Of a stretch of DNA of 64,000 nucleotides, positions 1 to 64,000 are shown one piece after another; position 1 is the first letter of the stretch; the number at the start of each line of letters is the position of its first letter. This DNA is from a bacterium (GTDB lineage Bacteria > Patescibacteriota > Minisyncoccia > Minisyncoccales > GWA2-46-15), in NCBI GenBank assembly GCA_030693425.1, contig JAUYAM010000004.1, positions 23,163 to 87,162 on the forward strand. The letters run 5' to 3'. The position numbers were made by a program, and so were the translations under genes. A model generated the notes under the pieces. The model made no database searches. It was given only the letters and a program-made list of their open reading frames with translations, and was not told the origin of the DNA.

Positions 1-242
1 CAGTTTGGTTCATGGATGACGGCTCCAAAAGCAGAAGCTCTGTGTATCTAAACACACAGCAATTTTCTCTTAAAGACCAGATAAAATTACAGAATATATT
101 GCTTAATCAATTCAATATTCATTCTCGTCTTAATAAAGACAAAAAGTATTTCAGAATCAGGATAATTAGTAGCGACGCAAAAAGATTCTGTGATCTGGTG
201 AAACAGTTTATTCCAAAATCAATGGAATACAAACTGGTGTAA
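1..242 (+). CDS. LAGLIDADG homing endonuclease, C-terminal part (start lies upstream of window)
   Basis: The frame is open from the window edge (..[10 protein letters not shown]..). It has a LAGLIDADG-family WxMDDG block and sits inside a group I intron of 23S rRNA. Confidence 0.7.
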
Positions 243-384
243 TGACCCCGTAGAGACTTGACCAATTGTGGTCGGAGTTTTCTGAAAAATCAGGAAGCTA
301 ACACGCCAACCCCTAATCCGCCACTTGGCGGACGGGTGAAGATATAGTCCGATCCTTCCGGCAACGGAAGACAAATAACGACAG
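1..384 (+). mobile_element. Group I intron 1 (3' part; 5' end outside window), inserted after the equivalent of E. coli U2500
   Basis: Contains the end of a LAGLIDADG ORF, then the group I core GAAGATATAGTCC (GATATAGTCC at 341-350) and a P9-like hairpin. It ends in G384 immediately before exon CGATGTCGG. Confidence 0.75.
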
Positions 385-477
385 CGATGTCGGCTCATCA
401 TATCCTGGGGGTGAAGCAGCTCCCAAGGGTTGGACTGTTCGTCCATTAAAATGGTACGTGAGCTGGGTTCAAACCGT

Positions 478-760
478 ACTACTAGACAATAGTAGGGCGG
501 CTCTGTCAAGTAATTGACAGATGTCCAAAACCGACTTATATCGGTGGAGTCCATAAAAAAAAATTATAACCTGTATTTTTATGGATAATACCGAGGGAAG
601 CGAGCGCATAAGAATTATGCGCTTCGCCCTGTAGAGACTTAGCCAGAAATGGCTGGATGGAAGCTTTAGAGTTTCCATAATACGTCGGTCTCCCTAATCC
701 GCCGGTTGGCGGACGGGATGGTGATATAGTCCATACATCTGGTAACAGATGAATAATATG
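478..760 (+). mobile_element. Group I intron 2, ORF-less, inserted after the equivalent of E. coli U2593
   Basis: It follows exon U477 and ends in G760. The core GTGATATAGTCC is present (GATATAGTCC at 723-732). The flanking exons rejoin to give ..AAACCGT|CGCGAGACAGG... Confidence 0.75.
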
Positions 761-822
761 CGCGAGACAGGTTGGTCCCTATCTACCGCAGGCGTCGAGC
801 CTTGAGGGGAGTCTTCGACAGT

Positions 823-1632
823 AAAAAGATTGCTGCTTCAAGGAGTAATCCTTGATGACAATCTGGCTAATAACGGTGGAGCCTTCATTTAAATTATGAA
901 GAGTTTCTCAAGCATCTAGAAATAGATGAAGATAATTTTTGCCCTAGGTCCGGCAAAATGGTATAATTACTTGAGGACCGCATAATTTTAAGTAAGGGAA
1001 TACCGTGGGAAGACAAACTAAAGTTTTAGAAGTTGATTTGGCTTACATTGCTGGTTTTCTTGATGGCGATGGAAGCATTATGGTTCAGCTGAAAAACAGG
1101 CGGAAAAATCCGCGCGGCTGGCGTTTAATGTTCACTATCTGTTTTTATCAGGATAGTCGCCATGAGAAACCCTTGTTTTGGATTAGAAATAGGCTTGGAA
1201 TTGGTTATATTTCAAGAAGGAATGATGGTATAACAGAGTTAAGAATCAACGGTTATCAAAGAACTAAAGGAATTTTAGAAAGCCTTCAACCTTTTTTAAG
1301 GTTTAAAAAGGCGCAGACTAAAATTCTTTTGAAGATCTTAAGACTAATTAATGATAAGAACTTTGTTGAATTGAGCAAAAAGAAAAGATTGAAAATCGCC
1401 GATATGATTTATGAGTCAAGAAAATTAACTTATCAGTCTGGATGGAAAAAGTTTTCTAAATCAAAATCAGAATTAAGAAAAATCCTAGGATTCTAATAGT
1501 TTGTCCCCGTAACGACTTTTCTTGGTTTTAACCAGGAAGGATGGCGGAATTTGAAACCGTCATAATACGCCGGCTCCCGCTTACAGCGGGATGAAGATAT
1601 AGTCTAAGCTCATAGAAATATGAGACAACTTG
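823..1632 (+). mobile_element. Group I intron 3 with LAGLIDADG gene, inserted inside the sarcin-ricin loop sequence (AGU|ACGAGAGGACC)
   Basis: It follows exon U822 and ends in G1632. The core GAAGATATAGTC is present (GATATAGTC at 1596-1604). The flanking exons rejoin to give CGACAGT|ACGAGAGGACCTCGAAG. Confidence 0.75.
1005..1496 (+). CDS. LAGLIDADG homing endonuclease (intron-encoded)
   Basis: 163 aa with a GTG start. The motif LAYIAGFLDGDGSI is present, and the gene lies within intron 3. Confidence 0.85.
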   Translation: MGRQTKVLEVDLAYIAGFLDGDGSIMVQLKNRRKNPRGWRLMFTICFYQDSRHEKPLFWIRNRLGIGYISRRNDGITELRINGYQRTKGILESLQPFLRFKKAQTKILLKILRLINDKNFVELSKKKRLKIADMIYESRKLTYQSGWKKFSKSKSELRKILGF

Positions 1633-1889
1633 ACGAGAGGACCTCGAAGAACTGACCTCTGGTGTACCAGCTGTTCTGCCAAGAGCATCGCTGGGTAGCT
1701 ATGTCGGGCACGGATAAGTGCTGAAAGCATCTAAGCACGAAGCCAACCCCAAGATTAAGGCTCATTTAGATTTCCCGCAGATCACGGGATTGATAGGCTG
1801 CAGGTGTAAGGCCAGTAATGGCTTCAGCCGAGCAGTACTAATAAATCGAAACCATATTTATTTTCTTACCCTCCTTAATTTCGTAACTT

Positions 1890-2017
1890 ACAGCTAGAGC
1901 AAGGGAGCTTTGCTGGGAGTGCTCCACCTGATCCCATTTCGAACTCAGAAGTGAAATCTCCCAAGGCCGATGATAGTCCTTCGGGGCGAAAGTAGGTAGC
2001 TCTCTTACTCTGGCTGT
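1890..2017 (+). rRNA. rrf: 5S rRNA (including an extended terminal stem; mature ends may be about 1899..2009)
   Basis: Conserved CCACCTGATCCCATTTCGAACTCAGAAGTGAAA and AGTAGG blocks are present. The terminal helix pairs ACAGCTAGAG with CTCTGGCTGT. Confidence 0.9.
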
Positions 2018-2033
2018 AACTAAAAACCAATAA

Positions 2034-2054
2034 ACACGCCCAAGGGCGTGTTTT
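2034..2054 (+). terminator. Rho-independent terminator of the rrn operon
   Basis: Hairpin ACACGCC-CAAG-GGCGTGT followed by a T-run. Confidence 0.7.
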
Positions 2055-2122
2055 GAGGTTTTTCCGTCGGTATTAAAGAGGTCTAAATTGACGAAAAGCC
2101 AAAATCGTTTTATACTCAAACA

Positions 2123-3574
2123 ATGACCAAAAGAAAGTCTTTTTTAGTTTTAGCTGTAATATTTTTACTGGCTTTGATTGCAGGAGCCTTAACCTATCCC
2201 AAGCCTTTAAATTCGGGAGTTGATTTTTTAAACGCTAAAATCAAGGAGGTTCTCCCGGAAAAATTCAGATTTACGCTTCCTTTGATCAAAGAGATTCCTT
2301 TTAGGTTGGGACTCGACCTGCAGGGCGGTACCCATCTCCTTTACCAAGCCGATTTGGGCGGCATCGCCGCCGAAGACCGCAAAAACGCTCTCAACGGTCT
2401 TCGTGACGTCATCGAAAGGCGGGTGAATCTTTTTGGGGTTAGCGAGCCCGTTGTTCAGATTGAAGAGCAAAGCCAGAGATTGATTGTTGAATTAGCCGGA
2501 ATAAAAGATGTTAAGGAGGCAATCAATATGATTGGCCAGACCCCTTTTCTTGAGTTTCGGGAGCAGAGGCCGCAGGAAGAGGTAGACAGAATTATTGAAA
2601 AGCAAAAAGAGCTTGAGGGAAAGTCATTCGAAGAGGCTCAGAAAATCCCTGATTGGCAAGTTGCTTTTGAAGAGCTTTTTATTCCAACTCAGCTAACCGG
2701 CCGTTACCTTAAAAAGGCCGAGCTTAATTTTGACCAGACGACCAATAAACCCATAATCAACCTTCAGTTTGATGACGAGGGAGCGAAAATCTTTGAGGAG
2801 ATTACTGCCAGGAACATTGGGAAGCGCTTGGCTATTTATCTCGATGGTTTGTCAATTATAGATAGTGACGGCGACAACAAAATTACCCAGAATGACCTAT
2901 ATGCTCCCGTTGTCCAAGATAAAATCACTGGCGGTAAGGCAGTGATAACGGGCGATACCGATATTAACAAGGCCAAGGAAATAGTCAAAAGATTGACATC
3001 GGGCGCTTTGCCAGTGCCAATCAACCTGGTTTCTCAAGAGACGATTGGTCCGAGCCTAGGACAAGATTCTTTAAATAAATCATTGAAGGCAGGCATAATC
3101 GGATTTATTCTGGTGATTATATTTATGGTTATTTTTTACCGTTTGCCCGGCGCTTTGGCATCATTGGCCTTGATAATTTATATTGCCTTGAACCTTTCTT
3201 TATTTAAATTAATACCCGTTACCCTGACTTTGGCTGGCATTGCCGGTTTTATCCTTTCTATTGGCATGGCAGTTGACGCTAATATTTTAATCTTTTCCAG
3301 AATAAGGGAAGAGTTGAAACAGGGGAAAGGTTTTCTGATTTCACTCGAAGATGGTTTTAGACGAGCCTGGCCGTCAGTCCGCGATGGAAACTTCACCATT
3401 ATCTTAGTGGCTTTAATTTTATTTGGCTTGGGAACCAGTTTTATTAAAGGATTCGCCTTGACCTTGATTATCGGTAATTTAATTGGCATGTTTTCGGCAA
3501 TTTTCATCACCAACAATCTCTTGAGATGTTTTGCCGGCACAAAATTCGAAAAATTAAGTTGGTTATGGAGATAG
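2123..3574 (+). CDS. secD: Protein translocase subunit SecD
   Basis: 483 aa with an N-terminal TM helix. Motifs LGLDLQGGTHL and GIAGFILSIGMAVDANILIFSRIREE are present in the C-terminal multi-TM domain. Confidence 0.9.
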   Translation: MTKRKSFLVLAVIFLLALIAGALTYPKPLNSGVDFLNAKIKEVLPEKFRFTLPLIKEIPFRLGLDLQGGTHLLYQADLGGIAAEDRKNALNGLRDVIERRVNLFGVSEPVVQIEEQSQRLIVELAGIKDVKEAINMIGQTPFLEFREQRPQEEVDRIIEKQKELEGKSFEEAQKIPDWQVAFEELFIPTQLTGRYLKKAELNFDQTTNKPIINLQFDDEGAKIFEEITARNIGKRLAIYLDGLSIIDSDGDNKITQNDLYAPVVQDKITGGKAVITGDTDINKAKEIVKRLTSGALPVPINLVSQETIGPSLGQDSLNKSLKAGIIGFILVIIFMVIFYRLPGALASLALIIYIALNLSLFKLIPVTLTLAGIAGFILSIGMAVDANILIFSRIREELKQGKGFLISLEDGFRRAWPSVRDGNFTIILVALILFGLGTSFIKGFALTLIIGNLIGMFSAIFITNNLLRCFAGTKFEKLSWLWR

Positions 3575-3762
3575 CGCTCGGCAATGAAGTTTCAAGACAC
3601 CGGCTGTTCTTTTCCCAGCGAGAAAAGCCAGCCTACGCTCTCGGCGGCTTGTCCCGTTTAACGGGAACCATGCCAAGCCGCCTCCGAGAGTTGTCTTTAA
3701 AACTTATTGCCTCGCTTAAAACTTATTCGTATATTCGTAAAAATTCGTAATTTCGTAGGCTT

Positions 3763-4659
3763 ATGAATATCCCATTTCTGAAATACACAAAAGTTTATTA
3801 TATTTTTTCTGGAGTTTTGATTCTGGCAAGCTTAATTTCTCTTTTGATCTTTGGCCTGAAATTTAGTATTGATTTTTTGGGCGGAAGCATTTTGGAGGTT
3901 AATTTTGAAAATAGACCGGAAAATTCGGCGATTCAAGAAAAATTAAAAGACATTAACAATTTAGGAGAGATGGTCATTCAACCTACCGGAGCCAAGGGGG
4001 TAATTATGAGAATGAAAGAAGTTGATGAAAATATTCATCAACAGATTATTTCGAGGCTGCAGGAAATCTCAAAAATAGAGGAAAAACGTTTTGAAAGCAT
4101 CGGGCCGGTTATCGGCAAAGAATTACGGCAGAAAACAATAATCTTAATAATTGTTTCTCTGGCAGCCCTGCTCATTTATATTGCCGTTGCTTTTAGAAAA
4201 ATCTCCCGGCCCTTATCCAGCTGGCAATATGGAATAATCTCAATAATTACTCTTTTCTTTGATGTTTTGATACCGATTGGCGTTTTCGCCTCTCTGGGAA
4301 AATTTTATAATGTTCAATTCAGCATCCCAATTGTTATCGCCTTGCTGACCCTTTTGGGTTATACAATTAACGATAAAGTAGTCGTTTTTGACAGGGTTAG
4401 GGAGAATCTTTTAAGAACTAAAGGAGGAGATTTTAATGCCTGCGTTAATCAGAGTTTGAACCAGGTTTTAGTTCGATCAATTAGCACGGGTTCTTGCACT
4501 CTTTTGGTTCTCTTGGCGATATTCTTTTTTGGCGGAGAAACTTTAAAGTATTTTTCTCTAACCTTAATTATTGGAATTATAGTCGGCACCTGCTCGTCTT
4601 TGTTTTTAGCCAGCCCTTTATTGGTAAGCTGGCAGGAGATGGGGAAACGTTATCATTGA
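3763..4659 (+). CDS. secF: Protein translocase subunit SecF
   Basis: 298 aa. It has the IDFLGGS motif and a C-terminal SecD/F-type TM bundle (LLGYTINDKVVVFDRVREN). Confidence 0.9.
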   Translation: MNIPFLKYTKVYYIFSGVLILASLISLLIFGLKFSIDFLGGSILEVNFENRPENSAIQEKLKDINNLGEMVIQPTGAKGVIMRMKEVDENIHQQIISRLQEISKIEEKRFESIGPVIGKELRQKTIILIIVSLAALLIYIAVAFRKISRPLSSWQYGIISIITLFFDVLIPIGVFASLGKFYNVQFSIPIVIALLTLLGYTINDKVVVFDRVRENLLRTKGGDFNACVNQSLNQVLVRSISTGSCTLLVLLAIFFFGGETLKYFSLTLIIGIIVGTCSSLFLASPLLVSWQEMGKRYH

Positions 4660-4691
4660 CAGAGCCCTTTTATAATGGTATAAATAGCAAT

Positions 4692-5771
4692 ATGTCCGCA
4701 ATCTTAAATTATCAAAAGGTTTTCCAGGCTCTTTTCCAGGGGTTGAGCCCGAGGCAAAAGGATATTATTATTCGGAGATTTGGGCTTGAGAGCGGAAACG
4801 GGGAGACTCTTGAGGCTATCGGCAAGGACTTGGGGTTAACCAGGGAAAGGGTTCGCCAGATTATCGAAACCACCTTGGTTAAAGCGAGAAAAGAGAGTTT
4901 TGCTTCTGAAATCAACAGGGCTCTTTTGGCGTTCAAGAGCTATTTGCAAAAAAACGGGGGATTGAAGAAAGAAAAGATTCTTCTGTCCGAACCAATTTTT
5001 AATCACCAGCAAAACTCTTCTAACTGGATCAATTTTTTGCTGGTTCTTGAAGGCAGTTTCTGCCGCGTTGGCGAGACAAAAGAACTCCATTCTTTCTGGG
5101 CGCTTGATTCCAAAATCTCGTCTGCAGCCGAAAAACTTATCAAGGCTCTCAATAAGGAACTGACAAGGTTCAAAAAACCCTTAGGGGTAAAAGAGCTGTT
5201 TTTAATGTCTAGAGCGGCCGGAAATTCCAATCAGCGGTTTTTAAAATCGGTCCTTGAAACCTCTAAAGAAATTTTGGAGACTAACGACGGCAAATACGGT
5301 TTAAAATCATGGCCAGAAGTTAATCCCAGGGGGGTTAGAGATTTGGCTTTCCTGGTTTTCAAGAAAGCGAAAAAGCCCCTGCATTTTACCGAGGTTGCCA
5401 GCCTGATCGATGAGTTTTCCTTCAAGAAAGAAGGACATAAAGAGGAATTTTCAATTATCGGAGCTTCTGCCCAAGCCCAGAAAAAGACTAATTTCCAGAC
5501 CGTCCACAACCAGCTGATCAAAGACCCCCAGTTTATCCTGATCGGAAGGGGCATCTATGCTTTGAGAGAATGGGGTTATGCCCCGGGAACGGTTAAAGAA
5601 ATAATCTCTAAAGTTTTAAAGGAATCAAAGCAGCCTCTATCGGAAAGGGAGATATTGAAAGAAGTCCTTTCCCAGCGTTTGGTTAAGGAAAGCACGGTCG
5701 TTTTGAATTTAGGGAATAAAAAGTGTTTTTTGAAATCAGAAGACGGCAGATATTCACCGCGCGAAGCTTAA
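4692..5771 (+). CDS. DNA-binding protein with sigma-70 region 4-like HTH and C-terminal HARE-HTH-like domain
   Basis: An internal ATG at 4692 is chosen because the track ORF (4494) overlaps secF. The sequence LSPRQKDIIIRRFGL..TLEAIGKDLGLTRERVRQI resembles sigma region 4. Confidence 0.5.
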   Translation: MSAILNYQKVFQALFQGLSPRQKDIIIRRFGLESGNGETLEAIGKDLGLTRERVRQIIETTLVKARKESFASEINRALLAFKSYLQKNGGLKKEKILLSEPIFNHQQNSSNWINFLLVLEGSFCRVGETKELHSFWALDSKISSAAEKLIKALNKELTRFKKPLGVKELFLMSRAAGNSNQRFLKSVLETSKEILETNDGKYGLKSWPEVNPRGVRDLAFLVFKKAKKPLHFTEVASLIDEFSFKKEGHKEEFSIIGASAQAQKKTNFQTVHNQLIKDPQFILIGRGIYALREWGYAPGTVKEIISKVLKESKQPLSEREILKEVLSQRLVKESTVVLNLGNKKCFLKSEDGRYSPREA

Positions 5772-5813
5772 AACTTCCCGAGAATCCAAGTAATTCATCA
5801 TTAGCCTAGCTAG

Positions 5814-7154
5814 ATGGTTTCTGAACTTTCACTAGCCTCGATCTTATCTTTAATTAAGTCTCAATTCTGGCCTACTCTTATTGACTGGTGGTGGCTCTTT
5901 TTGATTGTTGAATGCCTTTGGATGCTTGAAGTGGCTAAATTCTTGTGGTACCACTGGCGCAAGGATATTTATGAGGAAAAGGAAAACAAAAGAATTCTTC
6001 TGGAGATAAGGATCCCGGAAGAGGTTTTGGAGCCGGTCAAAGCCATGGAAACCGTCATTACCGGCTTTTGGCAAATGTACAAGTTTCCAAACTGGTATGA
6101 AAAGTGGTGGAACGGCGAAGACCCGACCGGTTTTACTTTGGAAATCGCCGCCATTGACGGCACTCCTCACTTTTACGTCAGGACTCTAAAGAGAGTCAGG
6201 CTCATTTTTGAAGCCCACATTTATTCTCAGTATCCCCAGGCTGAGATTTTTGAAGTTGAAGATTATACCAAAAACGTGCCTCAAGATATCCCCAACGCCG
6301 AATGGGATATGTGGGGCACAGAGTATAAAAATTTGAAGCACTGGGCTTATCCCATAAGAACATATATAGAATTTGAAACTGGCAGAGAGGAAGAGGAAAA
6401 AAGGATAGACCCAATTGCCTCTCTTTTAGAGGCCATGGCTCTCTTAAAGCCCGGAGAACAAATATGGGTTCAGATTCGCTGTCTGCCGGCTTTAGATGAA
6501 TATGTTGCTTGGCACGATTCAGCCAAAAAGCTGCGCGACAAACTTGCCTGGAGAAAGGTTGATTCGGGCAAATCAAAACCGATGCTTTTAGAGGCGGCAG
6601 AGATTTTGCTGACCGGCAAGGTTCCCGAGTCCCCCAAAGAAGAGAAAGAATCATTTATTCCGATGGAGATGAAAGTGACTCCCGGGGAAAAAGAGATCAT
6701 CGGCGCGATTGAAAGGAAAATCGGCAAACTCGGGTTTCTTTGCAATATGAGATACATTTATCTGGCAAAAAGAGACGTCATGTTCAGACCCAACAATCGT
6801 TTGGCGATGAGCTACTTTACGAACTTTGTCACCGAGAATATGAATGGTCTTGTCCCGGATTCAAAAACGGTTACCAAGGTGACCCAGCATTGGTACGACT
6901 GGTTCTGGCTAAAAAAGCAAAGAGTCTATTTGAGGAAGCGGAGGCTTTTCCGCAGCTATGTCCACCGGATCTGGGTCGGTTGGCCCCACCCGACCATCAG
7001 AGATCCCGATCAAGTAGGGAGAAGATTCATTTTGACGGCAGAGGAAATAGCTTCTATGTATCATTTCCCGGGAAGGATTGTTGCCCAGGCTCCGACGATG
7101 GCGAGAGTTGAGGCCAAAAAGGGAGAGCCGCCCTCAGGATTGCCGGTAGAATAA
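5814..7154 (+). CDS. Membrane protein of unknown function (two N-terminal TM helices, W-rich), partner of the downstream VirD4/TraG-like ATPase
   Basis: 446 aa with a hydrophobic N-terminus. It lies 5 nt upstream of the ATPase gene. I recognise no family. Confidence 0.4.
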   Translation: MVSELSLASILSLIKSQFWPTLIDWWWLFLIVECLWMLEVAKFLWYHWRKDIYEEKENKRILLEIRIPEEVLEPVKAMETVITGFWQMYKFPNWYEKWWNGEDPTGFTLEIAAIDGTPHFYVRTLKRVRLIFEAHIYSQYPQAEIFEVEDYTKNVPQDIPNAEWDMWGTEYKNLKHWAYPIRTYIEFETGREEEEKRIDPIASLLEAMALLKPGEQIWVQIRCLPALDEYVAWHDSAKKLRDKLAWRKVDSGKSKPMLLEAAEILLTGKVPESPKEEKESFIPMEMKVTPGEKEIIGAIERKIGKLGFLCNMRYIYLAKRDVMFRPNNRLAMSYFTNFVTENMNGLVPDSKTVTKVTQHWYDWFWLKKQRVYLRKRRLFRSYVHRIWVGWPHPTIRDPDQVGRRFILTAEEIASMYHFPGRIVAQAPTMARVEAKKGEPPSGLPVE

Positions 7155-7159
7155 CCTAC

Positions 7160-8809
7160 ATGCCTAATTCGGAAATAAACTTTTTCGCCGAAACCACTTT
7201 TCGCAGAGAGAGAAGGCGTTTTGGCATCAAACTAGATGATCGCCGGAAACACATGTACCTGATCGGCAAAACCGGCATGGGCAAGACCAATATGATGTCC
7301 AATATGGCAATTCAGGATATTCAGGCCGGCAGAGGAGTCTGCTTCATCGATCCTCACGGGGAGACGGCCGAAAGTCTGCTGGATTTCATTCCCGCCAGCC
7401 GGATAAACGACGTCATTTACTTTAACCCGGCTGATTTTGATTTTCCGATCGCCTTTAACGTTATGGAAAAAGTAGACTTGAGCCACCGCCACCTGGTGGC
7501 TTCCGGCCTGATGGGAGTATTCAAGAAAATCTGGCCGGACGTCTGGTCAGCCAGAATGGAGTATATTTTAAACAACTCGATCCTGGCGCTTCTGGAGTAT
7601 CCTGGCTCGACCCTGCTGGGCATCAACCGGATGATGGCCGATCCCGAATACCGCCAAAAGGTGGTCGAAAAAATAACCGATCCTGTGGTCAAAGCTTTCT
7701 GGCTTCAGGAATATGCAAGATATACCCAGAGATACGAGGTTGAAGCGACGGCCGCCATTCAGAATAAGGTCGGCCAGTTCATTTCCGCCCCCATAATCCG
7801 CAACATCATCGGCCAGGTCTCCTCGAAGATCGATATGCGCGAAATTATGGACAACCGGAAAATCCTGATCATGAATTTGTCAAAGGGAAGAACAGGGGAG
7901 GACAATTCAACTCTTTTAGGGGCTCTTTTGGTTACAAAATTACAGTTGGCGGCCATGTCTCGGGTCGACATTCCGGAGGAAGAAAGGGCGGATTTTTTTC
8001 TGTACGTTGACGAGTTCCAGAACTTTGCCACCGAATCCTTTGCCACGATTCTGTCTGAGGCCAGGAAATACAGATTGGATTTAATTTTGGGCCATCAGTA
8101 TATTACCCAGATGACAGAAGAAGTCAGGGATGCGGTTTTCGGCAACGTCGGCACCATCGTTTGCTTTCGAATCGGGGCCGAAGACGCCGAATTCCTGGAA
8201 AAGGAGTTCACTCCGGAGTTCATGGCCACGGATTTGGTCAATTTAGGCAAGTACAATGTTTATTTGAAATTAATGATTGACGGCCTGGCCGGCCGGGGAT
8301 TTTCGGCCGAGACCCTGCCGCCGGTCATCGGACTTGAAAAATCCAGCCGGGAAAAGATTATTAAAGTTTCCCGGGAAAGGTACGGCACCCAGAGAAAGAT
8401 TGTTGAAGATAAAATCAGCCGCTGGACCGGGATGACGGAAGAAAAGATAGCGGCCATGCCTCCCAGAGAGCCTCTTCTCTACGATGCCCAGTGCGCCAGT
8501 TGCAAAAAATGGACAAAAGTAGTTTTCAAGCCGGACGGCAAAAGGCCGGTCTATTGCAAAGCCTGTTTAAAAAACATCCAAAGAGAAAGGGAAAAACCGG
8601 TTGAAGAAAAACCCGCGCCAGAGCAGTCGCAGCCCTTGCCTCCGCCGCCGCCCCAGCCCCAGCCCCAAAGCCCTCTTTCTTTGGAGGAAGCGATGGCTAA
8701 GGAACCGGTTTCTTTTTCTTCTAAAAGAGACAGAATCAGAAAGGCTCCGGAAATCGATAGGGTCAAAGAGATGATCAAAGAAGCTTTAAAGCCCAAAGAC
8801 CAGGCTTAA
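7160..8809 (+). CDS. VirD4/TraG/TraD-like (type IV coupling protein-like) P-loop ATPase with C-terminal CxxC..CxxC zinc ribbon and proline-rich tail
   Basis: Walker A is GKTGMGKT, followed by FIDPHGE; Walker B is FFLYVDEFQNF, followed by LILGHQYITQM. The C-terminus has CASCKKWTKVVFKPDGKRPVYCKAC and PLPPPPPQPQPQ. Confidence 0.65.
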   Translation: MPNSEINFFAETTFRRERRRFGIKLDDRRKHMYLIGKTGMGKTNMMSNMAIQDIQAGRGVCFIDPHGETAESLLDFIPASRINDVIYFNPADFDFPIAFNVMEKVDLSHRHLVASGLMGVFKKIWPDVWSARMEYILNNSILALLEYPGSTLLGINRMMADPEYRQKVVEKITDPVVKAFWLQEYARYTQRYEVEATAAIQNKVGQFISAPIIRNIIGQVSSKIDMREIMDNRKILIMNLSKGRTGEDNSTLLGALLVTKLQLAAMSRVDIPEEERADFFLYVDEFQNFATESFATILSEARKYRLDLILGHQYITQMTEEVRDAVFGNVGTIVCFRIGAEDAEFLEKEFTPEFMATDLVNLGKYNVYLKLMIDGLAGRGFSAETLPPVIGLEKSSREKIIKVSRERYGTQRKIVEDKISRWTGMTEEKIAAMPPREPLLYDAQCASCKKWTKVVFKPDGKRPVYCKACLKNIQREREKPVEEKPAPEQSQPLPPPPPQPQPQSPLSLEEAMAKEPVSFSSKRDRIRKAPEIDRVKEMIKEALKPKDQA

Positions 8810-8827
8810 AATCGATTTCAAGGCAAA

Positions 8828-9868
8828 ATGAAGAGCGTTCGCGACTTTAATCTCAAAGGGAAAAAGGTTTTAGTAAGGTGTGATTTCAACGTTCCCCTTA
8901 ATCAGAAAGGGGATATTTTAGATGATTTTCGGATTGAGGCAGCTCTGCCGACCATCCAATATCTTATTGGCCAGGAGGCGAAAGCAATTTTGATGAGCCA
9001 TCTGGACGATCCCGGCGGAAAATTTGTAGAAAGATTAAGATTGACTAAAGTCAGAGACCGGTTGTCTGAGTGTCTGGATTTTCCGATCGCCAAAACCGAC
9101 GATTGCCTGGGGCCGGAAGTCGAGAGCAGAACGGAAAGGATGCGGCCGAAAGAAGTTCTTTTGCTCGAAAATCTCAGGTTTCATTCTGAGGAAGAAGCGG
9201 GGGATTTAAAGTTTGCTGAAAAACTCTCAAAGTTCGGGGAAATCTTTCTCAATGACGCTTTCGGAACTTCGCATCGAGATCACGCTTCTTTTAAAGTAGC
9301 TAGATATCTGCCCTGCGGTTCAGGCCTTCTTTTAGAAAAAGAAATTGAGGTTCTGGCCAAGATTAGGGAAAACGCCGACAGGCCTTTGGTAGTAATCCTC
9401 GGCGGTAAACCCAAGGGGATTGAGTCAAAAATAAGATTCCTGGACAGCATTTCTGCCAAAGCCGATTTTATTCTTTTAGGAAACCTGGTTGACGACGAGT
9501 TAAAGAAAATGGGTTTTAAGTTAGGGGAACCAAAAAAGCTTATCTCGCCGGTCGATTCTTCTGAGGGATTCGACATTGGCCCAAAGACCATTGAGCTTTT
9601 TAAGGAAAAGATTTCTCTGGCCAAGACGGTTTTCTGGTCCGGCCCCTTGGGGAAAATCGAGGAAGATAAGTTTTCTGTTGGCTCTCGAGAAGTCGCCAAA
9701 GTCATTGTTGAAAGCGGAGCCTTTTCGGTTGCCGGCGGCGGAGAAACAACCTGGTTTTTAAGAAAGACAAATCTTTCTAAGAAATTCAGCCATTTATCAA
9801 CAGGCGGAGACGCCCTTCTGATATTCTTGTCGGGAGAAAAGCTTCCGGCCGTAGAAGTTTTGAAATGA
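8828..9868 (+). CDS. pgk: Phosphoglycerate kinase (short form, 346 aa)
   Basis: N-terminal KGKKVLVRCDFNVPL and NDAFGTSHR motifs are present. Confidence 0.85.
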   Translation: MKSVRDFNLKGKKVLVRCDFNVPLNQKGDILDDFRIEAALPTIQYLIGQEAKAILMSHLDDPGGKFVERLRLTKVRDRLSECLDFPIAKTDDCLGPEVESRTERMRPKEVLLLENLRFHSEEEAGDLKFAEKLSKFGEIFLNDAFGTSHRDHASFKVARYLPCGSGLLLEKEIEVLAKIRENADRPLVVILGGKPKGIESKIRFLDSISAKADFILLGNLVDDELKKMGFKLGEPKKLISPVDSSEGFDIGPKTIELFKEKISLAKTVFWSGPLGKIEEDKFSVGSREVAKVIVESGAFSVAGGGETTWFLRKTNLSKKFSHLSTGGDALLIFLSGEKLPAVEVLK

Positions 9869-9871
9869 CAC

Positions 9872-11044
9872 ATGGCAGAAATCAAGAATCTTAAAAAACT
9901 TGCCAACCGGATTTCAAAAGCCATAGCCGAAAAAGAAAGGATCATTTTGTATGGCGATTCCGACATGGACGGCGCCTGTTCTGTTATCATCTTAAAAGAA
10001 GCCATCTGTAGCCTTGGCGGAGACAGCCCGATTATTTACTTTTCCGACAGGAAAAGGGAAGAGCACGGCATTAACAAGAAGGCGCTTGACTTTCTGAAAG
10101 GCAAGGCTCCGGCCTTATTTCTCTCTCTCGATTGCGGCATCGCCAATTTCCGCGAGGTGGAGTTGGCAAAAAAGCTTGGTTTTGAAGTGGCTATTGCCGA
10201 CCATCATAATATTCAGGGAAGGATTCCGAAAGTCAGGATCGTCGTCAATCCAAAACAGGGGAGCAAAAATTCGCCTTTCTATCATTTGGCGGCCGCTGGC
10301 ATCGTTTTTAAATTAGCCGAGGCTATCTTGGGAAGGAAACTTTCCAAAACTCTCAAAGAAGATATGCTGGCGCTGGCGGCTCTGGCGACCCTGGCCGAAC
10401 TTGTCCAGGAGACCGGTGAAAACCAAAAGATTCTAGAGCAGGGCTTGCCTCTTTTGGAAAGTTCCTGGCGGCCGGCAGTCAGACTTTTTTTCAGTTCCAG
10501 CCTGACCAAGAATTGCATTTCAACGAGAGAAATCGTCTGGAAGGTCATTTCAATCATCAATATCACCAGCAAAGAAGGCGTTTTTAGCGAAACTTATCTT
10601 TTTTTGAATTCCCAGACTCCAGAAGAGGCAAGGTTGCGCTTTGAGGAGTTTTTGCGCAAAGGCGTCGAAAGACAAGCGAAGATCGGAGAATTGACAGAAG
10701 AACTCAAGAAAAAAGTTTCTTTTATGGAAAAAGATTCAGCCGTCATTTTTGAGGACCTGAACGATCGGCAATTTCCGATTCTCTCGGCTGTCGCTTCCCG
10801 GATTTGCGATTTTTTCAAGAAGCCGACTTTCATCTTCACCAAGGAAAAAGGAGAGAACTGGGGAGGGTTTAGGATGCCTTTTGAAGAAGACGGCGTCGGA
10901 GCCCTGGCTAGCTGCCGTCAATTATTGAGAAGGTACGGCGGCCATCCGGCGGCCGGAGGCTTCTATTTTGAAAATAAAAACAAGGAAAAGCTAAAAGAGT
11001 GCTTGGCAAAGCATTTTAATAAAAATCTGCATAAATCAGTTTAA
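9872..11044 (+). CDS. DHH/DHHA1 phosphoesterase, RecJ-like
   Basis: Motifs GDSDMDGACS, LDCG, IADHHN and GGHPAAGGF are present. At 390 aa it is shorter than canonical RecJ. Confidence 0.7.
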   Translation: MAEIKNLKKLANRISKAIAEKERIILYGDSDMDGACSVIILKEAICSLGGDSPIIYFSDRKREEHGINKKALDFLKGKAPALFLSLDCGIANFREVELAKKLGFEVAIADHHNIQGRIPKVRIVVNPKQGSKNSPFYHLAAAGIVFKLAEAILGRKLSKTLKEDMLALAALATLAELVQETGENQKILEQGLPLLESSWRPAVRLFFSSSLTKNCISTREIVWKVISIINITSKEGVFSETYLFLNSQTPEEARLRFEEFLRKGVERQAKIGELTEELKKKVSFMEKDSAVIFEDLNDRQFPILSAVASRICDFFKKPTFIFTKEKGENWGGFRMPFEEDGVGALASCRQLLRRYGGHPAAGGFYFENKNKEKLKECLAKHFNKNLHKSV

Positions 11045-11050
11045 ATCATT

Positions 11051-11497
11051 ATGAATCAGCGCCGCATCGTAGTTTATACTGATGGGGGTTCAAGAGGAAA
11101 CCCTGGGCCTTCGGCTTTGGGAGTAGTCATTTGCTCGGAAAAAGGAGAGCCGATAAGAAAATACGGCGAGTTTTTAGGGGAAATGACCAATAATCAGGCC
11201 GAATACCGGGCCGTGATTTTCGCCTTAAAAAAAATCAAGGCTCTCTGGGGTAGAAAGACAGCTGCCAAAATAGAAGTTGAGATAAGGTCTGATTCTGAGC
11301 TTTTGGTCAGCCAATTGATGGGCGAGTACAAGATTCTCGACGAGAATATCCAGAAACTATTTATTTTGGTCTGGAATCTGAAAATTGATTACAAGAAAGT
11401 GGAATTTGTATTGATTCCCCGCGAAGAAAACCAGGAAGCAGATTTTCTGGCCAATGAGGCCTTAGATCAAGAAGATAGGGTCCGGAGGCTAATATAA
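11051..11497 (+). CDS. rnhA: Ribonuclease HI family protein
   Basis: Contains VVYTDGGSRGNPGPSALGVV, NNQAEYRA and ADFLAN. Confidence 0.8.
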   Translation: MNQRRIVVYTDGGSRGNPGPSALGVVICSEKGEPIRKYGEFLGEMTNNQAEYRAVIFALKKIKALWGRKTAAKIEVEIRSDSELLVSQLMGEYKILDENIQKLFILVWNLKIDYKKVEFVLIPREENQEADFLANEALDQEDRVRRLI

Positions 11498-11507
11498 TAA
11501 TGACATC

Positions 11508-12185
11508 ATGGAAAACATTTACGAGAATATGTATCGTGCTGGCGCTAATGTTTTTCAAAACAATCCCAGGATAAAAATTATGTCAGGGATTATTAACCAG
11601 CTTGATTTGAAAGATAAGGACGTTTTAGATATCGGCTGTCACGAAGGGTACCTTTTGTCTTTAATTGAAAACAAAAACAATAATTTTTACGGCCTAGACG
11701 CTAGTAATTATGCCGTTGAAGAATCGTTTAAAAAAGGTATTAAGGTCAAAAAATTCTATTTTGATGGCAAATCAGAAATTCCTTTTTCTGGTAATTCTTT
11801 CGATTTAATCAATGCCGGCGATATCATTGAACATATTTATGATACTGATTTTTTTCTCGAAGAGATTAGAAGATTATTAAGGCCGAATGGTTATTTCCTA
11901 ATTTCAACACCGAATGTCGCTTCTTTTGGCAGAAGAATATTGCTTTTATTAAGCATTAATCCTTTTATCGAAACATCACCTAACGAAGCAGAAAGTTCTG
12001 GACATATAAGGTATTTCACTTTTAAAACCTTAAAAAGAATTCTAGAAAAGCATTCTTTCAAAATTATCTTGAAAAAATCTGATGTTCTGAATTTATCTAA
12101 TGATGGTAGATTCAGATGCTTCCTTCTCCCAAAACTATTTTTAAGTTTAGGGCAAAGTATTATTTATCTTTGCCAGAAGAATTAA
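11508..12185 (+). CDS. Class I SAM-dependent methyltransferase
   Basis: Contains VLDIGCHEGYL (motif I) and INAGDIIEHI. Confidence 0.7.
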   Translation: MENIYENMYRAGANVFQNNPRIKIMSGIINQLDLKDKDVLDIGCHEGYLLSLIENKNNNFYGLDASNYAVEESFKKGIKVKKFYFDGKSEIPFSGNSFDLINAGDIIEHIYDTDFFLEEIRRLLRPNGYFLISTPNVASFGRRILLLLSINPFIETSPNEAESSGHIRYFTFKTLKRILEKHSFKIILKKSDVLNLSNDGRFRCFLLPKLFLSLGQSIIYLCQKN

Positions 12186-12232
12186 AAAAACCACTCTTTG
12201 AAGCGGATTTTTTAATTTCCAGCAAGCCCACC
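12186..12232 (-). repeat. Diverged duplicate of the rnpB 3' terminus plus its terminator (partner copy at 16205-16253)
   Basis: There is a 13-nt identical core (12217-12229 = 16241-16253, minus-sense GGGCTTGCTGGAA). It is followed by a collinear A-run/hairpin/T-run. The hairpin is fully paired only in the minus-sense transcript. Confidence 0.6.
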
Positions 12233-12405
12233 TCTCTGGTTTTAAGAATTCTTTTAAGCCCTTGACAAGGGTTTTTGCTTTTGCTACTGTTACTTTAGTT
12301 AGATAAAGTGCTTTAATTTGATAAAGTGGTGCCCCGCACGCTTGCGTGTGGGGCGGAATCCCGCACCGAGGGCACTGTTTGCCTTCTGGTGCGTGGATAA
12401 AGAAT

Positions 12406-12726
12406 ATGAACTGGGATAATCCTAAAACCAAAGATTTATTTGAAGCGATTCTGCGACTTAAAAGCGTGGCCGAAGCCAAGCGGTTTTTTCGCGATCTTTT
12501 AACCGAGCAAGAAATCATTGAGTTTGGCAAAAGATGGCAGGCAGCCCAGATGCTGGCGAAAAAAGCATCTTATTCTGAAATCGTGGAAAAGACTGGTTTG
12601 AGCTCAACAACCGTGGCGCGGGTTTCCAAGTGGCTCAATAAGGGAACGGGCGGATACAAATTAATGCTTAAAAGATTGAATTCTCATCATCACGCAGCTT
12701 TTCCTAACGGGAAAGGGTTGCGTTGA
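12406..12726 (+). CDS. YerC/YecD (TrpR-like) family protein
   Basis: Contains LFEAILRLKSVAEAKRFFRDLLTEQEI..RWQAAQML..SYSEIVEKTGLSSTTVARVSKWL. ATG 12406 is chosen because the upstream part of the track ORF lies in a structured GC-rich leader. Confidence 0.75.
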   Translation: MNWDNPKTKDLFEAILRLKSVAEAKRFFRDLLTEQEIIEFGKRWQAAQMLAKKASYSEIVEKTGLSSTTVARVSKWLNKGTGGYKLMLKRLNSHHHAAFPNGKGLR

Positions 12727-12748
12727 TGTTTATTTATATATAAACCCA

Positions 12749-12776
12749 GCCCCTTCCCGTTAGGGAAGGGGCTTTT
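12749..12776 (+). terminator. Rho-independent terminator after the yerC-like gene
   Basis: Hairpin GCCCCTTCCC-GTTA-GGGAAGGGGC followed by TTTT. Confidence 0.75.
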
Positions 12777-12846
12777 CGCTTTCGCGAAAGCTCAAACCAG
12801 CACCTTGTAAACCTAGCACCAAAATTTTCTTCAAGGAGGAAGAAAA

Positions 12847-13989
12847 ATGAACACAAACTGGAAGATTTGTATTGTAGAGCTCACCCGCTCCTGCCCATTT
12901 AACTGTCCAAATTGTTACATGAGGCAGCGGGGCGATCTCAACAATCCTGTTGACGGCGTTCTTCACATGCCGCTGGATAACTATCAGCGGATGCTGGAAA
13001 TATTCACCGGGCAGGGCGGAACGGGCATGGAACTCTTGGGTGGAGAACCTTCTTGCCATCCGAATTTCCTGGAAGTAGTAGAACTCTCTCTTCGGACTGG
13101 GTTGGAAACATGGATTTACACTAACCTTAGTCAAATGGGTCGGCAGCCGCGACTCGCTTGGACCTTGATGGAAATGCGTCGGCAATACGACGAGAAGCTT
13201 TTCGTCGTCGGCAAGTCAGCGGTTCCGGACTTGACGGATCCTGAACAGCGAAAGGTTCAAGCATATACGCTTGGCACCAACGACGCAGGTGTGGAACTGT
13301 TTAAGCGTGGCCGGGAGTGGATGATTAGCGCCGGGTGGCGCAAACCATTCTTCGGTGTTGAGAATCTCCTCAACCGGTGCAACATCGTCTGGGCGCCAGC
13401 CATCTACGAGTACGGCTTGCAAACCGGATATTTCTTCGTAGACTGCGAATGGCCGACGTTTCCTGGGCAAAAAGCAGGTTTACGAGAGTATCTAAGATTG
13501 TTGCCAACCGAAGAGCAGTTGCAGAGTTTCGTCGCTGCCATTCAGGAGATTGATCGTCGCTACGGACTACCGGTTGCTTCGCCGGTAATGCCTCACCTTA
13601 CGGGAAAGAGCAAGACCGGAGAGTCGGTGGGATGTATCGCTTTCAAGCAAGCCGCGTTGTATATTGCTGTTAATGGCGACATGCAACTCTGTTCGTCTGG
13701 TCTGCCTCTTCGCGACGAAACTGGTCGGCAATTCAACCTTTTCCGGGATCCATTGGATGAGATTTTGGATAACCCGGTCGTTATTGCCCGCCGGCAAAGT
13801 TGCGAACAGTCGCAGATTCAATCGGGCCATTGCGCGACCTGTGCCGATTTTTCGCGTTGCCTTGCCGGTTGCGCCGCTTTCAGAGAAGCTTTCTACGGCA
13901 CAGCGCTTCGTTCCTATCCGATGTGCCCACAGTATCCGTGGGACAATGATATCCGTCGACTCGTAGAGTCGGCGAAAGGAGATAACTGA
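12847..13989 (+). CDS. Radical SAM/SPASM domain protein
   Basis: 380 aa. The CxxxCxxC motif appears as SCPFNCPNCY, and GGEP is present. The C-terminal SPASM Cys pattern is C..G....C ... CATCADFSRCLAGC ... C. An RBS (AAGGAGGAAG) lies upstream. Confidence 0.85.
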   Translation: MNTNWKICIVELTRSCPFNCPNCYMRQRGDLNNPVDGVLHMPLDNYQRMLEIFTGQGGTGMELLGGEPSCHPNFLEVVELSLRTGLETWIYTNLSQMGRQPRLAWTLMEMRRQYDEKLFVVGKSAVPDLTDPEQRKVQAYTLGTNDAGVELFKRGREWMISAGWRKPFFGVENLLNRCNIVWAPAIYEYGLQTGYFFVDCEWPTFPGQKAGLREYLRLLPTEEQLQSFVAAIQEIDRRYGLPVASPVMPHLTGKSKTGESVGCIAFKQAALYIAVNGDMQLCSSGLPLRDETGRQFNLFRDPLDEILDNPVVIARRQSCEQSQIQSGHCATCADFSRCLAGCAAFREAFYGTALRSYPMCPQYPWDNDIRRLVESAKGDN

Positions 13990-13991
13990 AG

Positions 13992-14987
13992 ATGAAAAGG
14001 ACAAATAGGATTGATGTGGTAGTTCTCGTGGATCCGGTAGGGGGTATTACTCATGACCAGGCGCGAGAAGTGGTTCGGGCCGTGCTTAAATACAACAATG
14101 ATGAAAGCCGTCCGCTTTCCCGTCTCACCTTGACTGGGCAGGAAACAACTACAACTCAATGGCCTGATCTACTGCCCTTTCTTGATTGGGCGAGAATTAT
14201 CAGGCAAGGGGATGGCCTACGAATCTTTGGTAACCTCATCGGAATGACCCCAGAAACCGCTCGCGTTATCGCCGAACTTAAGGTGAGAATGTATGGCGAG
14301 TGGTTTGGCCCGAGCCTTGATGAAGTTGGAGTGCAGGCAATGGTCAATCAAGGAACGGCGTATGATGAGGCAACAGCGATGCTCGCTGGCATAAAGACTG
14401 CTTTGGCAACTGGCGCGTTGATCGGTTTGGAATTTCAGGTTAACCGTCAGAACATCAGCTATGTTGAAGATTTCCTTCGGCTCTGCCAAGAACTGGGCAT
14501 CGAAGGTCATCTAGAAATGCAGGAAACCCAGTTTTCTAAGCCGCGGAATTTGGCCGTAGCTAAGATGTATCGCCAAAGTCTGCCGCCAAAAGAGCAACTC
14601 CGTCGTATCTGTGAAATCGTTGCTGCTCAGGCCGATGTTTCGCCTGATAACCTGGTGTCGCCGTTTTTCACTTGCGGCAGCCAAGACGGCGCCTGCAACT
14701 ACTTTTACCGCGGTCTGTTTATTAGACCGAATGGCCGTGGTGGATTGCGGCAGACTGTTTGTCTGAGCGAGTTGACGGTGATTGACGATAACTTCAAACC
14801 GTCGTGGGCACAAATCGGTCACAGTCTCCGAAATCCTGTCCTTGCTCTTCGTAATATAGCACAGGAGCAAATGGAAGGCGGGTGCCGAACCTGTTCTGTT
14901 TGGAGTCAGTGCCTTGGCGGTTGTCGGGCCATGGCCTATCTTGCCAGCGGTTCGCGGTTTGCCCCGGATCCCAACTGCTGGAAGTAA
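13992..14987 (+). CDS. SPASM domain protein, radical-SAM-like fold but lacking the CxxxCxxC SAM-cluster motif
   Basis: 331 aa. The GGEP position reads LTLTGQET, and no CxxxCxxC motif occurs in the first 200 aa. The C-terminal part has CNYFYRGLFIRPNG....C and CRTCSVWSQCLGGC....C. It starts 2 nt after the upstream gene. Confidence 0.7.
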   Translation: MKRTNRIDVVVLVDPVGGITHDQAREVVRAVLKYNNDESRPLSRLTLTGQETTTTQWPDLLPFLDWARIIRQGDGLRIFGNLIGMTPETARVIAELKVRMYGEWFGPSLDEVGVQAMVNQGTAYDEATAMLAGIKTALATGALIGLEFQVNRQNISYVEDFLRLCQELGIEGHLEMQETQFSKPRNLAVAKMYRQSLPPKEQLRRICEIVAAQADVSPDNLVSPFFTCGSQDGACNYFYRGLFIRPNGRGGLRQTVCLSELTVIDDNFKPSWAQIGHSLRNPVLALRNIAQEQMEGGCRTCSVWSQCLGGCRAMAYLASGSRFAPDPNCWK

Positions 14988-15019
14988 ACTAAAAATGCTA
15001 GGTGCAAGGTATTGGGAAT

Positions 15020-15049
15020 GGGCGGAGAAAAGCTTGCTTTTCTCCGCCC
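15020..15049 (+). terminator. Strong hairpin after the rSAM gene pair
   Basis: 13-bp stem GGGCGGAGAAAAG-CTTG-CTTTTCTCCGCCC. The trailing T-run is weak. Confidence 0.55.
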
Positions 15050-15071
15050 TCTCAATTAATCATTCCAACTT

Positions 15072-16190
15072 ATGAAAATCCAACCGTCAAAATTAAGAGA
15101 GTGGAATACCAAATTTGAGTTTTCAACAAAAATAAACATTTCCGATTGCTCAATTTACCCCTTAACTTTAAAGGAGTTGTTTCTTATTGCTGGGAAAGGA
15201 GCGAAAAAGGAATTTGAGAAATTAAGCTTGGGTTATACCAAAACTTGGGGCGAGGACATTTTGCGGCAAGAGATCGCCAAAACTTACCAGAATATAAAGG
15301 CCGATAATATTTTGGTGACCAACGGCGCTATAGAAGCAATTTTCCTAATTATGAACGTATTGAGTAATACTGGCGACGAAATGATTTCTTTTTTCCCGAA
15401 TTACCAAGCATTGTTCCAAATAGCCAAAACTTGCGGAGTAAAAATAAAATGGTGGAAATTGGATGAAAAAAAATATTTCTCCCCTGATTTTAACCAGTTA
15501 TCAAGATTAATTACGAAAGACACGAAAGCTATTATTATTAACCAACCTCAAGTGCCGACTGGTTTTGTTTTTACTAAAAGCGATTATCTGACTTTGATTA
15601 AAATTTGTCGTAAATGCGGCCTTTATTTGGTTTCTGACGAGGTCTGCCGCTGGCTTTATTTGGATAAAAGCAATGGAATTTCGCCAGCAGTCGATCTTTA
15701 TGATAAGGCAATCAGTATTGGCGATGTTTCAAAATCTTTCGGCGCCGGCGGTCTGAGAATCGGCTGGCTAGCCTCCCAAAATAGGGAGATATTAGAAAAA
15801 TGTATACCCTTGCGAGGGTATACGACAATGAGCAATTCTGCGCCGAGCGAGTATTTAGCAACATTAATTTTGAGAAATAGGAAAGAGATCCTTAAATCGC
15901 GGTTAACAACGGCGGAGATAAATTACCAGTTACTTGATAAGTTTGTCCGTAAGAATATAGATAAAATATCATTAATCATGCCAGCTGGCGGGGTAACGGT
16001 TTTCCCGAAGTTGAAATTAAAAATAAATTCTTTGAATTTTTGCAAAAAACTGATTGAGAAGAAAAATACTATGTTAGTGCCAGGAACAGTTTATGGAATG
16101 CCAAAAAATCTTAGACTAGGTTTTGGTTGTAAAACAAGATTGTTTAGAAAAGGGTTAGCTGGATTGCAGCAGTATTTAAAATCTCTTTGA
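15072..16190 (+). CDS. Pyridoxal phosphate-dependent aminotransferase (class I/II)
   Basis: 372 aa. Contains VTNGAIEAI and SKSFGAGGLRIGW (PLP-lysine region). Confidence 0.8.
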   Translation: MKIQPSKLREWNTKFEFSTKINISDCSIYPLTLKELFLIAGKGAKKEFEKLSLGYTKTWGEDILRQEIAKTYQNIKADNILVTNGAIEAIFLIMNVLSNTGDEMISFFPNYQALFQIAKTCGVKIKWWKLDEKKYFSPDFNQLSRLITKDTKAIIINQPQVPTGFVFTKSDYLTLIKICRKCGLYLVSDEVCRWLYLDKSNGISPAVDLYDKAISIGDVSKSFGAGGLRIGWLASQNREILEKCIPLRGYTTMSNSAPSEYLATLILRNRKEILKSRLTTAEINYQLLDKFVRKNIDKISLIMPAGGVTVFPKLKLKINSLNFCKKLIEKKNTMLVPGTVYGMPKNLRLGFGCKTRLFRKGLAGLQQYLKSL

Positions 16191-16210
16191 GCTCTATTTA
16201 CTTTAATCAG

Positions 16211-16237
16211 AAAATCCCGCTTTAGGCGGGACTTTTT
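16211..16237. terminator. Bidirectional terminator shared by the aminotransferase gene and rnpB
   Basis: AAAA-TCCCGC-TTTAG-GCGGGA-CTTTTT. Confidence 0.7.
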
Positions 16238-16692
16238 GAATTCCAGCAAGCCCGTAAGCCGAATTCTGTTTTAGGCGATCATTTATCTGGTCCCGCAATT
16301 ACTTGCGGGATCTAGCGAACTACTTTTTACCCCGCCCCCTATGCAGATCAATTCTAGAACCCAAGAAAATATACTTATTAGGGTTCTTTCAGGTTTTTTC
16401 CTGATAGAATCAATTGCTTAGGGGGCGGGGCTTTGTTCTTGCACCCAGGTAAGTGTTTAGCCGTTTCACTCCCGCCATTACTGGCGGGACTCGCCCTATG
16501 CGACAAAAGTTTTTGTCGCCGGGCGCCCGACCCTTTCGGGTCTAGGGCGTCTCTGCTCGCAACTCTCGCGTTACCGCGTGCGGGCGTTACCCGCTACCCT
16601 GCTCCGAGCACATAAATTATGTGCTCGGGGGTGTTCGGACTTTCCTCCCCCCACAAAAATATGAAGAGCGGTCGCCCGACTTGCTGGAATAG
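16238..16692 (-). ncRNA. rnpB: RNase P RNA, bacterial type A
   Basis: In minus sense the P1 helix pairs TTCCAGCAAG (16689-16680) with CTTGCTGGAA (16250-16241). GGAGGAAAGTCCGAACAC is the P4 5' strand, and ACAGAATTCGGCTTACGGG matches the conserved ACAGAAnnCGGCUUA 3' region. Confidence 0.9.
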
Positions 16693-16750
16693 CTTGATTT
16701 TAACACCTTTAAGTTTCTTGTCAATTAAGGTAAGATTAAGAATTAAACCT

Positions 16751-18136
16751 ATGTTTTCAAGATTTCTAGATAAAAAACTGACCGGTCCGGCGTTGATACT
16801 GGCCGGTTCCACCTTTTTGAGCGCGGTTTTTGGACTTTGGCGCGACCGGCTTTTAGCTCACATTTTTGGCGCCAGCCGTATTTTAGACATTTATACCGCT
16901 TCTTTCAGAATTCCTGACTTAGTCTATAATTTTTTGATTGCCGGCGGGCTAGCGGTAGCTTTTTTGCCGGTTTTTGCCGAATACTTTTTTCAAGACAAAG
17001 ACCAGGCCTGGAAAGCGACAAACTATATTTTTAACGCCTTTGCCTTACTCTTAGTTGTACTGGCAGCGATTCTGTTCTTGCTGGCTCCGGCATTATCAGA
17101 TTTAATTCTGCCGGGATTTTCAACGCAGGAAAAGGGAATTGCGATTGCTCTGTCCAGGCTTTTGCTTTTAAACCCGATTTTAATGGGATTGGCGAGCGTG
17201 TTTTCGGGTGTTCTTCAGTATTTTCACAAATTCCTTGTTTTTGGCCTAGCACCCCTGTTTTATAATTTGGGAATTATTTTCGGGATCCTGTTTTTGGCGC
17301 CGAGCTTTGGGATTTTTGGAGTGGGGGCGGGCGTGATTATAGGAGCTATCTGTTATTTTTTGATCCAGCTTATTTTTGCAGTTTCCTGCGGATTTTCTTG
17401 GCGCCCTCTCCTTGATTTTAAGGACGAATCATTGGCCAAAGTTTTCCAATTGATGGTTTTGCGCACAGTTTCCGTTTTGAGTTCCCAGGCGAGTGTCTTG
17501 GTGATGACAGCCATTGCTTCGATTATCGGGGCCGGGGCAATCTCGGTTTTCTATTTTGCCAATAACTTACAGGGTTTTTTGGCCGGTTTAGTCGGGGTTT
17601 CTTTTGCGACGGTCGTTTTTCCTTCCTTGGCCAAAGCTGCCAGCGAAAGGGATTCCGAAAACTTTTCCAAAGACTTCCATTCCGGGTTCCGGCAGGTTTT
17701 GTGGCTTTCTCTGGCGGGGAGCCTCCTGCTTTTTATTTTTCGCGACTTGGCCGTCAAAATTTTGCTGGGTGGCGGCCGTTTCTCTCCAGAGGCGCAAATC
17801 CTCACCGCTTCCGCCGTCGGCATTTTTGCTTTTTCCATTTTTGCCCAAGCAGAAAACCCCCTGCTTTTGAGGGCATTTTTTTCACTGAAGGAGGCAAAAA
17901 AGCCGGCCATGATTTCTCTCGCCGCCATGTTCATTAATATCGCCCTTTCTTGCTTTCTGGTGAAGTTTTTGACGGGAAATAACTGGATGGTTAGCTTTTT
18001 GGAGAAGTCCCTGACCGGAGGAAAGATAGCCAATTTTTCCTTGCTCGGCCTGCCCCTGGCGTTTTCTATTTCTTCCATTTTGCAGTTCGTTTTGCTGACA
18101 GCATTTCTTAAAAGAAAACTTAAGCAGAGCTTTTAA
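16751..18136 (+). CDS. murJ: Lipid II flippase MurJ/MviN
   Basis: Polytopic membrane protein (STFLSAVFGLWRDRLLAHIFGAS.., IPDLVYNFLIAGGL). The start is set at ATG 16751 because the upstream 44 codons of the track ORF lie inside rnpB. Confidence 0.85.
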   Translation: MFSRFLDKKLTGPALILAGSTFLSAVFGLWRDRLLAHIFGASRILDIYTASFRIPDLVYNFLIAGGLAVAFLPVFAEYFFQDKDQAWKATNYIFNAFALLLVVLAAILFLLAPALSDLILPGFSTQEKGIAIALSRLLLLNPILMGLASVFSGVLQYFHKFLVFGLAPLFYNLGIIFGILFLAPSFGIFGVGAGVIIGAICYFLIQLIFAVSCGFSWRPLLDFKDESLAKVFQLMVLRTVSVLSSQASVLVMTAIASIIGAGAISVFYFANNLQGFLAGLVGVSFATVVFPSLAKAASERDSENFSKDFHSGFRQVLWLSLAGSLLLFIFRDLAVKILLGGGRFSPEAQILTASAVGIFAFSIFAQAENPLLLRAFFSLKEAKKPAMISLAAMFINIALSCFLVKFLTGNNWMVSFLEKSLTGGKIANFSLLGLPLAFSISSILQFVLLTAFLKRKLKQSF

Positions 18137-18142
18137 ACCATC

Positions 18143-19957
18143 ATGATCGACCAAAATTGTTTAATGAGGAATTTTTGCGTCATTGCCCATATCGACGCCG
18201 GCAAATCGACTCTAGCAGATCGTTTTTTGGAATTGACCAAGACCGTCGCCCAAGACAAAATGCGGCCGCAGTATTTGGACATGATGGATATAGAAAGAGA
18301 AAGGGGGATTACCATCAAGATGCAGCCAGTGCGGATGAACTATACGCTAGGCGCTAAACGCTATACGCTAAATTTGATAGACACTCCCGGACACGTGGAT
18401 TTCAGTTACGAGGTCTCCCGTTCTTTAGCTGCGGTCGAGGGGGCAATCTTGTTGGTCGACGCTACCAAAGGCGTCCAGGCGCAGACGATTGCCAATTTAG
18501 AGCAAGCAAAGAAACAGAATTTGGTCATTATCCCGGTAATCAATAAAATTGATTCGCCGCAGGCGATGATTGAAGAAGCAAAGGAAGAAATTATGAAGAT
18601 TATTGATATTGATCCGGAAGAGATTCTTTTAATTTCCGCCAAAACCGGTCAAGGAGTGGCAGAATTATTGAATAGGGTAGTGGAGAAAATTCCCGTGCCA
18701 GCAGGAGATCCTTCAAAGCCATTCAGAGCTTTAATATTTGATTCAAAATTTGATGTTCATAAAGGAGTAATGGCTTTTGTCAGGGTGGTTGACGGCAACA
18801 TTAAAAAAGGCGAAAAAATCACCTTATTTTTCAACAAGGAAACAGGCGATGTTCTGGAAGTTGGTTTTTTCAAGCCGGAACTGTCGCCTTTAGCAGAGCT
18901 TTCAGCCGGCGAAATCGGGTATTTGGCAACCGGCATCAAGGAGCCGGGCAAAGTTCATGTAGGCGACACAATTTCCTTGCTACAAACTATAAACTATAAA
19001 CCGCAAACTTCAATAAAACCTCTGCCCGGATACCAGGAGCCCAAATCAATGGTTTTCGCTTCTTTTTACCCGGAGAACGCTGACGATTTTGATTTATTAA
19101 AAGACGCTTTGAATAAATTAAAGCTTAGCGATGCCTCATTGTTTTTTGAGCCGGAAGCCAAGGAAATGCTCGGTCGGGGATTCAGATGCGGATTTCTGGG
19201 GTTATTGCATACCGAGATTACCACCGAACGTTTGGGGCGCGAATTCGGGCTGGGCTTGGTAATCTCTTCGCCGTCGGTAGTGTATAAAATTATTGACAGT
19301 AGAAATGAAGAAAGGGAAATTTACACTGCCGCTGACTGGCCGGAACAATTCCAGATCAAAGAAGCCAAAGAGCCGTGGATGGTTTTGCGAGTGGCCACGC
19401 CCCTTAGTTATATTGGCCCTGTTTTCGGAGTCCTGTCAAAACTTTCCGGCAAGCATATTAATACCGGTCATTTGAGCCACGAAAAAATCCTCATTTCTTA
19501 TGAAGCGCCTTTGCGGGAAATTATCACTAACCTTTATGAAAACATCAAGAACGTCACTTCCGGATACGCTTCGATCGATTATCAGCCGCTGGGATACCGG
19601 CCGGCCCAATTGGTGAAGCTTGACATCTTGATTTCCGGCAGAAAATATGAAGCCTTTTCTAAGATAGTGCCGGAAGAAAAAGCGTTCGAGGAAGGCAAAA
19701 AAGTCGTTCAGAAACTGAAGCAAACCCTGCCGCGCCAGCTGTTTTCGGTCGCTTTGCAAGCAGCCATTGGATCCAAGGTGATTGCCCGGGAAACCATTTC
19801 TGCCAAGGGCAGGGACGTCATTGCTCCTTTGTACGGCGGCGATTATACTCGGAAAAGAAAGCTTTTGGAGCAGCAGAAAAAAGGCAAAGCCGAGCTGAAA
19901 GAAAAAGGCCAGCTTCATATTCCCCAAAAGGTTTTCCTGGAGATGCTGCGCAGCTAG
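18143..19957 (+). CDS. lepA: Translation elongation factor 4 (LepA)
   Basis: 604 aa. Contains AHIDAGKST, DTPGHVDF, NKID and the C-terminal LepA domain (GGDYTRKRKLLEQQKKGK). Confidence 0.95.
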   Translation: MIDQNCLMRNFCVIAHIDAGKSTLADRFLELTKTVAQDKMRPQYLDMMDIERERGITIKMQPVRMNYTLGAKRYTLNLIDTPGHVDFSYEVSRSLAAVEGAILLVDATKGVQAQTIANLEQAKKQNLVIIPVINKIDSPQAMIEEAKEEIMKIIDIDPEEILLISAKTGQGVAELLNRVVEKIPVPAGDPSKPFRALIFDSKFDVHKGVMAFVRVVDGNIKKGEKITLFFNKETGDVLEVGFFKPELSPLAELSAGEIGYLATGIKEPGKVHVGDTISLLQTINYKPQTSIKPLPGYQEPKSMVFASFYPENADDFDLLKDALNKLKLSDASLFFEPEAKEMLGRGFRCGFLGLLHTEITTERLGREFGLGLVISSPSVVYKIIDSRNEEREIYTAADWPEQFQIKEAKEPWMVLRVATPLSYIGPVFGVLSKLSGKHINTGHLSHEKILISYEAPLREIITNLYENIKNVTSGYASIDYQPLGYRPAQLVKLDILISGRKYEAFSKIVPEEKAFEEGKKVVQKLKQTLPRQLFSVALQAAIGSKVIARETISAKGRDVIAPLYGGDYTRKRKLLEQQKKGKAELKEKGQLHIPQKVFLEMLRS

Positions 19958-20058
19958 ATTAAAGGCGCAACCAGTAAGATAATCGTGCTCAGGGCGACGA
20001 CAATAATGACAATCTTCCAGAGGATATTTAAGAATGATTTTGATCGGAATTTGGGCAT
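19954..20058 (-). CDS. Possible 34-aa single-pass membrane peptide (MPKFRSKSFLNILWKIVIIVVALSTIILLVAPLI)
   Basis: Hand-translated ORF convergent with lepA; its stop overlaps the lepA stop (CTAG). It has a basic N-terminus plus a hydrophobic helix, and the RBS is weak. Confidence 0.25.
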   Translation of the reverse strand: MPKFRSKSFLNILWKIVIIVVALSTIILLVAPLI

Positions 20059-20237
20059 TATTCTATGACCCCATAGGAAATCGCAAGGGTTTCCACAGGG
20101 CAATACGAGTTATGTTAATCAATTTGCCGATTGTTGTCTGGTGATAGATAAGTATTTTCCAATTCGAAATTTTGAATTTTACTTCAATTTTATTATAGCA
20201 CATTTTTGATTAGTCATTAATAAATCATGGAAAATAT

Positions 20238-20654
20238 TTGAATTTCCAACGGGGCATGATAGCAAAAACAAAGACAAAGAAAAGCAAAAAGGATCTGCCG
20301 CAAAGCCGGATCAATTTGTGGTTTTTTATAGTTATTTTTCTGCTGATCGGGATATTTTTGGCATCTTCCGGCTGGCAAATGGCCCAGAGGCGCAAAGAAC
20401 TGTTTTTAAGAACCGACGCTCTGGAAAAAGAGATCGCCGTCTTGGAGAAAAGGAATCTGGAGCTGAAAGCCGGCACGGATTCTTCTTCCCAAGAAAGTTT
20501 TCTGGAGAAAAAAGCCAGAGAGAACTTCCAGCTAAAAAAACCTGGAGAAAAAGTGGTGATTGTGGTCGTTTCGCCTTCGGCCAGCCCGGAGCCGGCAGCC
20601 CGGGAGCAATCAGGGTTTTGGTGGCAAAAAATCTTAGATAAATTAGGCTTATAG
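20238..20654 (+). CDS. Septum formation initiator family protein (FtsB/DivIC-like)
   Basis: Basic N-terminus, single TM helix, coiled coil (LEKEIAVLEKRNLELK) and EKKARENFQLKKPGEKVV. Confidence 0.65.
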   Translation: MNFQRGMIAKTKTKKSKKDLPQSRINLWFFIVIFLLIGIFLASSGWQMAQRRKELFLRTDALEKEIAVLEKRNLELKAGTDSSSQESFLEKKARENFQLKKPGEKVVIVVVSPSASPEPAAREQSGFWWQKILDKLGL

Positions 20655-20655
20655 T

Positions 20656-20689
20656 CCTCACTCTACTGCTACGTAGCACTAGAGTGAGG
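20656..20689. terminator. 34-nt near-perfect palindrome/terminator hairpin (core ACTGCTACGTAGCA shared with 59448-59481)
   Basis: CCTCACTCTA-c-TGCTACGTAGCA-c-TAGAGTGAGG followed by TTT. Confidence 0.6.
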
Positions 20690-20715
20690 TTTAATAAAGA
20701 GTAAGATGGCAAAGT

Positions 20716-20786
20716 GCGGGTGTAGTACAGTGGCAGTACGCTAGCTTCCCAAGCTAGACACGGGAGTTCGATTCTCCTCACCCGCT
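20716..20786 (+). tRNA. tRNA-Gly (anticodon CCC)
   Basis: Hand-folded cloverleaf. The acceptor stem pairs GCGGGTG with CACCCGC, the anticodon loop is TTCCCAA and the T-loop is TTCGATT. CCA is not encoded. Confidence 0.9.
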
Positions 20787-20787
20787 T

Positions 20788-21723
20788 ATGAAAATATCAC
20801 CTATGAAGCCGGCTAAAATTCTTTTCTGCGGCAGTTTTAAGTTTCTTGACGAGATGAAACGAGTAGCAAATGAGCTGAAACTTTTTGGTTGCCAATGTTT
20901 TTTGCCGCGATTCTTCTTGGGCGATTTTTCTTCTTTGGAAATAGAGAAGATTAAAAACGATTTAAAAGAGAAAGGTTTAAAGAGAAATGAGTTTAAAAAG
21001 ATAATCAAAGTGACTGGTTGGTTCTATGAGAAACTTCGGCAAGCGGACATTTTAGTTATTTTTGACAAAGAAGGGTATGTTGGTCTTTCTTTGTCGGCGG
21101 AAATCGGAGCCGCCCAAATTATGGGAAAACCTACTTTTTTTATCGCTGAGCCCAAAGACGCGGGATTAAGGGCGATGTTAAGGTTTTCCAAAAATTTTAA
21201 AATTGTCCCTCCGGAGGTATTAATAGAAGAGCTTGAAACTCTGAAACAATGGGCTTGGGTTAAAAAATGCGATCATACCAGCGTCGGCATGCATATCTGG
21301 CGCAATGGCAAATTGCTTTTGATTGAGAGGAAAAAACCGCCTTTCGGTTTTGCTCCGCCAGCCGGCCACGTAGACGGCAGTATCAGTTTTGAAGAAGCAG
21401 CTAAAAGAGAACTTCAAGAGGAAGTCGGCTTAAGGGCTAAAAAACTGAAATTGATTTTTGAAGGAAGAAAACAGAACCCTTGCCGAAGAAAAGGCGGAGC
21501 CTGGCATTATTGGAAAGTGTACAATGTAGAGGCAGAAGGTCAGATCAAACGGAGTGTATATGAGACTAAAAATATCGGCTGGTATTCTTCGAAGCAAATA
21601 GAAAACTTAGCCGAGAAGACCCGACGTTATCTCGCCGGTCAGATTCCTGAGAGGGAATGGGTAAAATCGCCAGGATTGGAGGTTTTCTGGTATAGGTGGC
21701 GAAAGGAACTAAAAATCTTCTGA
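20788..21723 (+). CDS. Two-domain protein: N-terminal nucleoside 2-deoxyribosyltransferase-like fold plus C-terminal NUDIX hydrolase
   Basis: The NUDIX box is GHVDGSISFEEAAKRELQEEVGL. The start is uncertain because the ORF begins 2 nt after the tRNA; ATG 20803 is possible. Confidence 0.6.
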   Translation: MKISPMKPAKILFCGSFKFLDEMKRVANELKLFGCQCFLPRFFLGDFSSLEIEKIKNDLKEKGLKRNEFKKIIKVTGWFYEKLRQADILVIFDKEGYVGLSLSAEIGAAQIMGKPTFFIAEPKDAGLRAMLRFSKNFKIVPPEVLIEELETLKQWAWVKKCDHTSVGMHIWRNGKLLLIERKKPPFGFAPPAGHVDGSISFEEAAKRELQEEVGLRAKKLKLIFEGRKQNPCRRKGGAWHYWKVYNVEAEGQIKRSVYETKNIGWYSSKQIENLAEKTRRYLAGQIPEREWVKSPGLEVFWYRWRKELKIF

Positions 21724-21726
21724 TAA

Positions 21727-22422
21727 TTAATATCTTTTGACTTTGTACTTGGCCTCAAGAAAGGCCAGGTTTTTTTGATTAACCATTCCTATAATTTTCA
21801 AGACGTCGTCAAAAATATCGGGCAACTTGAGAATTTCTTTTTTAGTCAGCCAGACATTGCGGCCGCCCTCAAAGTTCTTTGTGAGTGGGCCTTTCGGGTT
21901 TTCGGCTCGAAAAATGAAGAAGAACTTGTCCTCCAAAATTTCTCCTCGTTGGGAATAATCCATTTTATGTTCTATGCCAGCCAAAGATAACTTGGCTTTT
22001 AAGCCTGTTTCTTCAAGAAACTCCCTAGCTGCTGTTTCACTGACGGTTTCGCCCCATTTGATTTTACCGGTGACAAAACCATAAAAACCATAAGAGGGCT
22101 GTTTTAGTCGTTGCTGAACTAAGTATTGCCTTGTTTCACCATGCTGGCGGACAGCGCAGACCACGACTGCTACTTTTGCCTGTCTTTCCAGAACGATTTT
22201 GTCGGTGTCCAGGCGATTGGCAAACTCTTTGCCCTTGATGGCTAGCGAATAAAAACCCTTTTTATCCTTTTGTATAAGCCCGGCGCCAATCAGTTGTTTT
22301 AAATGGAAGTTGAAGTGGTCTGTCGGGAGCTTTAAGGTGTTTAAATCGGCAAAACGCGACTTTTCTCTAAATAACATTGTTCGTAGAATGCGGGCTTGAA
22401 TTGGATGTATTTCTGGCTTCAT
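21727..22422 (-). CDS. Winged-helix HTH plus NUDIX hydrolase domain protein
   Basis: The N-terminal part (IQARILRTMLF..HLKQLIGAGLI) resembles a winged helix. The NUDIX box is GKIKWGETVSETAAREFLEETGL. Confidence 0.7.
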   Translation of the reverse strand: MKPEIHPIQARILRTMLFREKSRFADLNTLKLPTDHFNFHLKQLIGAGLIQKDKKGFYSLAIKGKEFANRLDTDKIVLERQAKVAVVVCAVRQHGETRQYLVQQRLKQPSYGFYGFVTGKIKWGETVSETAAREFLEETGLKAKLSLAGIEHKMDYSQRGEILEDKFFFIFRAENPKGPLTKNFEGGRNVWLTKKEILKLPDIFDDVLKIIGMVNQKNLAFLEAKYKVKRY

Positions 22423-22520
22423 TAAAGTAGATTTAGTGGTAAAATATGATATTATGCCCTTATCCTAAACCGGTGGGGATTTAGGTCAAGTGAAGCCGGC
22501 TTCGGCAATTATATTTATCC

Positions 22521-23330
22521 ATGCTACGCATTAAAAAATATCTTGCTTTTTTTAAGAATCAGTTCTCGGCCACCATTTATTACCGGGGGTCGATTTTGGT
22601 TTGGATCTTTTCCAACCTCATTTTTTTGACAGTCATCATTTCTGTTTGGCTGTCGGTCGGTTCCAACCAATCCCTCGGCGGCTACAATCAATCCGAGCTC
22701 ATCGGTTATTATTTAGCCGGATTTTTCCTGCACTGGGTGGTCAACTGGCTGCCATTTTACAGCACTGCCGACGAGATTAAAAGCGGGGATATCGTCGCTT
22801 CCAGTCTAACCAAGCCCTTTTCTTTTTATTGGAGAAAATTTTCCGAAGAAGCCGGCTGGCATTCTTTTGCCGTTATTATGGGCTTGACCCTGACTTTGGT
22901 TTTAGCCGTTATCTTGCAGCAACAAGGGCTTGTCGCATTTGAGTTTGTCTGGGACAGGTTGCTTTGGGCGGTGCTGGCAATCTTTCTGGCCATTTTTTTG
23001 ATTTTTGGATTTAGCTTGTGCCTAGGGCTTTTAGCTTTCTGGTTTACCGAAGTTTGGACAGTAGACACTCTTTTTTGGGCCGGGCGGAACTTTCTCGGCG
23101 GCTGGTATCTGCCGATTAGCTTTTTCCCGGGGGCTTTTCAGACGATTATCAGAATCTTGCCTTTCCGCTATTTGTTTTCTTTTCCCCTGGAAATTTTCTT
23201 CGGCAAACTTTCTTTAGAAGAAATTGCCTTTGGGATTGCGGTTTCTTTGTTTTGGATTTTGTTTTTCAATTTGCTTTACAAAATAATGTGGGAGCGGGGC
23301 AGAAAAGCATATACTGCCTTTGGACAGTGA
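22521..23330 (+). CDS. ABC-2 family transporter permease (type A, copy 1)
   Basis: 269 aa with 6 predicted TM helices. It is homologous to 24177..24968 (DEIKSGDIV..LTKPFSFYW versus DEIKEGSLS..LTRPVSYLRYW). Confidence 0.7.
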   Translation: MLRIKKYLAFFKNQFSATIYYRGSILVWIFSNLIFLTVIISVWLSVGSNQSLGGYNQSELIGYYLAGFFLHWVVNWLPFYSTADEIKSGDIVASSLTKPFSFYWRKFSEEAGWHSFAVIMGLTLTLVLAVILQQQGLVAFEFVWDRLLWAVLAIFLAIFLIFGFSLCLGLLAFWFTEVWTVDTLFWAGRNFLGGWYLPISFFPGAFQTIIRILPFRYLFSFPLEIFFGKLSLEEIAFGIAVSLFWILFFNLLYKIMWERGRKAYTAFGQ

Positions 23331-23368
23331 AACCTATAACTTATAACCCATAACCTATAACTAACGAC

Positions 23369-24157
23369 GTGCTACGCTACTTAAAACTATATTTCCATTT
23401 TTTCCGCAATTGCTTAGTCAGAGAATTGGAGTTCCGCTTCAATGTTTTTATCCTGTCGATAATTCATATTTTCTGGTTGGGGGTGATGCTGGGTTCGGTT
23501 ATCTTAATCTTCGGCCAGGTAGATTCTTTGGCCGGCTGGCAAAAGCAAGAAGTCATGATTTTGGCGGTGGTGGGAATGCTTTTCCACGACATTATGGAAA
23601 TGTTTTTTATGGGAAATCTGCAGCGGTTTTCTCATTTTATCCGCCACGGCGAATTTGATTTTATCCTCTTAAAGCCCGTCAACCCTCGCTTTATGGCATC
23701 TTTCCGCTACGTAGAGTTCCAGAATATTTTCAGGATTGTTATTATGGTTTTTGTCCTTGCCTCGCTTTTGCGCGGCGCTGGAATTCAGCCCACAATTTAC
23801 GAGTGGGGCGGATTTTTGGCCTTCTTTCTCGCCGGCCTCATTACCTTTTATAATATCTTTTTTGCGGTCATTACCACGAATTTTTGGCTGATTAACGTTT
23901 TCAATTTTAACGACATTTTCGATCGTCTTCTTTCCGCCGGAAGATATCCGGTTGACGTTTTCAAGGGCCGGTTAAAATCATTTTTCGCTTACGCTATTCC
24001 CTTGGGGTTAATCGCCACTTTCGCAACGGAGATATTTTTAGGGAGAGCTGGGCAGATTTCTTTTGGGATAGCCGCTTTGATGGTGGTTGCCACCTCTCTG
24101 CTTTCGGAGTTGTTTTGGCAGTTCGCTTTAAAACATTATTCAAGCGCTAGTTCCTAA
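23369..24157 (+). CDS. ABC-2 family transporter permease (type B, copy 1)
   Basis: 262 aa with a GTG start. It is homologous to 24974..25789 (GEFDFILLKPVNPRFMASF versus GRFDQSLLKPLNSRFLASF); both end in ..ALKHY.SASS. Confidence 0.7.
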   Translation: MLRYLKLYFHFFRNCLVRELEFRFNVFILSIIHIFWLGVMLGSVILIFGQVDSLAGWQKQEVMILAVVGMLFHDIMEMFFMGNLQRFSHFIRHGEFDFILLKPVNPRFMASFRYVEFQNIFRIVIMVFVLASLLRGAGIQPTIYEWGGFLAFFLAGLITFYNIFFAVITTNFWLINVFNFNDIFDRLLSAGRYPVDVFKGRLKSFFAYAIPLGLIATFATEIFLGRAGQISFGIAALMVVATSLLSELFWQFALKHYSSASS

Positions 24158-24176
24158 TTTATCCTATAATTAGTTC

Positions 24177-24968
24177 ATGAGGAAATATTGGCTGATTTTT
24201 AAGACAAACTTGGAAAAAAGTCTAGAGTACAGGGCTGAACTTTTTGCCCATCTGATCATGGGAGCTTTTACTTTAGTGATTATGATCTTCATCTTTAAGG
24301 CAGTTTTCAAACAGACCGATAACTTTGCCGGCTACACTTTTTCTTCAATGTTAACGTATTTGGTAATGGTTAGGGTTCTGCATGCCACCAATCGCTGGAA
24401 CACCTCAAGGCTGATTGGCGATGAAATAAAGGAAGGCAGTCTCTCAATGTATCTTACTAGACCGGTAAGTTATCTTCGCTACTGGTTTTCTCTGTTTTTG
24501 GCTGATAGATTCTTCGAATTTTTGGTTAGGTCTTCCCTCATCTTAGCCTTTCTTGTTTTGGTGCCAACTCTTTTCACCTTCCCTTCGGCCGGAAAATTAA
24601 TCGTCTTTTTCGCCTTTTTGCCATTGGCCCTCTTCCTTAACTTCGTTTTTAATCTTTTGCTGGCTCTCTTGGCCTTTTGGGTGACGGATGTTCGTTTGTT
24701 TTCTACTTTTGTCGATCTTTTAGTCGGGTTTCTGGCCGGATCCCTGGTTCCCCTGGAGATGTTTCCCGCCGCTGTAAGAAATATCAGCTATTTTCTGCCG
24801 TTTCAATATACGCTTTATTTTCCCATAAAGATTTATCAGGGTTCATTGGGTCCTTCTCAAATAGCAACAGGCGTTTTTGTTTCTCTTTTGTGGATAGGCT
24901 TCCTTCTGGTGGTTTTGAATTATCTCTGGAACAAAGGGCTTAAACGCTATGAAGCAACCGGGCAGTAA
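24177..24968 (+). CDS. ABC-2 family transporter permease (type A, copy 2)
   Basis: 263 aa; paralogue of 22521..23330. Confidence 0.7.
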   Translation: MRKYWLIFKTNLEKSLEYRAELFAHLIMGAFTLVIMIFIFKAVFKQTDNFAGYTFSSMLTYLVMVRVLHATNRWNTSRLIGDEIKEGSLSMYLTRPVSYLRYWFSLFLADRFFEFLVRSSLILAFLVLVPTLFTFPSAGKLIVFFAFLPLALFLNFVFNLLLALLAFWVTDVRLFSTFVDLLVGFLAGSLVPLEMFPAAVRNISYFLPFQYTLYFPIKIYQGSLGPSQIATGVFVSLLWIGFLLVVLNYLWNKGLKRYEATGQ

Positions 24969-24973
24969 AACAT

Positions 24974-25789
24974 ATGATTTTAATTAAGATAAAAAACGGA
25001 ATCGCCCGTTATTTAAAAATCTACTGTTCACTAATCAAACTTAGTTTCGGAGAGATTTTGATATTCAGGATCAACGGGCTGTTGCTTGGCTTGGCTCCGA
25101 TTGTCTGGATGCTAACAATTTTAGTCTTCCTCGGCATTATTTTTTCCAAGGTCAAGCAGCTGGGCGGCTGGAGTTTATGGGAAGTGGTTTTCTTGACCGG
25201 AACCAGCGAAGTCATGTTTATTATTTACTGGTCGAGCTTTATCGGCAATCTGAGGATTTTTATAAACGATGTCAGGACCGGTAGATTTGACCAGTCCCTG
25301 CTAAAGCCGCTCAACTCCCGTTTTTTGGCTTCTTTCAAGACACTCGACTTTACCCTCATTGGCAGTTTTGTCAGTTCCCTTTTAGTCTTTATTTACTCTT
25401 TAGTTAAAGTCGCAGAAAGAGTCGATCCTTCCAGGATAGTCGGCTTCATTTTCCTTTTAATCTTGGGCTATCTGATTTGCTATTTTCTCCATCTCATCTT
25501 CGCCTCTTTGGCCTTTTTTGTCACAAATGCCAGATCTTTTCTTGATTGGATCTTTGAAATTTCTGATTTCGGCCACTATCCAGCAGAAATTTATCCTTTA
25601 GGGCTGAGAGCTTTTTTGACTTTCTTTGTCCCGATTCTGTTCTTCGGCTATGTGCCGACAGCTTTTCTATTAGGGAAACTGAATTGGCTGTACTTGTTTT
25701 TTGCGGCATTGATCGCTTTGGCGCTTTATCTTATTTCCCGCTGTATTTGGGAACAGGCCTTGAAACACTATCAATCAGCCAGCTCATAA
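24974..25789 (+). CDS. ABC-2 family transporter permease (type B, copy 2)
   Basis: 271 aa; paralogue of 23369..24157. Confidence 0.7.
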   Translation: MILIKIKNGIARYLKIYCSLIKLSFGEILIFRINGLLLGLAPIVWMLTILVFLGIIFSKVKQLGGWSLWEVVFLTGTSEVMFIIYWSSFIGNLRIFINDVRTGRFDQSLLKPLNSRFLASFKTLDFTLIGSFVSSLLVFIYSLVKVAERVDPSRIVGFIFLLILGYLICYFLHLIFASLAFFVTNARSFLDWIFEISDFGHYPAEIYPLGLRAFLTFFVPILFFGYVPTAFLLGKLNWLYLFFAALIALALYLISRCIWEQALKHYQSASS

Positions 25790-25860
25790 GATATAATCGC
25801 TTCGTTCATATATCTCTCGATTCGCTCGTGATATAATTAATTATTAATTCAACCAAATTT

Positions 25861-26844
25861 ATGGCAGTTATTTCGGCAAAAAACTTGAAAAAATTCTATA
25901 AGGTCCACCAGAAAGAACCGGGTTTTTTAGGTTCTTTAAAATCCCTGGTCAAGAGAAAGTATTATGACGTTAAAGCGGTTGACGACGTTTCTTTTGAGAT
26001 TGAAGAGGGGGAGTTGGTGGGTTTTATCGGGCCAAACGGCGCCGGCAAGACCACGACCTTAAAATGCCTTTCCGGACTTCTATATCCGAATTCGGGCGAG
26101 GTTCGGGTTTTAGGATTTAACCCCTGGGACAGGAAACACAGTTTTTTAAAGCAGATTTCCCTGGTTATGGGCCAGAAAAACCAGTTGTGGTGGGATTTGC
26201 CGGCCATTGAAACATTCAACTTAAACAAAGAGATTTACGAGGTTCCCGATAAACAGTACAAAAAAACTTTGGACGAACTGGTCCAACTACTCGGGATAGA
26301 AGATATTTTAAGGGTCCAGGTCAGGAAATTGTCTCTGGGGCAAAGAATGAAATGCGAATTGATCGCCGCCCTTTTGCACTCGCCCAAAGTTTTGTTTTTA
26401 GACGAGCCGACCATCGGCCTAGACGTGGTTTCCCAAAAGAAGATTCTGGATTTTGTCAGCGAATACAATAAAAGACACCAAGCAACCATTATCCTGACTT
26501 CGCACTATATGGGCGACATTGAACGGCTTTGCAAAAGGGTGATGATTATTGACCAGGGCCGGCTCTGCTTTGACGGCCAGCTTTCAGATATTGTCCAGAA
26601 ATACGCCGACCACAAACTCATTTCTCTGATTTTAAACGAAGAAGTCGATCCTAAGGTTGTGGCCAAGGTTTTTCCGGTCAAGGAATTCAATTATCCAAAG
26701 CTGGTTTTGAGCGCCAAAAGAGATCAGGTGGCCGGCATGACTGCCCGGGCTTTAGAGCAATTGCCGGTAGCAGATTTATCAATTGAAGAGCCGGCCATTG
26801 AAGACATTATCAGAGAGCTTTTTACGGGCAAGGATTATGCCTAA
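25861..26844 (+). CDS. ABC transporter ATP-binding protein
   Basis: Walker A is GPNGAGKTT, the signature is LSLGQRMK and Walker B is LFLDEPTIGLD. Confidence 0.9.
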   Translation: MAVISAKNLKKFYKVHQKEPGFLGSLKSLVKRKYYDVKAVDDVSFEIEEGELVGFIGPNGAGKTTTLKCLSGLLYPNSGEVRVLGFNPWDRKHSFLKQISLVMGQKNQLWWDLPAIETFNLNKEIYEVPDKQYKKTLDELVQLLGIEDILRVQVRKLSLGQRMKCELIAALLHSPKVLFLDEPTIGLDVVSQKKILDFVSEYNKRHQATIILTSHYMGDIERLCKRVMIIDQGRLCFDGQLSDIVQKYADHKLISLILNEEVDPKVVAKVFPVKEFNYPKLVLSAKRDQVAGMTARALEQLPVADLSIEEPAIEDIIRELFTGKDYA

Positions 26845-27412
26845 AAGTATTGAAATTGAAATTCAAGTGAATATCGAAAAGAGCGAATCCTTACTGGCGT
26901 TTTTGAAAGAAAACGCTGTTTTTAAGTTTGAAACGCGCCAAGTTGACGAATATTTTACTCCAGCCCATAGAGATTTTACCGTCGTTAGGCCGATAGCCGA
27001 ATGGTTGCGATTAAGAGAAAGCAATGGTAGTTATTCTTTCACATACAAAAATTGGCATTACGAAGGAGAAAAATCCTTTTATTGCGACGAGTACGAAACC
27101 GAGATCAAGGACTTGAGTCAGCTTAAAAAGGCCCTCGAAGCGCTTAATTTTAGGTCGCTTATTACTGTTGATAAGACGAGGAAGATTTGGCTTTATAAAG
27201 ATTTTGAGATTGCTCTAGATTCGGTAAAAAATTTAGGTAATTTTGTGGAAATTGAATATAAAGGCGGAGACGAGAACGCTGACCCTGGAAAAACTACGGA
27301 AAGGATGATCTGTTTTCTGAAAGAGGTGGGTTGTGGCAAAATTATGATTAATTATATGGGTTATCCTTATCTTCTGCTTTTTCCTGAAGAAGCTAAATAT
27401 AAAGAAGTATAA
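26837..27412 (+). CDS. CYTH domain protein (CyaB-like class IV adenylate cyclase / triphosphatase family)
   Basis: N-terminal IEIEIQV strand and a later NFVEIEYK. The start ATG 26837 overlaps the ATPase stop. Confidence 0.65.
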   Translation: MPKSIEIEIQVNIEKSESLLAFLKENAVFKFETRQVDEYFTPAHRDFTVVRPIAEWLRLRESNGSYSFTYKNWHYEGEKSFYCDEYETEIKDLSQLKKALEALNFRSLITVDKTRKIWLYKDFEIALDSVKNLGNFVEIEYKGGDENADPGKTTERMICFLKEVGCGKIMINYMGYPYLLLFPEEAKYKEV

Positions 27413-27414
27413 AA

Positions 27415-27480
27415 ATGAAACAAGCCACCCTTTGTTTTTTAGTTAAGGAAAAAGAGGTGGAAGTAGTTGATTCTTTATGA
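27415..27480 (+). pseudogene. Possible remnant of a NUDIX hydrolase N-terminus (21 codons, MKQATLCFLVKEKEVEVVDSL)
   Basis: The peptide resembles the first beta-strand region typical of MutT-type NUDIX proteins. The ORF ends in an ATGA overlap with the next gene. Confidence 0.3.
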
Positions 27481-28520
27481 CAAAACTTATTCATAGAGCA
27501 GTTCACGACATCGTTCCGACGAGGCCTTTTCATTTTGATTCAACTTTTTTCAAGCCGGCGCATTTTCCATCAAACGACATGAAATGGGCCGAGCACGGCG
27601 GTAAAAGGTGGCAGACAATGCTTTTTCGGGGGGAGAGATTGGGCGTGGTCTTTGAGAATGCCGGCACGGCAAAGAACCCAAAAGTTAAAGTTGCTATTTA
27701 TTCTCAAAAGAAACTATCACCAGAATTCATTGACTCGGTTAAAAACGAGGTGATTTGGCGTTATAATTTAAACCTGGATTTATCGGGTTTTTATAAAGAC
27801 GCCGGCAAAGACCCGCTTTTAAATCCAATTATTAAAAAATTCCGGGGCTTGCGGCCCATGCACGCCGGATCTCTATATGAGTATTTGATTATTGACATTG
27901 TTTTACAAAACGCCACTGTCCGTCGTTCGGTTTCTATGATGCAAGCCCTTTTTGAGAACTACGGGACTTTGCTGGAGTTTGCTGGGCAAAAACTGTGGTG
28001 TTTTTGGGAGCCAAAAGTCTTGGCTGGAGCCAGTGAACAAAAATTAAGAGATTTAAAGATGGGCTATCGGGCAAAATCTTTGATCAAAGTTTCGCAGGCG
28101 TTCGTTTTCTCCAGACAGACTTTTCTCGAACAAGATGCTACGAAAAACACACGATCGTGTAAAAATGGTAATCTTCGTTTTGATGAATTTAAACTAAGAC
28201 GCGCTTCTGTGGAAGAACAGGAAAAAGCCCTGATTTCTCTTTATGGTATTGGTCCGGCTTCTGCTGGCTATATTATGTTTGACGCTTTTCACCAATGGGA
28301 TTTTTTAAAGCATATTTCTCCCTGGGAGCAGAAGATTTATAATAAGATCTTTTTTAACAAGGACTGGGAAAAGGAACTAGTGCCAGTAGAAAAGATGCTC
28401 AAGCATTTTAACAGGTGGGGCAAATGGAAAAACTTGGCTATTCACTATGTTTGGGAAAATATCTGGTGGCAGAGGCGGAATCAGAATATCCCTTGGCTGG
28501 AAAAACTCATCAGATTATGA
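27477..28520 (+). CDS. HhH-GPD superfamily DNA glycosylase-like protein (Ogg/AlkA-like)
   Basis: 347 aa with the helix-hairpin-helix LISLYGIGPASAGYIMFDAF. Confidence 0.5.
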   Translation: MTKLIHRAVHDIVPTRPFHFDSTFFKPAHFPSNDMKWAEHGGKRWQTMLFRGERLGVVFENAGTAKNPKVKVAIYSQKKLSPEFIDSVKNEVIWRYNLNLDLSGFYKDAGKDPLLNPIIKKFRGLRPMHAGSLYEYLIIDIVLQNATVRRSVSMMQALFENYGTLLEFAGQKLWCFWEPKVLAGASEQKLRDLKMGYRAKSLIKVSQAFVFSRQTFLEQDATKNTRSCKNGNLRFDEFKLRRASVEEQEKALISLYGIGPASAGYIMFDAFHQWDFLKHISPWEQKIYNKIFFNKDWEKELVPVEKMLKHFNRWGKWKNLAIHYVWENIWWQRRNQNIPWLEKLIRL

Positions 28521-28574
28521 ATATATCTGCTATAATTAACTTAGGTTAATTAGCCTACTGGATATAATTGAACA

Positions 28575-28934
28575 ATGGAAATTCACATTAAATATACCAA
28601 TATTCAGCCCAACCAAGATCTTAAAAGCTATATTGGGCAAAGGCTGGGCTTTCTTGATAAATTGGCTGTCCCGGCTCATTTCGGGAAAAAAGAACTGGGA
28701 GAGGCGGTCCATGCCTGGGTTGAGATCGGCAAGGTGACCCGCCATCACCGACAGGGCCTGGTTTGGTACGCCGAGTGCAACATCCGCTGGCCGGGCAAAA
28801 ACTTGAGGGCTACTTCAACTAATTATGACTTAGGAGCGGCCATAGAGGAGGTTAAAGACGATATCGAGCTCATCCTCAGGAAGACCAAAGAGAAGAAAAT
28901 GGAATTTATAAGGCGCAAGAAGAAAATAGGATAA
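28575..28934 (+). CDS. hpf: Ribosome hibernation/associated factor, HPF/RaiA (S30AE) family
   Basis: MEIHIKYTNIQPNQDLKSYIGQRLGFLDKL matches the typical HPF N-terminus. Confidence 0.6.
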   Translation: MEIHIKYTNIQPNQDLKSYIGQRLGFLDKLAVPAHFGKKELGEAVHAWVEIGKVTRHHRQGLVWYAECNIRWPGKNLRATSTNYDLGAAIEEVKDDIELILRKTKEKKMEFIRRKKKIG

Positions 28935-28943
28935 CCAAGTTAT

Positions 28944-29456
28944 ATGTTAGAAGTCATTAGAAAAAGGCGGAGTGTCAGGGAATATTTGCCAAAAGAGGTG
29001 GAAAAGGAAAAACTGGACGAGATTTTAAAGGCGGCCATGTTTTCTCCTACGGCCCATAACCGCCGTTCTTGGGAGTTTATTGTTGTCAAAGACAAAGATG
29101 CCAAGGAAAAACTTTCTCAAGCCACTCCTTGGTCGGGTTTTGCTAAGGAAGCGCCGGTTGTTCTTGTCCTTTGTTCTAAAGAAGATTCTTTCTGGATTGA
29201 AAACTGCGGTATTGCCGCCGCGAACATTTATCTTGAGACTGTTAATCAGGGACTGGGAACCTGTTTTGTTCAGATCAGAGATCCTAAAAACCCAGATGGC
29301 CGGCAAGGCGCTGAAGAATATGTGAGGAAAATCCTTAATATCTCCAAAGATATAAGAATTCTTTGCCTGATGCCCTTGGGTTATCCGGTTGAATCCCCGG
29401 AAGAACATAATGATAGCGAGGTTGATATTAAAAAAATCCATTACGATAAATGGTAA
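28944..29456 (+). CDS. Nitroreductase family protein
   Basis: Contains RRSVREY, PTAHNRRSWEFIVV and LGTCFV. Confidence 0.75.
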   Translation: MLEVIRKRRSVREYLPKEVEKEKLDEILKAAMFSPTAHNRRSWEFIVVKDKDAKEKLSQATPWSGFAKEAPVVLVLCSKEDSFWIENCGIAAANIYLETVNQGLGTCFVQIRDPKNPDGRQGAEEYVRKILNISKDIRILCLMPLGYPVESPEEHNDSEVDIKKIHYDKW

Positions 29457-29908
29457 AAGCAATGCCGGAAATAAAGGTTGCTATTGTTGTTTTCTATGAT
29501 AAGGAGGGGAATGTCTTTGTACAAGAAAGGGGAAAAGACGTTTCTAAAACCGGTGAGAAATACGGTTTTTGGGGCGGAAGAATTGAGAAACGGGAAACAC
29601 CAAAACAGGCTCTTAAGAGAGAACTAAAGGAAGAACTAGAATTTGTCCCCAAAAAACTTGATTTTTTTGGGATTTTTTCCTATAAGTTGATACCTTTGAA
29701 AAGGAAAACAGTTTGTTCTCTCGGCCAGAAGGCTAAATGTTGGATATTCCTTTCGCCGGTAAATAGAGATTTGAGCAAGGTTAAGATAAAAGAGGGCAAG
29801 GGGATGTTAAAGATGAAAATTGATAAAGTTATCAAAGGGAAAGGTTTTCCCATAGGCAGCGTTGAGTTTGTGAAGAAAGTCAAAAAGCAACTGTATGGGA
29901 AAGATTAA
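29450..29908 (+). CDS. NUDIX hydrolase
   Basis: The NUDIX box is GGRIEKRETPKQALKRELKEELEF. Confidence 0.75.
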   Translation: MVKAMPEIKVAIVVFYDKEGNVFVQERGKDVSKTGEKYGFWGGRIEKRETPKQALKRELKEELEFVPKKLDFFGIFSYKLIPLKRKTVCSLGQKAKCWIFLSPVNRDLSKVKIKEGKGMLKMKIDKVIKGKGFPIGSVEFVKKVKKQLYGKD

Positions 29909-30617
29909 AAACAAATACCATTCAGAGATTCTACGGGAGCTGAAAAAGAACCTTAAAAAGACAACTCAAGCTAATCGCGATTTTGAGAAAAGGTATGTCG
30001 GCACAGACAAAATCTGCTATTCGGTAAGGACAGCTGACAAAGAAAAAACCGCCAAGAATTTCCTAAAAGCCCACAAGGGACTTTCTACGAGAGAGTTCGT
30101 TTTATTGCTCAATTCTTTGTACGCAGGCAAGTCCTTTGAAGAGGTAGTAACAGCTGGGAAACTTTTAGAGTTTTCACCTGATTTCAAAAAGCAAATGGAC
30201 ATTTGGCTTTTGGATAAATGGTTGAACCTTACCTGCGGTTGGTGCGAGGTTGATTCTTTGTGCCAGGCGAATTTCGGGGCAGAATTGATTTTAAATCGCT
30301 GGCCGGAGTGGAAAGCGCTTTTGGAAAAGTTTTTCCAAGATAAAAATATTCATAAACGCCGCGCCTCTTTGGTCTTATTAACAAAATCGACAAGGGAGTC
30401 AGCTGATCCGAGGTTAGCCAAAATGACCTTTGCTAATATTGAGAAGCTAAAAAGCGAAAAGCGTGTTTTAATCACCAAAGCGATTTCTTGGCTGCTGCGG
30501 AGTTTAACAAAACATCACAAAAAGGAAGTCGCCGCTTACTTGAAGAAAAATCAGGGCGGTCTGCCCAAGATCGCCGTCCGTGAAACTTTGCGTAAACTTG
30601 AAACCGGTAGAAAATGA
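29895..30617 (+). CDS. DNA alkylation repair protein (AlkD/AlkC-like HEAT-repeat family)
   Basis: 240 aa, all-helical repeat pattern, with CGWCEVDSLC and HKRRASLVLL blocks. Confidence 0.55.
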   Translation: MGKIKNKYHSEILRELKKNLKKTTQANRDFEKRYVGTDKICYSVRTADKEKTAKNFLKAHKGLSTREFVLLLNSLYAGKSFEEVVTAGKLLEFSPDFKKQMDIWLLDKWLNLTCGWCEVDSLCQANFGAELILNRWPEWKALLEKFFQDKNIHKRRASLVLLTKSTRESADPRLAKMTFANIEKLKSEKRVLITKAISWLLRSLTKHHKKEVAAYLKKNQGGLPKIAVRETLRKLETGRK

Positions 30618-30792
30618 TTTAGACCCTAAAAATTAAACTTACGATAAACTCACGATCGTAGGTTTATCGTCATAATTTATTCGGGAAAGATAGGAGAAAA
30701 ACATAGTCTTACGAAATTCAGGCGATCGTGTAAATTTCGTAAATTTAAAAAACTGGTGAATGAGTTAAAAATCTTTTTGGGGGATTTCCTAT

Positions 30793-31266
30793 TTAAACGC
30801 AGAAATGGCCAATGGCCGGTTTTTCTAGGATTTCGAAATCTTTTGATTTCATTTTGACTGATTTGGTGTGGGCGCCGGCGTTGAAAACAATCTCTTCGTT
30901 TTCAAAAACTGCTTGGTCGCAATAGATTTTCAGATTTATAGCGCTGCCAAAAGGAGGAATAGCGCCGATTTCCAGGCCGGTTAATTCTTTCACTTCATCT
31001 GCGGTCAAAAGCCGCAGATCTTTGATATAGTAGAGTTTTTTGAAGATCTTAGTATCAACGCGCCGGTCGCCCGGGACAACAATTAAAACGGGCTTATCAT
31101 CTGCTTTGAAGATAATCGCTTTAGCGCCCTGGCACATTTTAGTATTTCTGATTTGGGCGGCTTGTTCTGAAGTATAAACCGGCTCGTGTTCAAAAAGCTG
31201 GTAAGCGATGCCATTTTCATCAAGCAGTTTTTTTATTTTCTCAAAAACCGGGCTAGTTTCAATCAT
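30793..31266 (-). CDS. YbaK/EbsC-type aminoacyl-tRNA deacylase domain protein
   Basis: 157 aa. Contains KAIIFKADDKPVLIVVPGDRRVD and IGAIPPFG. Confidence 0.7.
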   Translation of the reverse strand: MIETSPVFEKIKKLLDENGIAYQLFEHEPVYTSEQAAQIRNTKMCQGAKAIIFKADDKPVLIVVPGDRRVDTKIFKKLYYIKDLRLLTADEVKELTGLEIGAIPPFGSAINLKIYCDQAVFENEEIVFNAGAHTKSVKMKSKDFEILEKPAIGHFCV

Positions 31267-31318
31267 TTTAAAAAGTTCGTTAAAACTGCTATGGCAGCGT
31301 TAACGAGTATTTATTTAA

Positions 31319-31924
31319 CTATTCTTTATTAAGACTTTTCCAGAGATAGCGGCAGGCGAAACTGCGAAAAGGCTGCCATCTTTTGGAAATTTCTTCAATT
31401 TTCTTTAAATTATCCCGTCGTACACCATAAAGGCGAGAAACAGCAGTTCTCAGTCCCAGATCGCCGACAGAAAAAACATCTGGCCGGTGGAGCGTAAAAA
31501 TCATAAACATTTCTGCGGTCCATGGGCCAATGCCCTTAACTTTCAAAAGCTGCTCGTAGACCTCTTCATCGGGAAGTTTGTGGAGGGACTTAAGGTTGAG
31601 TTGGTTGTTTTCTATGCATTCAGCCAATGATTTGAGGTATTTGACTTTTGCCCAGGAACAGCCGCAGCTCCTTAATTTTTTATCGCTGATTTTTAGGACC
31701 TGCTTTGGTTTTGGAAGCTTTCCTCCGAAAAGATCGAGAAATCTTTTGTAGATGACTCTAGCGACTTTTCCCGATAATTGTTGACCGATTATTTCATAAG
31801 TCAGGGCGGCAAAGAGATTCTTTTTTAGTTCAAGCTCTGGAAGGACGTGTTTTCCAATCAGTTTCCTCATGACCGGATCCTTTCTCAGACAAGCGCTCAC
31901 TTTTCCAATTTTTATTTTGTTCAT
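31319..31924 (-). CDS. alkA: DNA-3-methyladenine glycosylase II (AlkA-type HhH-GPD)
   Basis: Contains LLKVKGIGPWTAEMFMIF and VGDLGLRTAV. Confidence 0.75.
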   Translation of the reverse strand: MNKIKIGKVSACLRKDPVMRKLIGKHVLPELELKKNLFAALTYEIIGQQLSGKVARVIYKRFLDLFGGKLPKPKQVLKISDKKLRSCGCSWAKVKYLKSLAECIENNQLNLKSLHKLPDEEVYEQLLKVKGIGPWTAEMFMIFTLHRPDVFSVGDLGLRTAVSRLYGVRRDNLKKIEEISKRWQPFRSFACRYLWKSLNKE

Positions 31925-31994
31925 TATTTTTTATTCTCAACTTTATCTTCAGTTTAAATCCTCGTTAACATTGCGTACGCAATGTTAACAAGGA

Positions 31995-33158
31995 TCATGG
32001 TTTAAGGTAATATTTTTTGTTTTTGAGCTGGTCGGGTAGGAGGTTGCCCGGGTCGTATTTTTCGTAGCCCTTGCCGTAACCTAAGCTTTTCATCAGCTTG
32101 GTTTCCGGATTCCTTAATTTTAAAGGAATGGGTAGGTTGCCGTATTTTTTTACGTCTTCCATAGCCGCAAAAAGGCCGTTGTAAGAGCTGCGGTCTTTTT
32201 TCGCCTGACACAAATACACGACTCCGTGAGCCAGGTTAATGGCGCATTCCGGATAGCCGATTTCTTGGCAGGCTCTGAAAACTTCGTTGGCAACGACTAA
32301 AGCGGTTGGCTGGGCACAGCCTACGTCTTCGGAAGAGAAAATAACCATTCGCCGGGCAATGAAAAGCGGATCTTCACCTGAATCCACCAACCGTGCCAGA
32401 TAATACAAGGCGGCGTCGGGGTTGGAAGCGCGCATTGATTTAATGAGCGCGGAAATGGTGTTGTAATGCTCTTCGCCAGCCCGGTCATACCTTAAAAACT
32501 TGCTCTGTAACGCGTTCTTTAGGTTGTCTAAGGTCGGGTTCTTGTAAAGCCGGACGCCAGCCTCCAAAAGATTCAATGCCTGTCTGGCGTCGCCGTTGGC
32601 AAATCTAACGATAAAGTCGCGGGCGTCGGGCGAAAGCTTAACCTTTAATTCTTTAGCGCCGGTATTAACAATTTTTGCCAGATCTTTTTCGCTTAATTCG
32701 TTCAAGACAAAAACCCGGCATCTTGAAAGCAGGGGACTAATAACGGTAAAGCTCGGGTTTTCCGTGGTGGCGCCGATGAGGATAATAGTGCCGTCTTCGA
32801 CATAGGGCAAGAAAGCGTCTTGCTGGGCTTTGTTAAAGCGGTGAATTTCGTCAATGAAAAGGATGGTTTGTTGGTTTAGTTTTAACCGTTCCCTGGCTTC
32901 CTCAACGACCCTTAAGACATCGCTTTTCTTGGCAACCACGGCTGAATATCCAACGAAATGAGCTTTAGTCTGACTGGCAATAATTCGCGCCAAGGTGGTT
33001 TTGCCTGAACCCGGCGGCCCCCAGAAAATCATTGAAAAAAGCCGGCCGGTTTCAATTACCAGCCGCAAAGGTTTATTCGGTCCAATCAAATGTTCTTGGC
33101 CAATAATTTGATTCAGGGTTTTCGGCCTTACTTTGTCAGCTAAAGGGGCGTTATCCAT
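31995..33158 (-). CDS. rarA: Replication-associated recombination protein A (AAA+ ATPase)
   Basis: Contains LADKVRPKTL, GPPGSGKTT, FIDEIHRFNK and the C-terminal MgsA domain (HYNTISALIKSMRASNPDAALYYLARL). The start is set at an internal ATG (MDNAPL). Confidence 0.9.
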   Translation of the reverse strand: MDNAPLADKVRPKTLNQIIGQEHLIGPNKPLRLVIETGRLFSMIFWGPPGSGKTTLARIIASQTKAHFVGYSAVVAKKSDVLRVVEEARERLKLNQQTILFIDEIHRFNKAQQDAFLPYVEDGTIILIGATTENPSFTVISPLLSRCRVFVLNELSEKDLAKIVNTGAKELKVKLSPDARDFIVRFANGDARQALNLLEAGVRLYKNPTLDNLKNALQSKFLRYDRAGEEHYNTISALIKSMRASNPDAALYYLARLVDSGEDPLFIARRMVIFSSEDVGCAQPTALVVANEVFRACQEIGYPECAINLAHGVVYLCQAKKDRSSYNGLFAAMEDVKKYGNLPIPLKLRNPETKLMKSLGYGKGYEKYDPGNLLPDQLKNKKYYLKP

Positions 33159-33162
33159 GTTT

Positions 33163-33531
33163 TTATGACCATAATTTAAAGAGTTTTGGCAGAAAAAGAA
33201 AGATTCCCACAACTACAGACAAGATGGCGGATAACAGAACTGCTGCCGCTGAAACATCCTTGGCTATTTTTGCTTTAGGTTTTATTTCTTCGCTGACTAA
33301 ATCCACTAGGGCTTCCAGGGCTGTATTAATTAGTTCGAGAATCAGGACGGTGCTGGCGGTTAAAATGAGGATGCTCATTTCCAGCCAAGAAAGTTTTAGA
33401 GCTGTTGCTAGAAACAAAGAGAGAATAGCTATAACCGCCTGAATCCTAAAGTTGGGTTGGTTCTTGAAGGCGGCGCCCAATCCTTCGAAAGCATAGGCAA
33501 AGCTTTTTGAGAGTGAATGTTTTTTGCTCAT
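33163..33531 (-). CDS. dgkA: Diacylglycerol/undecaprenol kinase (DgkA family)
   Basis: 122 aa with 3 TM helices and the ELINTALEALVD motif. Confidence 0.8.
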   Translation of the reverse strand: MSKKHSLSKSFAYAFEGLGAAFKNQPNFRIQAVIAILSLFLATALKLSWLEMSILILTASTVLILELINTALEALVDLVSEEIKPKAKIAKDVSAAAVLLSAILSVVVGIFLFLPKLFKLWS

Positions 33532-34364
33532 TTTTTGATGACAAATACCAATTCAGTTGGGAAAAGGATTTTTTCGGTTTCCCAGGGTTCGTTTCTAATT
33601 AGATCCTGGAATTGTTTTGAATAAAAGTCAATCATGCCTTTTTGTCTGCCAGAGATAGTTTTTGTTGGAAAAGAAACGACCAAAAACTTGGCAGGCATTC
33701 TTTTTAGAATATCAAGAGAAATACCTTTTTGTTGGTGTTCTAATAAGGGCAGGAGTTTTAACAGGAAAATGACGTCGGCCCGCGGCGATCTATCAACCAA
33801 TATGTCGCCTAGTTTTGCTCGAAATCGTTTGGGGCCGGCAAGTTTGAAGACATTGTTTAGAAAGTCGTTCTGCTCTTTATCAATATCAAAGCCAAGATAA
33901 TGGCAGTTTTCGGGCAGATTCATCCATGGCCAAGATAAAGGATTCAAGCCGCAGCCAAGATCAATAATTGTTTTAGGCTGGCCGGTGACCTTAAAAATCT
34001 CTTTATAGAAATCATCTAAAACGGGAATCCTTTCTTTAGTGGAAGACTGAAGTTTTAACAGGGGCGAAACCGCTTCTTTAATTTTTTGAGAGTTTAAAAC
34101 GTGGGAGGTCGGACCTCCAACGCCTCTCATATTTTTGGCGTTTTCTTTAAGTTTTTTCAATAATTTTTTAAAATCAGGCCGGATTGGGAAATAAACGCTC
34201 CAAATTTGGTGCAAAAGATTGCGCGCCTTTTGTTCAACTTGTTTTTCGGGGTATTTGGCAGCGCAAACTGAAACAATTCTTTCAACGGTTTTCAGATAAA
34301 CCGGCCGATATTTTTTGGCCACCGAGATTCTTTTAACGAGTTCATTTCGTATTAATTCAGCCAT
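33528..34364 (-). CDS. 16S rRNA (guanine1405-N7)-methyltransferase homologue, ArmA/Rmt (FmrO) family
   Basis: Collinear blocks match ArmA as I recall it:
- LLHQIWSVYF versus KLHQIWGSYY
- SSTKERIPVLDDFYKEIF versus SSTNERVATLNDFYTYVF
- IIDLGCGLNPLS versus ILDFGCGFNPLA
- DVIFLLKLLPLLE versus DVVFLLKMLPVLK
- SFPTKTISGRQKGM versus SFPIKSLSGKEKGM. Confidence 0.8.
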   Translation of the reverse strand: MAELIRNELVKRISVAKKYRPVYLKTVERIVSVCAAKYPEKQVEQKARNLLHQIWSVYFPIRPDFKKLLKKLKENAKNMRGVGGPTSHVLNSQKIKEAVSPLLKLQSSTKERIPVLDDFYKEIFKVTGQPKTIIDLGCGLNPLSWPWMNLPENCHYLGFDIDKEQNDFLNNVFKLAGPKRFRAKLGDILVDRSPRADVIFLLKLLPLLEHQQKGISLDILKRMPAKFLVVSFPTKTISGRQKGMIDFYSKQFQDLIRNEPWETEKILFPTELVFVIKK

Positions 34365-34426
34365 GGCAATCTTATTACGGAAATTTATTATGGCGCGTAA
34401 TCTCTCTCTCCCTCGTTACACTATTT

Positions 34427-35560
34427 TTATCCGATACGTTTTCTCAACAATTGGATCAGTCTGGAATAAACTCTCAGGTTATGGATGGTGGCCAGGCGCC
34501 AGGCAAGGGAATCCCCAATTTTAAAAAGGTGGTTTAGGTAAGCCCGGGAATAGTTTTGGCAAAGTCGGCAGTCGCAGAATTTGTCGACCGGCTTTTGATC
34601 GTTCCGGTGTTTGGCTTTGTCGGGATAGAAAAAACGAAATAACTTTCGGGAATCGGTTTTCAAAACATTGGTTCGGTCGGGGTTTTTGGTCCAGACATAA
34701 AGCCGTTTGTGGCGAGCGTCTCTTGTTGGCAAAACGCAGTCAAAAATATGGTAGCCTATTTTTACACAATCAATAATATCCCAAGGATAACCCACGCCTA
34801 AAGCGAATTTCGGCTTATCTTTGGGCAGTTGCGAAACAATGAATTTGCCGATATTAATATTTAGTCCGCCTTTCTTCTTGGCGGTCCAGCCTCCCCAGCC
34901 GTAGCCGTCAAATTCGATTTTGACCAATTCCCTGGCGCATTCGGCCCGGAGGTTTTTATCTGATCCGCCCTGGACCACGGCAAAAAGCAACGGTCGAGTC
35001 CTTTGGAACCGAGACGGAGGAGCCCCGGTCTCCTCCGTTTTCAGTTGTTTTTGAAATTCCTCTTTACATCTTTTAGCCCAGATGATCGTCCGACGGACGC
35101 TCGTTTCATAATCTTTTCGGGTGGCTTTTTTGCTCGGGCAGTCGTCAAGGCAGATAATGATGTCTGCGCCAAGGTCCATTTGGGTTTGGATTGATTTTTC
35201 CGGGGTGAAAAGCCATTTTTTATTCCTGCCCAAAGAGTCCTTGTAGAAAATCACGCCCTTGTCGCTTATTTTTCCGAATCTCGGGTCTTTATAGACCAAG
35301 GATAATAATTGCCAGCCGCCAGAATCGGTAATGGCAAAGCCGGGCCAGTTCATATATCGTTTGATGCCTTGGAATTTTCTGACAACATCAATTCCGGGCT
35401 GGGATGCCAAGTGGTAAGGATTCAAAATCAGACCTTCAATGCCGGCTTCTCGCAAGTCGCAGCTGTCCAGCGATCGGACCACGGCCCTAGTGGCGTCGGG
35501 GCAGTAGATCGGGAAACGCATTAGTTTCCCCTTTATTTTTAGTTGTCTTAAATATTTCAT
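34427..35560 (-). CDS. tgt: tRNA-guanine transglycosylase (queuine tRNA-ribosyltransferase family), divergent
   Basis: Contains NPYHL, TDSGGWQ, LDDC, VVQGG and GVGYP..DCV..GYHIFDCVLPTRDARH, plus the zinc motif CDCRLCQNYSRAYLNHL. Confidence 0.85.
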   Translation of the reverse strand: MKYLRQLKIKGKLMRFPIYCPDATRAVVRSLDSCDLREAGIEGLILNPYHLASQPGIDVVRKFQGIKRYMNWPGFAITDSGGWQLLSLVYKDPRFGKISDKGVIFYKDSLGRNKKWLFTPEKSIQTQMDLGADIIICLDDCPSKKATRKDYETSVRRTIIWAKRCKEEFQKQLKTEETGAPPSRFQRTRPLLFAVVQGGSDKNLRAECARELVKIEFDGYGWGGWTAKKKGGLNINIGKFIVSQLPKDKPKFALGVGYPWDIIDCVKIGYHIFDCVLPTRDARHKRLYVWTKNPDRTNVLKTDSRKLFRFFYPDKAKHRNDQKPVDKFCDCRLCQNYSRAYLNHLFKIGDSLAWRLATIHNLRVYSRLIQLLRKRIG

Positions 35561-35704
35561 CTCTGATTAAATCTAGCAGTTTCAGTCTATTTTTGCTAGG
35601 ATGAAGGAGGTTGCTCATAACTTCTTTTGAATAAGGATCTTTTACAGCTAGTATCAAAATGATATTGTAATTATAGATATAATAATACTTAAAAAGCCAA
35701 AATT

Positions 35705-38700
35705 GTGCCCAAACTTAACCTTAAGTCATTCGTTATAGCTTTTGTTTTCTCCGCCTTGATAGTTTCCCTGCTTGTTTTATCGATTACCGAGGTTCAATTG
35801 ATGGGTAGGCGGTCTTTGACTAAAGAAGCGGCAATTTCTAATCAAATATTAAACTTTGTATTTAAGGATAGCGGCGTCAATCTTTTGGCTGAGGGAGGAA
35901 ACGGCATTAGAGTTTTAACCGGATTAGATACGACCGGCGCCAAGATAGATTCGTCTCAGCTCTCTACCGTTACTGGCAAGACAAGCAAAAAAACGGGCGG
36001 AGATTATGTTCAAGGTGAAATTTTGGTGAAATTTAAAGCCAAGGCAGCCGTTTTAAAACCAAGCTCTCAAGCTTTGTCCCGCGGAGTAGGTTTCGACAAA
36101 GCCCCGGTTTCTTTTGAAGATATTGATCGGCAGGATTCTCCAAAAGTGCTGGTTAAGTTGCACGAACGTTTTCCGATAAAAACCATTGACAAGGTTTTTA
36201 AGAAAAACTTCTCTCCAAAAATAAAGAAGGTTTCAAGCATTGATATTTCCAGGAACTACAGGATTATTTTCAGCAAAGACGTTTCGGTCATAGCAGTTTT
36301 GCAGTTTTTAAACCAGAGTTCCGAGATTGAATACGCCGAACCCAATTTTATTTTAGAAGCCACGGCGATCAACGATCCTTATTATCTTGACCAGCAGCCG
36401 CCGGCACCAGAGCGAGCATTGCCGGCAGGCTCTGGCGGTTGGAACCCCTCTTATGATTACCAATGGGGATTGAAAAAAATCAACATTGAACCGGCCTGGG
36501 ATAAGGACTCCGGCAGTCAAAATGTTGTCGTCGCGGTTATTGATACCGGCGTTGATTATAATCACCCGGAGCTGGAAGGTCGCGTCATCAAGGGTTACGA
36601 TTTCGTCAATGATGATAATAATCCTATTGATGACAATGGTCACGGAACGCACGTCGCCGGCATCATCGCCGCCGTTAAAAACAACCAAATTGGTATGGCC
36701 GGCGTCAGCAATAGCCAAATTTTGGCAATAAAGGGCTTGAATTACAACGGCGCTGGTACCATAAATAACTTAGCCAGGGCGGTTCGTTTTGCCGGGGATA
36801 ACGGCGCAAAAGTAATCAATGCTAGTTGGGGAGGGATAGGATCAAGCCAAACATTAAAAGAGGCGGTGGATTACGTTAATTCCCTGGGTGTGATTTTTGT
36901 GGCGGCGGCTGGCAATAACGGTGCTGATTCCCGCCGCTTCATTCCAGCTAGCTACCGGAATTCTCTGTCGGTAGGTTCTTCTGACGTCGCTGACCAAACG
37001 AGCGACTTTTCCAATATCATTGGCATTGATTTTATTGCTCCCGGAGGAAACTCTAGATCATCTAACCCTGGAGGAGATGGTTTCAGGAATATTTTGTCCT
37101 TGAGAGCCGGCGGGACAGGAAGTTCTAGTCTAACGATAGACAATGATTATTTGCGTCAGGCAGGCACCTCAATGGCCGCTCCTTTCGTTACTGGGAGCGT
37201 TGCCCTGCTTTTGGGACAGAATAGTTCTTTGACCTCGGAAGAGATTCGGAGCATTTTGCGTACCTCGGCTTTTAAGCCAGACGAAAAAATCTGGACCAAA
37301 GAAAGAGGCTATGGCCGTCTCGATATTGGCAGGGCAATGTCGACGGGTGGTAAGTTTAACGTTGCCAGAATTCAAAAACCGGATAATTTTGTCGTTGACG
37401 GCGATCAAGCGCAGATTACCTTTATTGCTTTCGGTAATTATTTTTCCCACTGGGTTTTAGAATTAGGCATTGGTTTGGAACCGACAATCTGGACGACTCT
37501 TGAAGAAGATTCTACTCCGAAACAGACTCCTGAAACACTCGTTGTTAACATCAGTTCTCTGCCTTACGGCGATAATACTCTTCGTTTGAGAGTTTTGAGC
37601 AATAGTCCAGAAGTGCCGGAGGCCGAAGATCGCTTGGTGGTTTCTAAAACGCCGCCAGTTAAATGGAGTTTTTTTGACCCGGCTGGGAGTTTTGATTTTA
37701 TGCCGACCGTGGCTGATATAAATGCCGATGGCCGAAAAGAAGTTATTATCCCCTCAGTGATTGGTAGGGTTTATATTCTAAAATCTGATGGCAGCTTAAA
37801 AAGCACGATTAGTCTGGGCGACGAAAAGCTCGCTTACCTGGCTAGTTCTCCGATAGTCGCCGACATAATCCCCAATCTTCCGGGTAAAGAGATTTTAATA
37901 ATGACGGAGAATAAGACCTACTCTCAAAATAAAAAAATAAGGATATTTTCTTCTTCCGGTTCAGAATATATTGGCGACAATTGGCCTTTTAGTTTTACCT
38001 ATACTGGATTTTGGACGAGAATGGCGCCCTTCAGAGTAGAAGACATTGACGGCAATGGCAGCTATGAAATTCTAATGGCGGCTGACAAAGTTTATGTTTT
38101 AGACCGCTTTGGTTCTCCTTTGAATTCTGGCTGGCCGAAGACCTTGGCCGGCGATTTCGAAAATTCAGTTTATGCCGGTAAGTTTATTAATCCGAAAAGC
38201 AATCAATTGCAAGTCTTGGCCATTAATCATCAGGGTCAGGTCTTTGTTCTCGACTATCAAGGCAACCAAATTACCACCTTTAATATCCCTGCTTTTAACC
38301 AGTCAACTCCGTCAGCAACCATTAGTGATTTGGACGGCGACGGAATTCAGGAATTGATTACTCAATACCAGTCTTCTGCCGGCATGCCCACCGAGACTAA
38401 TACAGACATCGCTGTTTACAAGCCAGACGGAACCTTGCTCTGGAAGAAAACAATCGGGATAGGTGGCTTTAACGTTAACTTTCCCGTTCCAATTGTTTCC
38501 GATTTGAACAACGATGGTCGAAAAGATATCATTACCAGTGATGCGGACGGAATCTGGATCCTTGACCGTGACGGAAACCAATTAACCGGCTGGCCATTTT
38601 ATAACCAGAGCAATGTTTTGAATTTCGTGACTGGCGACGCTGACGGCGATACCCTACCGGAAATTTACTTTTCCCAATCTTATCCTCCTTCGTTGGGGGT

Positions 38701-39307
38701 CCTAGACAAGGGTTTGATTAAATTCTATTTTCCTTTTTCATCATCTTTCTTATTTGACGCGCCGAGCGTGGGTGACATCGATGGCGACAACCATCTGGAG
38801 TTGATAATCAACGCTCCTTTTGGCGCGCCCCTGCGCGTTTATGACCTTGGAGAGACGAAGAATTACCGTAAATTTAATCTTCAGTGGCCGACCTATCAAT
38901 ATAACGAGAGGCGTTTGGCTGCTGACGGAATCTGCCTTAAATTAGACTGCGACTTAAACGGAGACGGACAGGTTAACTTTGCCGATTATTCTTTCATGCA
39001 AAGCTGTTATGGAAAAGAGTCGCCTCTCGGCGCTTGCCGCAGAACAGATGTTGTTTGCGATGGCTCCGTGACCTTACTCGACTTCTCGATGTTGGCCAAT
39101 AAATGCCCTTCGATATTTTGCCCTGAGCTTTCTTGCGATCTAAATGGCGACGGTAAGGCAAATAAGACTGATGGATCCTTCTTTAGAAGCTGTTTTGGCA
39201 AGCAAGCGACAGGAAGCTGCAAGAAAGCAGACGTGGTTTGCGACAACTATATTACTCTCCGCGATTTCTCGTTGTTGGCACAGAAATGCATAGTGATATT
39301 CCGTTAG
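35705..39307 (+). CDS. Large secreted/surface protein: signal-anchor, subtilisin (S8) protease, FG-GAP/VCBS-like repeat region, two C-terminal Cys-containing dockerin-like repeats
   Basis: 1200 aa. The S8 triad contexts are AVIDTGVD, HGTHVAGI and GTSMAAPFV. There are at least 6 Ca-binding-type DxDxDG repeats (DINADGRKEVI, DIDGNGSYEIL, DLDGDGIQELI, DLNNDGRKDII ...). Tandem CDLNGDG...LLDFS repeats lie at 38948-39106 and 39134-39292. Confidence 0.8.
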   Translation: MPKLNLKSFVIAFVFSALIVSLLVLSITEVQLMGRRSLTKEAAISNQILNFVFKDSGVNLLAEGGNGIRVLTGLDTTGAKIDSSQLSTVTGKTSKKTGGDYVQGEILVKFKAKAAVLKPSSQALSRGVGFDKAPVSFEDIDRQDSPKVLVKLHERFPIKTIDKVFKKNFSPKIKKVSSIDISRNYRIIFSKDVSVIAVLQFLNQSSEIEYAEPNFILEATAINDPYYLDQQPPAPERALPAGSGGWNPSYDYQWGLKKINIEPAWDKDSGSQNVVVAVIDTGVDYNHPELEGRVIKGYDFVNDDNNPIDDNGHGTHVAGIIAAVKNNQIGMAGVSNSQILAIKGLNYNGAGTINNLARAVRFAGDNGAKVINASWGGIGSSQTLKEAVDYVNSLGVIFVAAAGNNGADSRRFIPASYRNSLSVGSSDVADQTSDFSNIIGIDFIAPGGNSRSSNPGGDGFRNILSLRAGGTGSSSLTIDNDYLRQAGTSMAAPFVTGSVALLLGQNSSLTSEEIRSILRTSAFKPDEKIWTKERGYGRLDIGRAMSTGGKFNVARIQKPDNFVVDGDQAQITFIAFGNYFSHWVLELGIGLEPTIWTTLEEDSTPKQTPETLVVNISSLPYGDNTLRLRVLSNSPEVPEAEDRLVVSKTPPVKWSFFDPAGSFDFMPTVADINADGRKEVIIPSVIGRVYILKSDGSLKSTISLGDEKLAYLASSPIVADIIPNLPGKEILIMTENKTYSQNKKIRIFSSSGSEYIGDNWPFSFTYTGFWTRMAPFRVEDIDGNGSYEILMAADKVYVLDRFGSPLNSGWPKTLAGDFENSVYAGKFINPKSNQLQVLAINHQGQVFVLDYQGNQITTFNIPAFNQSTPSATISDLDGDGIQELITQYQSSAGMPTETNTDIAVYKPDGTLLWKKTIGIGGFNVNFPVPIVSDLNNDGRKDIITSDADGIWILDRDGNQLTGWPFYNQSNVLNFVTGDADGDTLPEIYFSQSYPPSLGVLDKGLIKFYFPFSSSFLFDAPSVGDIDGDNHLELIINAPFGAPLRVYDLGETKNYRKFNLQWPTYQYNERRLAADGICLKLDCDLNGDGQVNFADYSFMQSCYGKESPLGACRRTDVVCDGSVTLLDFSMLANKCPSIFCPELSCDLNGDGKANKTDGSFFRSCFGKQATGSCKKADVVCDNYITLRDFSLLAQKCIVIFR

Positions 39308-39321
39308 GGGAAAGCCGTTAA

Positions 39322-39489
39322 TTAGAACCAAGACGTTAAATAGTAGGGGTTGAAAATCGGGTTCTCGATACCCGCCTCGATCAAGTCCTGGCTGTCCAGA
39401 CTCCGGATGACGGCCCTAGTGGCGTCGGGGCAGTAAATCGGAAAACGCATGGTTTTTCCTTTAACCTTGATTTTTTTGAGATAATTCAT
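39322..39489 (-). pseudogene. Truncated duplicate of the tgt 5' end (55 codons)
   Basis: MNYLKKIKVKGKTMRFPIYCPDATRAVIRSLDSQDLIEAGIENPIFNPYYL.. aligns with the Tgt N-terminus MKYLRQLKIKGKLMRFPIYCPDATRAVVRSLDSCDLREAGIEGLILNPYHL... A 26-nt run is identical between the copies (39410-39435 = 35481-35506). Confidence 0.85.
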
Positions 39490-39549
39490 AACATTTCTAA
39501 TCTAACAATTTTAATCCATTTTTGCTAGGATGACAGAAGTAAATTATCA

Positions 39550-39621
39550 GCCGGAGTAACTCAGTGGTAGAGTAGCTGTTTCGTAAACAGCAAGTCGAGA
39601 GTTCGAATCTCTCCTCCGGCT
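39550..39621 (+). tRNA. tRNA-Thr (anticodon CGT)
   Basis: Hand-folded cloverleaf. The acceptor stem pairs GCCGGAG with CTCCGGC, the anticodon loop is TTCGTAA and the T-loop is TTCGAAT. Confidence 0.9.
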
Positions 39622-39682
39622 CTGGGGGAGTAAGACCTTTTCCATCCACAGTTTGTTTCAGTTCTGAAAGGAGGCACAACAC

Positions 39683-39919
39683 ATGTTGAAAAAAGTGACA
39701 GCGGGGCAAGAGGTGACGGTTGACGGACTAATTTACCGTTTTGGCAGGGGTAGCGCCATGACTTTTAACCAGCTGATAGCAGCTGCAGAAAGAGTCCGTG
39801 GCTGTGTCGATTGCGGCGATTTCGTGCCGGAAGAAGCGCAGATCAATATTCTGCGCGTTGGCGGATATTGCGTTGATTACGTTGACATCGACATCCGGAA
39901 GCTTTATTCTGCTCTCTAA
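39683..39919 (+). CDS. Hypothetical 78-aa protein with CxxC motif (GC-rich orphan)
   Basis: A strong RBS (AAAGGAGG) lies 8 nt upstream of the ATG, and a strong terminator follows. I recognise no family. Confidence 0.55.
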   Translation: MLKKVTAGQEVTVDGLIYRFGRGSAMTFNQLIAAAERVRGCVDCGDFVPEEAQINILRVGGYCVDYVDIDIRKLYSAL

Positions 39920-39949
39920 TTCTCCTCTGCCTTAGCCCCCATCGCCTCG

Positions 39950-39986
39950 AACCGCGTTCTTCAAAAGGAACGCGGTTTTATTTTTT
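39950..39986 (+). terminator. Rho-independent terminator
   Basis: AACCGCGTTC-(loop)-GGAACGCGGTT followed by TTATTTTTT. Confidence 0.8.
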
Positions 39987-40044
39987 GAGGATCGGTCAAG
40001 CAACTCCTGTTCAGAGTTGCGGATTCCTGATAAAATATTAGATT

Positions 40045-41256
40045 ATGGCAGGAAGAATCTTGAATATTTCTAAAAGAGCAAAGGAAACCCAGTTTTCGCC
40101 GATCAGGAAATTCGTGCCGCTTTTGGAAGAGGTTAAAAAGAGAGGGATTGAGGTTTTTGAGCTTCATATCGGCCAGCCGGATTTGCCGACTCCCAAGGAA
40201 ATTTTAAGAGAAATCAGGTCTTTTGACGGCAAGATTTTAGCTTATACGCCTTCGTCCGGGATACTTGAGACAAGGGTTGCCTGGCAGAAGTATTATAAGA
40301 GCGCAGGGATTAGCTTTGATGTTTCTGAAATTATCGTCACCGTCGGCGGCAGCGAAGCGATTTTATTTGCTTTCGCCGCAATTTGCAGTCCGGGGGAGGA
40401 AATTATTGTTTTTGAACCTTTTTATGCCAACTACAACGGCTATGCTTCGATGGCGGGAATCAGGCTGGCGCCTTTGACGACTTTTGCCGAAAACGGATTT
40501 CATCTGCCCAGTAAAAAGGCGATTGAAGAAAAGATTAATAAAAAGACGCGGGGCATATTGATTTGCAATCCCAATAATCCCACAGGAACTGTTTACGGGA
40601 AAAAGGAATTGAGGATGATTGCCGACATTGCCAAAGAACACAACCTTTTCATTTTGTCAGATGAAACTTACCGCGAGTTTGTTTATGACGGCAAAATTCA
40701 TTGTTCGATGATGGTTTTTGCAGATATCCGCGACAGAGTGATCTTGCTGGACAGCCTATCCAAAAGATTCAATGCCTGCGGCTTAAGAATCGGCTGTTTG
40801 GCTTCAAAGAATAAAGAAGTGATCGAGGGAGCGACAAAGTTTGCCCAGGCTCGTCTTTCTGCTCCCATGATTGAGCAGTTGGCGGCGGTTCCTCTTTTAG
40901 AGCATTGCCGGGAATATACTAAAAAAGTTGCCGCAGAATATCAGAAAAGAAGGAATACGGTTTTTAAAGAGATTGAAAAGATCCCCAATATTCTCTGCTC
41001 AAGGCAAAAAGGGGCTTTCTATGCGATTCTAAAACTGTCGATCAAAGACACCGACCATTTTGCCGAATGGCTTTTGAAAGAGTTCTCTTTTAAGGGAAAA
41101 ACCCTGCTGGTGGCGCCGGGTTCTGGTTTTTATGCCACGAAAAATCTTGGCAAAGACGAGATAAGAATTGCCTTTGTCCTTTCTTCCTCAAAGCTCAAAC
41201 AGGCCATCAGGATTCTTAAAAAAGGATTGGAAAGATATTTATCCATAATGGTTTAA
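40045..41256 (+). CDS. Pyridoxal phosphate-dependent aminotransferase (aspartate aminotransferase-like, class I)
   Basis: 403 aa. Contains GQPDLPTP, NPNNPTG and SLSKRFNACGLRIG. Confidence 0.85.
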   Translation: MAGRILNISKRAKETQFSPIRKFVPLLEEVKKRGIEVFELHIGQPDLPTPKEILREIRSFDGKILAYTPSSGILETRVAWQKYYKSAGISFDVSEIIVTVGGSEAILFAFAAICSPGEEIIVFEPFYANYNGYASMAGIRLAPLTTFAENGFHLPSKKAIEEKINKKTRGILICNPNNPTGTVYGKKELRMIADIAKEHNLFILSDETYREFVYDGKIHCSMMVFADIRDRVILLDSLSKRFNACGLRIGCLASKNKEVIEGATKFAQARLSAPMIEQLAAVPLLEHCREYTKKVAAEYQKRRNTVFKEIEKIPNILCSRQKGAFYAILKLSIKDTDHFAEWLLKEFSFKGKTLLVAPGSGFYATKNLGKDEIRIAFVLSSSKLKQAIRILKKGLERYLSIMV

Positions 41257-41362
41257 AGTTAACCAAGAGGCACGTCTCAGTTTTAAGCTTCAATGCTATC
41301 TAAGGCGTTTTGCTATTTTGACAAGACCTCTTTTAATGCTAAAAAGACCCTGGAGGTGGATT

Positions 41363-41455
41363 ATGGCTATATTGTCAGATACTCTCGTGGAGGGCAATGG
41401 GTGCCCCCTCTGCGAAGGCGATTCGAAGGGCACTCTTTGTTTGGCCAGGCACTGA
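41363..41455 (+). CDS. 30-aa CxxC peptide (MAILSDTLVEGNGCPLCEGDSKGTLCLARH) ending at TGA; in-frame extension to 41566 if the TGA is decoded
   Basis: The RBS GGAGGTG lies 5 nt upstream of the ATG. A candidate promoter is TTGACA (41318-41323), a 16-nt spacer, then TGcTAAAAA. A long terminator hairpin lies at 41583-41630. Confidence 0.4.
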   Translation: MAILSDTLVEGNGCPLCEGDSKGTLCLARH

Positions 41456-41709
41456 AGCGACTCTTACCTGGAGTGCAGTTTGCACCCCAACGAGCATCGC
41501 CGACCGGCCAATGAGGCCGAACAGGCATTACTCAAACAGAGATCGGAGGCGACTTGTTCTTTTTGAAATTTGAACCTTTCGTGAAATACGGCCTTATTGC
41601 CAAAGATTTTGGCAGAGGCCGTATTTTATTTGATAATAAAACCCCAAAAGCTGTCTGGATGAGTCAACTTGATCGTCAGAGAAACGATCTTTTGATATAT
41701 TGATATAAT

Positions 41710-42150
41710 ATGGATCATTTAGCGATAATGAAAAGATCTTGGGGATTGCTTCCAAAGATTCTGAGAAAGGAAAAAACAATAGAATCCCGTTGGTACAAAA
41801 ACAGATATTCTCCCTGGGGCAAGATTAAGAAAGAGGATACAGTCTATTTTAAGGATTCTGGCAAGCCAGTTACCGCAAGGGCGAAGGTTTCTGACGTTTT
41901 TCAGTATTCAGATTTAACACCAACCAAAGTCAAAGAAATTCTTTTGAAGTATGGCTCAAAAGACGGCCTCGGTTTAGACGAGATCGATAAGTATTATAAG
42001 ATGTTTAAGAATAAAAATTATTGTCTGTTGATTTTTCTTAAAGACCCCAGGCGGGTAGAGCCGTTTGAAGTTAACAAGGACGGTTTTGGAGCTATGTCCA
42101 GTTGGATTGTTATTGACAATATCGACAAACTGAAGAAACCTTGGTTATAA
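41710..42150 (+). CDS. ASCH domain protein
   Basis: 146 aa. It has the EKTIESRW motif and a PUA-like beta pattern. Confidence 0.6.
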   Translation: MDHLAIMKRSWGLLPKILRKEKTIESRWYKNRYSPWGKIKKEDTVYFKDSGKPVTARAKVSDVFQYSDLTPTKVKEILLKYGSKDGLGLDEIDKYYKMFKNKNYCLLIFLKDPRRVEPFEVNKDGFGAMSSWIVIDNIDKLKKPWL

Positions 42151-42157
42151 TAGAATA

Positions 42158-43513
42158 ATGATCCATTTGTCTTTCCCTTTAAAACTGCTTCTGGCTATTT
42201 TTCTCGGAGCCATTATCGGCATTGAGAGAGAGCCGGTCAGGAAAAAAGAGTTTAGCCAGGAAAAGGTTTCCGCGGGCGGACTCGGGGGCTTGAGGACTTT
42301 TTCTTTGATTTCCCTTTTCGGAGCCATCTCCGGTTATTTGAGCATCAGCGGCAACATCACTCTTTTCTTGATCACCGCTATTGCCTTTTTTGCCCTTATT
42401 CTAGCCTATTATGTTGTCGGCGGCGTTTTGACCAAGTCCGTCGGCCTGACTACCGAGCTGGCCGCTCTTTATTCTTTTCTGATCGGTTTTTTCGTGGTCA
42501 CCGAGATTTTTCCTGTCCAGTTAGTTATCGCCCTGACCATTGTTTTGACCCTGATTTTGTCTTTGAAGGAAAAGACCCAGCGCCTGACCTTGGGAATCAA
42601 TCAAGAGGAAATCAACGGGTTTTTAAGTTTTGCCATCATCGCTCTGGTGGTTCTTCCTTTTCTTCCAAATCAGGCCTACTACCTGACAGACATTCCGGCG
42701 GTAAAAACCATTCTCAGCGCTTATCACGTTCAACTGGGATTATTGGAGACGCTGGAGATTGTCAATCCGTTCAGGCTCTGGTTCATCGTCGCCTTGATCA
42801 CCGGCATTGACGTTTTCGGGTACCTGCTCGGCAAGCTTGCCGGCCCAAAAAGAGGAAAGCTCGTCACCAGCCTGATCGGCGGGTTCATTTCTTCCACCTC
42901 GACGACAATCTCTCTTGCCCAGCAAAGCAAGAAAGAAAGCCGGACGGATCAATTGGTGGCTCTGGCCGTCTTTGCCAACCTAATGAGCTTTCTCCAGATT
43001 TTCATTCTGGTCGCTCCCTTGAACAGCGGCTGGCTGGTATATATCACCTCTACGCTTTTTGTCATTGCCATTTCTGCTTTTATTGTCGGGCTTTTCTATT
43101 ATTCATTTGCCAGAAAGCAGCCCAATGAGAGCGTGCCGGAGGCGGAAGGACAGCTGGCGGGGGTAAAACTATTTTCTTTCAAACCGGCTTTAAGATTCGC
43201 CCTGATATTGGTTTTAGTGAAGATTGTTACCAAAGCATCTTTGGCTTTTTTCGGCCAAGCCGGCTTTCTTTTGAGCTCGATTATCGCTTCGTTTACGGGC
43301 ATAGACGCAATTGTCATTAACCTGGCCGAGTCGGCCGGAGCCAGTATCACTTACGAAATGGCCCTGCTCACTCTGGTGGCTGTTAATGCCAGTAATCTTC
43401 TCAGCAAGACATTCTATTCTTTTATTCAGGGAAGCCGGAAATTTACTTTAAAGCTGCTTTTGGCGGTCCTGATTGTCATTTCCGTAAGCTTTGTATTCTT
43501 TTTCTTGGTTTAA
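42158..43513 (+). CDS. MgtC/SapB family membrane protein with DUF4010-like C-terminal domain
   Basis: 451 aa. It has the LLLAIFLGAIIGIEREPVRK N-terminus and is polytopic. Confidence 0.7.
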   Translation: MIHLSFPLKLLLAIFLGAIIGIEREPVRKKEFSQEKVSAGGLGGLRTFSLISLFGAISGYLSISGNITLFLITAIAFFALILAYYVVGGVLTKSVGLTTELAALYSFLIGFFVVTEIFPVQLVIALTIVLTLILSLKEKTQRLTLGINQEEINGFLSFAIIALVVLPFLPNQAYYLTDIPAVKTILSAYHVQLGLLETLEIVNPFRLWFIVALITGIDVFGYLLGKLAGPKRGKLVTSLIGGFISSTSTTISLAQQSKKESRTDQLVALAVFANLMSFLQIFILVAPLNSGWLVYITSTLFVIAISAFIVGLFYYSFARKQPNESVPEAEGQLAGVKLFSFKPALRFALILVLVKIVTKASLAFFGQAGFLLSSIIASFTGIDAIVINLAESAGASITYEMALLTLVAVNASNLLSKTFYSFIQGSRKFTLKLLLAVLIVISVSFVFFFLV

Positions 43514-43701
43514 GTCAGGGGCAAAAGGTTTTTAGCTTCGTTGACGACAGTCGTCAATGGAGTCGTCATTTAGTTCAGAGAAGGGGAAAAATTGTAGATT
43601 TTTGGCGAAAAGGTGGAGAATAGTTCTAAGACGGATATTAAGCTAAAAATTGAAAAGACTGACGTTCAATCGTCAGCCTTTTCTTTGTGTCCGATCGCCT
43701 C

Positions 43702-43950
43702 CTATTCGTTGCAATCCTTCTCCGGGCAGTGGGGCCCGGGGAAGATGTCTACCAGTCCGCCCAGATCCATGATGAAGTAATTGGGGGTTACGAGTCGTTT
43801 CCCGTGAATGGTACAGTAAGCAGCAGATTTTCCACGGTTGTTTTGCCGCTGGCAGTACCACTTATCGCAAACCGTTTTCCACGCCGCAGTTTTTTCGCCA
43901 CAGTACTTACAATGGCAGGGGAGTAGGACGGCAACTAGCGAGTATGACAT
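43702..43950 (-). CDS. Hypothetical 82-aa cysteine-rich protein (8 Cys; CHCKYC, HCPEKDC)
   Basis: The RBS AAGGAGG lies 5 nt upstream of ATG 43950. It has its own terminator (43655-43680, minus sense GCTGACG..CGTCAGTC TTT). The region is GC-rich. Confidence 0.55.
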   Translation of the reverse strand: MSYSLVAVLLPCHCKYCGEKTAAWKTVCDKWYCQRQNNRGKSAAYCTIHGKRLVTPNYFIMDLGGLVDIFPGPHCPEKDCNE

Positions 43951-44057
43951 AACAGCCTCCTTTCGTCCCAATTTAAGCACGGTTCTATATTTATTTCAAG
44001 TGGTTGTTTTTTTTGAGTTTTTTGGTAGAATTAAGCCAGAAAACCTAATTTTTGCTT

Positions 44058-45168
44058 GTGGCCAAGATTTTGAAAGACAGAATCGAAGATTTGGAGGTTA
44101 AATACCGCCAGCTGGCGGACTGTCTTTGACTTAGTTAAAAACAGGGAGGAGATTAAAGAGCTAGAAGAAATTTCTCTTAAACCGGATTTCTGGAAAGACG
44201 GAGATCGGGCAAAGGAAATCCTCCAGAGACTCTCGGCCTTAAAACAAGAGGTCGCCGCCTTGGAGGGGCTGGAGGCTGAAATCAAAGAAGCTGTTGAGAT
44301 GGACAAGGCTTTCGGTCAGGACCAGGCATTGGTTCTGGAGCTGGAGAAAAAAGTCTCCAGCCTTGAACAAAAAATTAAGAGAAAAGAATTAGAGGTTTTT
44401 CTTTCTGGGAAATACGACAGCCATGACGCCATCCTCTCAATTTTTGCCGGAGCCGGAGGCCAGGACAGCCAGGATTGGGCGACCATGCTTTTGCGCATCT
44501 ATCAGCGCTATTGCGAGTCTAGGTTTTGGCAGACAAGGATTTTAGAACAGTCGTTTGGCGAAGCCGGAGGGCCGGAAGGCAGAATTGGAACCAAGTCAGC
44601 GACCCTTGAGATAAAAGGAAGGAACGCCTACGGCTTGCTGAAAGGGGAAACGGGGATCCACCGCTTGGTAAGGATTTCTCCTTTTTCCTCGCAGTCTTTG
44701 CGGCACACTTCTTTTGTAAGCGTTGAGGTGACTCCGGCAATAGAGGACGAAAAACAGTCCGAAATTAGGCCGGAGGATTTGAAAATAGAGTTTTACCGGG
44801 CCTCGGGTCCCGGCGGCCAGAACGTCAATAAAAGGGAGACTTCGGTCAGGATTACCCACCTGCCAACAGGTCTTGTCGCCGCCTGCCAGGTTGAAAGATC
44901 GCAAGGAGACAATAGGAAAAAAGCGATGGCAATGCTGGCTTCAAAATTGCTCAAACTTGAAGAGGATAAGATTGAAGAAAAGAAGGCAGAATTTAGAGGC
45001 GAGAAAAAATCGGCCAGCTGGGGAAACCAGATCCGTTCTTACGTCCTTCATCCCTATAAACTAGTCAAAGACTTGAGAACCGAGGTTGAAACCAGCGACA
45101 CCGAAGGAGTCTTAGACGGAAAGCTGGATCAATTTATTGAAGCTGAAATCAAGTTGAGAAAATGGTAA
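44058..45168 (+). CDS. prfB: Peptide chain release factor 2, with programmed +1 frameshift at CTT TGA C (44124-44130); join(44058..44126,44128..45168)
   Basis: Frame 0 reads (GTG)AKILKDRIEDLEVKYRQLADCL-TGA. The +1 frame continues DLVKNREEIKELEEISLKPDFWKD... through SGPGGQNVNK (GGQ motif). The start codon is tentative. Confidence 0.9.
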
Positions 45169-45887
45169 AATTCCAAGGAGTAACCAAAACCTATCCGGCC
45201 AACAATCTGCATTCAAAGCCGACAGAAGCCTTAAAAGACATCTCTTTTGAAATCAAGGAAAAAGAGTTTGTCCTGATAGCCGGGAGATCAGGGGCTGGCA
45301 AAACTACACTAGTCAAGCTTTTGATCGGCGAGGAAAGGCCGACTTCGGGCAGAATTTTTTTCAGCTTTAAGGACGACCGGGACATAATCAGAAATCTTGA
45401 AGTCAACAAGGTTAAAAAAAAGGATCTGCCGGGAGTAAGGCGGCATATCGGAGTCGTTTTCCAGGACTACAAGCTTTTGCCCAAAAAAACCGTTTTTGAA
45501 AACGTTGCCTATGCCTTGGAAGTGGTCGGCGCCCAGGATTCCCAGATAAAAAACGAGGTGCCTAAAGCCCTAAAAATAGTCGGTTTGGAAGACAGGGCCG
45601 GACATTTCCCGTTTGAGCTTTCCGGCGGAGAAAAGCAAAGAGTGGCTATCGCCAGAGCCCTGATTCATCGGCCAGATTTAATTATTGCCGACGAGCCGAC
45701 CGGCAACCTTGACCCTTATCATACCTGGGATATTATCAAATTATTGCTCAAGATTAATGAGCTTGGGGAGACGGTGATTTTGGCCACTCACGACCAGGAT
45801 ATCGTTAATAATCTTGAAAAGAGAGTCATTAGTTTGGAAAGAGGCAAGCTGATTAAAGATGACAAAGTCGGAAAATATATCATTTAA
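45162..45887 (+). CDS. ftsE: Cell division ATP-binding protein FtsE
   Basis: Contains GRSGAGKTT, LSGGEKQRVAIARAL and IIADEPTGNLD. It lies upstream of ftsX. Confidence 0.9.
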   Translation: MVKFQGVTKTYPANNLHSKPTEALKDISFEIKEKEFVLIAGRSGAGKTTLVKLLIGEERPTSGRIFFSFKDDRDIIRNLEVNKVKKKDLPGVRRHIGVVFQDYKLLPKKTVFENVAYALEVVGAQDSQIKNEVPKALKIVGLEDRAGHFPFELSGGEKQRVAIARALIHRPDLIIADEPTGNLDPYHTWDIIKLLLKINELGETVILATHDQDIVNNLEKRVISLERGKLIKDDKVGKYII

Positions 45888-45889
45888 AC

Positions 45890-46798
45890 ATGTTGATTTC
45901 TTTTAAGAGAGTGTTAATAAACGGCTGGCTGAGTTTTAAAAGGAGCCAGGGCTTGTCGACAATTACGATCTTTGTCATGTTTTTGACGATTTCCATACTG
46001 ACGTCGATTTTCATTTTCAAGGGAGTGACGGATTTCCTGTTGATGTCTTTGGAGAAAAAGATGGATATTTCCGTTTATTTTAAAGAAGGAGTGCCTGAAG
46101 AAGAGATTTTCAAGACCAAGGATTTGCTGCTGGAAATCCAGGGAGTGAGGAAGGTAACCTATGTTTCTCCGGCAGAGGCTCTGGAAAAATTCAAAGAAAG
46201 GCACCAGTACGACGACATTATCACCCAGGCGCTGGAAGAAGTCGGCGACAATCCCTTTTTAGCTTCTTTGAACATCAGCGCCTCGGAAGCCTTGGATTAC
46301 GAGAAAGTCAGTCAGTTCCTGGGCGAGAGTCGTTTTGAGAGCTTGGTCAACAAAATCGATTTTTACCAGAGAAAGCCGGTGATCGAAAAGTTTTATTCCC
46401 TGAAAGCTAGTTTTGAGAGAACGGGTTTGATATTAGCCCTCATTCTGGCTTTGGTTGCTTTTTCGATTACTTTTGTTACCATTCGCCTTGCGATTTACAA
46501 TTCTTCGGAAGAAATCGGCATTATGAGGCTGGTCGGAGCTTCCAATTGGTTCATCAGCGGGCAGTTTGTCGTTCAAGGGATTATCTGCGGAATTTTGGCC
46601 GTTACGGCGACATTGATAGTCTTCCCGGCTTTGAGCTATTTTTTGGCGCCAAAAATCTTTAGTTTGACCGGCGGCTTTAACCTGTTTAACTATTTCTTAG
46701 AGAATTTCTTTTTAATTTTTGGTTTTCAGGTTTTGACCGGCATGGTTTTAGGAACAGTTTCCAGTCTGGTTGCCGTCAGAAAGTACTTGGAGAAGTAG
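45890..46798 (+). CDS. ftsX: Cell division permease-like protein FtsX
   Basis: 302 aa with an N-terminal TM helix, an extracellular domain and 3 C-terminal TM helices (IGIMRLVGASNWFI). Confidence 0.85.
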   Translation: MLISFKRVLINGWLSFKRSQGLSTITIFVMFLTISILTSIFIFKGVTDFLLMSLEKKMDISVYFKEGVPEEEIFKTKDLLLEIQGVRKVTYVSPAEALEKFKERHQYDDIITQALEEVGDNPFLASLNISASEALDYEKVSQFLGESRFESLVNKIDFYQRKPVIEKFYSLKASFERTGLILALILALVAFSITFVTIRLAIYNSSEEIGIMRLVGASNWFISGQFVVQGIICGILAVTATLIVFPALSYFLAPKIFSLTGGFNLFNYFLENFFLIFGFQVLTGMVLGTVSSLVAVRKYLEK

Positions 46799-46806
46799 CA
46801 TATTTT

Positions 46807-46877
46807 TGCGAGGTCATCTAACGGTCGGATGCGACTCTCTGAAAGTCGTCATCTTGGTTCGAATCCAAGCCTCGCAG
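46807..46877 (+). tRNA. tRNA-Gln (anticodon CTG)
   Basis: Hand-folded cloverleaf. It has a U1-A72 pair and a G73 discriminator, as in bacterial tRNA-Gln. The anticodon loop is CTCTGAA and the T-loop is TTCGAAT. Confidence 0.85.
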
Positions 46878-46930
46878 TAAAAAAGAATAAAATCTCAGTG
46901 ACCAAAGAGATTAAAAATTATTATCGATAT

Positions 46931-47584
46931 ATGTTTAAAAAAATAAAAGATTGCAAAGAGAGTATAAAAATGGGATGGAGTGTAAAAAAAGAGAACGGAG
47001 AAGAATTGATTTTAGAGAATCCCGACTTCGGAAGGGTTGAGATAGTCGCGAATACCATAGGAAACTATGATCAGCTAGCTTATATTCAACCAACTGGCAG
47101 TGTAGTAGTTGTTTTAATTGATGAAAAAAGAGAAAAAATTTATCTTCATACTGAAGAAAGACCAGCAGCTCCGAAAGAGAATTGTCCAGAAATAAAGAAG
47201 GGTAATTTATATATTCCCTTCGATCATTTAGGAAGAGGTAGTATAGAAACTATTAGGGGATTTAGCGAGGGAACTTGGCAAAATACGGCAATAACGGAGA
47301 TAAAAGATGAGGCAGGCTTAGAAATAAGGGAGAATGATTTAGAGCAATTAGGTATAATTAACGCAAATACAGCATTTTTTTGTTTTAATGTCGTTGCTGT
47401 TCTAGCAAAAGGTGATTCTAAGATTAAGTTTAGTCCTCAAAGTGAAGGTGATAAAAAAAAGATTAAAAACAGAAAATGGTATACAAAAAAAGAAGTAAAA
47501 GAAATAATAGCACAGGGAAAGATATTTTGCGGCGTTACATTGGCTACACTAAATCTTTATTTTCAAAAGAGTGAAGTAAACTAA
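46931..47584 (+). CDS. NUDIX-like hydrolase (very AT-rich gene)
   Basis: A degenerate NUDIX box is present (GFSEGTWQNTAITEIKDEAGLEI). The start is set at ATG 46931 because the track ORF begins inside the tRNA. Confidence 0.5.
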   Translation: MFKKIKDCKESIKMGWSVKKENGEELILENPDFGRVEIVANTIGNYDQLAYIQPTGSVVVVLIDEKREKIYLHTEERPAAPKENCPEIKKGNLYIPFDHLGRGSIETIRGFSEGTWQNTAITEIKDEAGLEIRENDLEQLGIINANTAFFCFNVVAVLAKGDSKIKFSPQSEGDKKKIKNRKWYTKKEVKEIIAQGKIFCGVTLATLNLYFQKSEVN

Positions 47585-47680
47585 AATGCCCAGATGTATT
47601 CTCTAGTGATAGAAATAGTATCTCAAAATACTAATTTGTGCTTATAAAACAGGTTCTAACGTCGTCCATTACCCGCAACT

Positions 47681-48118
47681 ATGATTTATATTGCTGCAGA
47701 CAAACACGGTTTTAAGGCCATAAAGTTCGTTGAAGAATACCTCAAGTCACGCAATATTCCTTATGATAACCTGGGAATAAAAACCGAAACGGAAGACATG
47801 AGACTTGAAGATATGATTCCTAAAGTTGTGGCCAAAATTCGTGAGAATAGAGAAAATAAAGGCATACTTTCTTGTGGCGCCGGGGTTGGCGTAGAGATAG
47901 GAACGAATAGGTTTAGCGGCATTCGAGCCTGTTTGGCAACGAACACTAAGGTGGCGGAGTGGTCAAGAGTTTACGACAACTGTAATGTTGTGTGCCTGGT
48001 AGGATGGGAATCAGAGAAAAGCACCGTTCATAGCATTTTAGATGCGTGGTTCGGCGCAGAATATGATGGAGATGCAGATCGTCTAAAAATGATGGAAGTA
48101 TTTGATAGCTGGCATTGA
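47681..48118 (+). CDS. rpiB: Ribose-5-phosphate isomerase B (RpiB/LacA/LacB family)
   Basis: 145 aa. Contains MIYIAADKHGF and ILSCGAGVGVEIGTNRFSGIRA. Confidence 0.75.
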   Translation: MIYIAADKHGFKAIKFVEEYLKSRNIPYDNLGIKTETEDMRLEDMIPKVVAKIRENRENKGILSCGAGVGVEIGTNRFSGIRACLATNTKVAEWSRVYDNCNVVCLVGWESEKSTVHSILDAWFGAEYDGDADRLKMMEVFDSWH

Positions 48119-48206
48119 GCGGTCAGAGAGATGAATATTTTCAATTAAAGAAATTCCTCAATTTAGGGTGACAGTCACCTATCAGAATAACTAACCAAAC
48201 AATATC

Positions 48207-49844
48207 ATGACTACAATATCTAAAAATCTATTCTCTTTTGCTAAAATATCCCACGGCTTCGTATTATTTTCTTTATTCTCGATTCTTTTATTTTCAGTTT
48301 TTGTTGTAGGAACGGCAGAGGCTCAAAATGCTACAGGAATTATTGTTGAAATTACAACCGATAAAAGTCAATATACCGTTGGAGAAGATATTTTTATCAC
48401 CGTAAAAGCTGTCAATACATCTAACGTATCGCAAACACTCTCCTTTTCTTCGTCATTGCAAGCCGATTATGCCATTGGTGGAAAATATCGCTGGTCATCA
48501 AATAAGGCCTTTCTTCAATTTTTGACTTCAGTAGTAATTCCCGCGGGCTCTTCGCGACAATGGGAATTTACCCATAAACCTTCTGATTTTAAACTGGACA
48601 GTGGTACTCATACAATTTCTGGAGAAGTTGTCGGACACGGCAGCGCTCAAACTACCATTACTGTTGTCAGTGAAACTCAACCCCCTTATTTTGAAAGTTT
48701 TGAAAGCGGTTTAGGCGGTTGGCAAACAGATCATGAGATTCATTGCGAACAAGAGATCCATCCTTGTTTATTTGAGTGGAGTATTGAGCGTTCAACTGAG
48801 CAGGCGCAACATGGCAATTATTCTCTTGAAAGTTTTCTCAACGGCATTAACGACGATGGTACAATTTGGATGGAAAAGACATTCCCGGTGCCTCAAAATT
48901 CGACTGTAACTATTGACCTTTCTTTTCAACTCTGGAGCGAGGCAGCAACCCCCGTTACCCAATGGCCCGTAGTTGCATATATAGGCACCGCCGATCCAGA
49001 GTTAGAGTCTGATTTTACTATCGTTGGGTACACAAATACGGTTGCTGGTTGGCAAGCATATAGCCATAGCCGGAATATTAACACAGGTTCATCAAGCCGC
49101 ATATGGGTAGCGTTTGGATTTGGGGCTACCTGGGAAGTATCCAGAACTTATTTTATGGATTCAGTGACGGTTACTGTCCCTCCCGCCCCTCCAGTTATTG
49201 GAGAAAAATTTGTAATTGGAATGTATCCAGTTGAGAAAAGAAGTGATCGTATGTTTATTGTGTCCGTCACTGACCAAGCCACAATTCAGCAAGCTCGGAA
49301 TTGTTACGCTTATGGCCAACAAAATCCTGGTGACCCACGATGCGGCAGACACATTAGCGGCCAGATAGCTTCTGGGAATGGCGGTTTTAACACAAATTGG
49401 AGCTGGCACCTCATACCTGAAACAGTAATAATGCCCACGGCATCTATAGAGATCTGCGATGGCAGCCCAAACGACGTAGAAAGAGATGGTGTTGATTTTG
49501 ATGCAGGCGTTTTCTGTCCTTGGATCAGCTATATTCTTGCCCCAGGAGGTCAATATCCCCAAATATCTCCCTCAACCGCATTCACGAGGAATCTAACCTT
49601 AGGTCTGCGCGGCAACGATGTAAAAGAGTTGCAGAGAGTATTAGCAAGTGATCCATTAATTTATCCCGAAGGTTTTATTACCGGCTATTTTGGGCCCCTC
49701 ACCAGAAAAGCTGTTATCAAATTTCAAGAAAAATATGCCAGCGAAATCCTTACCCCCATAAAGATTACCAAAGGAACAGGGTTTGTAGGACCAATGACTA
49801 TGAGGAAATTGAGAGAAATTAGACAAACAACTTCAGCAAATTAG
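48207..49844 (+). CDS. Secreted protein with C-terminal peptidoglycan-binding (PG_binding_1-like) domain
   Basis: The signal/TM sequence is FVLFSLFSILLFSVFVVGTAEA. The C-terminal part (GNDVKELQRVLA..GYFGPLTRKAVIKFQEKY) resembles a peptidoglycan-binding domain. Confidence 0.6.
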   Translation: MTTISKNLFSFAKISHGFVLFSLFSILLFSVFVVGTAEAQNATGIIVEITTDKSQYTVGEDIFITVKAVNTSNVSQTLSFSSSLQADYAIGGKYRWSSNKAFLQFLTSVVIPAGSSRQWEFTHKPSDFKLDSGTHTISGEVVGHGSAQTTITVVSETQPPYFESFESGLGGWQTDHEIHCEQEIHPCLFEWSIERSTEQAQHGNYSLESFLNGINDDGTIWMEKTFPVPQNSTVTIDLSFQLWSEAATPVTQWPVVAYIGTADPELESDFTIVGYTNTVAGWQAYSHSRNINTGSSSRIWVAFGFGATWEVSRTYFMDSVTVTVPPAPPVIGEKFVIGMYPVEKRSDRMFIVSVTDQATIQQARNCYAYGQQNPGDPRCGRHISGQIASGNGGFNTNWSWHLIPETVIMPTASIEICDGSPNDVERDGVDFDAGVFCPWISYILAPGGQYPQISPSTAFTRNLTLGLRGNDVKELQRVLASDPLIYPEGFITGYFGPLTRKAVIKFQEKYASEILTPIKITKGTGFVGPMTMRKLREIRQTTSAN

Positions 49845-49970
49845 CCCACCGTCTTTTCGTGAATTGTAAAAGTCCTTTCCAGCAGCGAGTGGACACCTCG
49901 GCAAGTTTATAGTGAGCGTAGCCGAACCAGAATCAAATGGCTGCGGGGCTTGGAATCAAACCAAGATTCT

Positions 49971-50003
49971 ATTAACCCGTTTAATCTCTGATATTAAATA
50001 TTC
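49971..50003 (+). repeat. Intergenic palindromic motif copy 1 (ATTAACCCGTTTAATCTCTGATATTAAATATTC)
   Basis: One of four aligned copies with consensus AACC-n-r-TTTAAY-myCyGAk-rTTrAAY-ATT. Confidence 0.7.
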
Positions 50004-50027
50004 AATAAATGCTATTAGAAAAATCAT

Positions 50028-50585
50028 ATGATGCCGGGAAAAACAATTTTCACAGGAAAAACAAAGAAAAATAGGCGAATCACGATTCGCTACGCCAAAA
50101 AACAAGATGCCAGGCTTATGTTAGATTATATAAACACCCTCTCAAAAGAGAAGACATTTATTATTTTTCAAGGAGAACTAATTTCTTTCAAAGACGAGAA
50201 AAAATACTTGGATTCTTTTTTCTCGCAAATGAAAAAAAATGAGGCGGTAAAGCTTTTAGCTTTTCATGGCAAAGAATTGGTCGGAGTAGCCGATGTTCGG
50301 TTAAAAGACAGAAATACTGATCATATTGGCAGATTTGGGTTGACTGTGGCTAAAAATTTTAGGAATGAGGGTATCGGGAAACTATTGATGAAACTTACCT
50401 TGGAAGAAGCCAGAAAAAACATCAAGAAATTGAGGATTATAGACCTGAGTGTTTTTGCAAATAATACGATCGCCCAAAGAATGTATCACAAGAGGTTTGG
50501 TTTTAAAAAATACGGTTGTTTACCTAAAGGAATTAGACATAGAAGTAAATTTGTTGACGATATTTTGATGTATAAAGAGGTTTAG
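50028..50585 (+). CDS. GNAT family N-acetyltransferase
   Basis: Contains the RNEGIGKLLM acetyl-CoA binding motif. Confidence 0.75.
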   Translation: MMPGKTIFTGKTKKNRRITIRYAKKQDARLMLDYINTLSKEKTFIIFQGELISFKDEKKYLDSFFSQMKKNEAVKLLAFHGKELVGVADVRLKDRNTDHIGRFGLTVAKNFRNEGIGKLLMKLTLEEARKNIKKLRIIDLSVFANNTIAQRMYHKRFGFKKYGCLPKGIRHRSKFVDDILMYKEV

Positions 50586-50600
50586 GTTTTTCGAAGTAAT

Positions 50601-50633
50601 TTCAACCGTTTAACCTCCGAGATTAAACATTAA
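50601..50633 (+). repeat. Intergenic palindromic motif copy 2 (TTCAACCGTTTAACCTCCGAGATTAAACATTAA)
   Basis: Aligned with copies 1, 3 and 4. It ends 18 nt before ATG 50646. Confidence 0.7.
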
Positions 50634-50645
50634 TTATATAAAACT

Positions 50646-50954
50646 ATGGGTTACCACGTTGAAATAAATACGATGCTGCGATTAGGAAAATCCGACGTAA
50701 AGCCGGACGATCTTCAAATCGGCAAACAATATACTATTTCCAGATCAAATATTCGGATTTACCCGACCGATATGGCAATTTTGCTTTTGTCAGAGGATTG
50801 GACGGTTCTGGGTTATTGCGCGATTCGTAAAACTTTGGTTTCTGGCAAAGATATGGAAATAACCTTCGAAATCCTTTCGCTTTTTGCTCCGGACGAGCAG
50901 AAAATTTATACCACTCGTTTGAAAGAAGCCCTAACAACCACTCACGAAATTTAA
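50646..50954 (+). CDS. Hypothetical protein (102 aa)
   Basis: ORF only; I recognise no motif. Confidence 0.4.
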   Translation: MGYHVEINTMLRLGKSDVKPDDLQIGKQYTISRSNIRIYPTDMAILLLSEDWTVLGYCAIRKTLVSGKDMEITFEILSLFAPDEQKIYTTRLKEALTTTHEI

Positions 50955-50955
50955 T

Positions 50956-51054
50956 ATGAAAAAATATCAGGCAAAAACCAATATAAAGAAAATGCGGAGC
51001 TGGGGTCAGGCCACTCGGTTGGAGGGTCGCCGAACCAAAAAGGGAAAGAAATAA
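50956..51054 (+). CDS. Possible 32-aa highly basic peptide (MKKYQAKTNIKKMRSWGQATRLEGRRTKKGKK)
   Basis: Hand-translated ORF. It starts 2 nt after the upstream stop and ends exactly at motif copy 3. Confidence 0.25.
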   Translation: MKKYQAKTNIKKMRSWGQATRLEGRRTKKGKK

Positions 51055-51084
51055 ACCTATTTAACACCCGAGGTTAAATATTGA
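51052..51084 (+). repeat. Intergenic palindromic motif copy 3 (TAAACCTATTTAACACCCGAGGTTAAATATTGA)
   Basis: Aligned with copies 1, 2 and 4. It is followed by the 21-nt palindrome CTTAGGAACTTAGTTCCTAAG (51085-51105). Confidence 0.7.
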
Positions 51085-51160
51085 CTTAGGAACTTAGTTC
51101 CTAAGTTTACACAAGATTGAAAAAAGGTTTTAGAATCTTTTATACTTAGCGAAAAAGTAA

Positions 51161-51195
51161 TCTATTAACCTGTTTAACACCCGATGTTGAACATT
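51161..51195 (+). repeat. Intergenic palindromic motif copy 4 (TCTATTAACCTGTTTAACACCCGATGTTGAACATT)
   Basis: It shares TCTATTAACC with copy 1. It ends about 19 nt before ATG 51211. Confidence 0.7.
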
Positions 51196-51210
51196 CGGAA
51201 AATTGTAAAT

Positions 51211-51297
51211 ATGAAAATTAAATGGTGGGTTTGGCTTTTGATCTCTTTGTTTCTCGGCAGTATAATAGCTTTATTGGAAGTGATGTTTATAGAATAA
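51211..51297 (+). CDS. Possible 28-aa membrane peptide (MKIKWWVWLLISLFLGSIIALLEVMFIE)
   Basis: Hand-translated ORF with a single hydrophobic helix. Confidence 0.25.
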   Translation: MKIKWWVWLLISLFLGSIIALLEVMFIE

Positions 51298-51371
51298 GCG
51301 TCAACGGGGCCCGGCCTTACGGGAAATAGACAGATAGACTTTAAATCATAATTTTAATTTAATATTTTCAA

Positions 51372-52553
51372 ATGAAATTTGTAATCTTCCACGGAGCTTT
51401 CGGGAGCCCAGAAGGGAACTGGTTCCTGGAGCTCAAAGAAAAACTTGAAGCTTTGGGCCAAAAGGTAATTGTTCCCCGTTTTCCGGTTGAGGACTGGGAT
51501 GAAGTCAGCAAAAACGGCCCAAAGAGTTTTCCCAAACGCCAAACTTTGGATAACTGGCTAAAGGTGTTCGCCAAAGAGGTCCTGCCTAAAATAAAGAAGG
51601 GCGAAGAAGTTTGTTTTGTCGGTCATTCTCTCGGGCCTCTTTTTATCCTTCACGTAGTCGACAAGTACGATCTGAAAATAGACAGCGCCATCTTTGTCAG
51701 CCCTTTTATGAGAAAGCTTAATATCTGGCAGTTCGACCTTATTAACAAAACCTTTTACAAGACCGACTTTGATTTTAGGAAACTGAAAAAACTGATTCCG
51801 GTTTCTTACGTTTTGTATTCTGACAACGACCCTTACGTGGAAAAGTATCATTCCATTGGCTTCGCCAAAAGACTGAACAGCTCTTTGCTTTTCGTCAAAA
51901 GAGCCGGGCATATGAATCTTGAAGTGAATTTGAACGAATTCCCTCTGGTCTTTGAGCTCTGCAAGACCAGGCTTGATTTGTCTTTGTACCAAAAGTATCT
52001 TGCCCACAGGAAAGAACTTTACGCCGTTGACTATATCTCCACGAAAAGCGAAGAAGTCGTTTACCTCGAGCCGAAAGAGGTTTTTGACGAAGGCATTTTC
52101 AAGTTCAGAAACCTGAAAAAATCGGGTTTTTGCACTTTCCTGACTTCAATTAAGTTTTGGGATACCGCAGGCATTTACTACAGGGAAGCGAGGCTGGCTG
52201 CCAAGAGAATCAAGGATTTTAACCGGGTCTTTGTCGTTGATAAAATCTCTGATCTTCACAAAACCCGCCTTCTTCAACACATTAGGCTGGACATTGCTTC
52301 TGGCATGGGCGTTTGGCTGGTTATGGCAGACAGGGTCAGGGAGATTGCTCCGGAACTCGATTTTGGCGTCTGGGATAACGATTACTTGTGCGTAGTGCGC
52401 CTAAACAAAGACCGTTACGTTGAAGTCAAGCTGAGCAGCCGGAGGAAGGACGTAAAAGAGGCTTTGTCTTGGAAGAAAAAGATTCTCAAAATCGCCACCA
52501 AGATTAGCAACGCAGATAAAGACATTAAGGGCTTTATTAAGAAAAACGCCTAG
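51372..52553 (+). CDS. Alpha/beta hydrolase (YdeN/RBBP9-like serine hydrolase) fused to a C-terminal domain of unknown function
   Basis: The N-terminal part has MKFVIFHGAFGSPEGNWF and the nucleophile elbow GHSLGP. The C-terminal ~190 aa are unassigned. Confidence 0.55.
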   Translation: MKFVIFHGAFGSPEGNWFLELKEKLEALGQKVIVPRFPVEDWDEVSKNGPKSFPKRQTLDNWLKVFAKEVLPKIKKGEEVCFVGHSLGPLFILHVVDKYDLKIDSAIFVSPFMRKLNIWQFDLINKTFYKTDFDFRKLKKLIPVSYVLYSDNDPYVEKYHSIGFAKRLNSSLLFVKRAGHMNLEVNLNEFPLVFELCKTRLDLSLYQKYLAHRKELYAVDYISTKSEEVVYLEPKEVFDEGIFKFRNLKKSGFCTFLTSIKFWDTAGIYYREARLAAKRIKDFNRVFVVDKISDLHKTRLLQHIRLDIASGMGVWLVMADRVREIAPELDFGVWDNDYLCVVRLNKDRYVEVKLSSRRKDVKEALSWKKKILKIATKISNADKDIKGFIKKNA

Positions 52554-52593
52554 AATTTTTCTTTGGGAGGTCGGGTCTCCCAATTTTAAATTT

Positions 52594-53583
52594 ATGAAGC
52601 TTGAGATTAGAAGAGAAGATCCTCTAAATATTCTTAGTTCGACAAAATCAATTGTTGAGGATCTTAATTTTTTGTCAATTAATGAGTCAAAACTGGATCC
52701 GGTTTCCAGAAGGGTAATTGAAAGGCTGAAAACAGGCTTAGAAAGTCTAGAAGAAGCGTTTGGCACCACCGGCAGCTATATTGACGACGTTCAGTTAATT
52801 TTCATTGAAGACACACTTAACTTTTGCTTTTGGGCAGAAAAAGATAGGCCCAAATGGAGTATAGAGTGGCCTGCGGGCCAAATAACCAGTGGCGGTTGGT
52901 ATTCTCTTAAAAAGTGTTTTGAAAGGGCTCTGGCAAACAATATTCCCATTTTAGATGCAGACTATTTGAGCAATTTAACCCTGGACAGCGTACGAGAATT
53001 TTTTAAAGGAATAAACAACATTGAAATTCCTTTAATTTCCAGGCGTTTGGAAAATCTTATCGAGGCAGGTAGTATCCTAAAAGAAAAATATAACGGCCAT
53101 TTTATCAACGTTTTAAAAGAATCAGACTACGACGCAATTAAATTAGTCAAGATAATCTACGGCAATTTCCCTTCTTCCCGGGATACGGTCAATTTGGATG
53201 GGAAAGAGGTTTATTTTCTAAAGAGAGCCCAAATTTGCGCCAATGATCTTTCATATCTGTCAAAAGAAGGCAACGGCAAGGCAATTAAAAACCTTGATTT
53301 GCTGACAGCTTTTTCAGATTACAAATTGCCCCAGATATTCCGAGCGTTTGGAGTTTTTGAATATTCAAGAGAATTATCAGAAATGGTTGATGATTATACT
53401 TTAATTCCGGCTGGCAGCCGGCAGGAGATTGAGATAAGATCAGCTGCAATTTGGGCGGTTGAGCTGATCAGGCAGCGTCTGGCAAAGTATAATTCTTGCG
53501 AGATTGATAACGCCTTATGGCTAATCAGCCAAAATCAATCCGGCCTTAAGCCGCATCACCGGACTTACACAATATTCTATTGA
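52594..53583 (+). CDS. Queuosine salvage protein family (DUF2419 / Qng1-like)
   Basis: Contains FCFWAEKD, GGWYSLKKCFERA and AFSDYKLPQIFRAFGV. Confidence 0.65.
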   Translation: MKLEIRREDPLNILSSTKSIVEDLNFLSINESKLDPVSRRVIERLKTGLESLEEAFGTTGSYIDDVQLIFIEDTLNFCFWAEKDRPKWSIEWPAGQITSGGWYSLKKCFERALANNIPILDADYLSNLTLDSVREFFKGINNIEIPLISRRLENLIEAGSILKEKYNGHFINVLKESDYDAIKLVKIIYGNFPSSRDTVNLDGKEVYFLKRAQICANDLSYLSKEGNGKAIKNLDLLTAFSDYKLPQIFRAFGVFEYSRELSEMVDDYTLIPAGSRQEIEIRSAAIWAVELIRQRLAKYNSCEIDNALWLISQNQSGLKPHHRTYTIFY

Positions 53584-53645
53584 CGTTTTTTAAGGACAGA
53601 AAGACCGCCTTTTGGAGCGGTCTTTAAGTTTCGTCTGTTTTGATT

Positions 53646-54956
53646 TCATCCTTGGTTTTTCTTGAGTTCAGTCTTAAGACTCTCTATTTCTTCTTTAAGC
53701 TCCACCATTTTAAGTTCCCGGCCGATGACGAGTTTGTTAAATCTTTCCAATTCTTCTATTTTATCTTCGAGTTTTTCAGTTTTTTCCTTGACTTGCTGAT
53801 CAAGGCTTTCGCTGAGCTCTTTCAATTCTTTGGTTCTTTCCGCGACTTTTGCCTCTAGGGCGGACTTGGTTATTTCTATTTCATCCTGGGCCTTGAGCAA
53901 ACTTAGGAAGTGTTTTTGCAGGCTCATGGTGATCAGGTTGACGATAAACAGGCTGAATAAAAGCAGTCCGATGTCTATATAAGGAACAAGAATTCCTTCC
54001 CGGCGGTAGTCAAAGTACAAGAAAACATAGCTCAAGATGGAAATTAGTCCGGTGAAAGCAATCAGTTTTTGGTTTCTGAAGAAACCAATCAGGGTGAAAA
54101 TGAGGAAATAGCCCCAGATGACCAGCCTGCCCAAAACAGGGTGGGTGAAACTGATAGTTACCGTCCAGAGCAAAGTTATAAACAGGCCGCCGAGATATTT
54201 GCCCAAAGGCATCATTTTTTCCCGTCCTATCAGGGAAGTCAGGGAAAGAAAGGTGAACAGCATAATAAGGGCGACCAGAGAATATTGCCGCCAGCTTAGA
54301 ATCCTGACTCCCAGGCCGGGCAGGATTATCTGCGAAATCAAAGAAAGGATCAATATTGAGGAAATGAAAACGGCTAGGAATCTGACGCCGTCAATTTCCT
54401 TCTTTTCCAAGAAGTATTCTTTGATAGAGCCGATCGGGTTTTCAATCTCGGCGCAGAACTTATTGATCATTTTTCTGCCGTATTCGGAATCAGCGGTCCA
54501 TTTCTTGAATATACTCGAAAGCATGAGGCTGTTTTTTGGCCTACCTTCTTTTTTTTCGACGGCTCTGGTGAATGTTATATCGAGCAGATAGGCGGAAAGA
54601 AAATACCATTCAAGGGCCGGCGGAGCGGCACTGGTGGAAAAGAGGCTGACGGTTTTGTATTTCAATCCTTTGATCAAGTTGATATATCTGGCCATCGGCA
54701 GGGAAAGCCTGGTCCAGTTCGGACTGCCGACTATGACGGCGTCATAGCCAGAAACGTCGTCAATATTGGCGGGGAGGATGTCGCATTCGCCTCTGAACAT
54801 TCTCAAGTTCGCCCACCCAAAAACACTGTGTTCTTTCGTCGGTATGATTTTCTCAACGTCAACGGCATGACCTCTTGTTTCAAGTTCTTTTTGGATGATT
54901 CTCGCCAGTTTCTCGGTGCTGCCGGACTTTGAATAGTAGGCGATTAAAATCTTCAT
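53646..54956 (-). CDS. Flavodoxin-like domain protein with central multi-TM region and C-terminal coiled coil
   Basis: N-terminal MKILIAYYSKSGSTEKLA, about 6 TM helices and a C-terminal heptad-rich KELKELSESLDQQVKEKTEKLEDKIEELE. Confidence 0.55.
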   Translation of the reverse strand: MKILIAYYSKSGSTEKLARIIQKELETRGHAVDVEKIIPTKEHSVFGWANLRMFRGECDILPANIDDVSGYDAVIVGSPNWTRLSLPMARYINLIKGLKYKTVSLFSTSAAPPALEWYFLSAYLLDITFTRAVEKKEGRPKNSLMLSSIFKKWTADSEYGRKMINKFCAEIENPIGSIKEYFLEKKEIDGVRFLAVFISSILILSLISQIILPGLGVRILSWRQYSLVALIMLFTFLSLTSLIGREKMMPLGKYLGGLFITLLWTVTISFTHPVLGRLVIWGYFLIFTLIGFFRNQKLIAFTGLISILSYVFLYFDYRREGILVPYIDIGLLLFSLFIVNLITMSLQKHFLSLLKAQDEIEITKSALEAKVAERTKELKELSESLDQQVKEKTEKLEDKIEELERFNKLVIGRELKMVELKEEIESLKTELKKNQG

Positions 54957-55057
54957 TCTAAGAGCTGAATTTACCTTCTTTTATCTTATCACCTTGTTCT
55001 GCCTTTTCCAACCAGGGTAAATTACCAAGCAAAAGCTTTTTCTGATAGGATAAGAAT

Positions 55058-55663
55058 ATGGATAAAATAGTTATTGCCACCCATAACCCGGCCAAGAAAG
55101 AGAGATTCGGCCAGCTGCTGTCTATGATAGTTAAGGCTGTTTTGAGTTTAGACGACCTTGGCATTAAGGAGAAACCTTTTGAATCAGGCGAGACCGCTGA
55201 AGACAACGCCGGAATAAAAGCCAGGTTTTATGCAGACAAGACCGGGTTGCCGGTTCTTTCTGAGGACGAAGCTCTGTATCTGGACTTTTTACCTCAAGAA
55301 AGCCAGCCAGGGGTTCATGTCAGGAGGATAGGCGGGAGAGACGAGGTTGACGACGACCGTCTCCTTGCCTATTGGCAGGAAATTGTTTCAAGAGTTCCCG
55401 ATAAAAAGAGAACTGGCAGGTGGCATATTGCTTACTGCCTGGCCACTCCCGAAGGCAAGGTTAAAACGGCAAGTCTGGACCATCCTATTGTTTTCTTTTC
55501 CCCGCCGTCAAGAATAAGAGTTCCTGGTTGGCCAATAAGCAGCTTGCAAGGACCGATTGGTTTTAACAAACCTCACAGCGAATTAACAGATAGCGAAAGG
55601 CGGGCCCATAATCAGAAGGCAGACGAGTTGATTAAGGAAAAACTGAAAGAACTGTTAGCTTAG
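55058..55663 (+). CDS. Non-canonical purine NTP pyrophosphatase (RdgB/HAM1 family)
   Basis: Contains IVIATHNPAKKERF, ESGETAEDNAGIKA and LSEDEALYLD. Confidence 0.65.
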   Translation: MDKIVIATHNPAKKERFGQLLSMIVKAVLSLDDLGIKEKPFESGETAEDNAGIKARFYADKTGLPVLSEDEALYLDFLPQESQPGVHVRRIGGRDEVDDDRLLAYWQEIVSRVPDKKRTGRWHIAYCLATPEGKVKTASLDHPIVFFSPPSRIRVPGWPISSLQGPIGFNKPHSELTDSERRAHNQKADELIKEKLKELLA

Positions 55664-55770
55664 GCAAGTTTTAAGAATAAGATCAATCGCCAGAGAGGCG
55701 AATTTTTGATAGGATAAATTAATGTAAAAATTAGAATAAAGGTCGGATACTAAAAACTAACAACCGAACT

Positions 55771-56532
55771 ATGTTTGAACTCAAAAATAAAGTAGCTTTA
55801 GTGACCGGGGCCAGAAGGGGAATGGGCAAAGTTGATGCTCTAATGATGGCCAAGCAAGGAGCCAAAGTGGCGGTGACAGATATAGATCTTAAAGAATGCC
55901 AGGCAGTGGTTGATGAAATCATTAAGCAGGGGGGCGAGGCCGCGGCCTGGAAAATGGATGTCACCGACAAGGCGGAAATAGACAGAGTTTTCGATGAAGT
56001 AATCAAATCCTGGGGGCGATTGGATATTCTGGTTAACAATGCCGGGGTTTATCTTTCGAAAATGGCAATGGACATGACCGAGGCTGACTGGGACAAAACT
56101 CTTGATATTAATCTCAAGGGACAGTTTTTCTGCGCCCAGAGAGCAGCCAGGGAAATGGCTAAGAACAAATGGGGCAGGATCATCAATATTGCCTCTATTG
56201 CTTCGGGACAGGTTGGCGTGGGGGTAATGGCCAGCTCCCATTATACTGCTTCCAAAGGAGGCATTATCGGCATGAGCGAAACACTTGCGCTTGAATGGGC
56301 TTCCTTGGGAATCAATGTTAATGTCATTGCTCCCGGGGCCATTGACACTCCCATGATCCAGGAAGCTGGCATGTCCAAAGAGGCAATGGATGCTTTTTTG
56401 GCCGGCATTCCCTTAAAAAGAATAGGCAAGTCAGAAGAAATCGCGGCCATGGTCGTTTTTCTGGCTTCAGAAGAGGCAAGCTATATCACCGGCGCCACCT
56501 TTGTCGTTGACGGCGGGTGGCTGGCAGCATGA
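55771..56532 (+). CDS. SDR family oxidoreductase (FabG-like)
   Basis: Contains TGARRGMG, NNAG and YTASKGG. Confidence 0.85.
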   Translation: MFELKNKVALVTGARRGMGKVDALMMAKQGAKVAVTDIDLKECQAVVDEIIKQGGEAAAWKMDVTDKAEIDRVFDEVIKSWGRLDILVNNAGVYLSKMAMDMTEADWDKTLDINLKGQFFCAQRAAREMAKNKWGRIINIASIASGQVGVGVMASSHYTASKGGIIGMSETLALEWASLGINVNVIAPGAIDTPMIQEAGMSKEAMDAFLAGIPLKRIGKSEEIAAMVVFLASEEASYITGATFVVDGGWLAA

Positions 56533-56602
56533 CGAGTATCTAGTATTTAGTATCTAGTATATTTAGTATATTGGGGAAAATAAATAGTTAACTTAATTTA
56601 AT

Positions 56603-56863
56603 ATGGCAATCATTAAAAAGAAAAGCCGGCCAAAGATTTTTGGCTTAATGAAGTCAGGCGAAAAAAAGTTTGACCTCAGAGTGGCCGATTTTAAAGTTAA
56701 GAAGGGTGATACCCTGGTTTTGCAGGAGTGGGATCCCAAGAAAAAGGGATACACCGGCAGAAAGCTGGCAAAAAAAGTAAAGTACGTGACGAAATTCAAC
56801 CTTGACGATTTTGGCCAGAAAAAAGCAATCGAGGAAAAGGGCTTATATATTATTCAAGTTTAA
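56603..56863 (+). CDS. DUF3850-like (ASCH/PUA-like) small protein
   Basis: 86 aa. Contains GEKKFDLRVADFKVKKGDTLVLQEW...YTGR. Confidence 0.55.
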   Translation: MAIIKKKSRPKIFGLMKSGEKKFDLRVADFKVKKGDTLVLQEWDPKKKGYTGRKLAKKVKYVTKFNLDDFGQKKAIEEKGLYIIQV

Positions 56864-56936
56864 GTTTGTGGGAGGTCCGACCTCCCACGCTTTGAGAGTT
56901 TAGTTTGTGGAAGAGCGGGTCTCCCAATTTTTGAAC

Positions 56937-57935
56937 ATGGATTTAGATAAGTTAAGGAAAGTTTTGGCAGGCGAGCCGGCGTTTCGCCTGAAGCAAGCTG
57001 GACAGGCAATTTTTAAGGATTTGATTGAAAACTGGCAAGAAGCCTTGGTTTTGCCTTTGCCTTTACGGCAAAAACTGGCAGAGGAATGTCCTCTGAAAAT
57101 TGAAGCGGAGACGCTGGCGTCGGCTGATAAGAAAACGATCAAGGCGTTGATTACTTTTGACGACGGCTTGAAAGCAGAAACGGTTTTGATGCGCTACTCT
57201 GACAGAAATACTGTTTGCGTTTCTTCAATGTTCGGCTGTCCTTTAAAATGCGAGTTTTGTGCCACCGGCAAGATAGGATTTAAAAGGAACCTGACCGCAG
57301 ATGAAATTACTGAACAAGTTTTGTTTTTTAACCGCTATCTGAAAAAAGAAAACCAGAGAGTAAATAGTATTGTTTTTATGGGTATGGGCGAGCCGTTTTT
57401 AAATTACGATAATGTCATGGGGGCAGTCAAAACCCTGAACGATAAGGAAGGTTTTAATATTGGCGCCAGGCACATTTCTATTTCGACAGTCGGCATTATT
57501 GACGGTATTGAAAAACTGGCCAAAGAGCCTTTGCAGGTTAACCTAGCCATTTCTCTGCATGCCGCCAGCGACAACCTTCGCTCCGAAATTATGCCGATTA
57601 ATCAAACCCAGCCCCTAAAAAGCGTTTTAAAAGCAGTTGAAAGCTATTTTAAAACTACTCGCCGCAAGGTTATGTTTGAATATATAATGATAGCAGGCGT
57701 TAATGACAGCTTAGAAAGAGCTAGAGAGCTGGTTGGGTTATTGTCTGGATTAAAATCTACTGCTTTTATGGTTAACCTGATTTCATACAATCCAACTGGC
57801 ATTTTTAAAGCTTCGACGCCAAAACAAATAAGAGATTTTGAAGCTGTTTTAGAAGAGTCGGGCATTGAAGTAACCCAAAGGTATCGATTTGGCCAAAGCA
57901 TTAAAGCTGCCTGCGGTCAGCTAGCAGGTAAATAA
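56937..57935 (+). CDS. rlmN: 23S rRNA (adenine2503-C2)-methyltransferase RlmN (radical SAM)
   Basis: Contains FRLKQ, CVSSMFGCPLKCEFCATG, GMGEP and the C-terminal Cys in GQSIKAACGQL. The start is set at ATG 56937. Confidence 0.9.
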   Translation: MDLDKLRKVLAGEPAFRLKQAGQAIFKDLIENWQEALVLPLPLRQKLAEECPLKIEAETLASADKKTIKALITFDDGLKAETVLMRYSDRNTVCVSSMFGCPLKCEFCATGKIGFKRNLTADEITEQVLFFNRYLKKENQRVNSIVFMGMGEPFLNYDNVMGAVKTLNDKEGFNIGARHISISTVGIIDGIEKLAKEPLQVNLAISLHAASDNLRSEIMPINQTQPLKSVLKAVESYFKTTRRKVMFEYIMIAGVNDSLERARELVGLLSGLKSTAFMVNLISYNPTGIFKASTPKQIRDFEAVLEESGIEVTQRYRFGQSIKAACGQLAGK

Positions 57936-57938
57936 TCT

Positions 57939-58835
57939 ATGAGAAAAACAATTTTAATTTTAATATTAACAATTTCTATTTTAGGATTAGTAGTTTTGTT
58001 CCTTCGTTTTGGAATCGGCGGGGATGAAGACACTTGGCTCTGCCAGAACGGCCAATGGGTAAAGCACGGCAAACCCTTGGCGTCAGAGCCTGTCAGGGGA
58101 TGCGGCAAAATTGAAACAGAAAATATTAAAATTGATAATCCAGAATCAGACCAGATTATTTCTTTCCCTTTGATAATAAAAGGACAAGCCAGGGGCAGCT
58201 GGTATTTTGAGGCAAGTTTTCCAATCAAGCTTTTAGATAAAAACCAAAAAGAATTAGCCGTTACTATTGCCGAAGCTCAGGCTGATTGGATGACTAATGA
58301 TTTTGTGCCGTTTAAAGCCGTAATTGAGCTTTCTTCTTTGCCTAAAACTAGCCAAGGAACTTTAGTTTTGCAAAAAGACAATCCTTCTGGTTTACCTGAA
58401 AATGACGAGAAAATCATTATGCCTATCCGTTTTCCCGGGCCAGACACGATAACAACCATTAAAACCTTTTTCAATAACAGTAATCTTGACCCTGAGTTTT
58501 CCTGCAACAAGGTTTTTCCGGTAGAAAGAGCGATCTCGAAAACTCCGGCTTCAGCCAGGGCGGCTTTGGAATCTTTGCTCAGGGGACCGAGTTTCAAAGA
58601 ACAGAAAGAGGGATTTTCGACTAGTATTAATTCCGGAGTGAAAATTCAGAAACTAGCGATTGAAAACGGAATTGCCAAGGTCGATTTTGATAGCCAATTA
58701 GAGTTTCAAGTCGGAGGATCGTGCCGGGTTTCAGCTATCAGGGCGCAAATTACCCAAACCCTGAAACAATTCCCAACCGTAAAAGAAGTCATTATTTCAA
58801 TAAACGGCCAGACCGAAGACATTTTACAGCCATAG
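57939..58835 (+). CDS. GerMN domain protein with N-terminal Ig-like (Gmad2-like) domain
   Basis: Signal-anchor present. Contains FPLIIKGQARGSWYFEASFP, then PASARAALESLLRGPS..EQKEGFSTSI. Confidence 0.6.
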   Translation: MRKTILILILTISILGLVVLFLRFGIGGDEDTWLCQNGQWVKHGKPLASEPVRGCGKIETENIKIDNPESDQIISFPLIIKGQARGSWYFEASFPIKLLDKNQKELAVTIAEAQADWMTNDFVPFKAVIELSSLPKTSQGTLVLQKDNPSGLPENDEKIIMPIRFPGPDTITTIKTFFNNSNLDPEFSCNKVFPVERAISKTPASARAALESLLRGPSFKEQKEGFSTSINSGVKIQKLAIENGIAKVDFDSQLEFQVGGSCRVSAIRAQITQTLKQFPTVKEVIISINGQTEDILQP

Positions 58836-58838
58836 CAT

Positions 58839-59444
58839 ATGATCCCGATTCTAATCATTGCCATATCGTTTCTGCTAATAATTCCTTTCTACAAAACAAA
58901 GTCGTATTTATCTGCTTGGGGCGGAATGATGTTTGCAATGGCAATTCCTCTAGTTTATCTACGGATAAAGACATTAGAGATTTACCCTTCAAGATTTTTC
59001 GTTAAAGAGACACTCTTTGTTTCAGGAGTTATCGTTGGGATAGCAACATTTCTAATAGTTCTAGCTTTTGTCTTTATCAAGAAAAACGATATAGCTCGGT
59101 TAAAATCAGCATATTTCCGGAAACTGCTAGCTTTTTATTTCTTGTGGGGATTTTTGCAACAATTGTTCTTCCAGTTCGTCTTTTTTGAAACTGTTTATTT
59201 TGTTTTTAAAGGAAACATATTTCTTTCCTTGTCATCGTCGGCAATCTTTCTTGGCTTATTTCATTTGGGGCGGACCAAAAAATTCTTTTTACCCAGTCTA
59301 TTAATGGGATTTCTTTTTTCGGGAATTTACCTGCTCTACGGCAATCTTATCTGGTTGGCCCTGTCCCATGCTTTGCTGGGGACTTTTTTGTACGTTTTAT
59401 TTGTCAAGAATAACCAGTTATCGCGCAGGTTAAACTTGACTTAA
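58839..59444 (+). CDS. Polytopic membrane protein, possibly CPBP-family intramembrane protease
   Basis: 201 aa. There are FxxxH-like (FLGLFHLG) and HxxxN-like (SHALLGTF) segments, but the glutamate motif is not clear. Confidence 0.4.
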   Translation: MIPILIIAISFLLIIPFYKTKSYLSAWGGMMFAMAIPLVYLRIKTLEIYPSRFFVKETLFVSGVIVGIATFLIVLAFVFIKKNDIARLKSAYFRKLLAFYFLWGFLQQLFFQFVFFETVYFVFKGNIFLSLSSSAIFLGLFHLGRTKKFFLPSLLMGFLFSGIYLLYGNLIWLALSHALLGTFLYVLFVKNNQLSRRLNLT

Positions 59445-59447
59445 AAT

Positions 59448-59481
59448 TCTCAGTATACTGCTACGTAGCAGTATACTGAGA
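59448..59481. repeat. Perfect 34-nt palindrome TCTCAGTATACTGCTAC|GTAGCAGTATACTGAGA
   Basis: Seen directly in the sequence. It shares the 14-nt centre ACTGCTACGTAGCA with the hairpin at 20656-20689. Confidence 0.8.
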
Positions 59482-59537
59482 GAGCTAATGGCTACTTTAG
59501 ACGATTTTAAAAAATTTGATTTGCAGATGGCAAAAAT

Positions 59538-61136
59538 ATGCTGACTTTTTTTCGGAAAATTCCTCGTAAAACAATTACGGAAATCGTGGTTTTGGCGGTT
59601 CTTCTCTTTTGGTACGGCTTTTTTTTGTTTCATAAGATTGATTTGACGACGGCCGATTTGGGCAGGCATTTAAAGAACGGTGAGCTGGTTCTGGAAAACT
59701 TTTCTTTTGAAAACCCGGTGTTAAAAACCAATTTTTATTCCTATACCCAGCCGGAATATCCGGTAATCAACCATCACTGGCTGAGCGGGATAGCGTTTTC
59801 TCTTGTTTTTAAAGCAGCCGGTTTTGTCGGCGTTCATTGGTTTTTTATCATTCTGTCATTCATAGCTTTTTGGTTGTTCTTTCGCCTGGCGAAAAAAGAA
59901 GCGGGATTAGAAGTGGCCGGCATTTTGTCTTTATTAATCATTCCTTTGATTTCAGAGAGGACAGAAATCAGGCCGGAAGTCTTCAGCTATGTTTTTTGCG
60001 GCGTGTTTTTAAATCTGCTCTGGGAATATCGGGAGAACCGCCTTGGCTGGAAAAAACTTTTGTGGCTGCCCCTGCTTGAAATTTTTTGGGTCAACCTCCA
60101 TCTTTATTTTTTCTTAGGCCCGCTTCTTATCCTTATTTTTCTGATTGAAATGATGTCACGTCTTTTTCACGGTCGTGAAAAAGACGTGACCAGAGGTTTG
60201 CCGATAGTTTTTTTTCTGACTATTTTGGCAACTTTAATCAATCCCTTCGGTCTTCAAGGAAGTTTGGCTCCTCTGAGCATTTTTAATAACTACGGTTATC
60301 GCCTGGTAGAAAATCAATCAATTTGGTTTTTGGAAAAACTTGGTTTTGTCGTTAACCCGAATTTCCTGCTTCTGAAAATCGCCTTATCCGTTTTATTATT
60401 GAGCTTTATTCTGGCCGCCAAAGCCAACTGGCGGCGGATTTCTCCCGTTAATGCTTTTATGGCTTTTGGTTTTACCGTTGGGGCGGTTTTGGCTCTGAGA
60501 AACTTTACGGTTTTTGCTTTGTTTTTCCTGCCCCTTGTTGCCGCCAATCTTAAGGTTATCGGAGAAAAGGTTAAATTCCCATCGGAGATAAAACTCGATT
60601 TTTTCTCCTTGCCACGCAGCTTTCTCCTGGCCGTTTTGGGAATAGCCATTTTTGCCCTTTCATTGGCGGCGCACCAATCTCGGCTTTCGGCAAAACCTTT
60701 CGGGCTGGGGCTTTTTGACGGAAACGAGCAATCGGTTCAGTTTTTTACCAGTCAGAGCTTAAAGGGCCCGGTTTTCAACAATTATGATATCGGCGGATAT
60801 CTCATCTTTTACCTTTTTCCGAAAGAAAGAGTGTTTGTTGACAACCGGCCCGAGGCCTACAGCAAAGAATTTTTTGAGAAAGAATATATTCCCATTCAGG
60901 AAAACGAGTTAAGGTGGCAAACAGCCCAAAGTCAATACGGTTTTAACGCCATCTTTTTTGCCTGGCACGATGCCACTCCCTGGGGCCAGCAGTTTTTAAT
61001 AGAGAGAGTAAAAGATAAGACCTGGGCTCCGGTTTATGTAGATGATTTCAGCATCATTTTCTTAAAGAGAAACGAGCAAAACCAAAAAATCATTGATAAA
61101 TTCGAACTGCCAAAGGATTATTTTAAAGTAATTTGA
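59538..61136 (+). CDS. Large polytopic membrane protein, possibly GT-C type glycosyltransferase
   Basis: 532 aa with more than 10 TM helices and a C-terminal soluble domain. It overlaps the downstream GT2 gene by 4 nt. Confidence 0.35.
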   Translation: MLTFFRKIPRKTITEIVVLAVLLFWYGFFLFHKIDLTTADLGRHLKNGELVLENFSFENPVLKTNFYSYTQPEYPVINHHWLSGIAFSLVFKAAGFVGVHWFFIILSFIAFWLFFRLAKKEAGLEVAGILSLLIIPLISERTEIRPEVFSYVFCGVFLNLLWEYRENRLGWKKLLWLPLLEIFWVNLHLYFFLGPLLILIFLIEMMSRLFHGREKDVTRGLPIVFFLTILATLINPFGLQGSLAPLSIFNNYGYRLVENQSIWFLEKLGFVVNPNFLLLKIALSVLLLSFILAAKANWRRISPVNAFMAFGFTVGAVLALRNFTVFALFFLPLVAANLKVIGEKVKFPSEIKLDFFSLPRSFLLAVLGIAIFALSLAAHQSRLSAKPFGLGLFDGNEQSVQFFTSQSLKGPVFNNYDIGGYLIFYLFPKERVFVDNRPEAYSKEFFEKEYIPIQENELRWQTAQSQYGFNAIFFAWHDATPWGQQFLIERVKDKTWAPVYVDDFSIIFLKRNEQNQKIIDKFELPKDYFKVI

Positions 61137-61822
61137 TGAAAAAACTTTCTGTTATCATTCCGGTTTTCAACGAAGAAAAAACGATTGTTCAAGTGATTGA
61201 GCAGGTTTTAGCGCAAGAAACAGGGGAGTGGCAGAAAGAAATTGTTGTTGTTGACGACGGTTCGACGGACAGTACCGGAGAAAAACTGAAAGCGTTTTCC
61301 GGCCGGATAAAAGTTTTCCGACACGGAAAGAATCTAGGAAAGGGAGCGGCCTTGCAGACTGGCTTTACCGCTGCCACCGGGGAAGCTGTCATTATTCAGG
61401 ACGCCGATTTGGAATATGATCCCGCCGACTGGCCGAAAATGCTGGAAGAATTTGAGAGAGACGAAAAGCTAGTCGCCGTCTACGGGTCGCGCGAGCTTAG
61501 CCCAAAAAGAAGAGGATATTTCCATTACGTTTTGGGCGTGAAGTTTTTAAGTTTTTTAGTAAATCTTCTCTTTGGCTCTCACCTGACTGATGTTTACACG
61601 TGCTATAAGCTTTTCCGGACAGATTTTCTCAGATCGCTGAAACTTGAAAGCAATGGTTTTGAAATAGAGGCGGAAATCACTTGCAAAACATTAAGAGCAA
61701 GAGGTAAAATTAAAGAAGTCCCGATTGGCTATTTCCCGCGCCGGTTTTCTCAAGGCAAGAAAATTCGCGTTCGAGACGGCTTAAAAGGCGCTTTCAAGAT
61801 CGTTAAATTTCGGTTCAGATAA
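61133..61822 (+). CDS. Glycosyltransferase family 2 (polyprenol-phosphate sugar synthase-like)
   Basis: Contains LSVIIPVFNEE, VVVDDGSTD and IQDADLEYDP. Confidence 0.8.
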   Translation: MMKKLSVIIPVFNEEKTIVQVIEQVLAQETGEWQKEIVVVDDGSTDSTGEKLKAFSGRIKVFRHGKNLGKGAALQTGFTAATGEAVIIQDADLEYDPADWPKMLEEFERDEKLVAVYGSRELSPKRRGYFHYVLGVKFLSFLVNLLFGSHLTDVYTCYKLFRTDFLRSLKLESNGFEIEAEITCKTLRARGKIKEVPIGYFPRRFSQGKKIRVRDGLKGAFKIVKFRFR

Positions 61823-61855
61823 AAATAATTTAATCTTTAAATCAAAAATTAAACA

Positions 61856-62761
61856 ATGAGAATAATTGAACAAGACAATTTCAAGTGGATTGATATTTTA
61901 AAACCAGACAGAGAGGCGCTCGATTTTTTGAGGGATAATTTTAATTTTCACCCCCTCATTTTAAAAGAAGCCCAGCAGCCGACGCTCCATCCTATGGTTG
62001 AGCGCTACGAAGATTATCTTTACCTAATCCTTCACTTTCCGGATTTTAACCATAGCGCGAACCGTTGGATCCAGACGGTTGAAATAGACTTCTTGATCAC
62101 CCGAGATGCTTTAATTACTATTCGCTATCAGGATTTCGTTGATTTTGAGGAGATCTTTGATCTCGCCCGAAAAGATAAAATTAATTTTTTTGGTCAGAGT
62201 ACCGGTCATCTTTTCTACCACTTAGTAAGGGGCATTTTTGCCAAGATGCATCCTGAAATCGATTATTTCAAGACAGAGATTGACGAGCTCGACAGTCAAA
62301 TCTTTCAGCAGTTTGAGGAAAAGTATCTCGAGAGAATTGCCTGGCTCAAACGGCAAATTCTGAATTTCATCCGTGCGATTAAATCCCAAAAAGGGGTTTG
62401 GGAAACTCTTCCTTTAACAGCTTTCGGGTTTTGGGGACGAGAGCTGAAACCGTACTTCTCTGATTTGGTCGCGGATTACAGCCGCCTTCTCAACGTGGTC
62501 GAAACCAACAAAGAAGTGGTTGATTCCTTGTATTTAACCTTGAGTTCGATTCTGGACAATAAACAGAATCACGTGATGAGACTTTTGACCATTTTCACTG
62601 CGATCATCCTTCCCTTATCCCTTTTTGCGTCGGTCTACGGAATGAATCTGATCAATCTTCCCCTGGCAGGGCATCATTTAGCATTTTGGTTTTTCCTTTT
62701 TGGCATGATTACAGTCACGGTTTTAATGCTTATTTATTTTCGCAGGAGAAAATGGTTTTAA
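61856..62761 (+). CDS. corA: Magnesium/cobalt transporter CorA
   Basis: 301 aa with the YGMN motif (SVYGMNLINLP) and two C-terminal TM helices. Confidence 0.85.
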   Translation: MRIIEQDNFKWIDILKPDREALDFLRDNFNFHPLILKEAQQPTLHPMVERYEDYLYLILHFPDFNHSANRWIQTVEIDFLITRDALITIRYQDFVDFEEIFDLARKDKINFFGQSTGHLFYHLVRGIFAKMHPEIDYFKTEIDELDSQIFQQFEEKYLERIAWLKRQILNFIRAIKSQKGVWETLPLTAFGFWGRELKPYFSDLVADYSRLLNVVETNKEVVDSLYLTLSSILDNKQNHVMRLLTIFTAIILPLSLFASVYGMNLINLPLAGHHLAFWFFLFGMITVTVLMLIYFRRRKWF

Positions 62762-62808
62762 GCAATGACTTGATTGACCTTCCGAACAGTTTAGGGTAAG
62801 TTAAATTA

Positions 62809-64000
62809 ATGGCAACCAAGACGAAAACGGTCAAAATTAAGGGGAAAGCGAAGACAGCGATGATTAAAAAGAAGGAAAGCCCGATCCAAAAGCCCGAAAA
62901 AGCCGAGGTTTTGAAAAAAGACGATCTTAAGCAAAAAAGAACCAGAATTAAAGTAATCGGCATCGGCGACGGCGGATCGGCCATTGTTGCCGATCTGGCT
63001 CGAGAGCTTAAAGGCATTGATTTCTGGGTGGCCAATACCGATTGGCGGAGGCTCCAGAGATATCCTTCGGCAGTCAAAATACTTCATTTTGGAGAAAAGC
63101 ATACTCGGGGAATGGGAACCGGCACCGACCCCGAAATCGGCAGACAAGCGGCTTTAGCCGACAAGGAAAGGATCGCCAAAATCCTGAAAGGCAGCGATCT
63201 TTGTTTTTTAATATCTTCGCTTGGAGGAGGTACGGGATCCGGGGCGACGCCGGTTTTCGCTAAAATCTGCCAGCAGGAGAATATTCTTACTTTCGGGATT
63301 TTCACTCTTCCGTTTAAATTCGAGGGAGAAAAGAAGATAGAAATCGCCAAAGATTCTCTTGAAAAAATGAGGGCGAATTTGAGCACCACCCTGATTTTCC
63401 CGAACGAAAAGATTTTTCAAAGCCTGGATAAAAATATTTCTTTCAACGAAGGTTTTTCAGCCATAAACAAGGTTTTGTCCGAAGGCCTTCAGGGATTGAT
63501 CGGCCTGATTTTTCAGCCGGGATTGATCAATATCGATTTTGCCGATCTAAAAACCATTCTCGAGGGAAAGGGAAAGCCGGCTTATCTGGTCAATGCCGAA
63601 TTTGGAAAAGGCGCCAAGATTGAAGAAATCAGAAAGAAGATTTTCCAGAACGCCTTCCTAGCATACAGCTTCCGCCACGCTCGGGCCGTTCTTTTTAATA
63701 TCGCTTCTGACAATAACTTGGCTCTCGGCGAGGTTTCCGAAATCAGCCAGATGGTTTTCGGCGCAGTTCACCCCGAAGCCAAAATCATTTTTGGCATAAG
63801 TTTTAACAATAAACTTTTAGGCAAAATCAGGGTGACGCTTTTGGCGATCGGCGGCAGGGAGAAAATCTTTTCTTCAAGCGAAAAGAAAAGAAAGGTCAAG
63901 ATCCGTAAAAAGAAAGAGAAAAAGGGCCTTGACGGCGGGAAGGGAAAATCAGAGCAAGACAAGATAGAGGTGAAAATAAGGAGAAATGCCCTTCAGGTGA
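62809..64000 (+). CDS. ftsZ: Cell division protein FtsZ (3' end beyond window; absent from ORF track because no stop is reached)
   Basis: Hand translation gives IKVIGIGDGGS, GMGTGTDPEIG, the tubulin signature LGGGTGSGATPVFA and PFKFEG. The frame is open to the window end. Confidence 0.9.
   Translation, partial: MATKTKTVKIKGKAKTAMIKKKESPIQKPEKAEVLKKDDLKQKRTRIKVIGIGDGGSAIVADLARELKGIDFWVANTDWRRLQRYPSAVKILHFGEKHTRGMGTGTDPEIGRQAALADKERIAKILKGSDLCFLISSLGGGTGSGATPVFAKICQQENILTFGIFTLPFKFEGEKKIEIAKDSLEKMRANLSTTLIFPNEKIFQSLDKNISFNEGFSAINKVLSEGLQGLIGLIFQPGLINIDFADLKTILEGKGKPAYLVNAEFGKGAKIEEIRKKIFQNAFLAYSFRHARAVLFNIASDNNLALGEVSEISQMVFGAVHPEAKIIFGISFNNKLLGKIRVTLLAIGGREKIFSSSEKKRKVKIRKKKEKKGLDGGKGKSEQDKIEVKIRRNALQV

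Follow-up and report, generated by a model that had tools for sequence, protein, structure and literature searches.

Three predicted group I introns in the 3' part of a single-copy patescibacterial 23S rRNA gene, two of them with LAGLIDADG endonuclease genes

How can a bacterium make ribosomes when its 23S rRNA gene is interrupted at both the peptidyl-transferase ring and the sarcin-ricin loop, and how unusual is such a gene? The question is raised by the beginning of the 64 000-nucleotide stretch of DNA analysed here (the window), which comes from the 0.85-Mb genome of a groundwater bacterium of the CPR/Patescibacteria. The genome is rated 100% complete and holds one copy of the LSU gene; of the endonuclease homologues, the nearest bears the label Ca. 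Nealsonbacteria. A sequence-only reading had placed three group I introns in the 3' end of this gene and described the arrangement as an extreme case. We find that the arrangement is real but ordinary: introns at these three sites are common in related genomes, the gene is an intact and uncomplicated case of a feature catalogued for CPR/Patescibacteria in 2024, and it leaves existing knowledge of rRNA introns unchanged. Its interest lies in the consequence that a single-copy 23S gene broken at these two places would make ribosome production dependent on three ribozymes.

Layout of the interrupted gene

Exons were numbered by BLAST against E. coli K-12 rrlB (NC_000913.3; L004:142-3045); the LSU covariance model, run on the whole gene (L002), stops early at the first intron and was not usable for this purpose. 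The alignment to rrlB breaks exactly at 2500/2501, 2593/2594 and 2656/2657, with insertions after U2500 (834 nt), U2593 (283 nt) and U2656 (810 nt) in E. coli numbering, which bears out the insertion points and the exon lengths of 93 and 62 nt first read from the sequence. Where the LSU model spans the region in cmscan, its alignment includes three large insertions (358, 289 and 820 nt). The preceding exon stops at E. coli 2500 (G000:C2:22712), a point 450 nt ahead of the window; the window start cuts intron 1, which begins 449 nt upstream and has its 3' part at positions 1–384 (table 1).

The 93-nt exon corresponds to H89–H93 of the peptidyl-transferase ring. The 62-nt exon (63 nt in E. coli) covers the A2602 region, H93–H94 and H95 on its 5' side as far as the sarcin-ricin-loop AGU; intron 3 follows this AGU inside the loop, with ACGAGAGGACC on its other side. 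A stretch of 156 nt contains breaks in two functional centres that are universally conserved. For the last exon, BLAST aligned E. coli 2657–2890 to window positions 1633–1848. The 5' domain of the same 23S gene contains additional blocks, which are not introns.

Table 1. Positions of exons, introns, predicted helices and genes at the 3' end of the 23S rRNA gene, in window coordinates unless stated otherwise.
Feature	Position	Strand	Basis or remarks
Intron 1 (L2500), 834 nt	-449..384; L002:2016-2849	+	BLAST, sequence, fold without ORF interior, Rfam, R1
Intron 1, helices in window	P6 3' strand 244-249; J6/7 and P7 5' strand 250-258; P7.1 258-275; P7.2 276-299; P3' 305-309; P8 311-336; P7 3' strand 346-349; P9 355-370	+	terminal G 384
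Intron 1 ORF, 192 aa	L002:2129-2707; 3' end at 1..242	+	ORF list, Pfam, PDB
Exon, 93 nt	385..477	+	E. coli 2501-2593; 84% identity, ungapped (BLAST); LSU model alignment
Intron 2 (L2593), 283 nt, ORF-less	478..760	+	MFE fold, helices, Rfam, R1, covariation
Intron 2, helices	P1 474-484/490-500; P2 502-521; P3 530-535/684-689; P4 541-546/589-594; P5 549-586; P6 595-630; P7 636-639/728-731; P7.1 639-656; P7.2 657-678; P8 691-718; P9 736-751	+	U477·G497 in P1; terminal G 760
Exon, 62 nt	761..822	+	E. coli 2594-2656; BLAST; LSU model alignment
Intron 3 (L2656), 810 nt	823..1632	+	BLAST, fold without ORF interior, Rfam, R1, L2656 clade
Intron 3, helices	P1 819-824/830-835; P2 838-855; P3 863-867/1569-1573; P4 873-878/1001-1006; extended P5 882-997; P6 1007-1020/1497-1508; P7 1514-1517/1601-1604; P7.1 1517-1540; P7.2 1541-1563; P8 1575-1591; P9 1609-1624	+	U822·G832 in P1; terminal G 1632
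Intron 3 ORF, 163 aa, GTG start	1005..1496	+	ORF, Pfam, PDB, homologues
Core string GATATAGTC	341-349; 723-731; 1596-1604	+	one per intron
Last 23S exon	1633..1861	+	E. coli 2657 to 3' end; BLAST; LSU model alignment to model position 2925
5S rRNA gene, downstream neighbour	1900..2008	+	Rfam RF00001, 63.2 bits

The genome is a metagenome assembly, so the triple arrangement could be a chimera of strain alleles; equally, one or more of the introns could be dead and the gene not a working 23S. The sequencing runs matched to the region comprise 20 DNA runs, mostly from groundwater, and a single RNA run, X20, a sediment metatranscriptome depleted of rRNA. Numerous alleles that lack introns or are occupied differently are present in other groundwater runs, and contigs of independent runs break at the conserved exons; both observations favour such a reading. 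When runs X2, X3, X6 and X20 were assembled against the region, joints that skip 810, 287 and 874 nt appeared in DNA contigs; they carry differing letters and are thus attributed to intron-less alleles of other organisms. Against a chimera, DNA run X1 contains all sampled words, error-free contigs from an independent study lead from intron 2 into exon 3 (L002:2960-3258) and from exon 3 into intron 3 (L002:3235-3876), and at least three other species, assembled independently, have the same three sites filled (G021, which is L009/L044; L040; and L046). Dead introns are difficult to reconcile with the intact state of both ORFs and all core helices, and this is the sole LSU gene of a genome rated 100% complete. 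We consider a chimeric or non-working gene very improbable and treat the locus as one intact 23S gene with three insertions.

Group I features of the insertions

The sequence-only reading had suggested cmscan as a check, and its outcome was divided. All three insertions match the Rfam model Intron_gpI (RF00028) significantly by E-value (28.1 bits, E = 3.5e-4 for intron 1; 39.1 bits, E = 1.8e-7 for intron 2; 30.2 bits, E = 7.8e-5 for intron 3), but all remain under the gathering score of 50 bits. A custom model, R1, scores them at 82.9, 106.4 and 97.4 bits, respectively. The MFE fold of intron 2 contains P1–P9 (z = -8.4) and was equalled by 0 of 100 shuffles; introns 1 and 3 fold like intron 2 once the ORF interior is removed. 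All three are predicted to form a P1 in which a U·G wobble marks the 5' splice site (U2500·G in intron 1; table 1 for the others), to contain helices P2 to P9 and the additional hairpins P7.1 and P7.2, both located between P7 and P3', and to end in G. The shared core string, the closing G of each intron and the U before introns 2 and 3 had all been recognised correctly from the letters, and intron 1 likewise follows a U (U2500).

Covariation was scored for 45 pairs in 10 homologous ORF-less introns drawn from all three sites. P1 and P2 stood outside the pair scoring, as MAFFT left two site groups one column off register, and P1 was read directly from the sequences. Pairing cells amounted to 95.0%, compared with 38–44% when the 3' partners were slid, and in 27 of the 45 pairs both sides had changed; none of 500 shuffles attained any of the five measures. 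RNAalifold recovered P3, P4, P5, P6, P8 and P9 in canonical order, backed by compensatory changes. P7 (GACU/AGUC) is pairable in 10 of 10 aligned introns, although its four pairs are invariant and hence give no covariation signal. The putative guanosine-binding consensus in P7 (J6/7 AGACU, 3' strand GAUAUAGUC) matches the Rfam consensus.

The splice sites show the same regularity. In every intron, the internal guide pairs with the last 4–6 nt of its own 5' exon, and at L2656 P1 covaries with the exon: three genomes combine exon CAGU with guide GCUG, and four combine UAGU with GCUA. Each of the 28 introns extracted from relatives is preceded by U and ends in G. On the strength of the rrlB alignment, the core helices, the guides and the covariation, we assign the three blocks to the group I introns, as had been proposed, and to a single family among them.

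The known sites of intervening sequences (IVSs) in 23S rRNA are H9, H25 and H45, elsewhere than the three insertion points described here. The blocks might nonetheless be IVSs or expansion segments that are retained in the 23S rRNA, or excised by RNase III without ligation to give a fragmented 23S. Fragmenting IVSs are known in bacterial 23S and are suspected in CPR at other sites (Tsurumaki et al. 2024, J Bacteriol 206:e00074-24, PMC11270868); the non-intron blocks in the 5' domain of this gene are also compatible with the idea. No exon–exon joint for the host organism was seen in the RNA of X20, a run that holds 0.07 of the sampled words and in which exon depth is dominated by conserved sequence of other taxa, while two X20 contigs that cross the borders of intron 3 (L002:3230-3477 and 4065-4210) could represent precursor RNA or DNA. 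None of the three blocks, however, resembles an IVS, that is, a short extended hairpin at a helix tip lacking a ribozyme core and splice signature: each has a covariation-backed group I core, a final G and a guide that fits the adjoining 5' exon and forms a U·G wobble. Inserts of 283–834 nt in the peptidyl-transferase ring or sarcin-ricin loop would also not be expected to be tolerated if retained. We judge retention or fragmentation to be highly unlikely, and group I introns remain our interpretation.

Endonucleases, intron lineages and a proposed life cycle

The two LAGLIDADG genes noted earlier were confirmed by Pfam. The intron 1 ORF starts in the P5 3' strand and occupies the P6 loop. Its product matches PF03161 (LAGLIDADG_2) with 139.8 bits over positions 2–168 of the 168 in the model, has two LAGLIDADG motifs, and matches I-SceI in the PDB with E = 6e-13 over residues 8–191; we assign it as an I-SceI-like LAGLIDADG_2 endonuclease gene, with activity predicted. 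The intron 3 ORF, also located in the P6 loop, encodes a single-motif protein that matches PF00961 (LAGLIDADG_1) with 42.5 bits against a cut-off of 23.1, and gives weak PDB matches to the natural single chains of I-CreI, I-MsoI and I-CvuI (E = 1e-10 to 1e-14). Aligned with I-CreI, the protein places its GFLDGDGS motif, one Q and one K opposite D20, Q47 and K98, the catalytic positions of that enzyme. For both proteins, the matches to solved I-SceI and I-CreI chains settle the fold. The intron 3 ORF is accordingly classed as an I-CreI-like LAGLIDADG_1 gene, again of predicted activity. Genome contigs yielded 26 homologues of the intron 3 protein at 51–77% identity, all in uninterrupted frames, in which GF.DGDGS, CFYQ and FK..Q are invariant. 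All 26 are at L2656, 128–201 nt upstream of ACGAGAGGACC (the start of E. coli 2657), tying this endonuclease lineage to one insertion site and, by prediction, to one homing specificity. Since the I-CreI-like gene resides in the L2656 intron rather than at L2593, its target would have to be the DNA that codes for the sarcin-ricin loop. The literature consulted on these introns yielded no characterised enzyme for that DNA site.

Among the 26 scorable relatives of the same order, the L2500 intron is present in 12, the L2593 intron in nine and the L2656 intron in seven. A tree of the 3' cores groups by site, with three label changes against a mean of 13 for shuffled labels, and it unites the L2656 introns in one clade (SH-aLRT 97). 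Each intron is closer to same-site introns of other genomes than to its neighbours in the same gene, the nearest relatives being in G007 for intron 1, in G017, G029 and G006 for intron 2, and in G021 and G028 for intron 3. We also considered the three introns as recent copies of one another and rejected this, as the cores cluster by site and not by genome.

We are confident, if not certain, in the following reading: the single 23S gene holds, after U2500, U2593 and U2656, three members of one group I intron family, which would be removed from the transcript and would have spread by homing. Maturation of the pre-rRNA would proceed through three independent two-step transesterifications, with ligation of the 93- and 62-nt exons and perhaps with the encoded LAGLIDADG proteins acting as maturases. 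The view that all three introns have to be removed, already taken in the sequence-only reading, is reasonable, since the genome, rated 100% complete, has no second LSU copy. Each of the two endonucleases would cleave intron-less 23S rDNA at its own site, allowing the introns to spread, and the ORF-less intron 2 could then represent a stage in the usual cycle of gain, decay and loss of homing endonuclease genes. Alternatively, intron 2 may persist by hitch-hiking instead of being a remnant in decay. Only 62 and 93 bp separate it from the endonuclease-bearing introns, so that double-strand-break repair begun at L2656 or L2500 could co-convert it, and the three packed introns would then travel as one linked unit into new 23S alleles. 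The core tree disfavours this, because the nearest relatives of the three introns are in different genomes, and we think hitch-hiking unlikely, leaving the gain, decay and loss cycle as the preferred account of intron 2.

Whether the packing is exceptional can be judged from related genomes. An arrangement beyond that of known CPR rRNA genes might be argued from the break of two universal functional centres over so short a distance, and from a 151-genome survey of the order (host genome included), where three copies place the host among the top 15, those with at least three cores of this intron family. The maximum in the survey, however, is five, and five of the 151 genomes have four or five cores; G146 has three cores spaced approximately 370–390 nt apart, and in G007, of the same genus, an exon of 11 nt separates two introns. 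With the same three sites filled in three more species, and as many as 16 insertions published for one gene, the group I sites of the 23S being clustered in its 3' part (PMC11270868), the description of this gene as an extreme case is contradicted, and we give exceptional packing very little credence.

What the locus does provide is of modest practical value: intact members of two endonuclease lineages, one of them I-CreI-like and tied in 26 of 26 cases to sarcin-ricin-loop DNA, together with a compact 283-nt predicted ribozyme and helix maps supported by covariation.

Comparison with known intron systems

Coxiella burnetii and green-algal chloroplasts also have multi-intron LSU rRNA genes with endonuclease-encoding group I introns. 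In the Chlamydomonas reinhardtii chloroplast, the Cr.LSU intron, which encodes I-CreI, is inserted after U2593, the identical site to that of intron 2. The intron 3 protein is likewise of the single-motif LAGLIDADG type; its best relatives of known structure are I-CreI, I-MsoI and I-CvuI, and it retains D, Q and K at the catalytic positions. In contrast to Cr.LSU, the I-CreI-like gene is in the L2656 intron of the host, whose L2593 intron is gene-free. The intron 1 protein has its counterpart, and its best relative of known structure, in I-SceI of the yeast mitochondrial omega intron, both being monomeric two-motif LAGLIDADG_2 proteins associated with the peptidyl-transferase region of the LSU; the two differ in site (L2500 versus L2449), in length (192 versus 235 aa) and in the bacterial host. 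Cyanobacterial LSU genes can likewise hold several endonuclease-encoding group I introns at conserved sites that include L2593 (Haugen et al. 2007, PMC1995217). The bacterial genes of this multi-intron kind hold two or three introns, mostly at approximately 1917–1951 and 2593.

The closest parallel is with the CPR itself, where the earliest notice of 23S introns is credited to Brown et al. 2015 by the 2024 survey (PMC11270868). According to that survey, 82% of CPR 23S genes contain insertions, the insertions in CPR rRNA are described as being absent from mature transcripts after removal, positions 2593 (23IS12) and 2657 (23IS14) are frequent sites encoding LAGLIDADG_1, and no insertion at the sarcin-ricin loop is said to have been reported outside the CPR. 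Position 2657 there equals our 2656/2657 junction, and our literature search found nothing on group I introns at L2656/L2657 beyond that paper. Its text offers neither a covariation analysis by helix nor one of the guide sequences for these introns. Two features set the host apart: its L2593 intron is the ORF-less form, whereas the 2593 hot spot is described with LAGLIDADG_1, and its L2500 intron carries a LAGLIDADG_2 gene. In host group, in the use of sites 2593 and 2657, in group I structure, in LAGLIDADG_1 at 2657, in the occurrence of ORF-bearing and ORF-less forms at one site, and in multiple insertions per gene towards the 3' part of the 23S, the locus agrees with the CPR hot spots (PMC11270868).

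Borders and fold of the three introns

Positions were numbered on E. coli K-12 rrlB (NC_000913.3; L004:142-3045, 2904 nt), in which GATGTCGGCTC and AGTACGAGAGGACC fall at their textbook numbers, 2502 and 2654. In BLAST, the alignment to E. coli 553-2500 stops at C2:22712, while 2501-2593 corresponds to window 385-477, 2594 onward to window 761 onward and 2657-2890 to window 1633-1848; these breaks therefore place the insertions after U2500, U2593 and U2656 (sites L2500, L2593 and L2656). Since the window starts inside intron 1, the rest of that intron was read from L002, the extracted 23S region (C2:20698-26511; L002 position = window position + 2465). Intron 3 enters the sarcin-ricin loop between AGU and ACGAGAGGACC. 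Each intron is preceded by U and has G as its last base, and the internal exons measure 93 and 62 nt. BLAST thus bears out the exon coordinates, exon lengths and sites (2500, 2593 and about 2656) of the sequence-only reading, which had also placed the terminal G, the U preceding introns 2 and 3 and the core GATATAGTC correctly.

Features of the rRNA region and its introns
Feature	Position	Length	Remarks
Intron 1	L002:2016-2849	834 nt	after U2500
Intron-1 ORF	L002:2129-2707	192 aa	Pfam LAGLIDADG_2, full model, 139.8 bits
Intron 2	window 478-760	283 nt	after U2593
Intron 3	window 823-1632	810 nt	after U2656
Intron-3 ORF	window 1005-1496	163 aa	GTG start; LAGLIDADG_1
5S gene	window 1900-2008		downstream of the LSU rRNA gene
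23S 5'-domain block	model ~285	~79 nt	
23S 5'-domain block	model ~312	~70 nt	
23S 5'-domain block	model ~425	~40 nt	
23S 5'-domain block	model ~583	at least 90 nt	

The cmscan check proposed with that reading gave significant Rfam Intron_gpI E-values for all three introns (1.8e-7 for intron 2, 7.8e-5 for intron 3 and 3.5e-4 for intron 1), but every bit score fell below the gathering score of 50 bits, so independent evidence was sought. Unconstrained MFE folding of intron 2, extended by 10 nt into either exon, yielded the textbook group I helix order (z-score -8.4): P1, in which exon CCGU pairs with GCGG (wobble U477·G497), followed by P2, P3, P4, P5, P6, two hairpins, P3', P8 and P9. GACU and AGUC, the P7 strands, are placed as the pseudoknot demands and agree with the Rfam consensus strings; we take the two hairpins that separate P7 from P3' to be P7.1 and P7.2 of subgroup IA in the Michel-Westhof scheme. 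With the ORF interior cut out of the P6 loop, introns 1 and 3 show this architecture too, intron 1 with an extra P2.1 and intron 3 with an extended P5.

From alignment A1, which comprises 10 ORF-less introns and represents all three sites, RNAalifold recovered P3, P4, P5, P6, P7.2, P8 and P9. Pairing in A1, P7 included, holds in 95.0% of cells, against 38-44% with the 3' partners slid; both sides change in 27 of 45 pairs, and none of 500 shuffles attained any of five measures. At L2656 the guide covaries with the exon (CAGU with GCUG in three genomes, UAGU with GCUA in four). Folds, guide sequences and covariation support the group I reading well: the evidence that a group I fold is conserved is strong, and we infer catalysis.

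Encoded endonucleases

Two introns had been said to carry LAGLIDADG genes, and Pfam matches identify these as introns 1 and 3. The top solved relative of the intron-1 protein is I-SceI; those of the intron-3 protein are I-CreI, I-MsoI and I-CvuI, and it retains the residues aligned with I-CreI D20, Q47 and K98. Scanning species genomes for the intron-3 protein brought up 26 homologues (51-77% identity), whose contigs carry the labels Nealsonbacteria, Paceibacterota, Parcubacteria, Giovannonibacteria, Berkelbacteria and others. Each of the 26 sits 128-201 nt upstream of ACGAGAGGACC and hence inside an L2656 intron; every frame is uninterrupted and the catalytic motifs are invariant. The pattern is consistent with an active homing endonuclease lineage specific to one site, whose predicted target is the DNA coding the sarcin-ricin loop.

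Gene setting and splicing

In the studied genome, G000 (848,783 bases in five contigs, rated 100% complete), the window covers C2:23163-87162, and the sole LSU rRNA gene spans roughly C2:19844-25023. Searching all of G000 with R1, a custom covariance model of the family's 3' core, returned exactly three copies, every one in the 23S gene, and no core in the 16S gene or elsewhere outside 23S. The 16S gene (1441 nt; G000:C3:72890-74330) lies outside the window and does not share a contig with the 23S-5S unit. Just 3' of the 5S gene, a GC-rich hairpin (CACGCCC..GGGCGTG) and then a T run occupy window 2022-2050 and probably terminate transcription of the rRNA unit. Upstream of the window, the 23S 5' domain (L001:1787-2330) exceeds the Rfam LSU model by four blocks that are not group I introns; the one at model ~583 lies in the H25 region, where IVSs are classically found.

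Sequencing data from one metatranscriptome and from three independent DNA runs were compared with the region. Joints skipping the introns occur in DNA contigs from the intron-less alleles of other organisms, and bear out the intron borders (e.g. exactly 810 nt, L002:3287 to 4098). In RNA, from the one metatranscriptome, no exon-exon joint of the organism itself was found, so splicing of introns 1-3 is something we infer from their structure, from the gene being single-copy and from the literature; a passage in Tsurumaki et al., citing Brown et al., has such CPR insertions removed from transcripts (PMC11270868). Contigs of X20, an rRNA-depleted sediment metatranscriptome run, cross the exon 3/intron 3 and intron 3/exon 4 borders (L002:3230-3477 and 4065-4210); they come from a near relative, with 3-5 differences, and represent either unspliced precursor or DNA carry-over.

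Descent and occurrence in relatives

The region was compared by BLAST with 40 relatives, giving 30 loci in which the three sites were scored by exon anchors. Introns occupy L2500 in 12, L2593 in 9 and L2656 in 7 of the 26/29 relative loci reaching that part of the gene; in seven relatives, G018 for example, all three sites are empty. Long ORF-bearing and short ORF-less introns both occur at each site, and all 28 extracted introns are preceded by U and end in G. The L2656 intron of G016 (L016:1715-2153, minus strand) is only 439 nt and keeps the N-terminal LAGLIDADG stretch alone (A1); its endonuclease gene is a decayed copy. In G007, of the same genus, the L2500 intron (L008:1255-1982) is the closest to intron 1, with 3' cores 82% identical, and is 106 nt shorter; its BLAST pieces omit query 343-474, a stretch of the endonuclease ORF, suggesting that part of this gene has been deleted in G007.

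In a tree built from the 3' cores of 28 introns, with ORFs excluded, the introns group by insertion site rather than by genome. Those at L2656 make up a single clade (SH-aLRT 97), site labels change 3 times against a shuffled mean of 13, and introns 1-3 each have same-site introns from other genomes as nearest neighbours. By this clustering, the three are old lineages of one family, each specific to its site, and did not arise by recent copying from one another.

The packing had been called an extreme case, a view that does not survive comparison. The same three sites are filled in G021 (L009/L044; 280, 694 and 807 nt) and at the loci L040 (287, 250 and 799 nt) and L046 (364, 638 and 820 nt), while G007 has an internal exon of just 11 nt (L008:1983-1993, E. 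coli 2501-2511) between its L2500 and L2511 introns. The latter intron, 832 nt long, has a GATATAGTC core of its own, and by eye two LAGLIDADG-like motifs can be made out in its 198-aa open frame; in G005 and G025, too, the alignment breaks near 2511. Across 151 genomes of the same order, G000 included, R1 matched once or more in 75 and at least three times in 15, with five copies in three genomes and four in two. Tsurumaki et al. (2024) reported insertions in 82% of CPR 23S genes, with up to 16 per gene, group I sites biased towards the 3' part and LAGLIDADG_1 genes predominating at 1917, 1931, 1952, 2593, 2604 and 2657 (PMC11270868). The arrangement is of a known kind, common in CPR bacteria.

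Follow-up and report, generated by a model that had tools for sequence, protein, structure and literature searches.

The RNase H–rnpB interval

We analyzed a 64-kb stretch of DNA (the window, W) and refer to the loci of relatives by L-numbers. The segment of interest lies between an RNase H gene (11051–11497, plus strand; Pfam RNase_H/RVT_3), the left conserved flank of a variable interval, and rnpB, the gene for RNase P RNA, on the minus strand (16239–16687). The latter is an intact class A gene (Rfam bacterial RNase P class A, 132 bits, full model 1–367), full length and with helix P1 intact. Its terminator at 16211–16240 (minus strand) is bidirectional and functional-looking, with folds of −17.6 and −17.8 kcal/mol on the two strands, and also closes an aminotransferase gene. 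Downstream of RNase H is a gene for a class I SAM-dependent methyltransferase (11508–12185, plus strand; 30–35% GC), which was also present in L006/7, L088, and L096 and persisted as a 17-nt 3′ remnant in L082.

A TrpR-like gene of the yerC/yecD family follows on the plus strand (12403–12773, comprising an ORF at 12403–12726 and its own terminator at 12748–12773). Its identity was supported by both NCBIfam (TIGR02531, 76.9 bits, cut-off 42.2) and Pfam (PF01371, 72.6 bits). The 3′ half of yerC and the terminator shared 90.7% DNA identity with L002, and yerC across candidate phyla radiation (CPR) bacteria showed ~70% identity between phylum-level groups. A distant CPR lineage had yerC located elsewhere. 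The yerC promoter region (12256–12328, plus strand) contains a hairpin, AAGCCCTTGACAAGGGTTT, holding the −35 box TTGACA (12262–12267), a −10-like TACTGT (12285–12290), and two 18-nt direct repeats (12293–12328) that are operator-like in appearance; this region was conserved throughout the relatives and also at L092, a distant locus. Upstream of it is a 26-nt spacer specific to W (12230–12255). The yerC leader forms a GC-rich double hairpin (12329–12402, plus strand; −48.3 kcal/mol, z = −6.1) that was found only in W, being absent from relatives and unique within the window.

The remaining genes are lineage-specific cargo. Two plus-strand ORFs spanning 12847–14987 encode a radical SAM/SPASM protein (12847–13989) and a SPASM partner without the CxxxCxxC motif (13992–14987). 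This family was very rare, with only three other proteins at E < 1e-10, and the pair was absent from all relatives’ loci compared. A class I/II aminotransferase gene (15072–16190, plus strand) follows, and its nearest NCBIfam models (PRK07324, VioD, and GntC) all scored under their cut-offs. GC content was 51–54% in the radical-SAM pair and 35–42% in the aminotransferase gene, with a background of 43–50%. An earlier note on this DNA had reported that no integrase is present, which was borne out. Pfam searches gave no match to integrase, recombinase, or transposase families in any ORF of 11–16.2 kb or in the window’s 58 largest non-overlapping ORFs (4/58 had no Pfam match of any kind), and the scanned cargo ORFs of L002, L006, L084, L086, and L089 contained no recombinase family. 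An integron-type cassette array was rejected, as there was no integrase and the repeats described below consist of a gene end plus terminator, not attC-like sites recurring between genes.

The repeated rnpB 3′ end and terminator

The 3′ end of rnpB and its terminator recur as a direct repeat near the end of the methyltransferase gene. Positions 12187–12229 and 16211–16253 aligned over 43 nt at 74% identity, the longest direct repeat found in a search of 11000–17500. Within it is an exact 13-nt core that corresponds to the rnpB 3′ end. The plus-strand core, TTCCAGCAAGCCC, occurs exactly twice in the window, once distally (12217–12229) and once as the last 13 nt of rnpB (16241–16253). Base composition predicts 0.0011 further exact copies on both strands, and the blastn E-value for the 13-mer match alone was ~0.07 (93-nt query vs window). 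Re-reading the sequence confirmed the repeat, the minus-sense strings quoted for it in the earlier note, and the loss of similarity beyond the core, where local alignment of the next ~45 nt was non-significant (p = 0.07 vs shuffles). The same note had asked whether the repeat belongs to a common terminator family. Short-word blastn of each copy against the 64-kb window returned only the other copy and 10–12-nt chance matches. A dispersed terminator or palindromic repeat family (REP/MITE-like) was rejected for the window on its two copies and on the confinement of rnpB-end repeats to the yerC-bearing clade across 59 loci.

The distal element comprises a terminator copy at 12184–12216 (minus strand), with an A-run, a decayed hairpin (CCGCTTCAAAGAGTGG in minus sense), and a T-run, and the 13-nt rnpB 3′-end copy at 12217–12229 (minus strand), which is the 3′ strand of helix P1. 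In minus sense the stem has six pairs (one G-U) and then seven U. It folds better in that sense, as previously claimed, with −9.9 kcal/mol vs −5.5 kcal/mol in plus sense, though the hairpin is weak either way and does not outperform shuffles (z = −1.0 and −0.7). The element had no Rfam family match, and no minus-strand promoter was predicted between it and yerC. In W it is now a decayed hairpin without a clear function of its own.

The element has a native counterpart in another genome. L082, a relative with an empty site, has a single terminator/rnpB junction consisting of the last 17 nt of a methyltransferase ORF, a terminator, and the rnpB 3′ end, and positions 12169–12229 matched this junction at 88.5% identity over 61 nt. 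The L006 distal copy matched the same junction at 88.2% over 68 nt. The W distal terminator is orthologous to the native L082 terminator and shared 85% identity with it, compared with 61% to W’s own proximal terminator. Distal terminators (W, L006, L086, and L082) grouped across genomes at 61–85%, and the proximal terminators of L006, L086, L005, and L043 formed a second group at 82–100%. Because of the identity to the L082 junction, we consider the distal copy a displaced native rnpB end. The proposal that it began as an rnpB terminator stands: its homology to the rnpB 3′ end and terminator is genuine, and it lies on the native side of the insertion, with the methyltransferase gene outside it as pre-insertion context and the target restored at the proximal boundary.

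Synteny, empty sites, and exchange in relatives

Most loci with both RNase H and rnpB had pgk-DHH-RNaseH beside rnpB-murJ-lepA and no yerC. RNase H directly faced rnpB in outgroup relatives, and in six loci whose minus-strand rnpB was confirmed by Rfam, 5–54 nt separated the RNase H stop codon from the 3′ end of rnpB. Empty sites were seen in L082, L005, L043, and all outgroup loci. The earlier note expected the empty state to be the methyltransferase gene, a single terminator, and rnpB. This arrangement was found only as the 17-nt remnant in L082 and in L088, where the contig breaks off after the methyltransferase gene, a terminator, and 11 nt from the start of the rnpB end; the usual empty state was RNase H facing rnpB. 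As an indirect hint, the L082 sequence is what a site regenerated by excision would be expected to show.

One clade carried yerC between RNase H and rnpB in every non-empty locus. This position was occupied by yerC in L002, L006/7, L084, L086, L087/L091, L089, and L097, with differing neighbors on both sides. The repeat is most strongly confirmed by two further lineages, in which the scar recurs at the equivalent place. L006/L007 (position 6800) and L086 (position 4266) both had the order terminator, last 17–20 nt of the resident rnpB, and yerC −35 box. The retained rnpB fragment was 13, 17, or 20 nt depending on lineage; the 20-nt L006 fragment abuts the −35 box, and W and L086 place theirs 12–26 nt from it. 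Among 59 rnpB loci, only W, L006/7, and L086 had direct repeats of at least 13 nt starting in the last 20 nt of rnpB, and in each of these the partner lay immediately before the yerC −35 box. The fragment was missing from L002, L084, L087, L089, and L097 despite their conserved yerC promoters. Since the scar is common to three diverged lineages, it is old or recurrent and does not mark a recent event in W. Since these lineages share only yerC, which the same scar precedes at its −35 box in each, yerC is a long-term resident.

Empty genomes L005, L043, and L082 were nested among filled genomes by flanking-gene identity, with relationships judged from pairwise identities alone, of genes that themselves recombine. 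Such nesting implies that the segment was lost precisely or was gained more than once at a single nucleotide position; each of these looks like a site-specific process. L005 and L043 were 93–94% identical to L082, yet they had the proximal-type terminator and L082 the distal type.

The RNase H–rnpB interval is a recombination hotspot. A MurA segment was 94% identical in DNA between L084 and L087 within flanks of 70–76%. L088 and W shared 86% amino acid identity in RNase H and 88% in the methyltransferase but only 56% in DHH. L084 and L087 each contained a second, truncated RNase H 3′ end (113–140 nt, 77–81% to the resident gene), rnpB alleles were mosaic, and the window was patchy in composition. 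The suggestion that this DNA was acquired from relatives held for exchange within the interval and failed for a single recent gain by W. A companion tRNA-Thr case was not reproduced, as no partial tRNA copies were found (16 nt, ≤1 mismatch).

Core positions 10–13 are GTCC in the ancestral state and GCCC (W), ATCC (L006), and ATTA (L086) in the distal copies. Each distal core has the derived state of its own genome and shares it with the proximal core, and the adjoining terminators within a genome were just ~45–61% alike. These shared genome-specific substitutions suggest continuing recombination between the two cores. The L006 proximal core has T7, which creates a C-A mismatch in helix P1, whereas C7 is retained in its distal core. 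In L043, the 5′ strand of P1 is L005-like and the 3′ strand is L086-like.

Origin of the scar and turnover of cargo

We favor, at a probability of roughly 60%, a reading in which the distal copy is the displaced original rnpB 3′ end and terminator and the cargo was later swapped by recombination, with the first insertion event outside the reach of this explanation. Positions 12184–12229 would be the original rnpB 3′ end with its original terminator. DNA starting at the yerC promoter would have inserted ~20 nt inside the rnpB 3′ end, where rnpB is met by the convergent RNase H gene and, at a later stage, by the methyltransferase gene. The incoming DNA would have supplied substitutes for both the rnpB 3′ end and the terminator, so that the ribozyme gene stayed intact. 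The configuration would then be a property of this whole CPR clade and no recent gain by W, with yerC, its promoter, and its terminator as the constant part. The genes from the yerC terminator to the rnpB terminator, and those from RNase H to the scar, would have been replaced lineage by lineage. The route was likely recombination with DNA from relatives, with the conserved RNase H, yerC, and rnpB as anchors. We infer both the sequence of these events and that recombination did the work instead of a dedicated integrase. Some observations sit uneasily with this reading. One old duplication followed by independent drift predicts GTCC in every distal copy, where the derived states of each genome were seen instead; something prevents the cores from diverging, although stretches of 13–20 nt are poor substrates for plain homologous recombination; and the nested empty genomes imply precise loss or repeated gain.

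Possible but doubtful is an excisable cassette, extending from the yerC promoter to the proximal terminator and cycling still or recently via the 13–20-nt core as attL/attR, with a recombinase that another part of the genome or a different element would provide. Repeated excision and re-integration would keep the cores identical while the terminators stay different, which is the pattern found within each genome. The fragment lies at or within 12–26 nt of the yerC −35 box, as for the cassette’s own att arm, and L082, with its distal-type terminator joined to a complete rnpB, is the predicted post-excision state. The L006 T7/C7 difference and the mixed P1 strands of L043 look like crossovers in the last ~10 nt of rnpB, and integrative elements restoring ssrS or ffs are documented (PMC7192596, PMC12540744). 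However, neither the window nor the relatives’ scanned cargo ORFs contained a tyrosine or serine recombinase or a transposase, yerC is highly conserved in CPR bacteria and would be unusual mobile content, and the retained fragment varies in length by lineage. The proximal terminator was also constant across cargos, which fits cargo swapping between fixed anchors better.

The other readings fared worse. The island interpretation of the earlier note was right about the displaced rnpB end, the empty sites, and the missing integrase, and went too far in taking the bracketed 4 kb (yerC, radical-SAM pair, and aminotransferase) as one island acquired by W at a methyltransferase-facing rnpB. A direct repeat of the target 3′ end with the intact gene restored would fit such an island, as would the junctions with methyltransferase sequence in L082 and L088. 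That account is largely refuted by synteny and is highly improbable: at least seven other lineages have yerC at this site beside different cargo, and all non-empty loci of the clade keep it there, with only the genes that follow it differing; L006/7 and L086 have the scar yet share only yerC with W; the block splits into three compositional classes; and the integrase is absent. It is also unlikely that the distal copy was retained for a present function, as a bidirectional terminator/insulator separating the methyltransferase gene from the yerC promoter, or as an upstream promoter element or RNA motif that has to match helix P1 of RNase P RNA. Its terminator-like geometry, its retention by three diverged lineages at a site bordering the yerC −35 box on the upstream side, and the co-variation of its core with the resident rnpB favor a function, whereas the weak W hairpin, the lack of a predicted minus-strand promoter or Rfam match, and the five loci that miss the element with conserved yerC promoters argue against one. 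A chance match of two intrinsic terminators, or a common terminator or repeat family, is already refuted for the window and has a negligible probability. An A-run, hairpin, and T-run are common to intrinsic terminators by construction and the 13-mer alone is weak by E-value, but almost no extra exact copies are expected and no others occurred, L006/7 and L086 have the same structure in the same place, and the distal copy matches the native L082 junction over 61 nt.

Genomic islands and prophages that have integrated at tRNA or tmRNA gene 3′ ends form the class catalogued by Islander (PMC4383910). The locus in W is like them in its insertion within the 3′ end of a structural RNA gene, restoration of that gene by incoming DNA, a displaced 3′ fragment as a direct repeat at the far end, and empty sites in relatives. 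It differs in its target, rnpB, and in having no integrase gene in or near the segment. Its scar adjoins yerC, a conserved housekeeping-type regulator across the clade, its cargo is swapped with both ends fixed, and its fragment is 13–20 nt beside a homologous but diverged terminator. Beyond tRNA and tmRNA, ssrS (6S RNA) was an integrative-element target in 13 cases of the TIGER survey (PMC7192596) and ffs (4.5S RNA) is the integration target of phage phiEf11 (PMC12540744). Those RNA genes likewise act as attachment sites that are restored and that show identical core repeats, but unlike the segment in W the elements bring an integrase of their own, located beside the att site, and can be recognized as phages or islands. 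We found no report of rnpB as a restored attachment target in the literature searched.

Hypervariable islands of Prochlorococcus are reportedly flanked by partial tRNA genes, as Hackl and colleagues are said to have described in 2023 for tycheposons. Many cargo blocks in tycheposon hotspots reportedly lack their own recombinase, tyrosine recombinases are said to be identifiable, and arrays of several fragments to be common. As there, a fixed hotspot beside an RNA gene swaps cargo here and partial RNA-gene ends mark past integrations, but the present locus has a single fragment, lacks a recombinase, and is bounded by a conserved resident gene. Variable gene sets at the pneumococcal cps locus (dexB-aliA) and the O-antigen locus (galF-gnd) are replaced by homologous recombination in conserved flanks, with mosaic identity profiles similar to the 94% vs 70–76% seen here. 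Such exchange leaves no duplicated fragment of a flanking gene, and accounts for the cargo turnover but not for the scar. Campbell-type single-crossover integration of a circular DNA bearing part of the target, a putative process in these bacteria, would flank an insert with a complete gene and a 5′-truncated second copy, and the copies would differ if the donor was a relative. The rnpB duplication of 13–20 nt is short for RecA-dependent recombination, but the second RNase H 3′ ends of L084 and L087 fit this mode well.

The repeated rnpB end and the genes it brackets

A complete bacterial class A RNase P RNA gene (rnpB; Rfam 132 bits, model positions 1-367) was found on the minus strand at 16239-16687. 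Its last 13 nt, TTCCAGCAAGCCC on the plus strand (16241-16253), occurred once more in the same orientation at 12217-12229, with 0.0011 extra exact copies of this core expected from base composition on both strands. The longest direct repeat within 11000-17500 paired 12187-12229 with 16211-16253 (43 nt, 74%) and took in the A-run/hairpin/T-run of the terminator. An earlier note, which proposed a 4-kb island integrated at the rnpB 3' end, had described such an identical core with a collinear terminator in the same orientation, and both are present. Short-word blastn with the two copies found no other copy of either member in all 64 kb, and only 10-12-nt chance matches besides the partner, so there is no terminator repeat family in the window, an alternative that the earlier note had raised.

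The distal hairpin had decayed (-9.9 kcal/mol in minus sense, -5.5 in plus sense), and the values for the proximal hairpin, at the present end of rnpB, were -17.8 and -17.6 kcal/mol. Better pairing of the distal hairpin as a minus-sense transcript, noticed before, is correct but hinges on one position. The similarity had also been said to end abruptly at the inner edge of the core, and indeed the alignment beyond it (12230-12275 against 16254-16300) was not significant (p = 0.07); its score was matched or exceeded by 7% of shuffles and was rejected as evidence of longer homology. An Rfam search of 11900-13000 with E up to 5 returned only sub-threshold chance matches (psRNA14, miRNA hairpins), and the idea that the yerC leader or the distal element belongs to a known RNA family was rejected.

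Left of the distal copy were pgk (8828-9868) and genes for a DHH phosphoesterase (9872-11044), RNase H (11051-11497), and a class I methyltransferase (11508-12185, 30-35% GC), while murJ and lepA were to the right of rnpB. The DNA between the copies was patchy in composition. It contained a YerC/YecD TrpR-like gene (yerC, 12403-12726) that had a promoter and a terminator of its own as well as two 18-nt operator-like repeats. After this gene came cargo consisting of a radical SAM/SPASM protein paired with a SPASM-only partner (12847-14987, 51-54% GC) and an aminotransferase (15072-16190, 35-42% GC). The radical SAM pair weakly resembled the GeoRSP and pseudo-SAM/SPASM families, and no ORF for a precursor peptide was evident. 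This radical SAM family was very rare, with only three other proteins at E < 1e-10 among 5.8 billion (P0242-P0244; 69%, 65%, and 44% identity). Pfam scans of the 58 largest non-overlapping ORFs in the window matched no integrase, recombinase, or transposase family, in agreement with the earlier remark that no integrase is present.

The junction upstream of yerC in relatives

We compared 64 kb of this genome with up to 21 kb from each relative, using at least two genome and at least 80 metagenome loci anchored on MurJ and at least 14 further loci from YerC and methyltransferase protein look-ups (loci of relatives carry L numbers). A Logan contig matched window positions 7541-20684 with one mismatch, and the locus was present in read set SRR13727538. 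The usual gene order in relatives was pgk-DHH-RNaseH and then rnpB-murJ-lepA, with the RNase H stop and the rnpB 3' end 5-54 nt apart in six loci where minus-strand rnpB was confirmed by Rfam. In the outgroup locus L036, rnpB (813-1229) shared a strand with RNase H and murJ, an inversion compared with the window; strand hints from nhmmer, without Rfam confirmation, place L010, L016, L034, L035, L037, and others as possible further cases.

Pairwise identity of the flanking proteins, whose genes themselves recombine, grouped the window with L002, L084/L089, L086 (=L004), L006/L007, L087/L091, and the tight group L005/L043/L082 as clade A, leaving the remaining loci as the outgroup. All clade A loci but L005, L043, and L082 had yerC between RNase H and rnpB. 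Genes on its left varied by locus (none, methyltransferase, amino-acid kinase plus methyltransferase, MurA, or a set of glycosyltransferase, MurA, and radical SAM gene), as did those on its right (a tRNA-His/histidine ammonia-lyase/PALP/HisRS set, an LDcluster4 fusion, or unknown ORFs). None of the cargo genes of the window were present in any fetched relative.

The yerC promoter consisted of TTGACA, 17 nt, and TACTGT, followed by the two 18-nt direct repeats CTTTAGTTAGATAAAGTG and CTTTAATTTGATAAAGTG (12262-12328), and the same layout was found in L002, L006, L084, L086, L087, L089, L097, and L092. It was kept even in a distant CPR lineage with yerC elsewhere, between rpmE-prfA and rpsB-tsf, which suggests from sequence conservation that YerC may autoregulate via its own promoter repeats. 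Between these repeats and the yerC start, a 74-nt GC-rich double hairpin (12329-12402; -48.3 kcal/mol, z = -6.1) was single-copy in the window, belonged to no Rfam family, and was absent from the yerC leaders of all examined relatives.

Fragments of the rnpB end also preceded this promoter in other members of clade A. In L006/L007, a terminator came after the methyltransferase stop, then TTCCAGCAAATCCGTAAGCC (the last 20 nt of their own rnpB with one difference), which abutted the yerC promoter at its TTGACA. L086 had a terminator and TATTCCAGCAAATTAGT 12 nt upstream of the yerC -35 box, with 17 nt identical to its own rnpB end. Among 59 rnpB-bearing loci scanned, direct repeats (13 nt or longer) that began within the final 20 nt of rnpB were limited to the window, L006/L007, and L086, and the partner was always just upstream of yerC. 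The junction pattern was TTCCAGYAARNNNNTAAGCCTTGACA, with variants. L002, L084, L087, L089, and L097 had no rnpB-end fragment. That TAAGCC(C) before the -35 box in the window could be the tail of the 20-nt fragment is only a suggestion from comparison with L006.

L082 was an empty site: past the RNase H stop, 17 nt matched the final codons of the methyltransferase gene, and a single terminator stood between them and a full-length rnpB. Its junction was 88.5% identical to window positions 12169-12229 over 61 nt and 88.2% identical to the distal copy of L006 over 68 nt; in the same comparison the window's own two copies aligned over only 25 nt. Comparison of the terminators over 33 nt upstream of the core placed the distal ones of the window, L006, and L086 with L082 (61-85%) and the proximal ones of L006, L086, L005, and L043 in a second group (82-100%). 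Such a layout would result from an insertion that pushed the original rnpB end and terminator aside and supplied new ones. By these alignments, the distal element is best read as the displaced native end of rnpB, in a configuration that belongs to the clade. The methyltransferase-terminator-rnpB order that the earlier note had predicted for relatives probably once existed, as the remnant in L082 indicates, but survives only there and perhaps in L088, whose contig ends 11 nt into the rnpB end, after the methyltransferase.

Two other flanks were considered. The methyltransferase gene of L096 (86% identical) had a stop directly followed by TCCAGAAAGCCC and the promoter-like TTGATAAAGGTTTTT, without a terminator (958-1010), and may represent a further eroded form of the same junction. 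The flank GAAAAAGTGACAGGCACCTAAGTA, shared by L086 and L005, was dropped as orthologous native context, being a terminus of a MITE-like element. This element (L086 3997-4236, inverted ends AGGTGCCTGTCACCTTTTTC) was located between RNase H and the distal terminator; pieces of it occurred in L087 (12550-12760) and L005 (5845-5870), and related palindromes centred on CGATCG in several relatives.

Origin of the scar and exchange at the locus

We propose that an insertion ~20 nt inside rnpB would have put yerC at this site, with the distal element marking the insertion point. The radical SAM pair and aminotransferase would then be later, lineage-specific cargo, flanked by the yerC terminator on one side and the rnpB terminator/3' end on the other, both of them conserved anchors. 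Core positions 10-13 were GTCC in outgroup genomes and L082/L005. In genomes with two copies, both were alike at these positions, with GCCC in the window, ATCC in L006, and ATTA in L086. Two cores that both carry their genome's own derived bases are at odds with an old duplicate drifting alone, which should retain GTCC. The proximal core of L006 had T7, producing a C-A mismatch in helix P1 of the RNase P RNA, while its distal core had the still complementary C7. The empty sites of L005/L043 contained a proximal-type terminator and ~200 nt of remnant, and that of L082 a distal-type terminator; these loci had flanking proteins 93-94% identical and were nested among filled genomes. This requires either two losses of the segment that differed in manner, one of them exact at the core, or several gains at a single nucleotide position. 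Taken together, the co-changed cores, the T7/C7 difference, and the nested empty sites favour continuing recombination between the two cores.

The same observations keep open a reading in which the segment is a cassette, beginning at the yerC promoter and ending with the spare rnpB terminus and terminator, that is repeatedly excised and re-inserted, whether through an unrecognised mechanism or by a recombinase whose gene lies elsewhere. Such cycling would account for both cores staying identical to each genome's own rnpB allele, for the chimeric P1 helices, and for precisely emptied sites nested among filled ones. However, no recombinase was found in the window or in the relatives' cargo ORFs scanned, yerC is a housekeeping-type gene, the fragments are of unequal length (13, 17, and 20 nt), and the proximal terminator is the same across different cargos, leaving us to judge it unlikely. 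It predicts a circle junction, ...GGCGGGACTTTTTGAATTCCAGCAAGCCC + ACCTCTCTGGTTTTAAGAATTCTTTTAAGCCCTTGACAAGGG, and an emptied-site junction, ...GAAGCGGATTTTTTAATTTCCAGCAAGCCC + GTAAGCCGAATTCTGTTTTAGGCGATC.

The interval between RNase H and rnpB as a whole behaved as a recombination hotspot. L084 and L087 had 70-76% DNA identity across pgk-DHH-RNase H and 94% across the MurA segment, and protein identities between L088 and the window were 86% for RNase H, 88% for the methyltransferase, and only 56% for DHH. rnpB was itself a mosaic: L043 combined an L005-like P1 5' strand with an L086-like 3' strand, a 43-nt 3' insertion was present in L005, L043, and L086 and not in L082, and a ~100-nt helix insertion was common to the window and L087. 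This last insertion (16330-16430) is bounded by a 16-nt inverted repeat, and its counterpart in L087/L091 matches closely, at about 90% as judged by eye in the alignment. Neither L006, their sister, nor L082, L005, or L086 has it. The insertion resembles a mobile or exchanged piece of DNA inside the ribozyme gene.

L084/L085 and L087/L091 had an additional copy of the RNase H 3' end upstream of yerC, 5'-truncated and 113-140 nt long (L084 8322-8461; L087 9637-9749). It was 77-81% identical to the resident gene and had the RNase H terminator after it; imported genes (glycosyltransferase, MurA, and radical SAM) separated the two copies. It is a scar of the same kind on the other flank and fits single-crossover insertion of a relative's DNA. 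In L002, a 42-nt repeat (4717-4758 and, after hisS, 9388-9430) bracketed yerC and a histidine-themed cargo (5523-9408; tRNA-His(GTG), histidine ammonia-lyase, PALP enzyme, and HisRS). It was rejected as a second bracket type, as it is the palindromic RNase H terminator and thus analogous, with rnpB not involved. yerC of L002 had 90.7% DNA identity to that of the window, against 66-75% in the flanks. YerC is ~70% identical across very distant CPR groups, so its conservation alone is uninformative on transfer, and the case for a recent transfer of yerC between the two is weakened.

Comparison with RNA-gene islands, and other elements of the window

Displaced gene-end fragments are a standard marker for mapping islands in tRNA and tmRNA genes; here rnpB, a new kind of target, shows the same signature in a host group with tiny genomes whose gene gain is little known. 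A restored RNA gene with a displaced 3' fragment is the signature of tRNA/tmRNA islands (PMC4383910) and has been extended to ssrS (PMC7192596) and ffs (PMC12540744), while no report of rnpB as such an integration target was found in the literature searched. The rnpB locus has this signature but not the defining integrase, and is therefore not filed within the tRNA/tmRNA-island family; we regard it as a variant of the RNA-gene-island kind, combined with flank-anchored cassette exchange. Several features together suggest a gene-acquisition route independent of a resident integrase: the missing recombinase gene, the fixed regulator at the boundary, the cargo that is swapped, the duplication of the ends of the two flanking genes (seen in different relatives), and direct evidence that lineages exchange DNA. 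If ongoing excision and re-insertion underlie the concerted core change, the locus offers a tractable system for studying gene movement in uncultured, reduced bacteria; otherwise it is an old scar of recombination and of ordinary interest.

A companion case at tRNA-Thr in the earlier note was not reproduced. With 16-mers and at most one mismatch, the window contained no partial copies of its three tRNA genes (20716-20786, 39550-39622, and 46806-46878), and the direct repeats around tRNA-Thr did not involve the tRNA itself. Just upstream of pgk, a TrwB/VirD4-like coupling-protein ATPase with a treble-clef zinc finger (7160-8809) was conserved across the clade, at the orthologous position in L002, L084, L087, and L091, and may be relevant to how these bacteria take up or transfer DNA. 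At the start of the window, the 3' part of a 23S rRNA gene (Rfam model 2459-2925, 467 nt) was spread over 1861 nt (1-1861) that included a plus-strand ORF (1005-1496) with a LAGLIDADG endonuclease domain (PF00961, E = 1.3e-10); the interruption is most likely an intron with a homing endonuclease.

Follow-up and report, generated by a model that had tools for sequence, protein, structure and literature searches.

The locus described here belongs to a bacterium of the candidate phyla radiation (CPR) and lies within a window of 64,000 nucleotides, by which we mean the whole stretch of DNA that was analyzed, and comprises an intact tgt gene, a large protease gene, a truncated second copy of the tgt start and a tRNA gene. 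The intact tgt gene (34427-35560, minus strand) is an ORF encoding a tRNA-guanine transglycosylase of 377 aa, of which residues 6-376 match the Pfam TGT family (E 1.5e-90), and the order of the genes downstream of it, FmrO-DAGK-RarA-HhH-YbaK, is common to relatives. On the plus strand, positions 35705-39307 encode a secreted or surface subtilase of 1200 aa with Pfam matches to Peptidase_S8 (E 5e-53), FG-GAP and Dockerin_1. Its layout consists of an N-terminal hydrophobic anchor, a fervidolysin-like propeptide, the S8 catalytic domain, FG-GAP beta-propeller repeats and two dockerin-like modules; the S8 domain scores 180.6 bits against a Pfam cut-off of 21.8, and the catalytic motifs are complete (DTGV at residue 280, HGTHV at 313 and GTSMA at 487). 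A consensus scan returned a candidate protease promoter within insert-specific DNA (35641-35668, plus strand), a pattern match only, composed of TTTACA, a 16-nt spacer and a TG-extended TATTGT. Beyond the protease, an open 55-codon ORF on the minus strand (39322-39489), the tgt' relic, lacks anything past codon 55, and its start lies 60 nt from tRNA-Thr(CGU) (39550-39622, plus strand; ARAGORN; Rfam tRNA, 71 bits), in agreement with the original prediction of a second copy of 55 codons adjoining this tRNA gene.

The two tgt starts form an ungapped direct repeat of 203 nt that brackets the protease gene. Copy A (35409-35611), the coding part of which corresponds to the first 51 or so codons of tgt, extends over 51 nt of upstream DNA, and copy B (39338-39540), as delimited by alignment and self-blastn, matches it with 71% identity at a constant offset of 3929 (self-blastn of the window, E 5.5e-23), which refines the repeats of about 200 bp that had been predicted around the protease. 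In a search of the 64-kb window for direct repeats of 45 nt or more, no other pair of such size was present. The predicted correspondences within the pair were all recovered: the start codons are ATGs at 35560 and 39489 on the minus strand, a run of 26 nt is identical between 35481-35506 and 39410-39435, and an identical 16-nt block, ATTTTTGCTAGGATGA, occurs at 35589-35604 and 39518-39533. The 26-nt run encodes YCPDATRAV, the most conserved codons of the gene, and ranks first in a set of 122 ortholog pairs of similar divergence, ahead of runs of 25, 24 and 23 nt; its length therefore appears only marginally above chance, and the run is a possible crossover or gene-conversion patch. The 16-nt block, in turn, is part of an element that is conserved clade-wide. 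An independent assembly of SRR13727538, made with another assembler and breaking at 34822-34833, provides a Logan contig that spans both copies, matches positions 34834-49307 with 0 mismatches and encodes an identical protease protein, and 3.7 kb of unique sequence separates copy A from copy B; both findings argue against an assembly artefact, the outcome that had been named as a test of the second copy.

Between the repeats, the S8 protease gene is the sole ORF with a family match, as had been predicted, and the ORFs of this interval gave no Pfam match to a recombinase, a transposase or a replicon function. No recombinase was seen in a non-exhaustive look through the 64-kb window around the site, no inverted repeats were found to bracket the 3.9-kb unit, and searches for a phage or plasmid that carries the unit gave only generic S8-core matches. 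In base composition the insert does not stand out as foreign. A transposon or IS insertion with target-site duplication was rejected, given the lack of a transposase and of bracketing inverted repeats and the size (203 nt) and divergence of the repeat.

The differences between copies A and B are distributed over the three codon positions as 14/9/28, with a dN of 0.21, a saturated dS of about 1.9 and a dN/dS of about 0.1, and their nucleotide identity of 71% falls inside the range of 65-78% found between lineages. At the amino acid level copy B is 74% identical to copy A and up to 77% identical to other lineages. Because the differences are rich in third positions, dS is saturated and the divergence is of between-lineage size, copy B is a tgt 5' end of foreign or allelic origin, contributed by a separate, related lineage, as had been proposed; searches for its donor in the protein database, GTDB genomes (2 relevant loci) and JGI metagenomes gave a best match of 77% amino acid identity. 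Within the relic, dN relative to orthologs is normal for codons 2-42 (0.165; ortholog median 0.208) and is elevated only at codons 43-51 (0.327, above the 95th percentile of 0.183), and the damage is therefore limited to the junction: codons 1-42 have the appearance of a functional clade allele, and codons 43-55, beside the truncation junction, are damaged. This pattern bears directly on the idea that the tgt 5' region was duplicated in tandem in situ and that the copies then diverged, a duplication-insertion that had been regarded as equivalent to integration of foreign DNA. Such a duplication would account for the direct orientation and the register of the copies, but a truncated local copy would be expected to decay neutrally and uniformly, whereas the copies differ by as much as separate lineages do and show the signature of purifying selection acting on a complete gene. 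We regard this explanation, together with that of an artefact, as extremely improbable and effectively refuted by the divergence pattern and the independent assembly.

Each repeat copy also carries a promoter-like block of about 31 nt. In copy A the block (35570-35600, minus strand) reads CCTAGCAAAAATAGACTGAAACTGCTAGATT in the tgt sense, with TGCTAGATT 9 nt before the tgt ATG and, on the opposite strand, TGCTAGGAT facing the protease. In copy B it adjoins tRNA-Thr (39499-39529, minus strand), with a tRNA-facing TAGGAT box 18 nt before the +1 of tRNA-Thr and a tgt-facing TGTTAGATT 9 nt before the relic ATG. At least 12 lineages retain the block; in 7 loci, located on 6 distinct contigs, it matches the query motif without a mismatch, and its spacing to the tRNA is tight (9-18 nt) in six relatives. 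Two or three derived bases in the block are common to copies A and B, TCATCC...AAAAAT as opposed to TTATCC...AAAAAC in all other lineages. A potential hairpin is broken without compensating changes in the variants of L003 and L025, in which the -10-like box is kept. The block probably represents a compact bidirectional promoter that would drive tRNA-Thr in one direction and, in the opposite one, a tgt mRNA lacking a leader; since each repeat copy carries it, tgt and tRNA-Thr would each retain one. The tgt enzyme uses preQ1, and a riboswitch (e.g. for preQ1) or another known RNA was considered for the block and rejected, an Rfam search to E 10 having matched only the tRNA.

Comparison with relatives established the ancestral arrangement. 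In at least 15 related loci tRNA-Thr(CGU) and tgt are divergent neighbors, with the tRNA gene 53-165 nt upstream of tgt; this adjacency is found in every related locus for which upstream sequence is available, and a large insert between the two genes occurs only in this genome among the loci compared. The 60 nt between copy B and tRNA-Thr match this ancestral geometry. The ancestral order was tgt on the minus strand and tRNA-Thr on the plus strand as divergent neighbors, with the protease inserted between them; direct adjacency of tgt and tRNA-Thr in relatives had been anticipated, and the repeat-free order tgt-protease-tRNA did not occur in them. A second variable block in the window lies between tRNA-Thr and prfB. 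In the relative L021, a six-frame translation indicates an apparent toxin-antitoxin pair between the block and tRNA-Thr, at the same point and with no duplication, and donors with a tgt-promoter-cassette structure can therefore exist. The same observation lends some support to a succession of two events, in which the protease would have been inserted free of duplication between the block and tRNA-Thr, and a patch comprising tgt', promoter and tRNA-Thr would later have been acquired from a relative. A duplication-free insertion at this exact point does exist in L021, and the tight spacing of block and tRNA in six relatives means that loss of the promoter could be selected against, but two rare events at one site are less parsimonious and nothing in the sequence demands them, so that we consider this course quite improbable.

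The region as a whole is visibly mosaic. The left flank is nearest to L016 (RarA 90%, YbaK 85%, DAGK 83%), whereas tgt(A) is just 71% identical to the tgt of L016 and changes its nearest relative along its length; the right flank is nearest to L018, L020 and L003. The sampled relatives are all at least 20-30% diverged at the nucleotide level, with saturated synonymous sites. Given this saturation and the mosaic nature of both tgt and its flanks, per-gene identities, blastn tracts and sliding windows point no single way as to which copy is native. Both halves of copy A resemble P0002 and P0005, while both halves of copy B do not.

Taken together, it is very probable that the locus is a scar left by recombination with imported DNA and that its second tgt copy comes from another lineage. 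For the way in which the scar arose we tentatively favor homology-facilitated illegitimate recombination (HFIR), in which one homologous crossover is combined with one illegitimate junction; the process is defined in PMC3240628, which summarizes earlier work (de Vries & Wackernagel 2002; Prudhomme 2002). The data show the insertion itself, the ancestral gene order, the allelic source of the second copy, the lack of mobility genes and the conserved nature of the block; from which side the DNA was imported, its linear course through HFIR and a role of the block as promoter are what we infer. The donor would have been a related CPR lineage in which the protease already lay just beyond the tgt promoter, and its DNA would have entered as a linear fragment via natural transformation, for which Saccharibacteria are naturally competent (PMC10633639). 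At one end the fragment would have recombined homologously within or beyond the tgt body, while the other end, 31 nt after the protease stop, would have been joined illegitimately in the resident tgt at about codon 51-53. The copy A side, with the intact tgt 5' end, promoter block and protease, would be imported, and copy B would be the stranded native tgt start and promoter with tRNA-Thr still attached. As an outcome, the copy A block would drive tgt and turn its other face toward the protease, and the copy B block would serve tRNA-Thr and the dead 55-codon relic.

On this reading the event would resemble HFIR in several ways: foreign DNA would enter beside homology, through a homologous junction that leaves no trace and a second, arbitrary one, the insertion would be coupled to loss of recipient DNA, mobility genes are not needed, and the host group is naturally competent (PMC10633639). 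The loss of recipient DNA would be represented here by the absence from copy B of everything past codon 55, which counts only if B is the recipient copy. On the homologous side, expected to be free of a junction, tgt(A) disagrees with the left flank in its relationship to L016 and is internally mosaic, with no breakpoint tied to the event. The locus differs from HFIR as described in that the illegitimate junction would lie within the recipient copy of a gene that the incoming fragment also carried, leaving a diverged duplication of 203 nt. Illegitimate HFIR junctions are expected to show microhomology of 3-10 bp; for a comparison of this kind, the searched collections offered no donor or recipient allele closer to copy B than 77% amino acid identity. 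HFIR alone does not predict the shared derived bases of the block or the 26-nt run, which suggest a later gene conversion between A and B or a Campbell-like crossover inside the repeat.

The latter point leads to the Campbell-type integration of the original prediction, in which a small circle would have combined the protease with a segment of about 203 nt from the 5' end and promoter of a foreign tgt and integrated by a single crossover in that segment, duplicating it. This route fits the structure equally well. The homology ends sharply on both sides, as expected if the circle carried just that segment; the empty ancestral site is confirmed; the same geometry recurs in another lineage, L007; and the 26-nt run, the longest of 122 pairs, or the 16-nt block with derived bases restricted to A and B could mark the crossover. 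On the other hand, an illegitimate circularization would be required in addition to RecA-mediated crossing over between 203-nt sequences of 71% identity, the run exceeds the background only marginally, and the proposed core is not surrounded by a hybrid structure, as both halves of A are like P0002 and P0005 and both halves of B are not. Moreover, there is no recombinase, replicon or conserved end, and the unit was found on no phage or plasmid. Of the original model, the foreign but related tgt 5' fragment and the ancestral order have held, and we consider the proposed route through a circle and a single crossover possible but on balance somewhat unlikely. Both routes would lead to the same final structure, and the linear HFIR route needs fewer rare steps. 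The repeats had also been predicted to allow precise loss of the gene: such a deletion would leave tgt in frame, but it is expected to be very inefficient, the copies being 71% identical and sharing no identical stretch above 26 bases. No empty-site variant was found, exact-protein look-ups for empty-site or variant contigs of the same population having returned the same sample only.

Parts of this arrangement are familiar from elements with dedicated integration systems. As in SXT, integration has taken place at the 5' end of a conserved housekeeping gene, and the SXT target gene is said, in work of Hochhut and Waldor from 1999, to stay functional after integration through a replacement 5' end and promoter. 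In contrast to SXT, which is about 100 kb in size, self-transmissible, encodes a tyrosine recombinase and has a short att core whose copies are almost identical, the unit described here has 3.9 kb, one cargo gene, no recombinase and repeats of 71% identity; of the hallmarks of a site-specific element, the empty target site in relatives is present and a recombinase gene inside the element is absent. Cis-mobilizable elements (CIMEs), known from the Streptococcus thermophilus ICE literature, are integrase-less islets with true att sites recognized by a known ICE integrase. The locus is like them in that the cargo is bracketed by direct repeats derived from the target gene and has no recombination genes of its own, but no such integrase or conserved att is evident and the two protease cases use unrelated targets. 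With tRNA-adjacent islands it has in common that the insertion borders on a tRNA gene and falls in a stretch that differs among relatives; the duplicated part, however, is the 5' end of the neighboring protein gene together with the promoter that it shares with the tRNA, which is intact and present once.

The second protease case was found in L007, a different CPR lineage, which harbors the closest homolog of the protease (51% identity). This gene is also bracketed by a diverged repeat, derived from the 3' end of nth (endonuclease III), with codon-position differences of 5/7/20 and empty sites in relatives; a third nth' copy in L007 at 8777-8810 was rejected as a low-complexity match with no tblastn support. 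These two cases raise the possibility of a dedicated integrase-less cassette, in which protease genes would be mobilized in trans, by a recombinase encoded elsewhere and in a CIME- or satellite-like manner, targeting gene ends and carrying replacement ends. In line with such a mechanism, diverged repeats of a housekeeping-gene end bracket both of these homologous proteases (51% identity), although they belong to separate CPR lineages, and L021 holds another small cassette at the same tgt|tRNA-Thr point. However, the targets differ (tgt 5' end versus nth 3' end), and no shared element ends or flank sequences were found among four protease loci; in the further protease relatives P0125 and P0126, the contigs end too near the gene for the flanks to be read. 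The protease locus of L011 has no flanking repeat, that of L010 offers 243 nt of downstream sequence to look in, and, as noted above, the non-exhaustive look through the 64-kb window revealed no recombinase. Similar repeat pairs also occur at a low background rate in unrelated contexts. Two further sets of repeats were considered and do not qualify as insertion scars: the L002 pair 924-1009/2137-2222, which hand translation suggests to be two copies of a small arginine-rich ORF, and the L062 pairs, which are signal-peptide and anchor modules common to neighboring secreted peptidases. We therefore judge a dedicated cassette mechanism to be improbable. It is likewise unlikely, by our estimate, that S8/FG-GAP surface-protease genes in CPR generally travel between lineages as integrase-less single-gene cassettes with a captured housekeeping-gene end as homology arm. 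If this were true, each cassette insertion would duplicate a regulatory end, such that neither neighbor would lose its promoter or terminator, and it would amount to recurrent recombination-driven mobility of accessory genes in organisms with few classical mobile elements.

The scar reported here results from an ordinary kind of recombination event, of which it is a new and unusually clear example. It represents a clean, datable case in which an ultra-small CPR genome gained a large surface-protease gene without visible mobile-element machinery, and it documents a hotspot at the tgt|tRNA-Thr junction. The conserved block provides a candidate compact promoter in a group whose promoters are essentially uncharacterized. 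With L007 as a second, independent case, our results suggest that duplicated gene ends could be a searchable signature of recombination-mediated gene gain in Patescibacteria.

The tgt locus of the window is very probably a well-preserved scar of recombination, consisting of an imported protease segment and a second tgt copy that stems from another lineage. The direct repeat of about 200 bp predicted around the protease gene was recovered as an ungapped pair of 203 nt (35409-35611 and 39338-39540; 71% identity, offset 3929, E-value 5.5e-23 in a self-blastn of the window), and represents the sole long direct repeat within the 64 kb. Copy A comprises the first ~51 codons of an intact tgt on the minus strand (34427-35560, 377 aa; Pfam TGT, E 1.5e-90) and the adjoining 51 nt of upstream DNA. 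Copy B comprises a minus-strand ORF of only 55 codons (39322-39489) with the matching upstream DNA, and, as originally predicted, is placed beside tRNA-Thr(cgt) (39550-39622), ending 10 nt before it with its start codon 60 nt away. The lone gene between the copies is indeed the giant protease ORF (35705-39307, 1200 aa), which combines a subtilase domain with FG-GAP repeats and dockerin-like modules, retains its complete Asp/His/Ser triad, carries a hydrophobic anchor at the N-terminus, and is associated with a candidate promoter at 35641-35668. Since a Logan contig from an independent assembly (SRR13727538) equals window positions 34834-49307 without differences and covers both copies, the repeat structure is not an assembly artefact. 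The same assembly is interrupted inside the tgt body at 34822-34833 (contig L061 stops at 34821 and L006 begins at 34834), which could reflect strain variation or a drop in coverage. Elsewhere in the window, a 50-nt direct repeat with 78% identity (20639-20688 and 59431-59480) contains the palindrome CTCA..CTGCTACGTAGCAG..TGAG, lies with one copy just upstream of tRNA-Gly, and possibly represents a recurring hairpin or an element similar to a terminator.

The window belongs to a Patescibacteria (CPR) MAG and shares its synteny on both sides with the closest relatives available, in which the genes run YbaK-HhH-RarA-(DAGK)-FmrO-tgt, followed by the divergent tRNA-Thr(cgt)-prfB-ftsE-ftsX-tRNA-Gln(ctg). 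As had been expected, tgt lies directly beside tRNA-Thr in related genomes, with the tRNA gene lying upstream, 53-165 nt from the start of tgt, in at least 15 clade loci; no protease is present there, and a repeat-free tgt-protease-tRNA order was not encountered among the relatives. The 3.9-kb insert is confined to the window among the clade loci compared, and the distance from copy B to tRNA-Thr matches the ancestral geometry. A second variable block, between tRNA-Thr and prfB (39640-44260), contains a 78-aa ORF, a class I/II aminotransferase (40045-41256), a 146-aa ORF and an MgtC/DUF4010 membrane protein (42158-43513); it is missing from most relatives, in which tRNA-Thr adjoins prfB, and its aminotransferase occurs at the same position in contig L020.

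A conserved block of ~31 nt, CCTAGCAAAAACAGGTTAAAACTGCTAGATT (tgt sense), separates tgt from tRNA-Thr. It is found at 35570-35600 and 39499-39529 in the window as well as in contigs L001 and L017-L028, precedes tgt in at least 12 lineages, and has no mismatches in seven loci (six distinct contigs) in which the coding DNA is 25-30% different. The block carries two divergent boxes resembling extended -10 elements. One of them, TGCTAGATT, precedes the tgt ATG by 8-10 nt in both copies of the window and in 7 of 10 relatives, implying that the predicted tgt mRNA would be leaderless or nearly so, while on the opposite strand the -10-like hexamer TAGGAT (in TGCTAGGAT) lies 9-18 nt before the tRNA-Thr +1 in 6 of the 10 relatives and in copy B. 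An Rfam search of the block returned no RNA family, and its natural variants disrupt a potential hairpin with no compensating change but keep the -10-like box. Together with the conservation and the geometry of the boxes, these results suggest that the block is probably a compact bidirectional promoter. Where insertions split the gene pair (L001, L003 and L018), the block remains with either tgt or tRNA-Thr. In L002, L016 and L022, the DNA upstream of tgt belongs to a second type, TATAACAC...TGTTAAAAT.

Differences between copies A and B number 14, 9 and 28 at codon positions 1, 2 and 3, with a dN of 0.21 and a saturated dS of ~1.9, and their 71% nucleotide identity matches that of pairwise comparisons among the lineages of the clade (65-78%). 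These features rule out a decayed local duplicate and identify copy B as the 5' end of a different tgt allele that was formerly full-length and functional. Its amino-acid identity is 74% to A and at most 77% to other lineages. Codons 2-42 of copy B are conserved against orthologs on a par with real genes, and excess non-synonymous change is restricted to codons 43-51 at the truncation point (0.327 vs. a 95th percentile of 0.183), which points to a truncation that is recent relative to the divergence of A and B, with damage confined to the junction.

The whole neighborhood of tgt looks recombinant from sequence comparison, since L016, whose YbaK, RarA and DAGK are the nearest to those of the window (83-90%), has a tgt identity of just 71%; moreover, the window tgt is itself a mosaic, being nearest to L002 over residues 1-150 and 200-275 and to L001 over residues 126-225. 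The original prediction attributed the insert to Campbell-type integration, in which one crossover inserts a circle that carries the protease and 203 nt of a foreign tgt 5' end. This would give the observed structure, but so would homology-facilitated illegitimate recombination (HFIR; PMC3240628), by which a linear fragment [tgt_D ... promoter_D - protease] would enter, cross over homologously on its left side, and be joined illegitimately at its other end inside the resident tgt at about codon 51-53, stranding the native tgt 5' end (copy B in this route) beside tRNA-Thr. We tentatively favor the HFIR-type route and consider integration of a circle somewhat less likely, since the former requires one rare illegitimate step whereas the latter requires illegitimate circularization and, in addition, a crossover confined to 203 nt of 71% identity. 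The mosaic region, the junction-limited damage of copy B and the natural competence of Patescibacteria (Saccharibacteria; PMC10633639) also argue for HFIR. In addition, both halves of A resemble the homologous proteins P0002 and P0005, whereas neither half of B does, so that no hybrid structure is visible around the proposed crossover core. However, A and B have derived block bases and a 26-nt identical run in common, which counts against the HFIR-type route and points to either a crossover inside the repeat or gene conversion between A and B at a later time. No recombinase, transposase or replication genes were detected within the 3.9-kb unit by ORF and Pfam analysis, no inverted repeats bracket it, its composition is not anomalous, no conserved sequence is common to the regions flanking four homologous protease loci, and our search found no related phage or plasmid. 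Recombination between the repeats, proposed as a means of precise loss, would leave an in-frame tgt beside tRNA-Thr; however, such an event should be infrequent, given that the copies are 71% identical over 203 nt and share no identical stretch longer than 26 bases, and no empty-site variant of the window population is on record.

The nearest homologues of the window protease (42-51% identity) reside in unrelated genomic contexts. The 51% homologue, P0122, in the Woesebacteria/Microgenomates-like contig L007 likewise lies inside a diverged direct repeat (9832-9951 and 13601-13720; ~98-120 nt, 83% identity, spacing 3769), which derives from the 3'-terminal 38 codons of the endonuclease III gene (nth) and shows codon-position differences of 5/7/20; in relatives of this genome (L058 and L059) nth adjoins a convergent gene and no protease is found. 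A background scan of 433 kb yielded 9 diverged repeat pairs, mostly paralogous modules, indicating that gene-bracketing repeats are uncommon though not unique. In another CPR contig, L062, an S8/FG-GAP protease with 34% identity to that of the window lies beside C1 peptidases with which it has 5' and 3' terminal segments in common (105-223/3698-3816 and 3492-3593/5600-5701), presumably signal-peptide and anchor modules, and this secreted-peptidase cluster adjoins a sortase gene. Within the clade, a two-gene cassette, apparently a toxin-antitoxin pair (RelE/ParE-like plus antitoxin) as read by eye from a six-frame translation, occupies positions 281-862 of L021 between the promoter block and tRNA-Thr, where the block is not duplicated. 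Since this is exactly the position that the window protease occupies as well, the point between block and tRNA-Thr is a recurrent insertion site, and the structure demonstrates that tgt-promoter-cassette genomes, the kind of donor needed, exist. As a result of the duplication in the window, one copy of the block is left to tgt and one to tRNA-Thr. Recombination scars from horizontal acquisition are a known kind of event, found here in an under-studied phylum, with the promoter present twice and a comparable case in another lineage.
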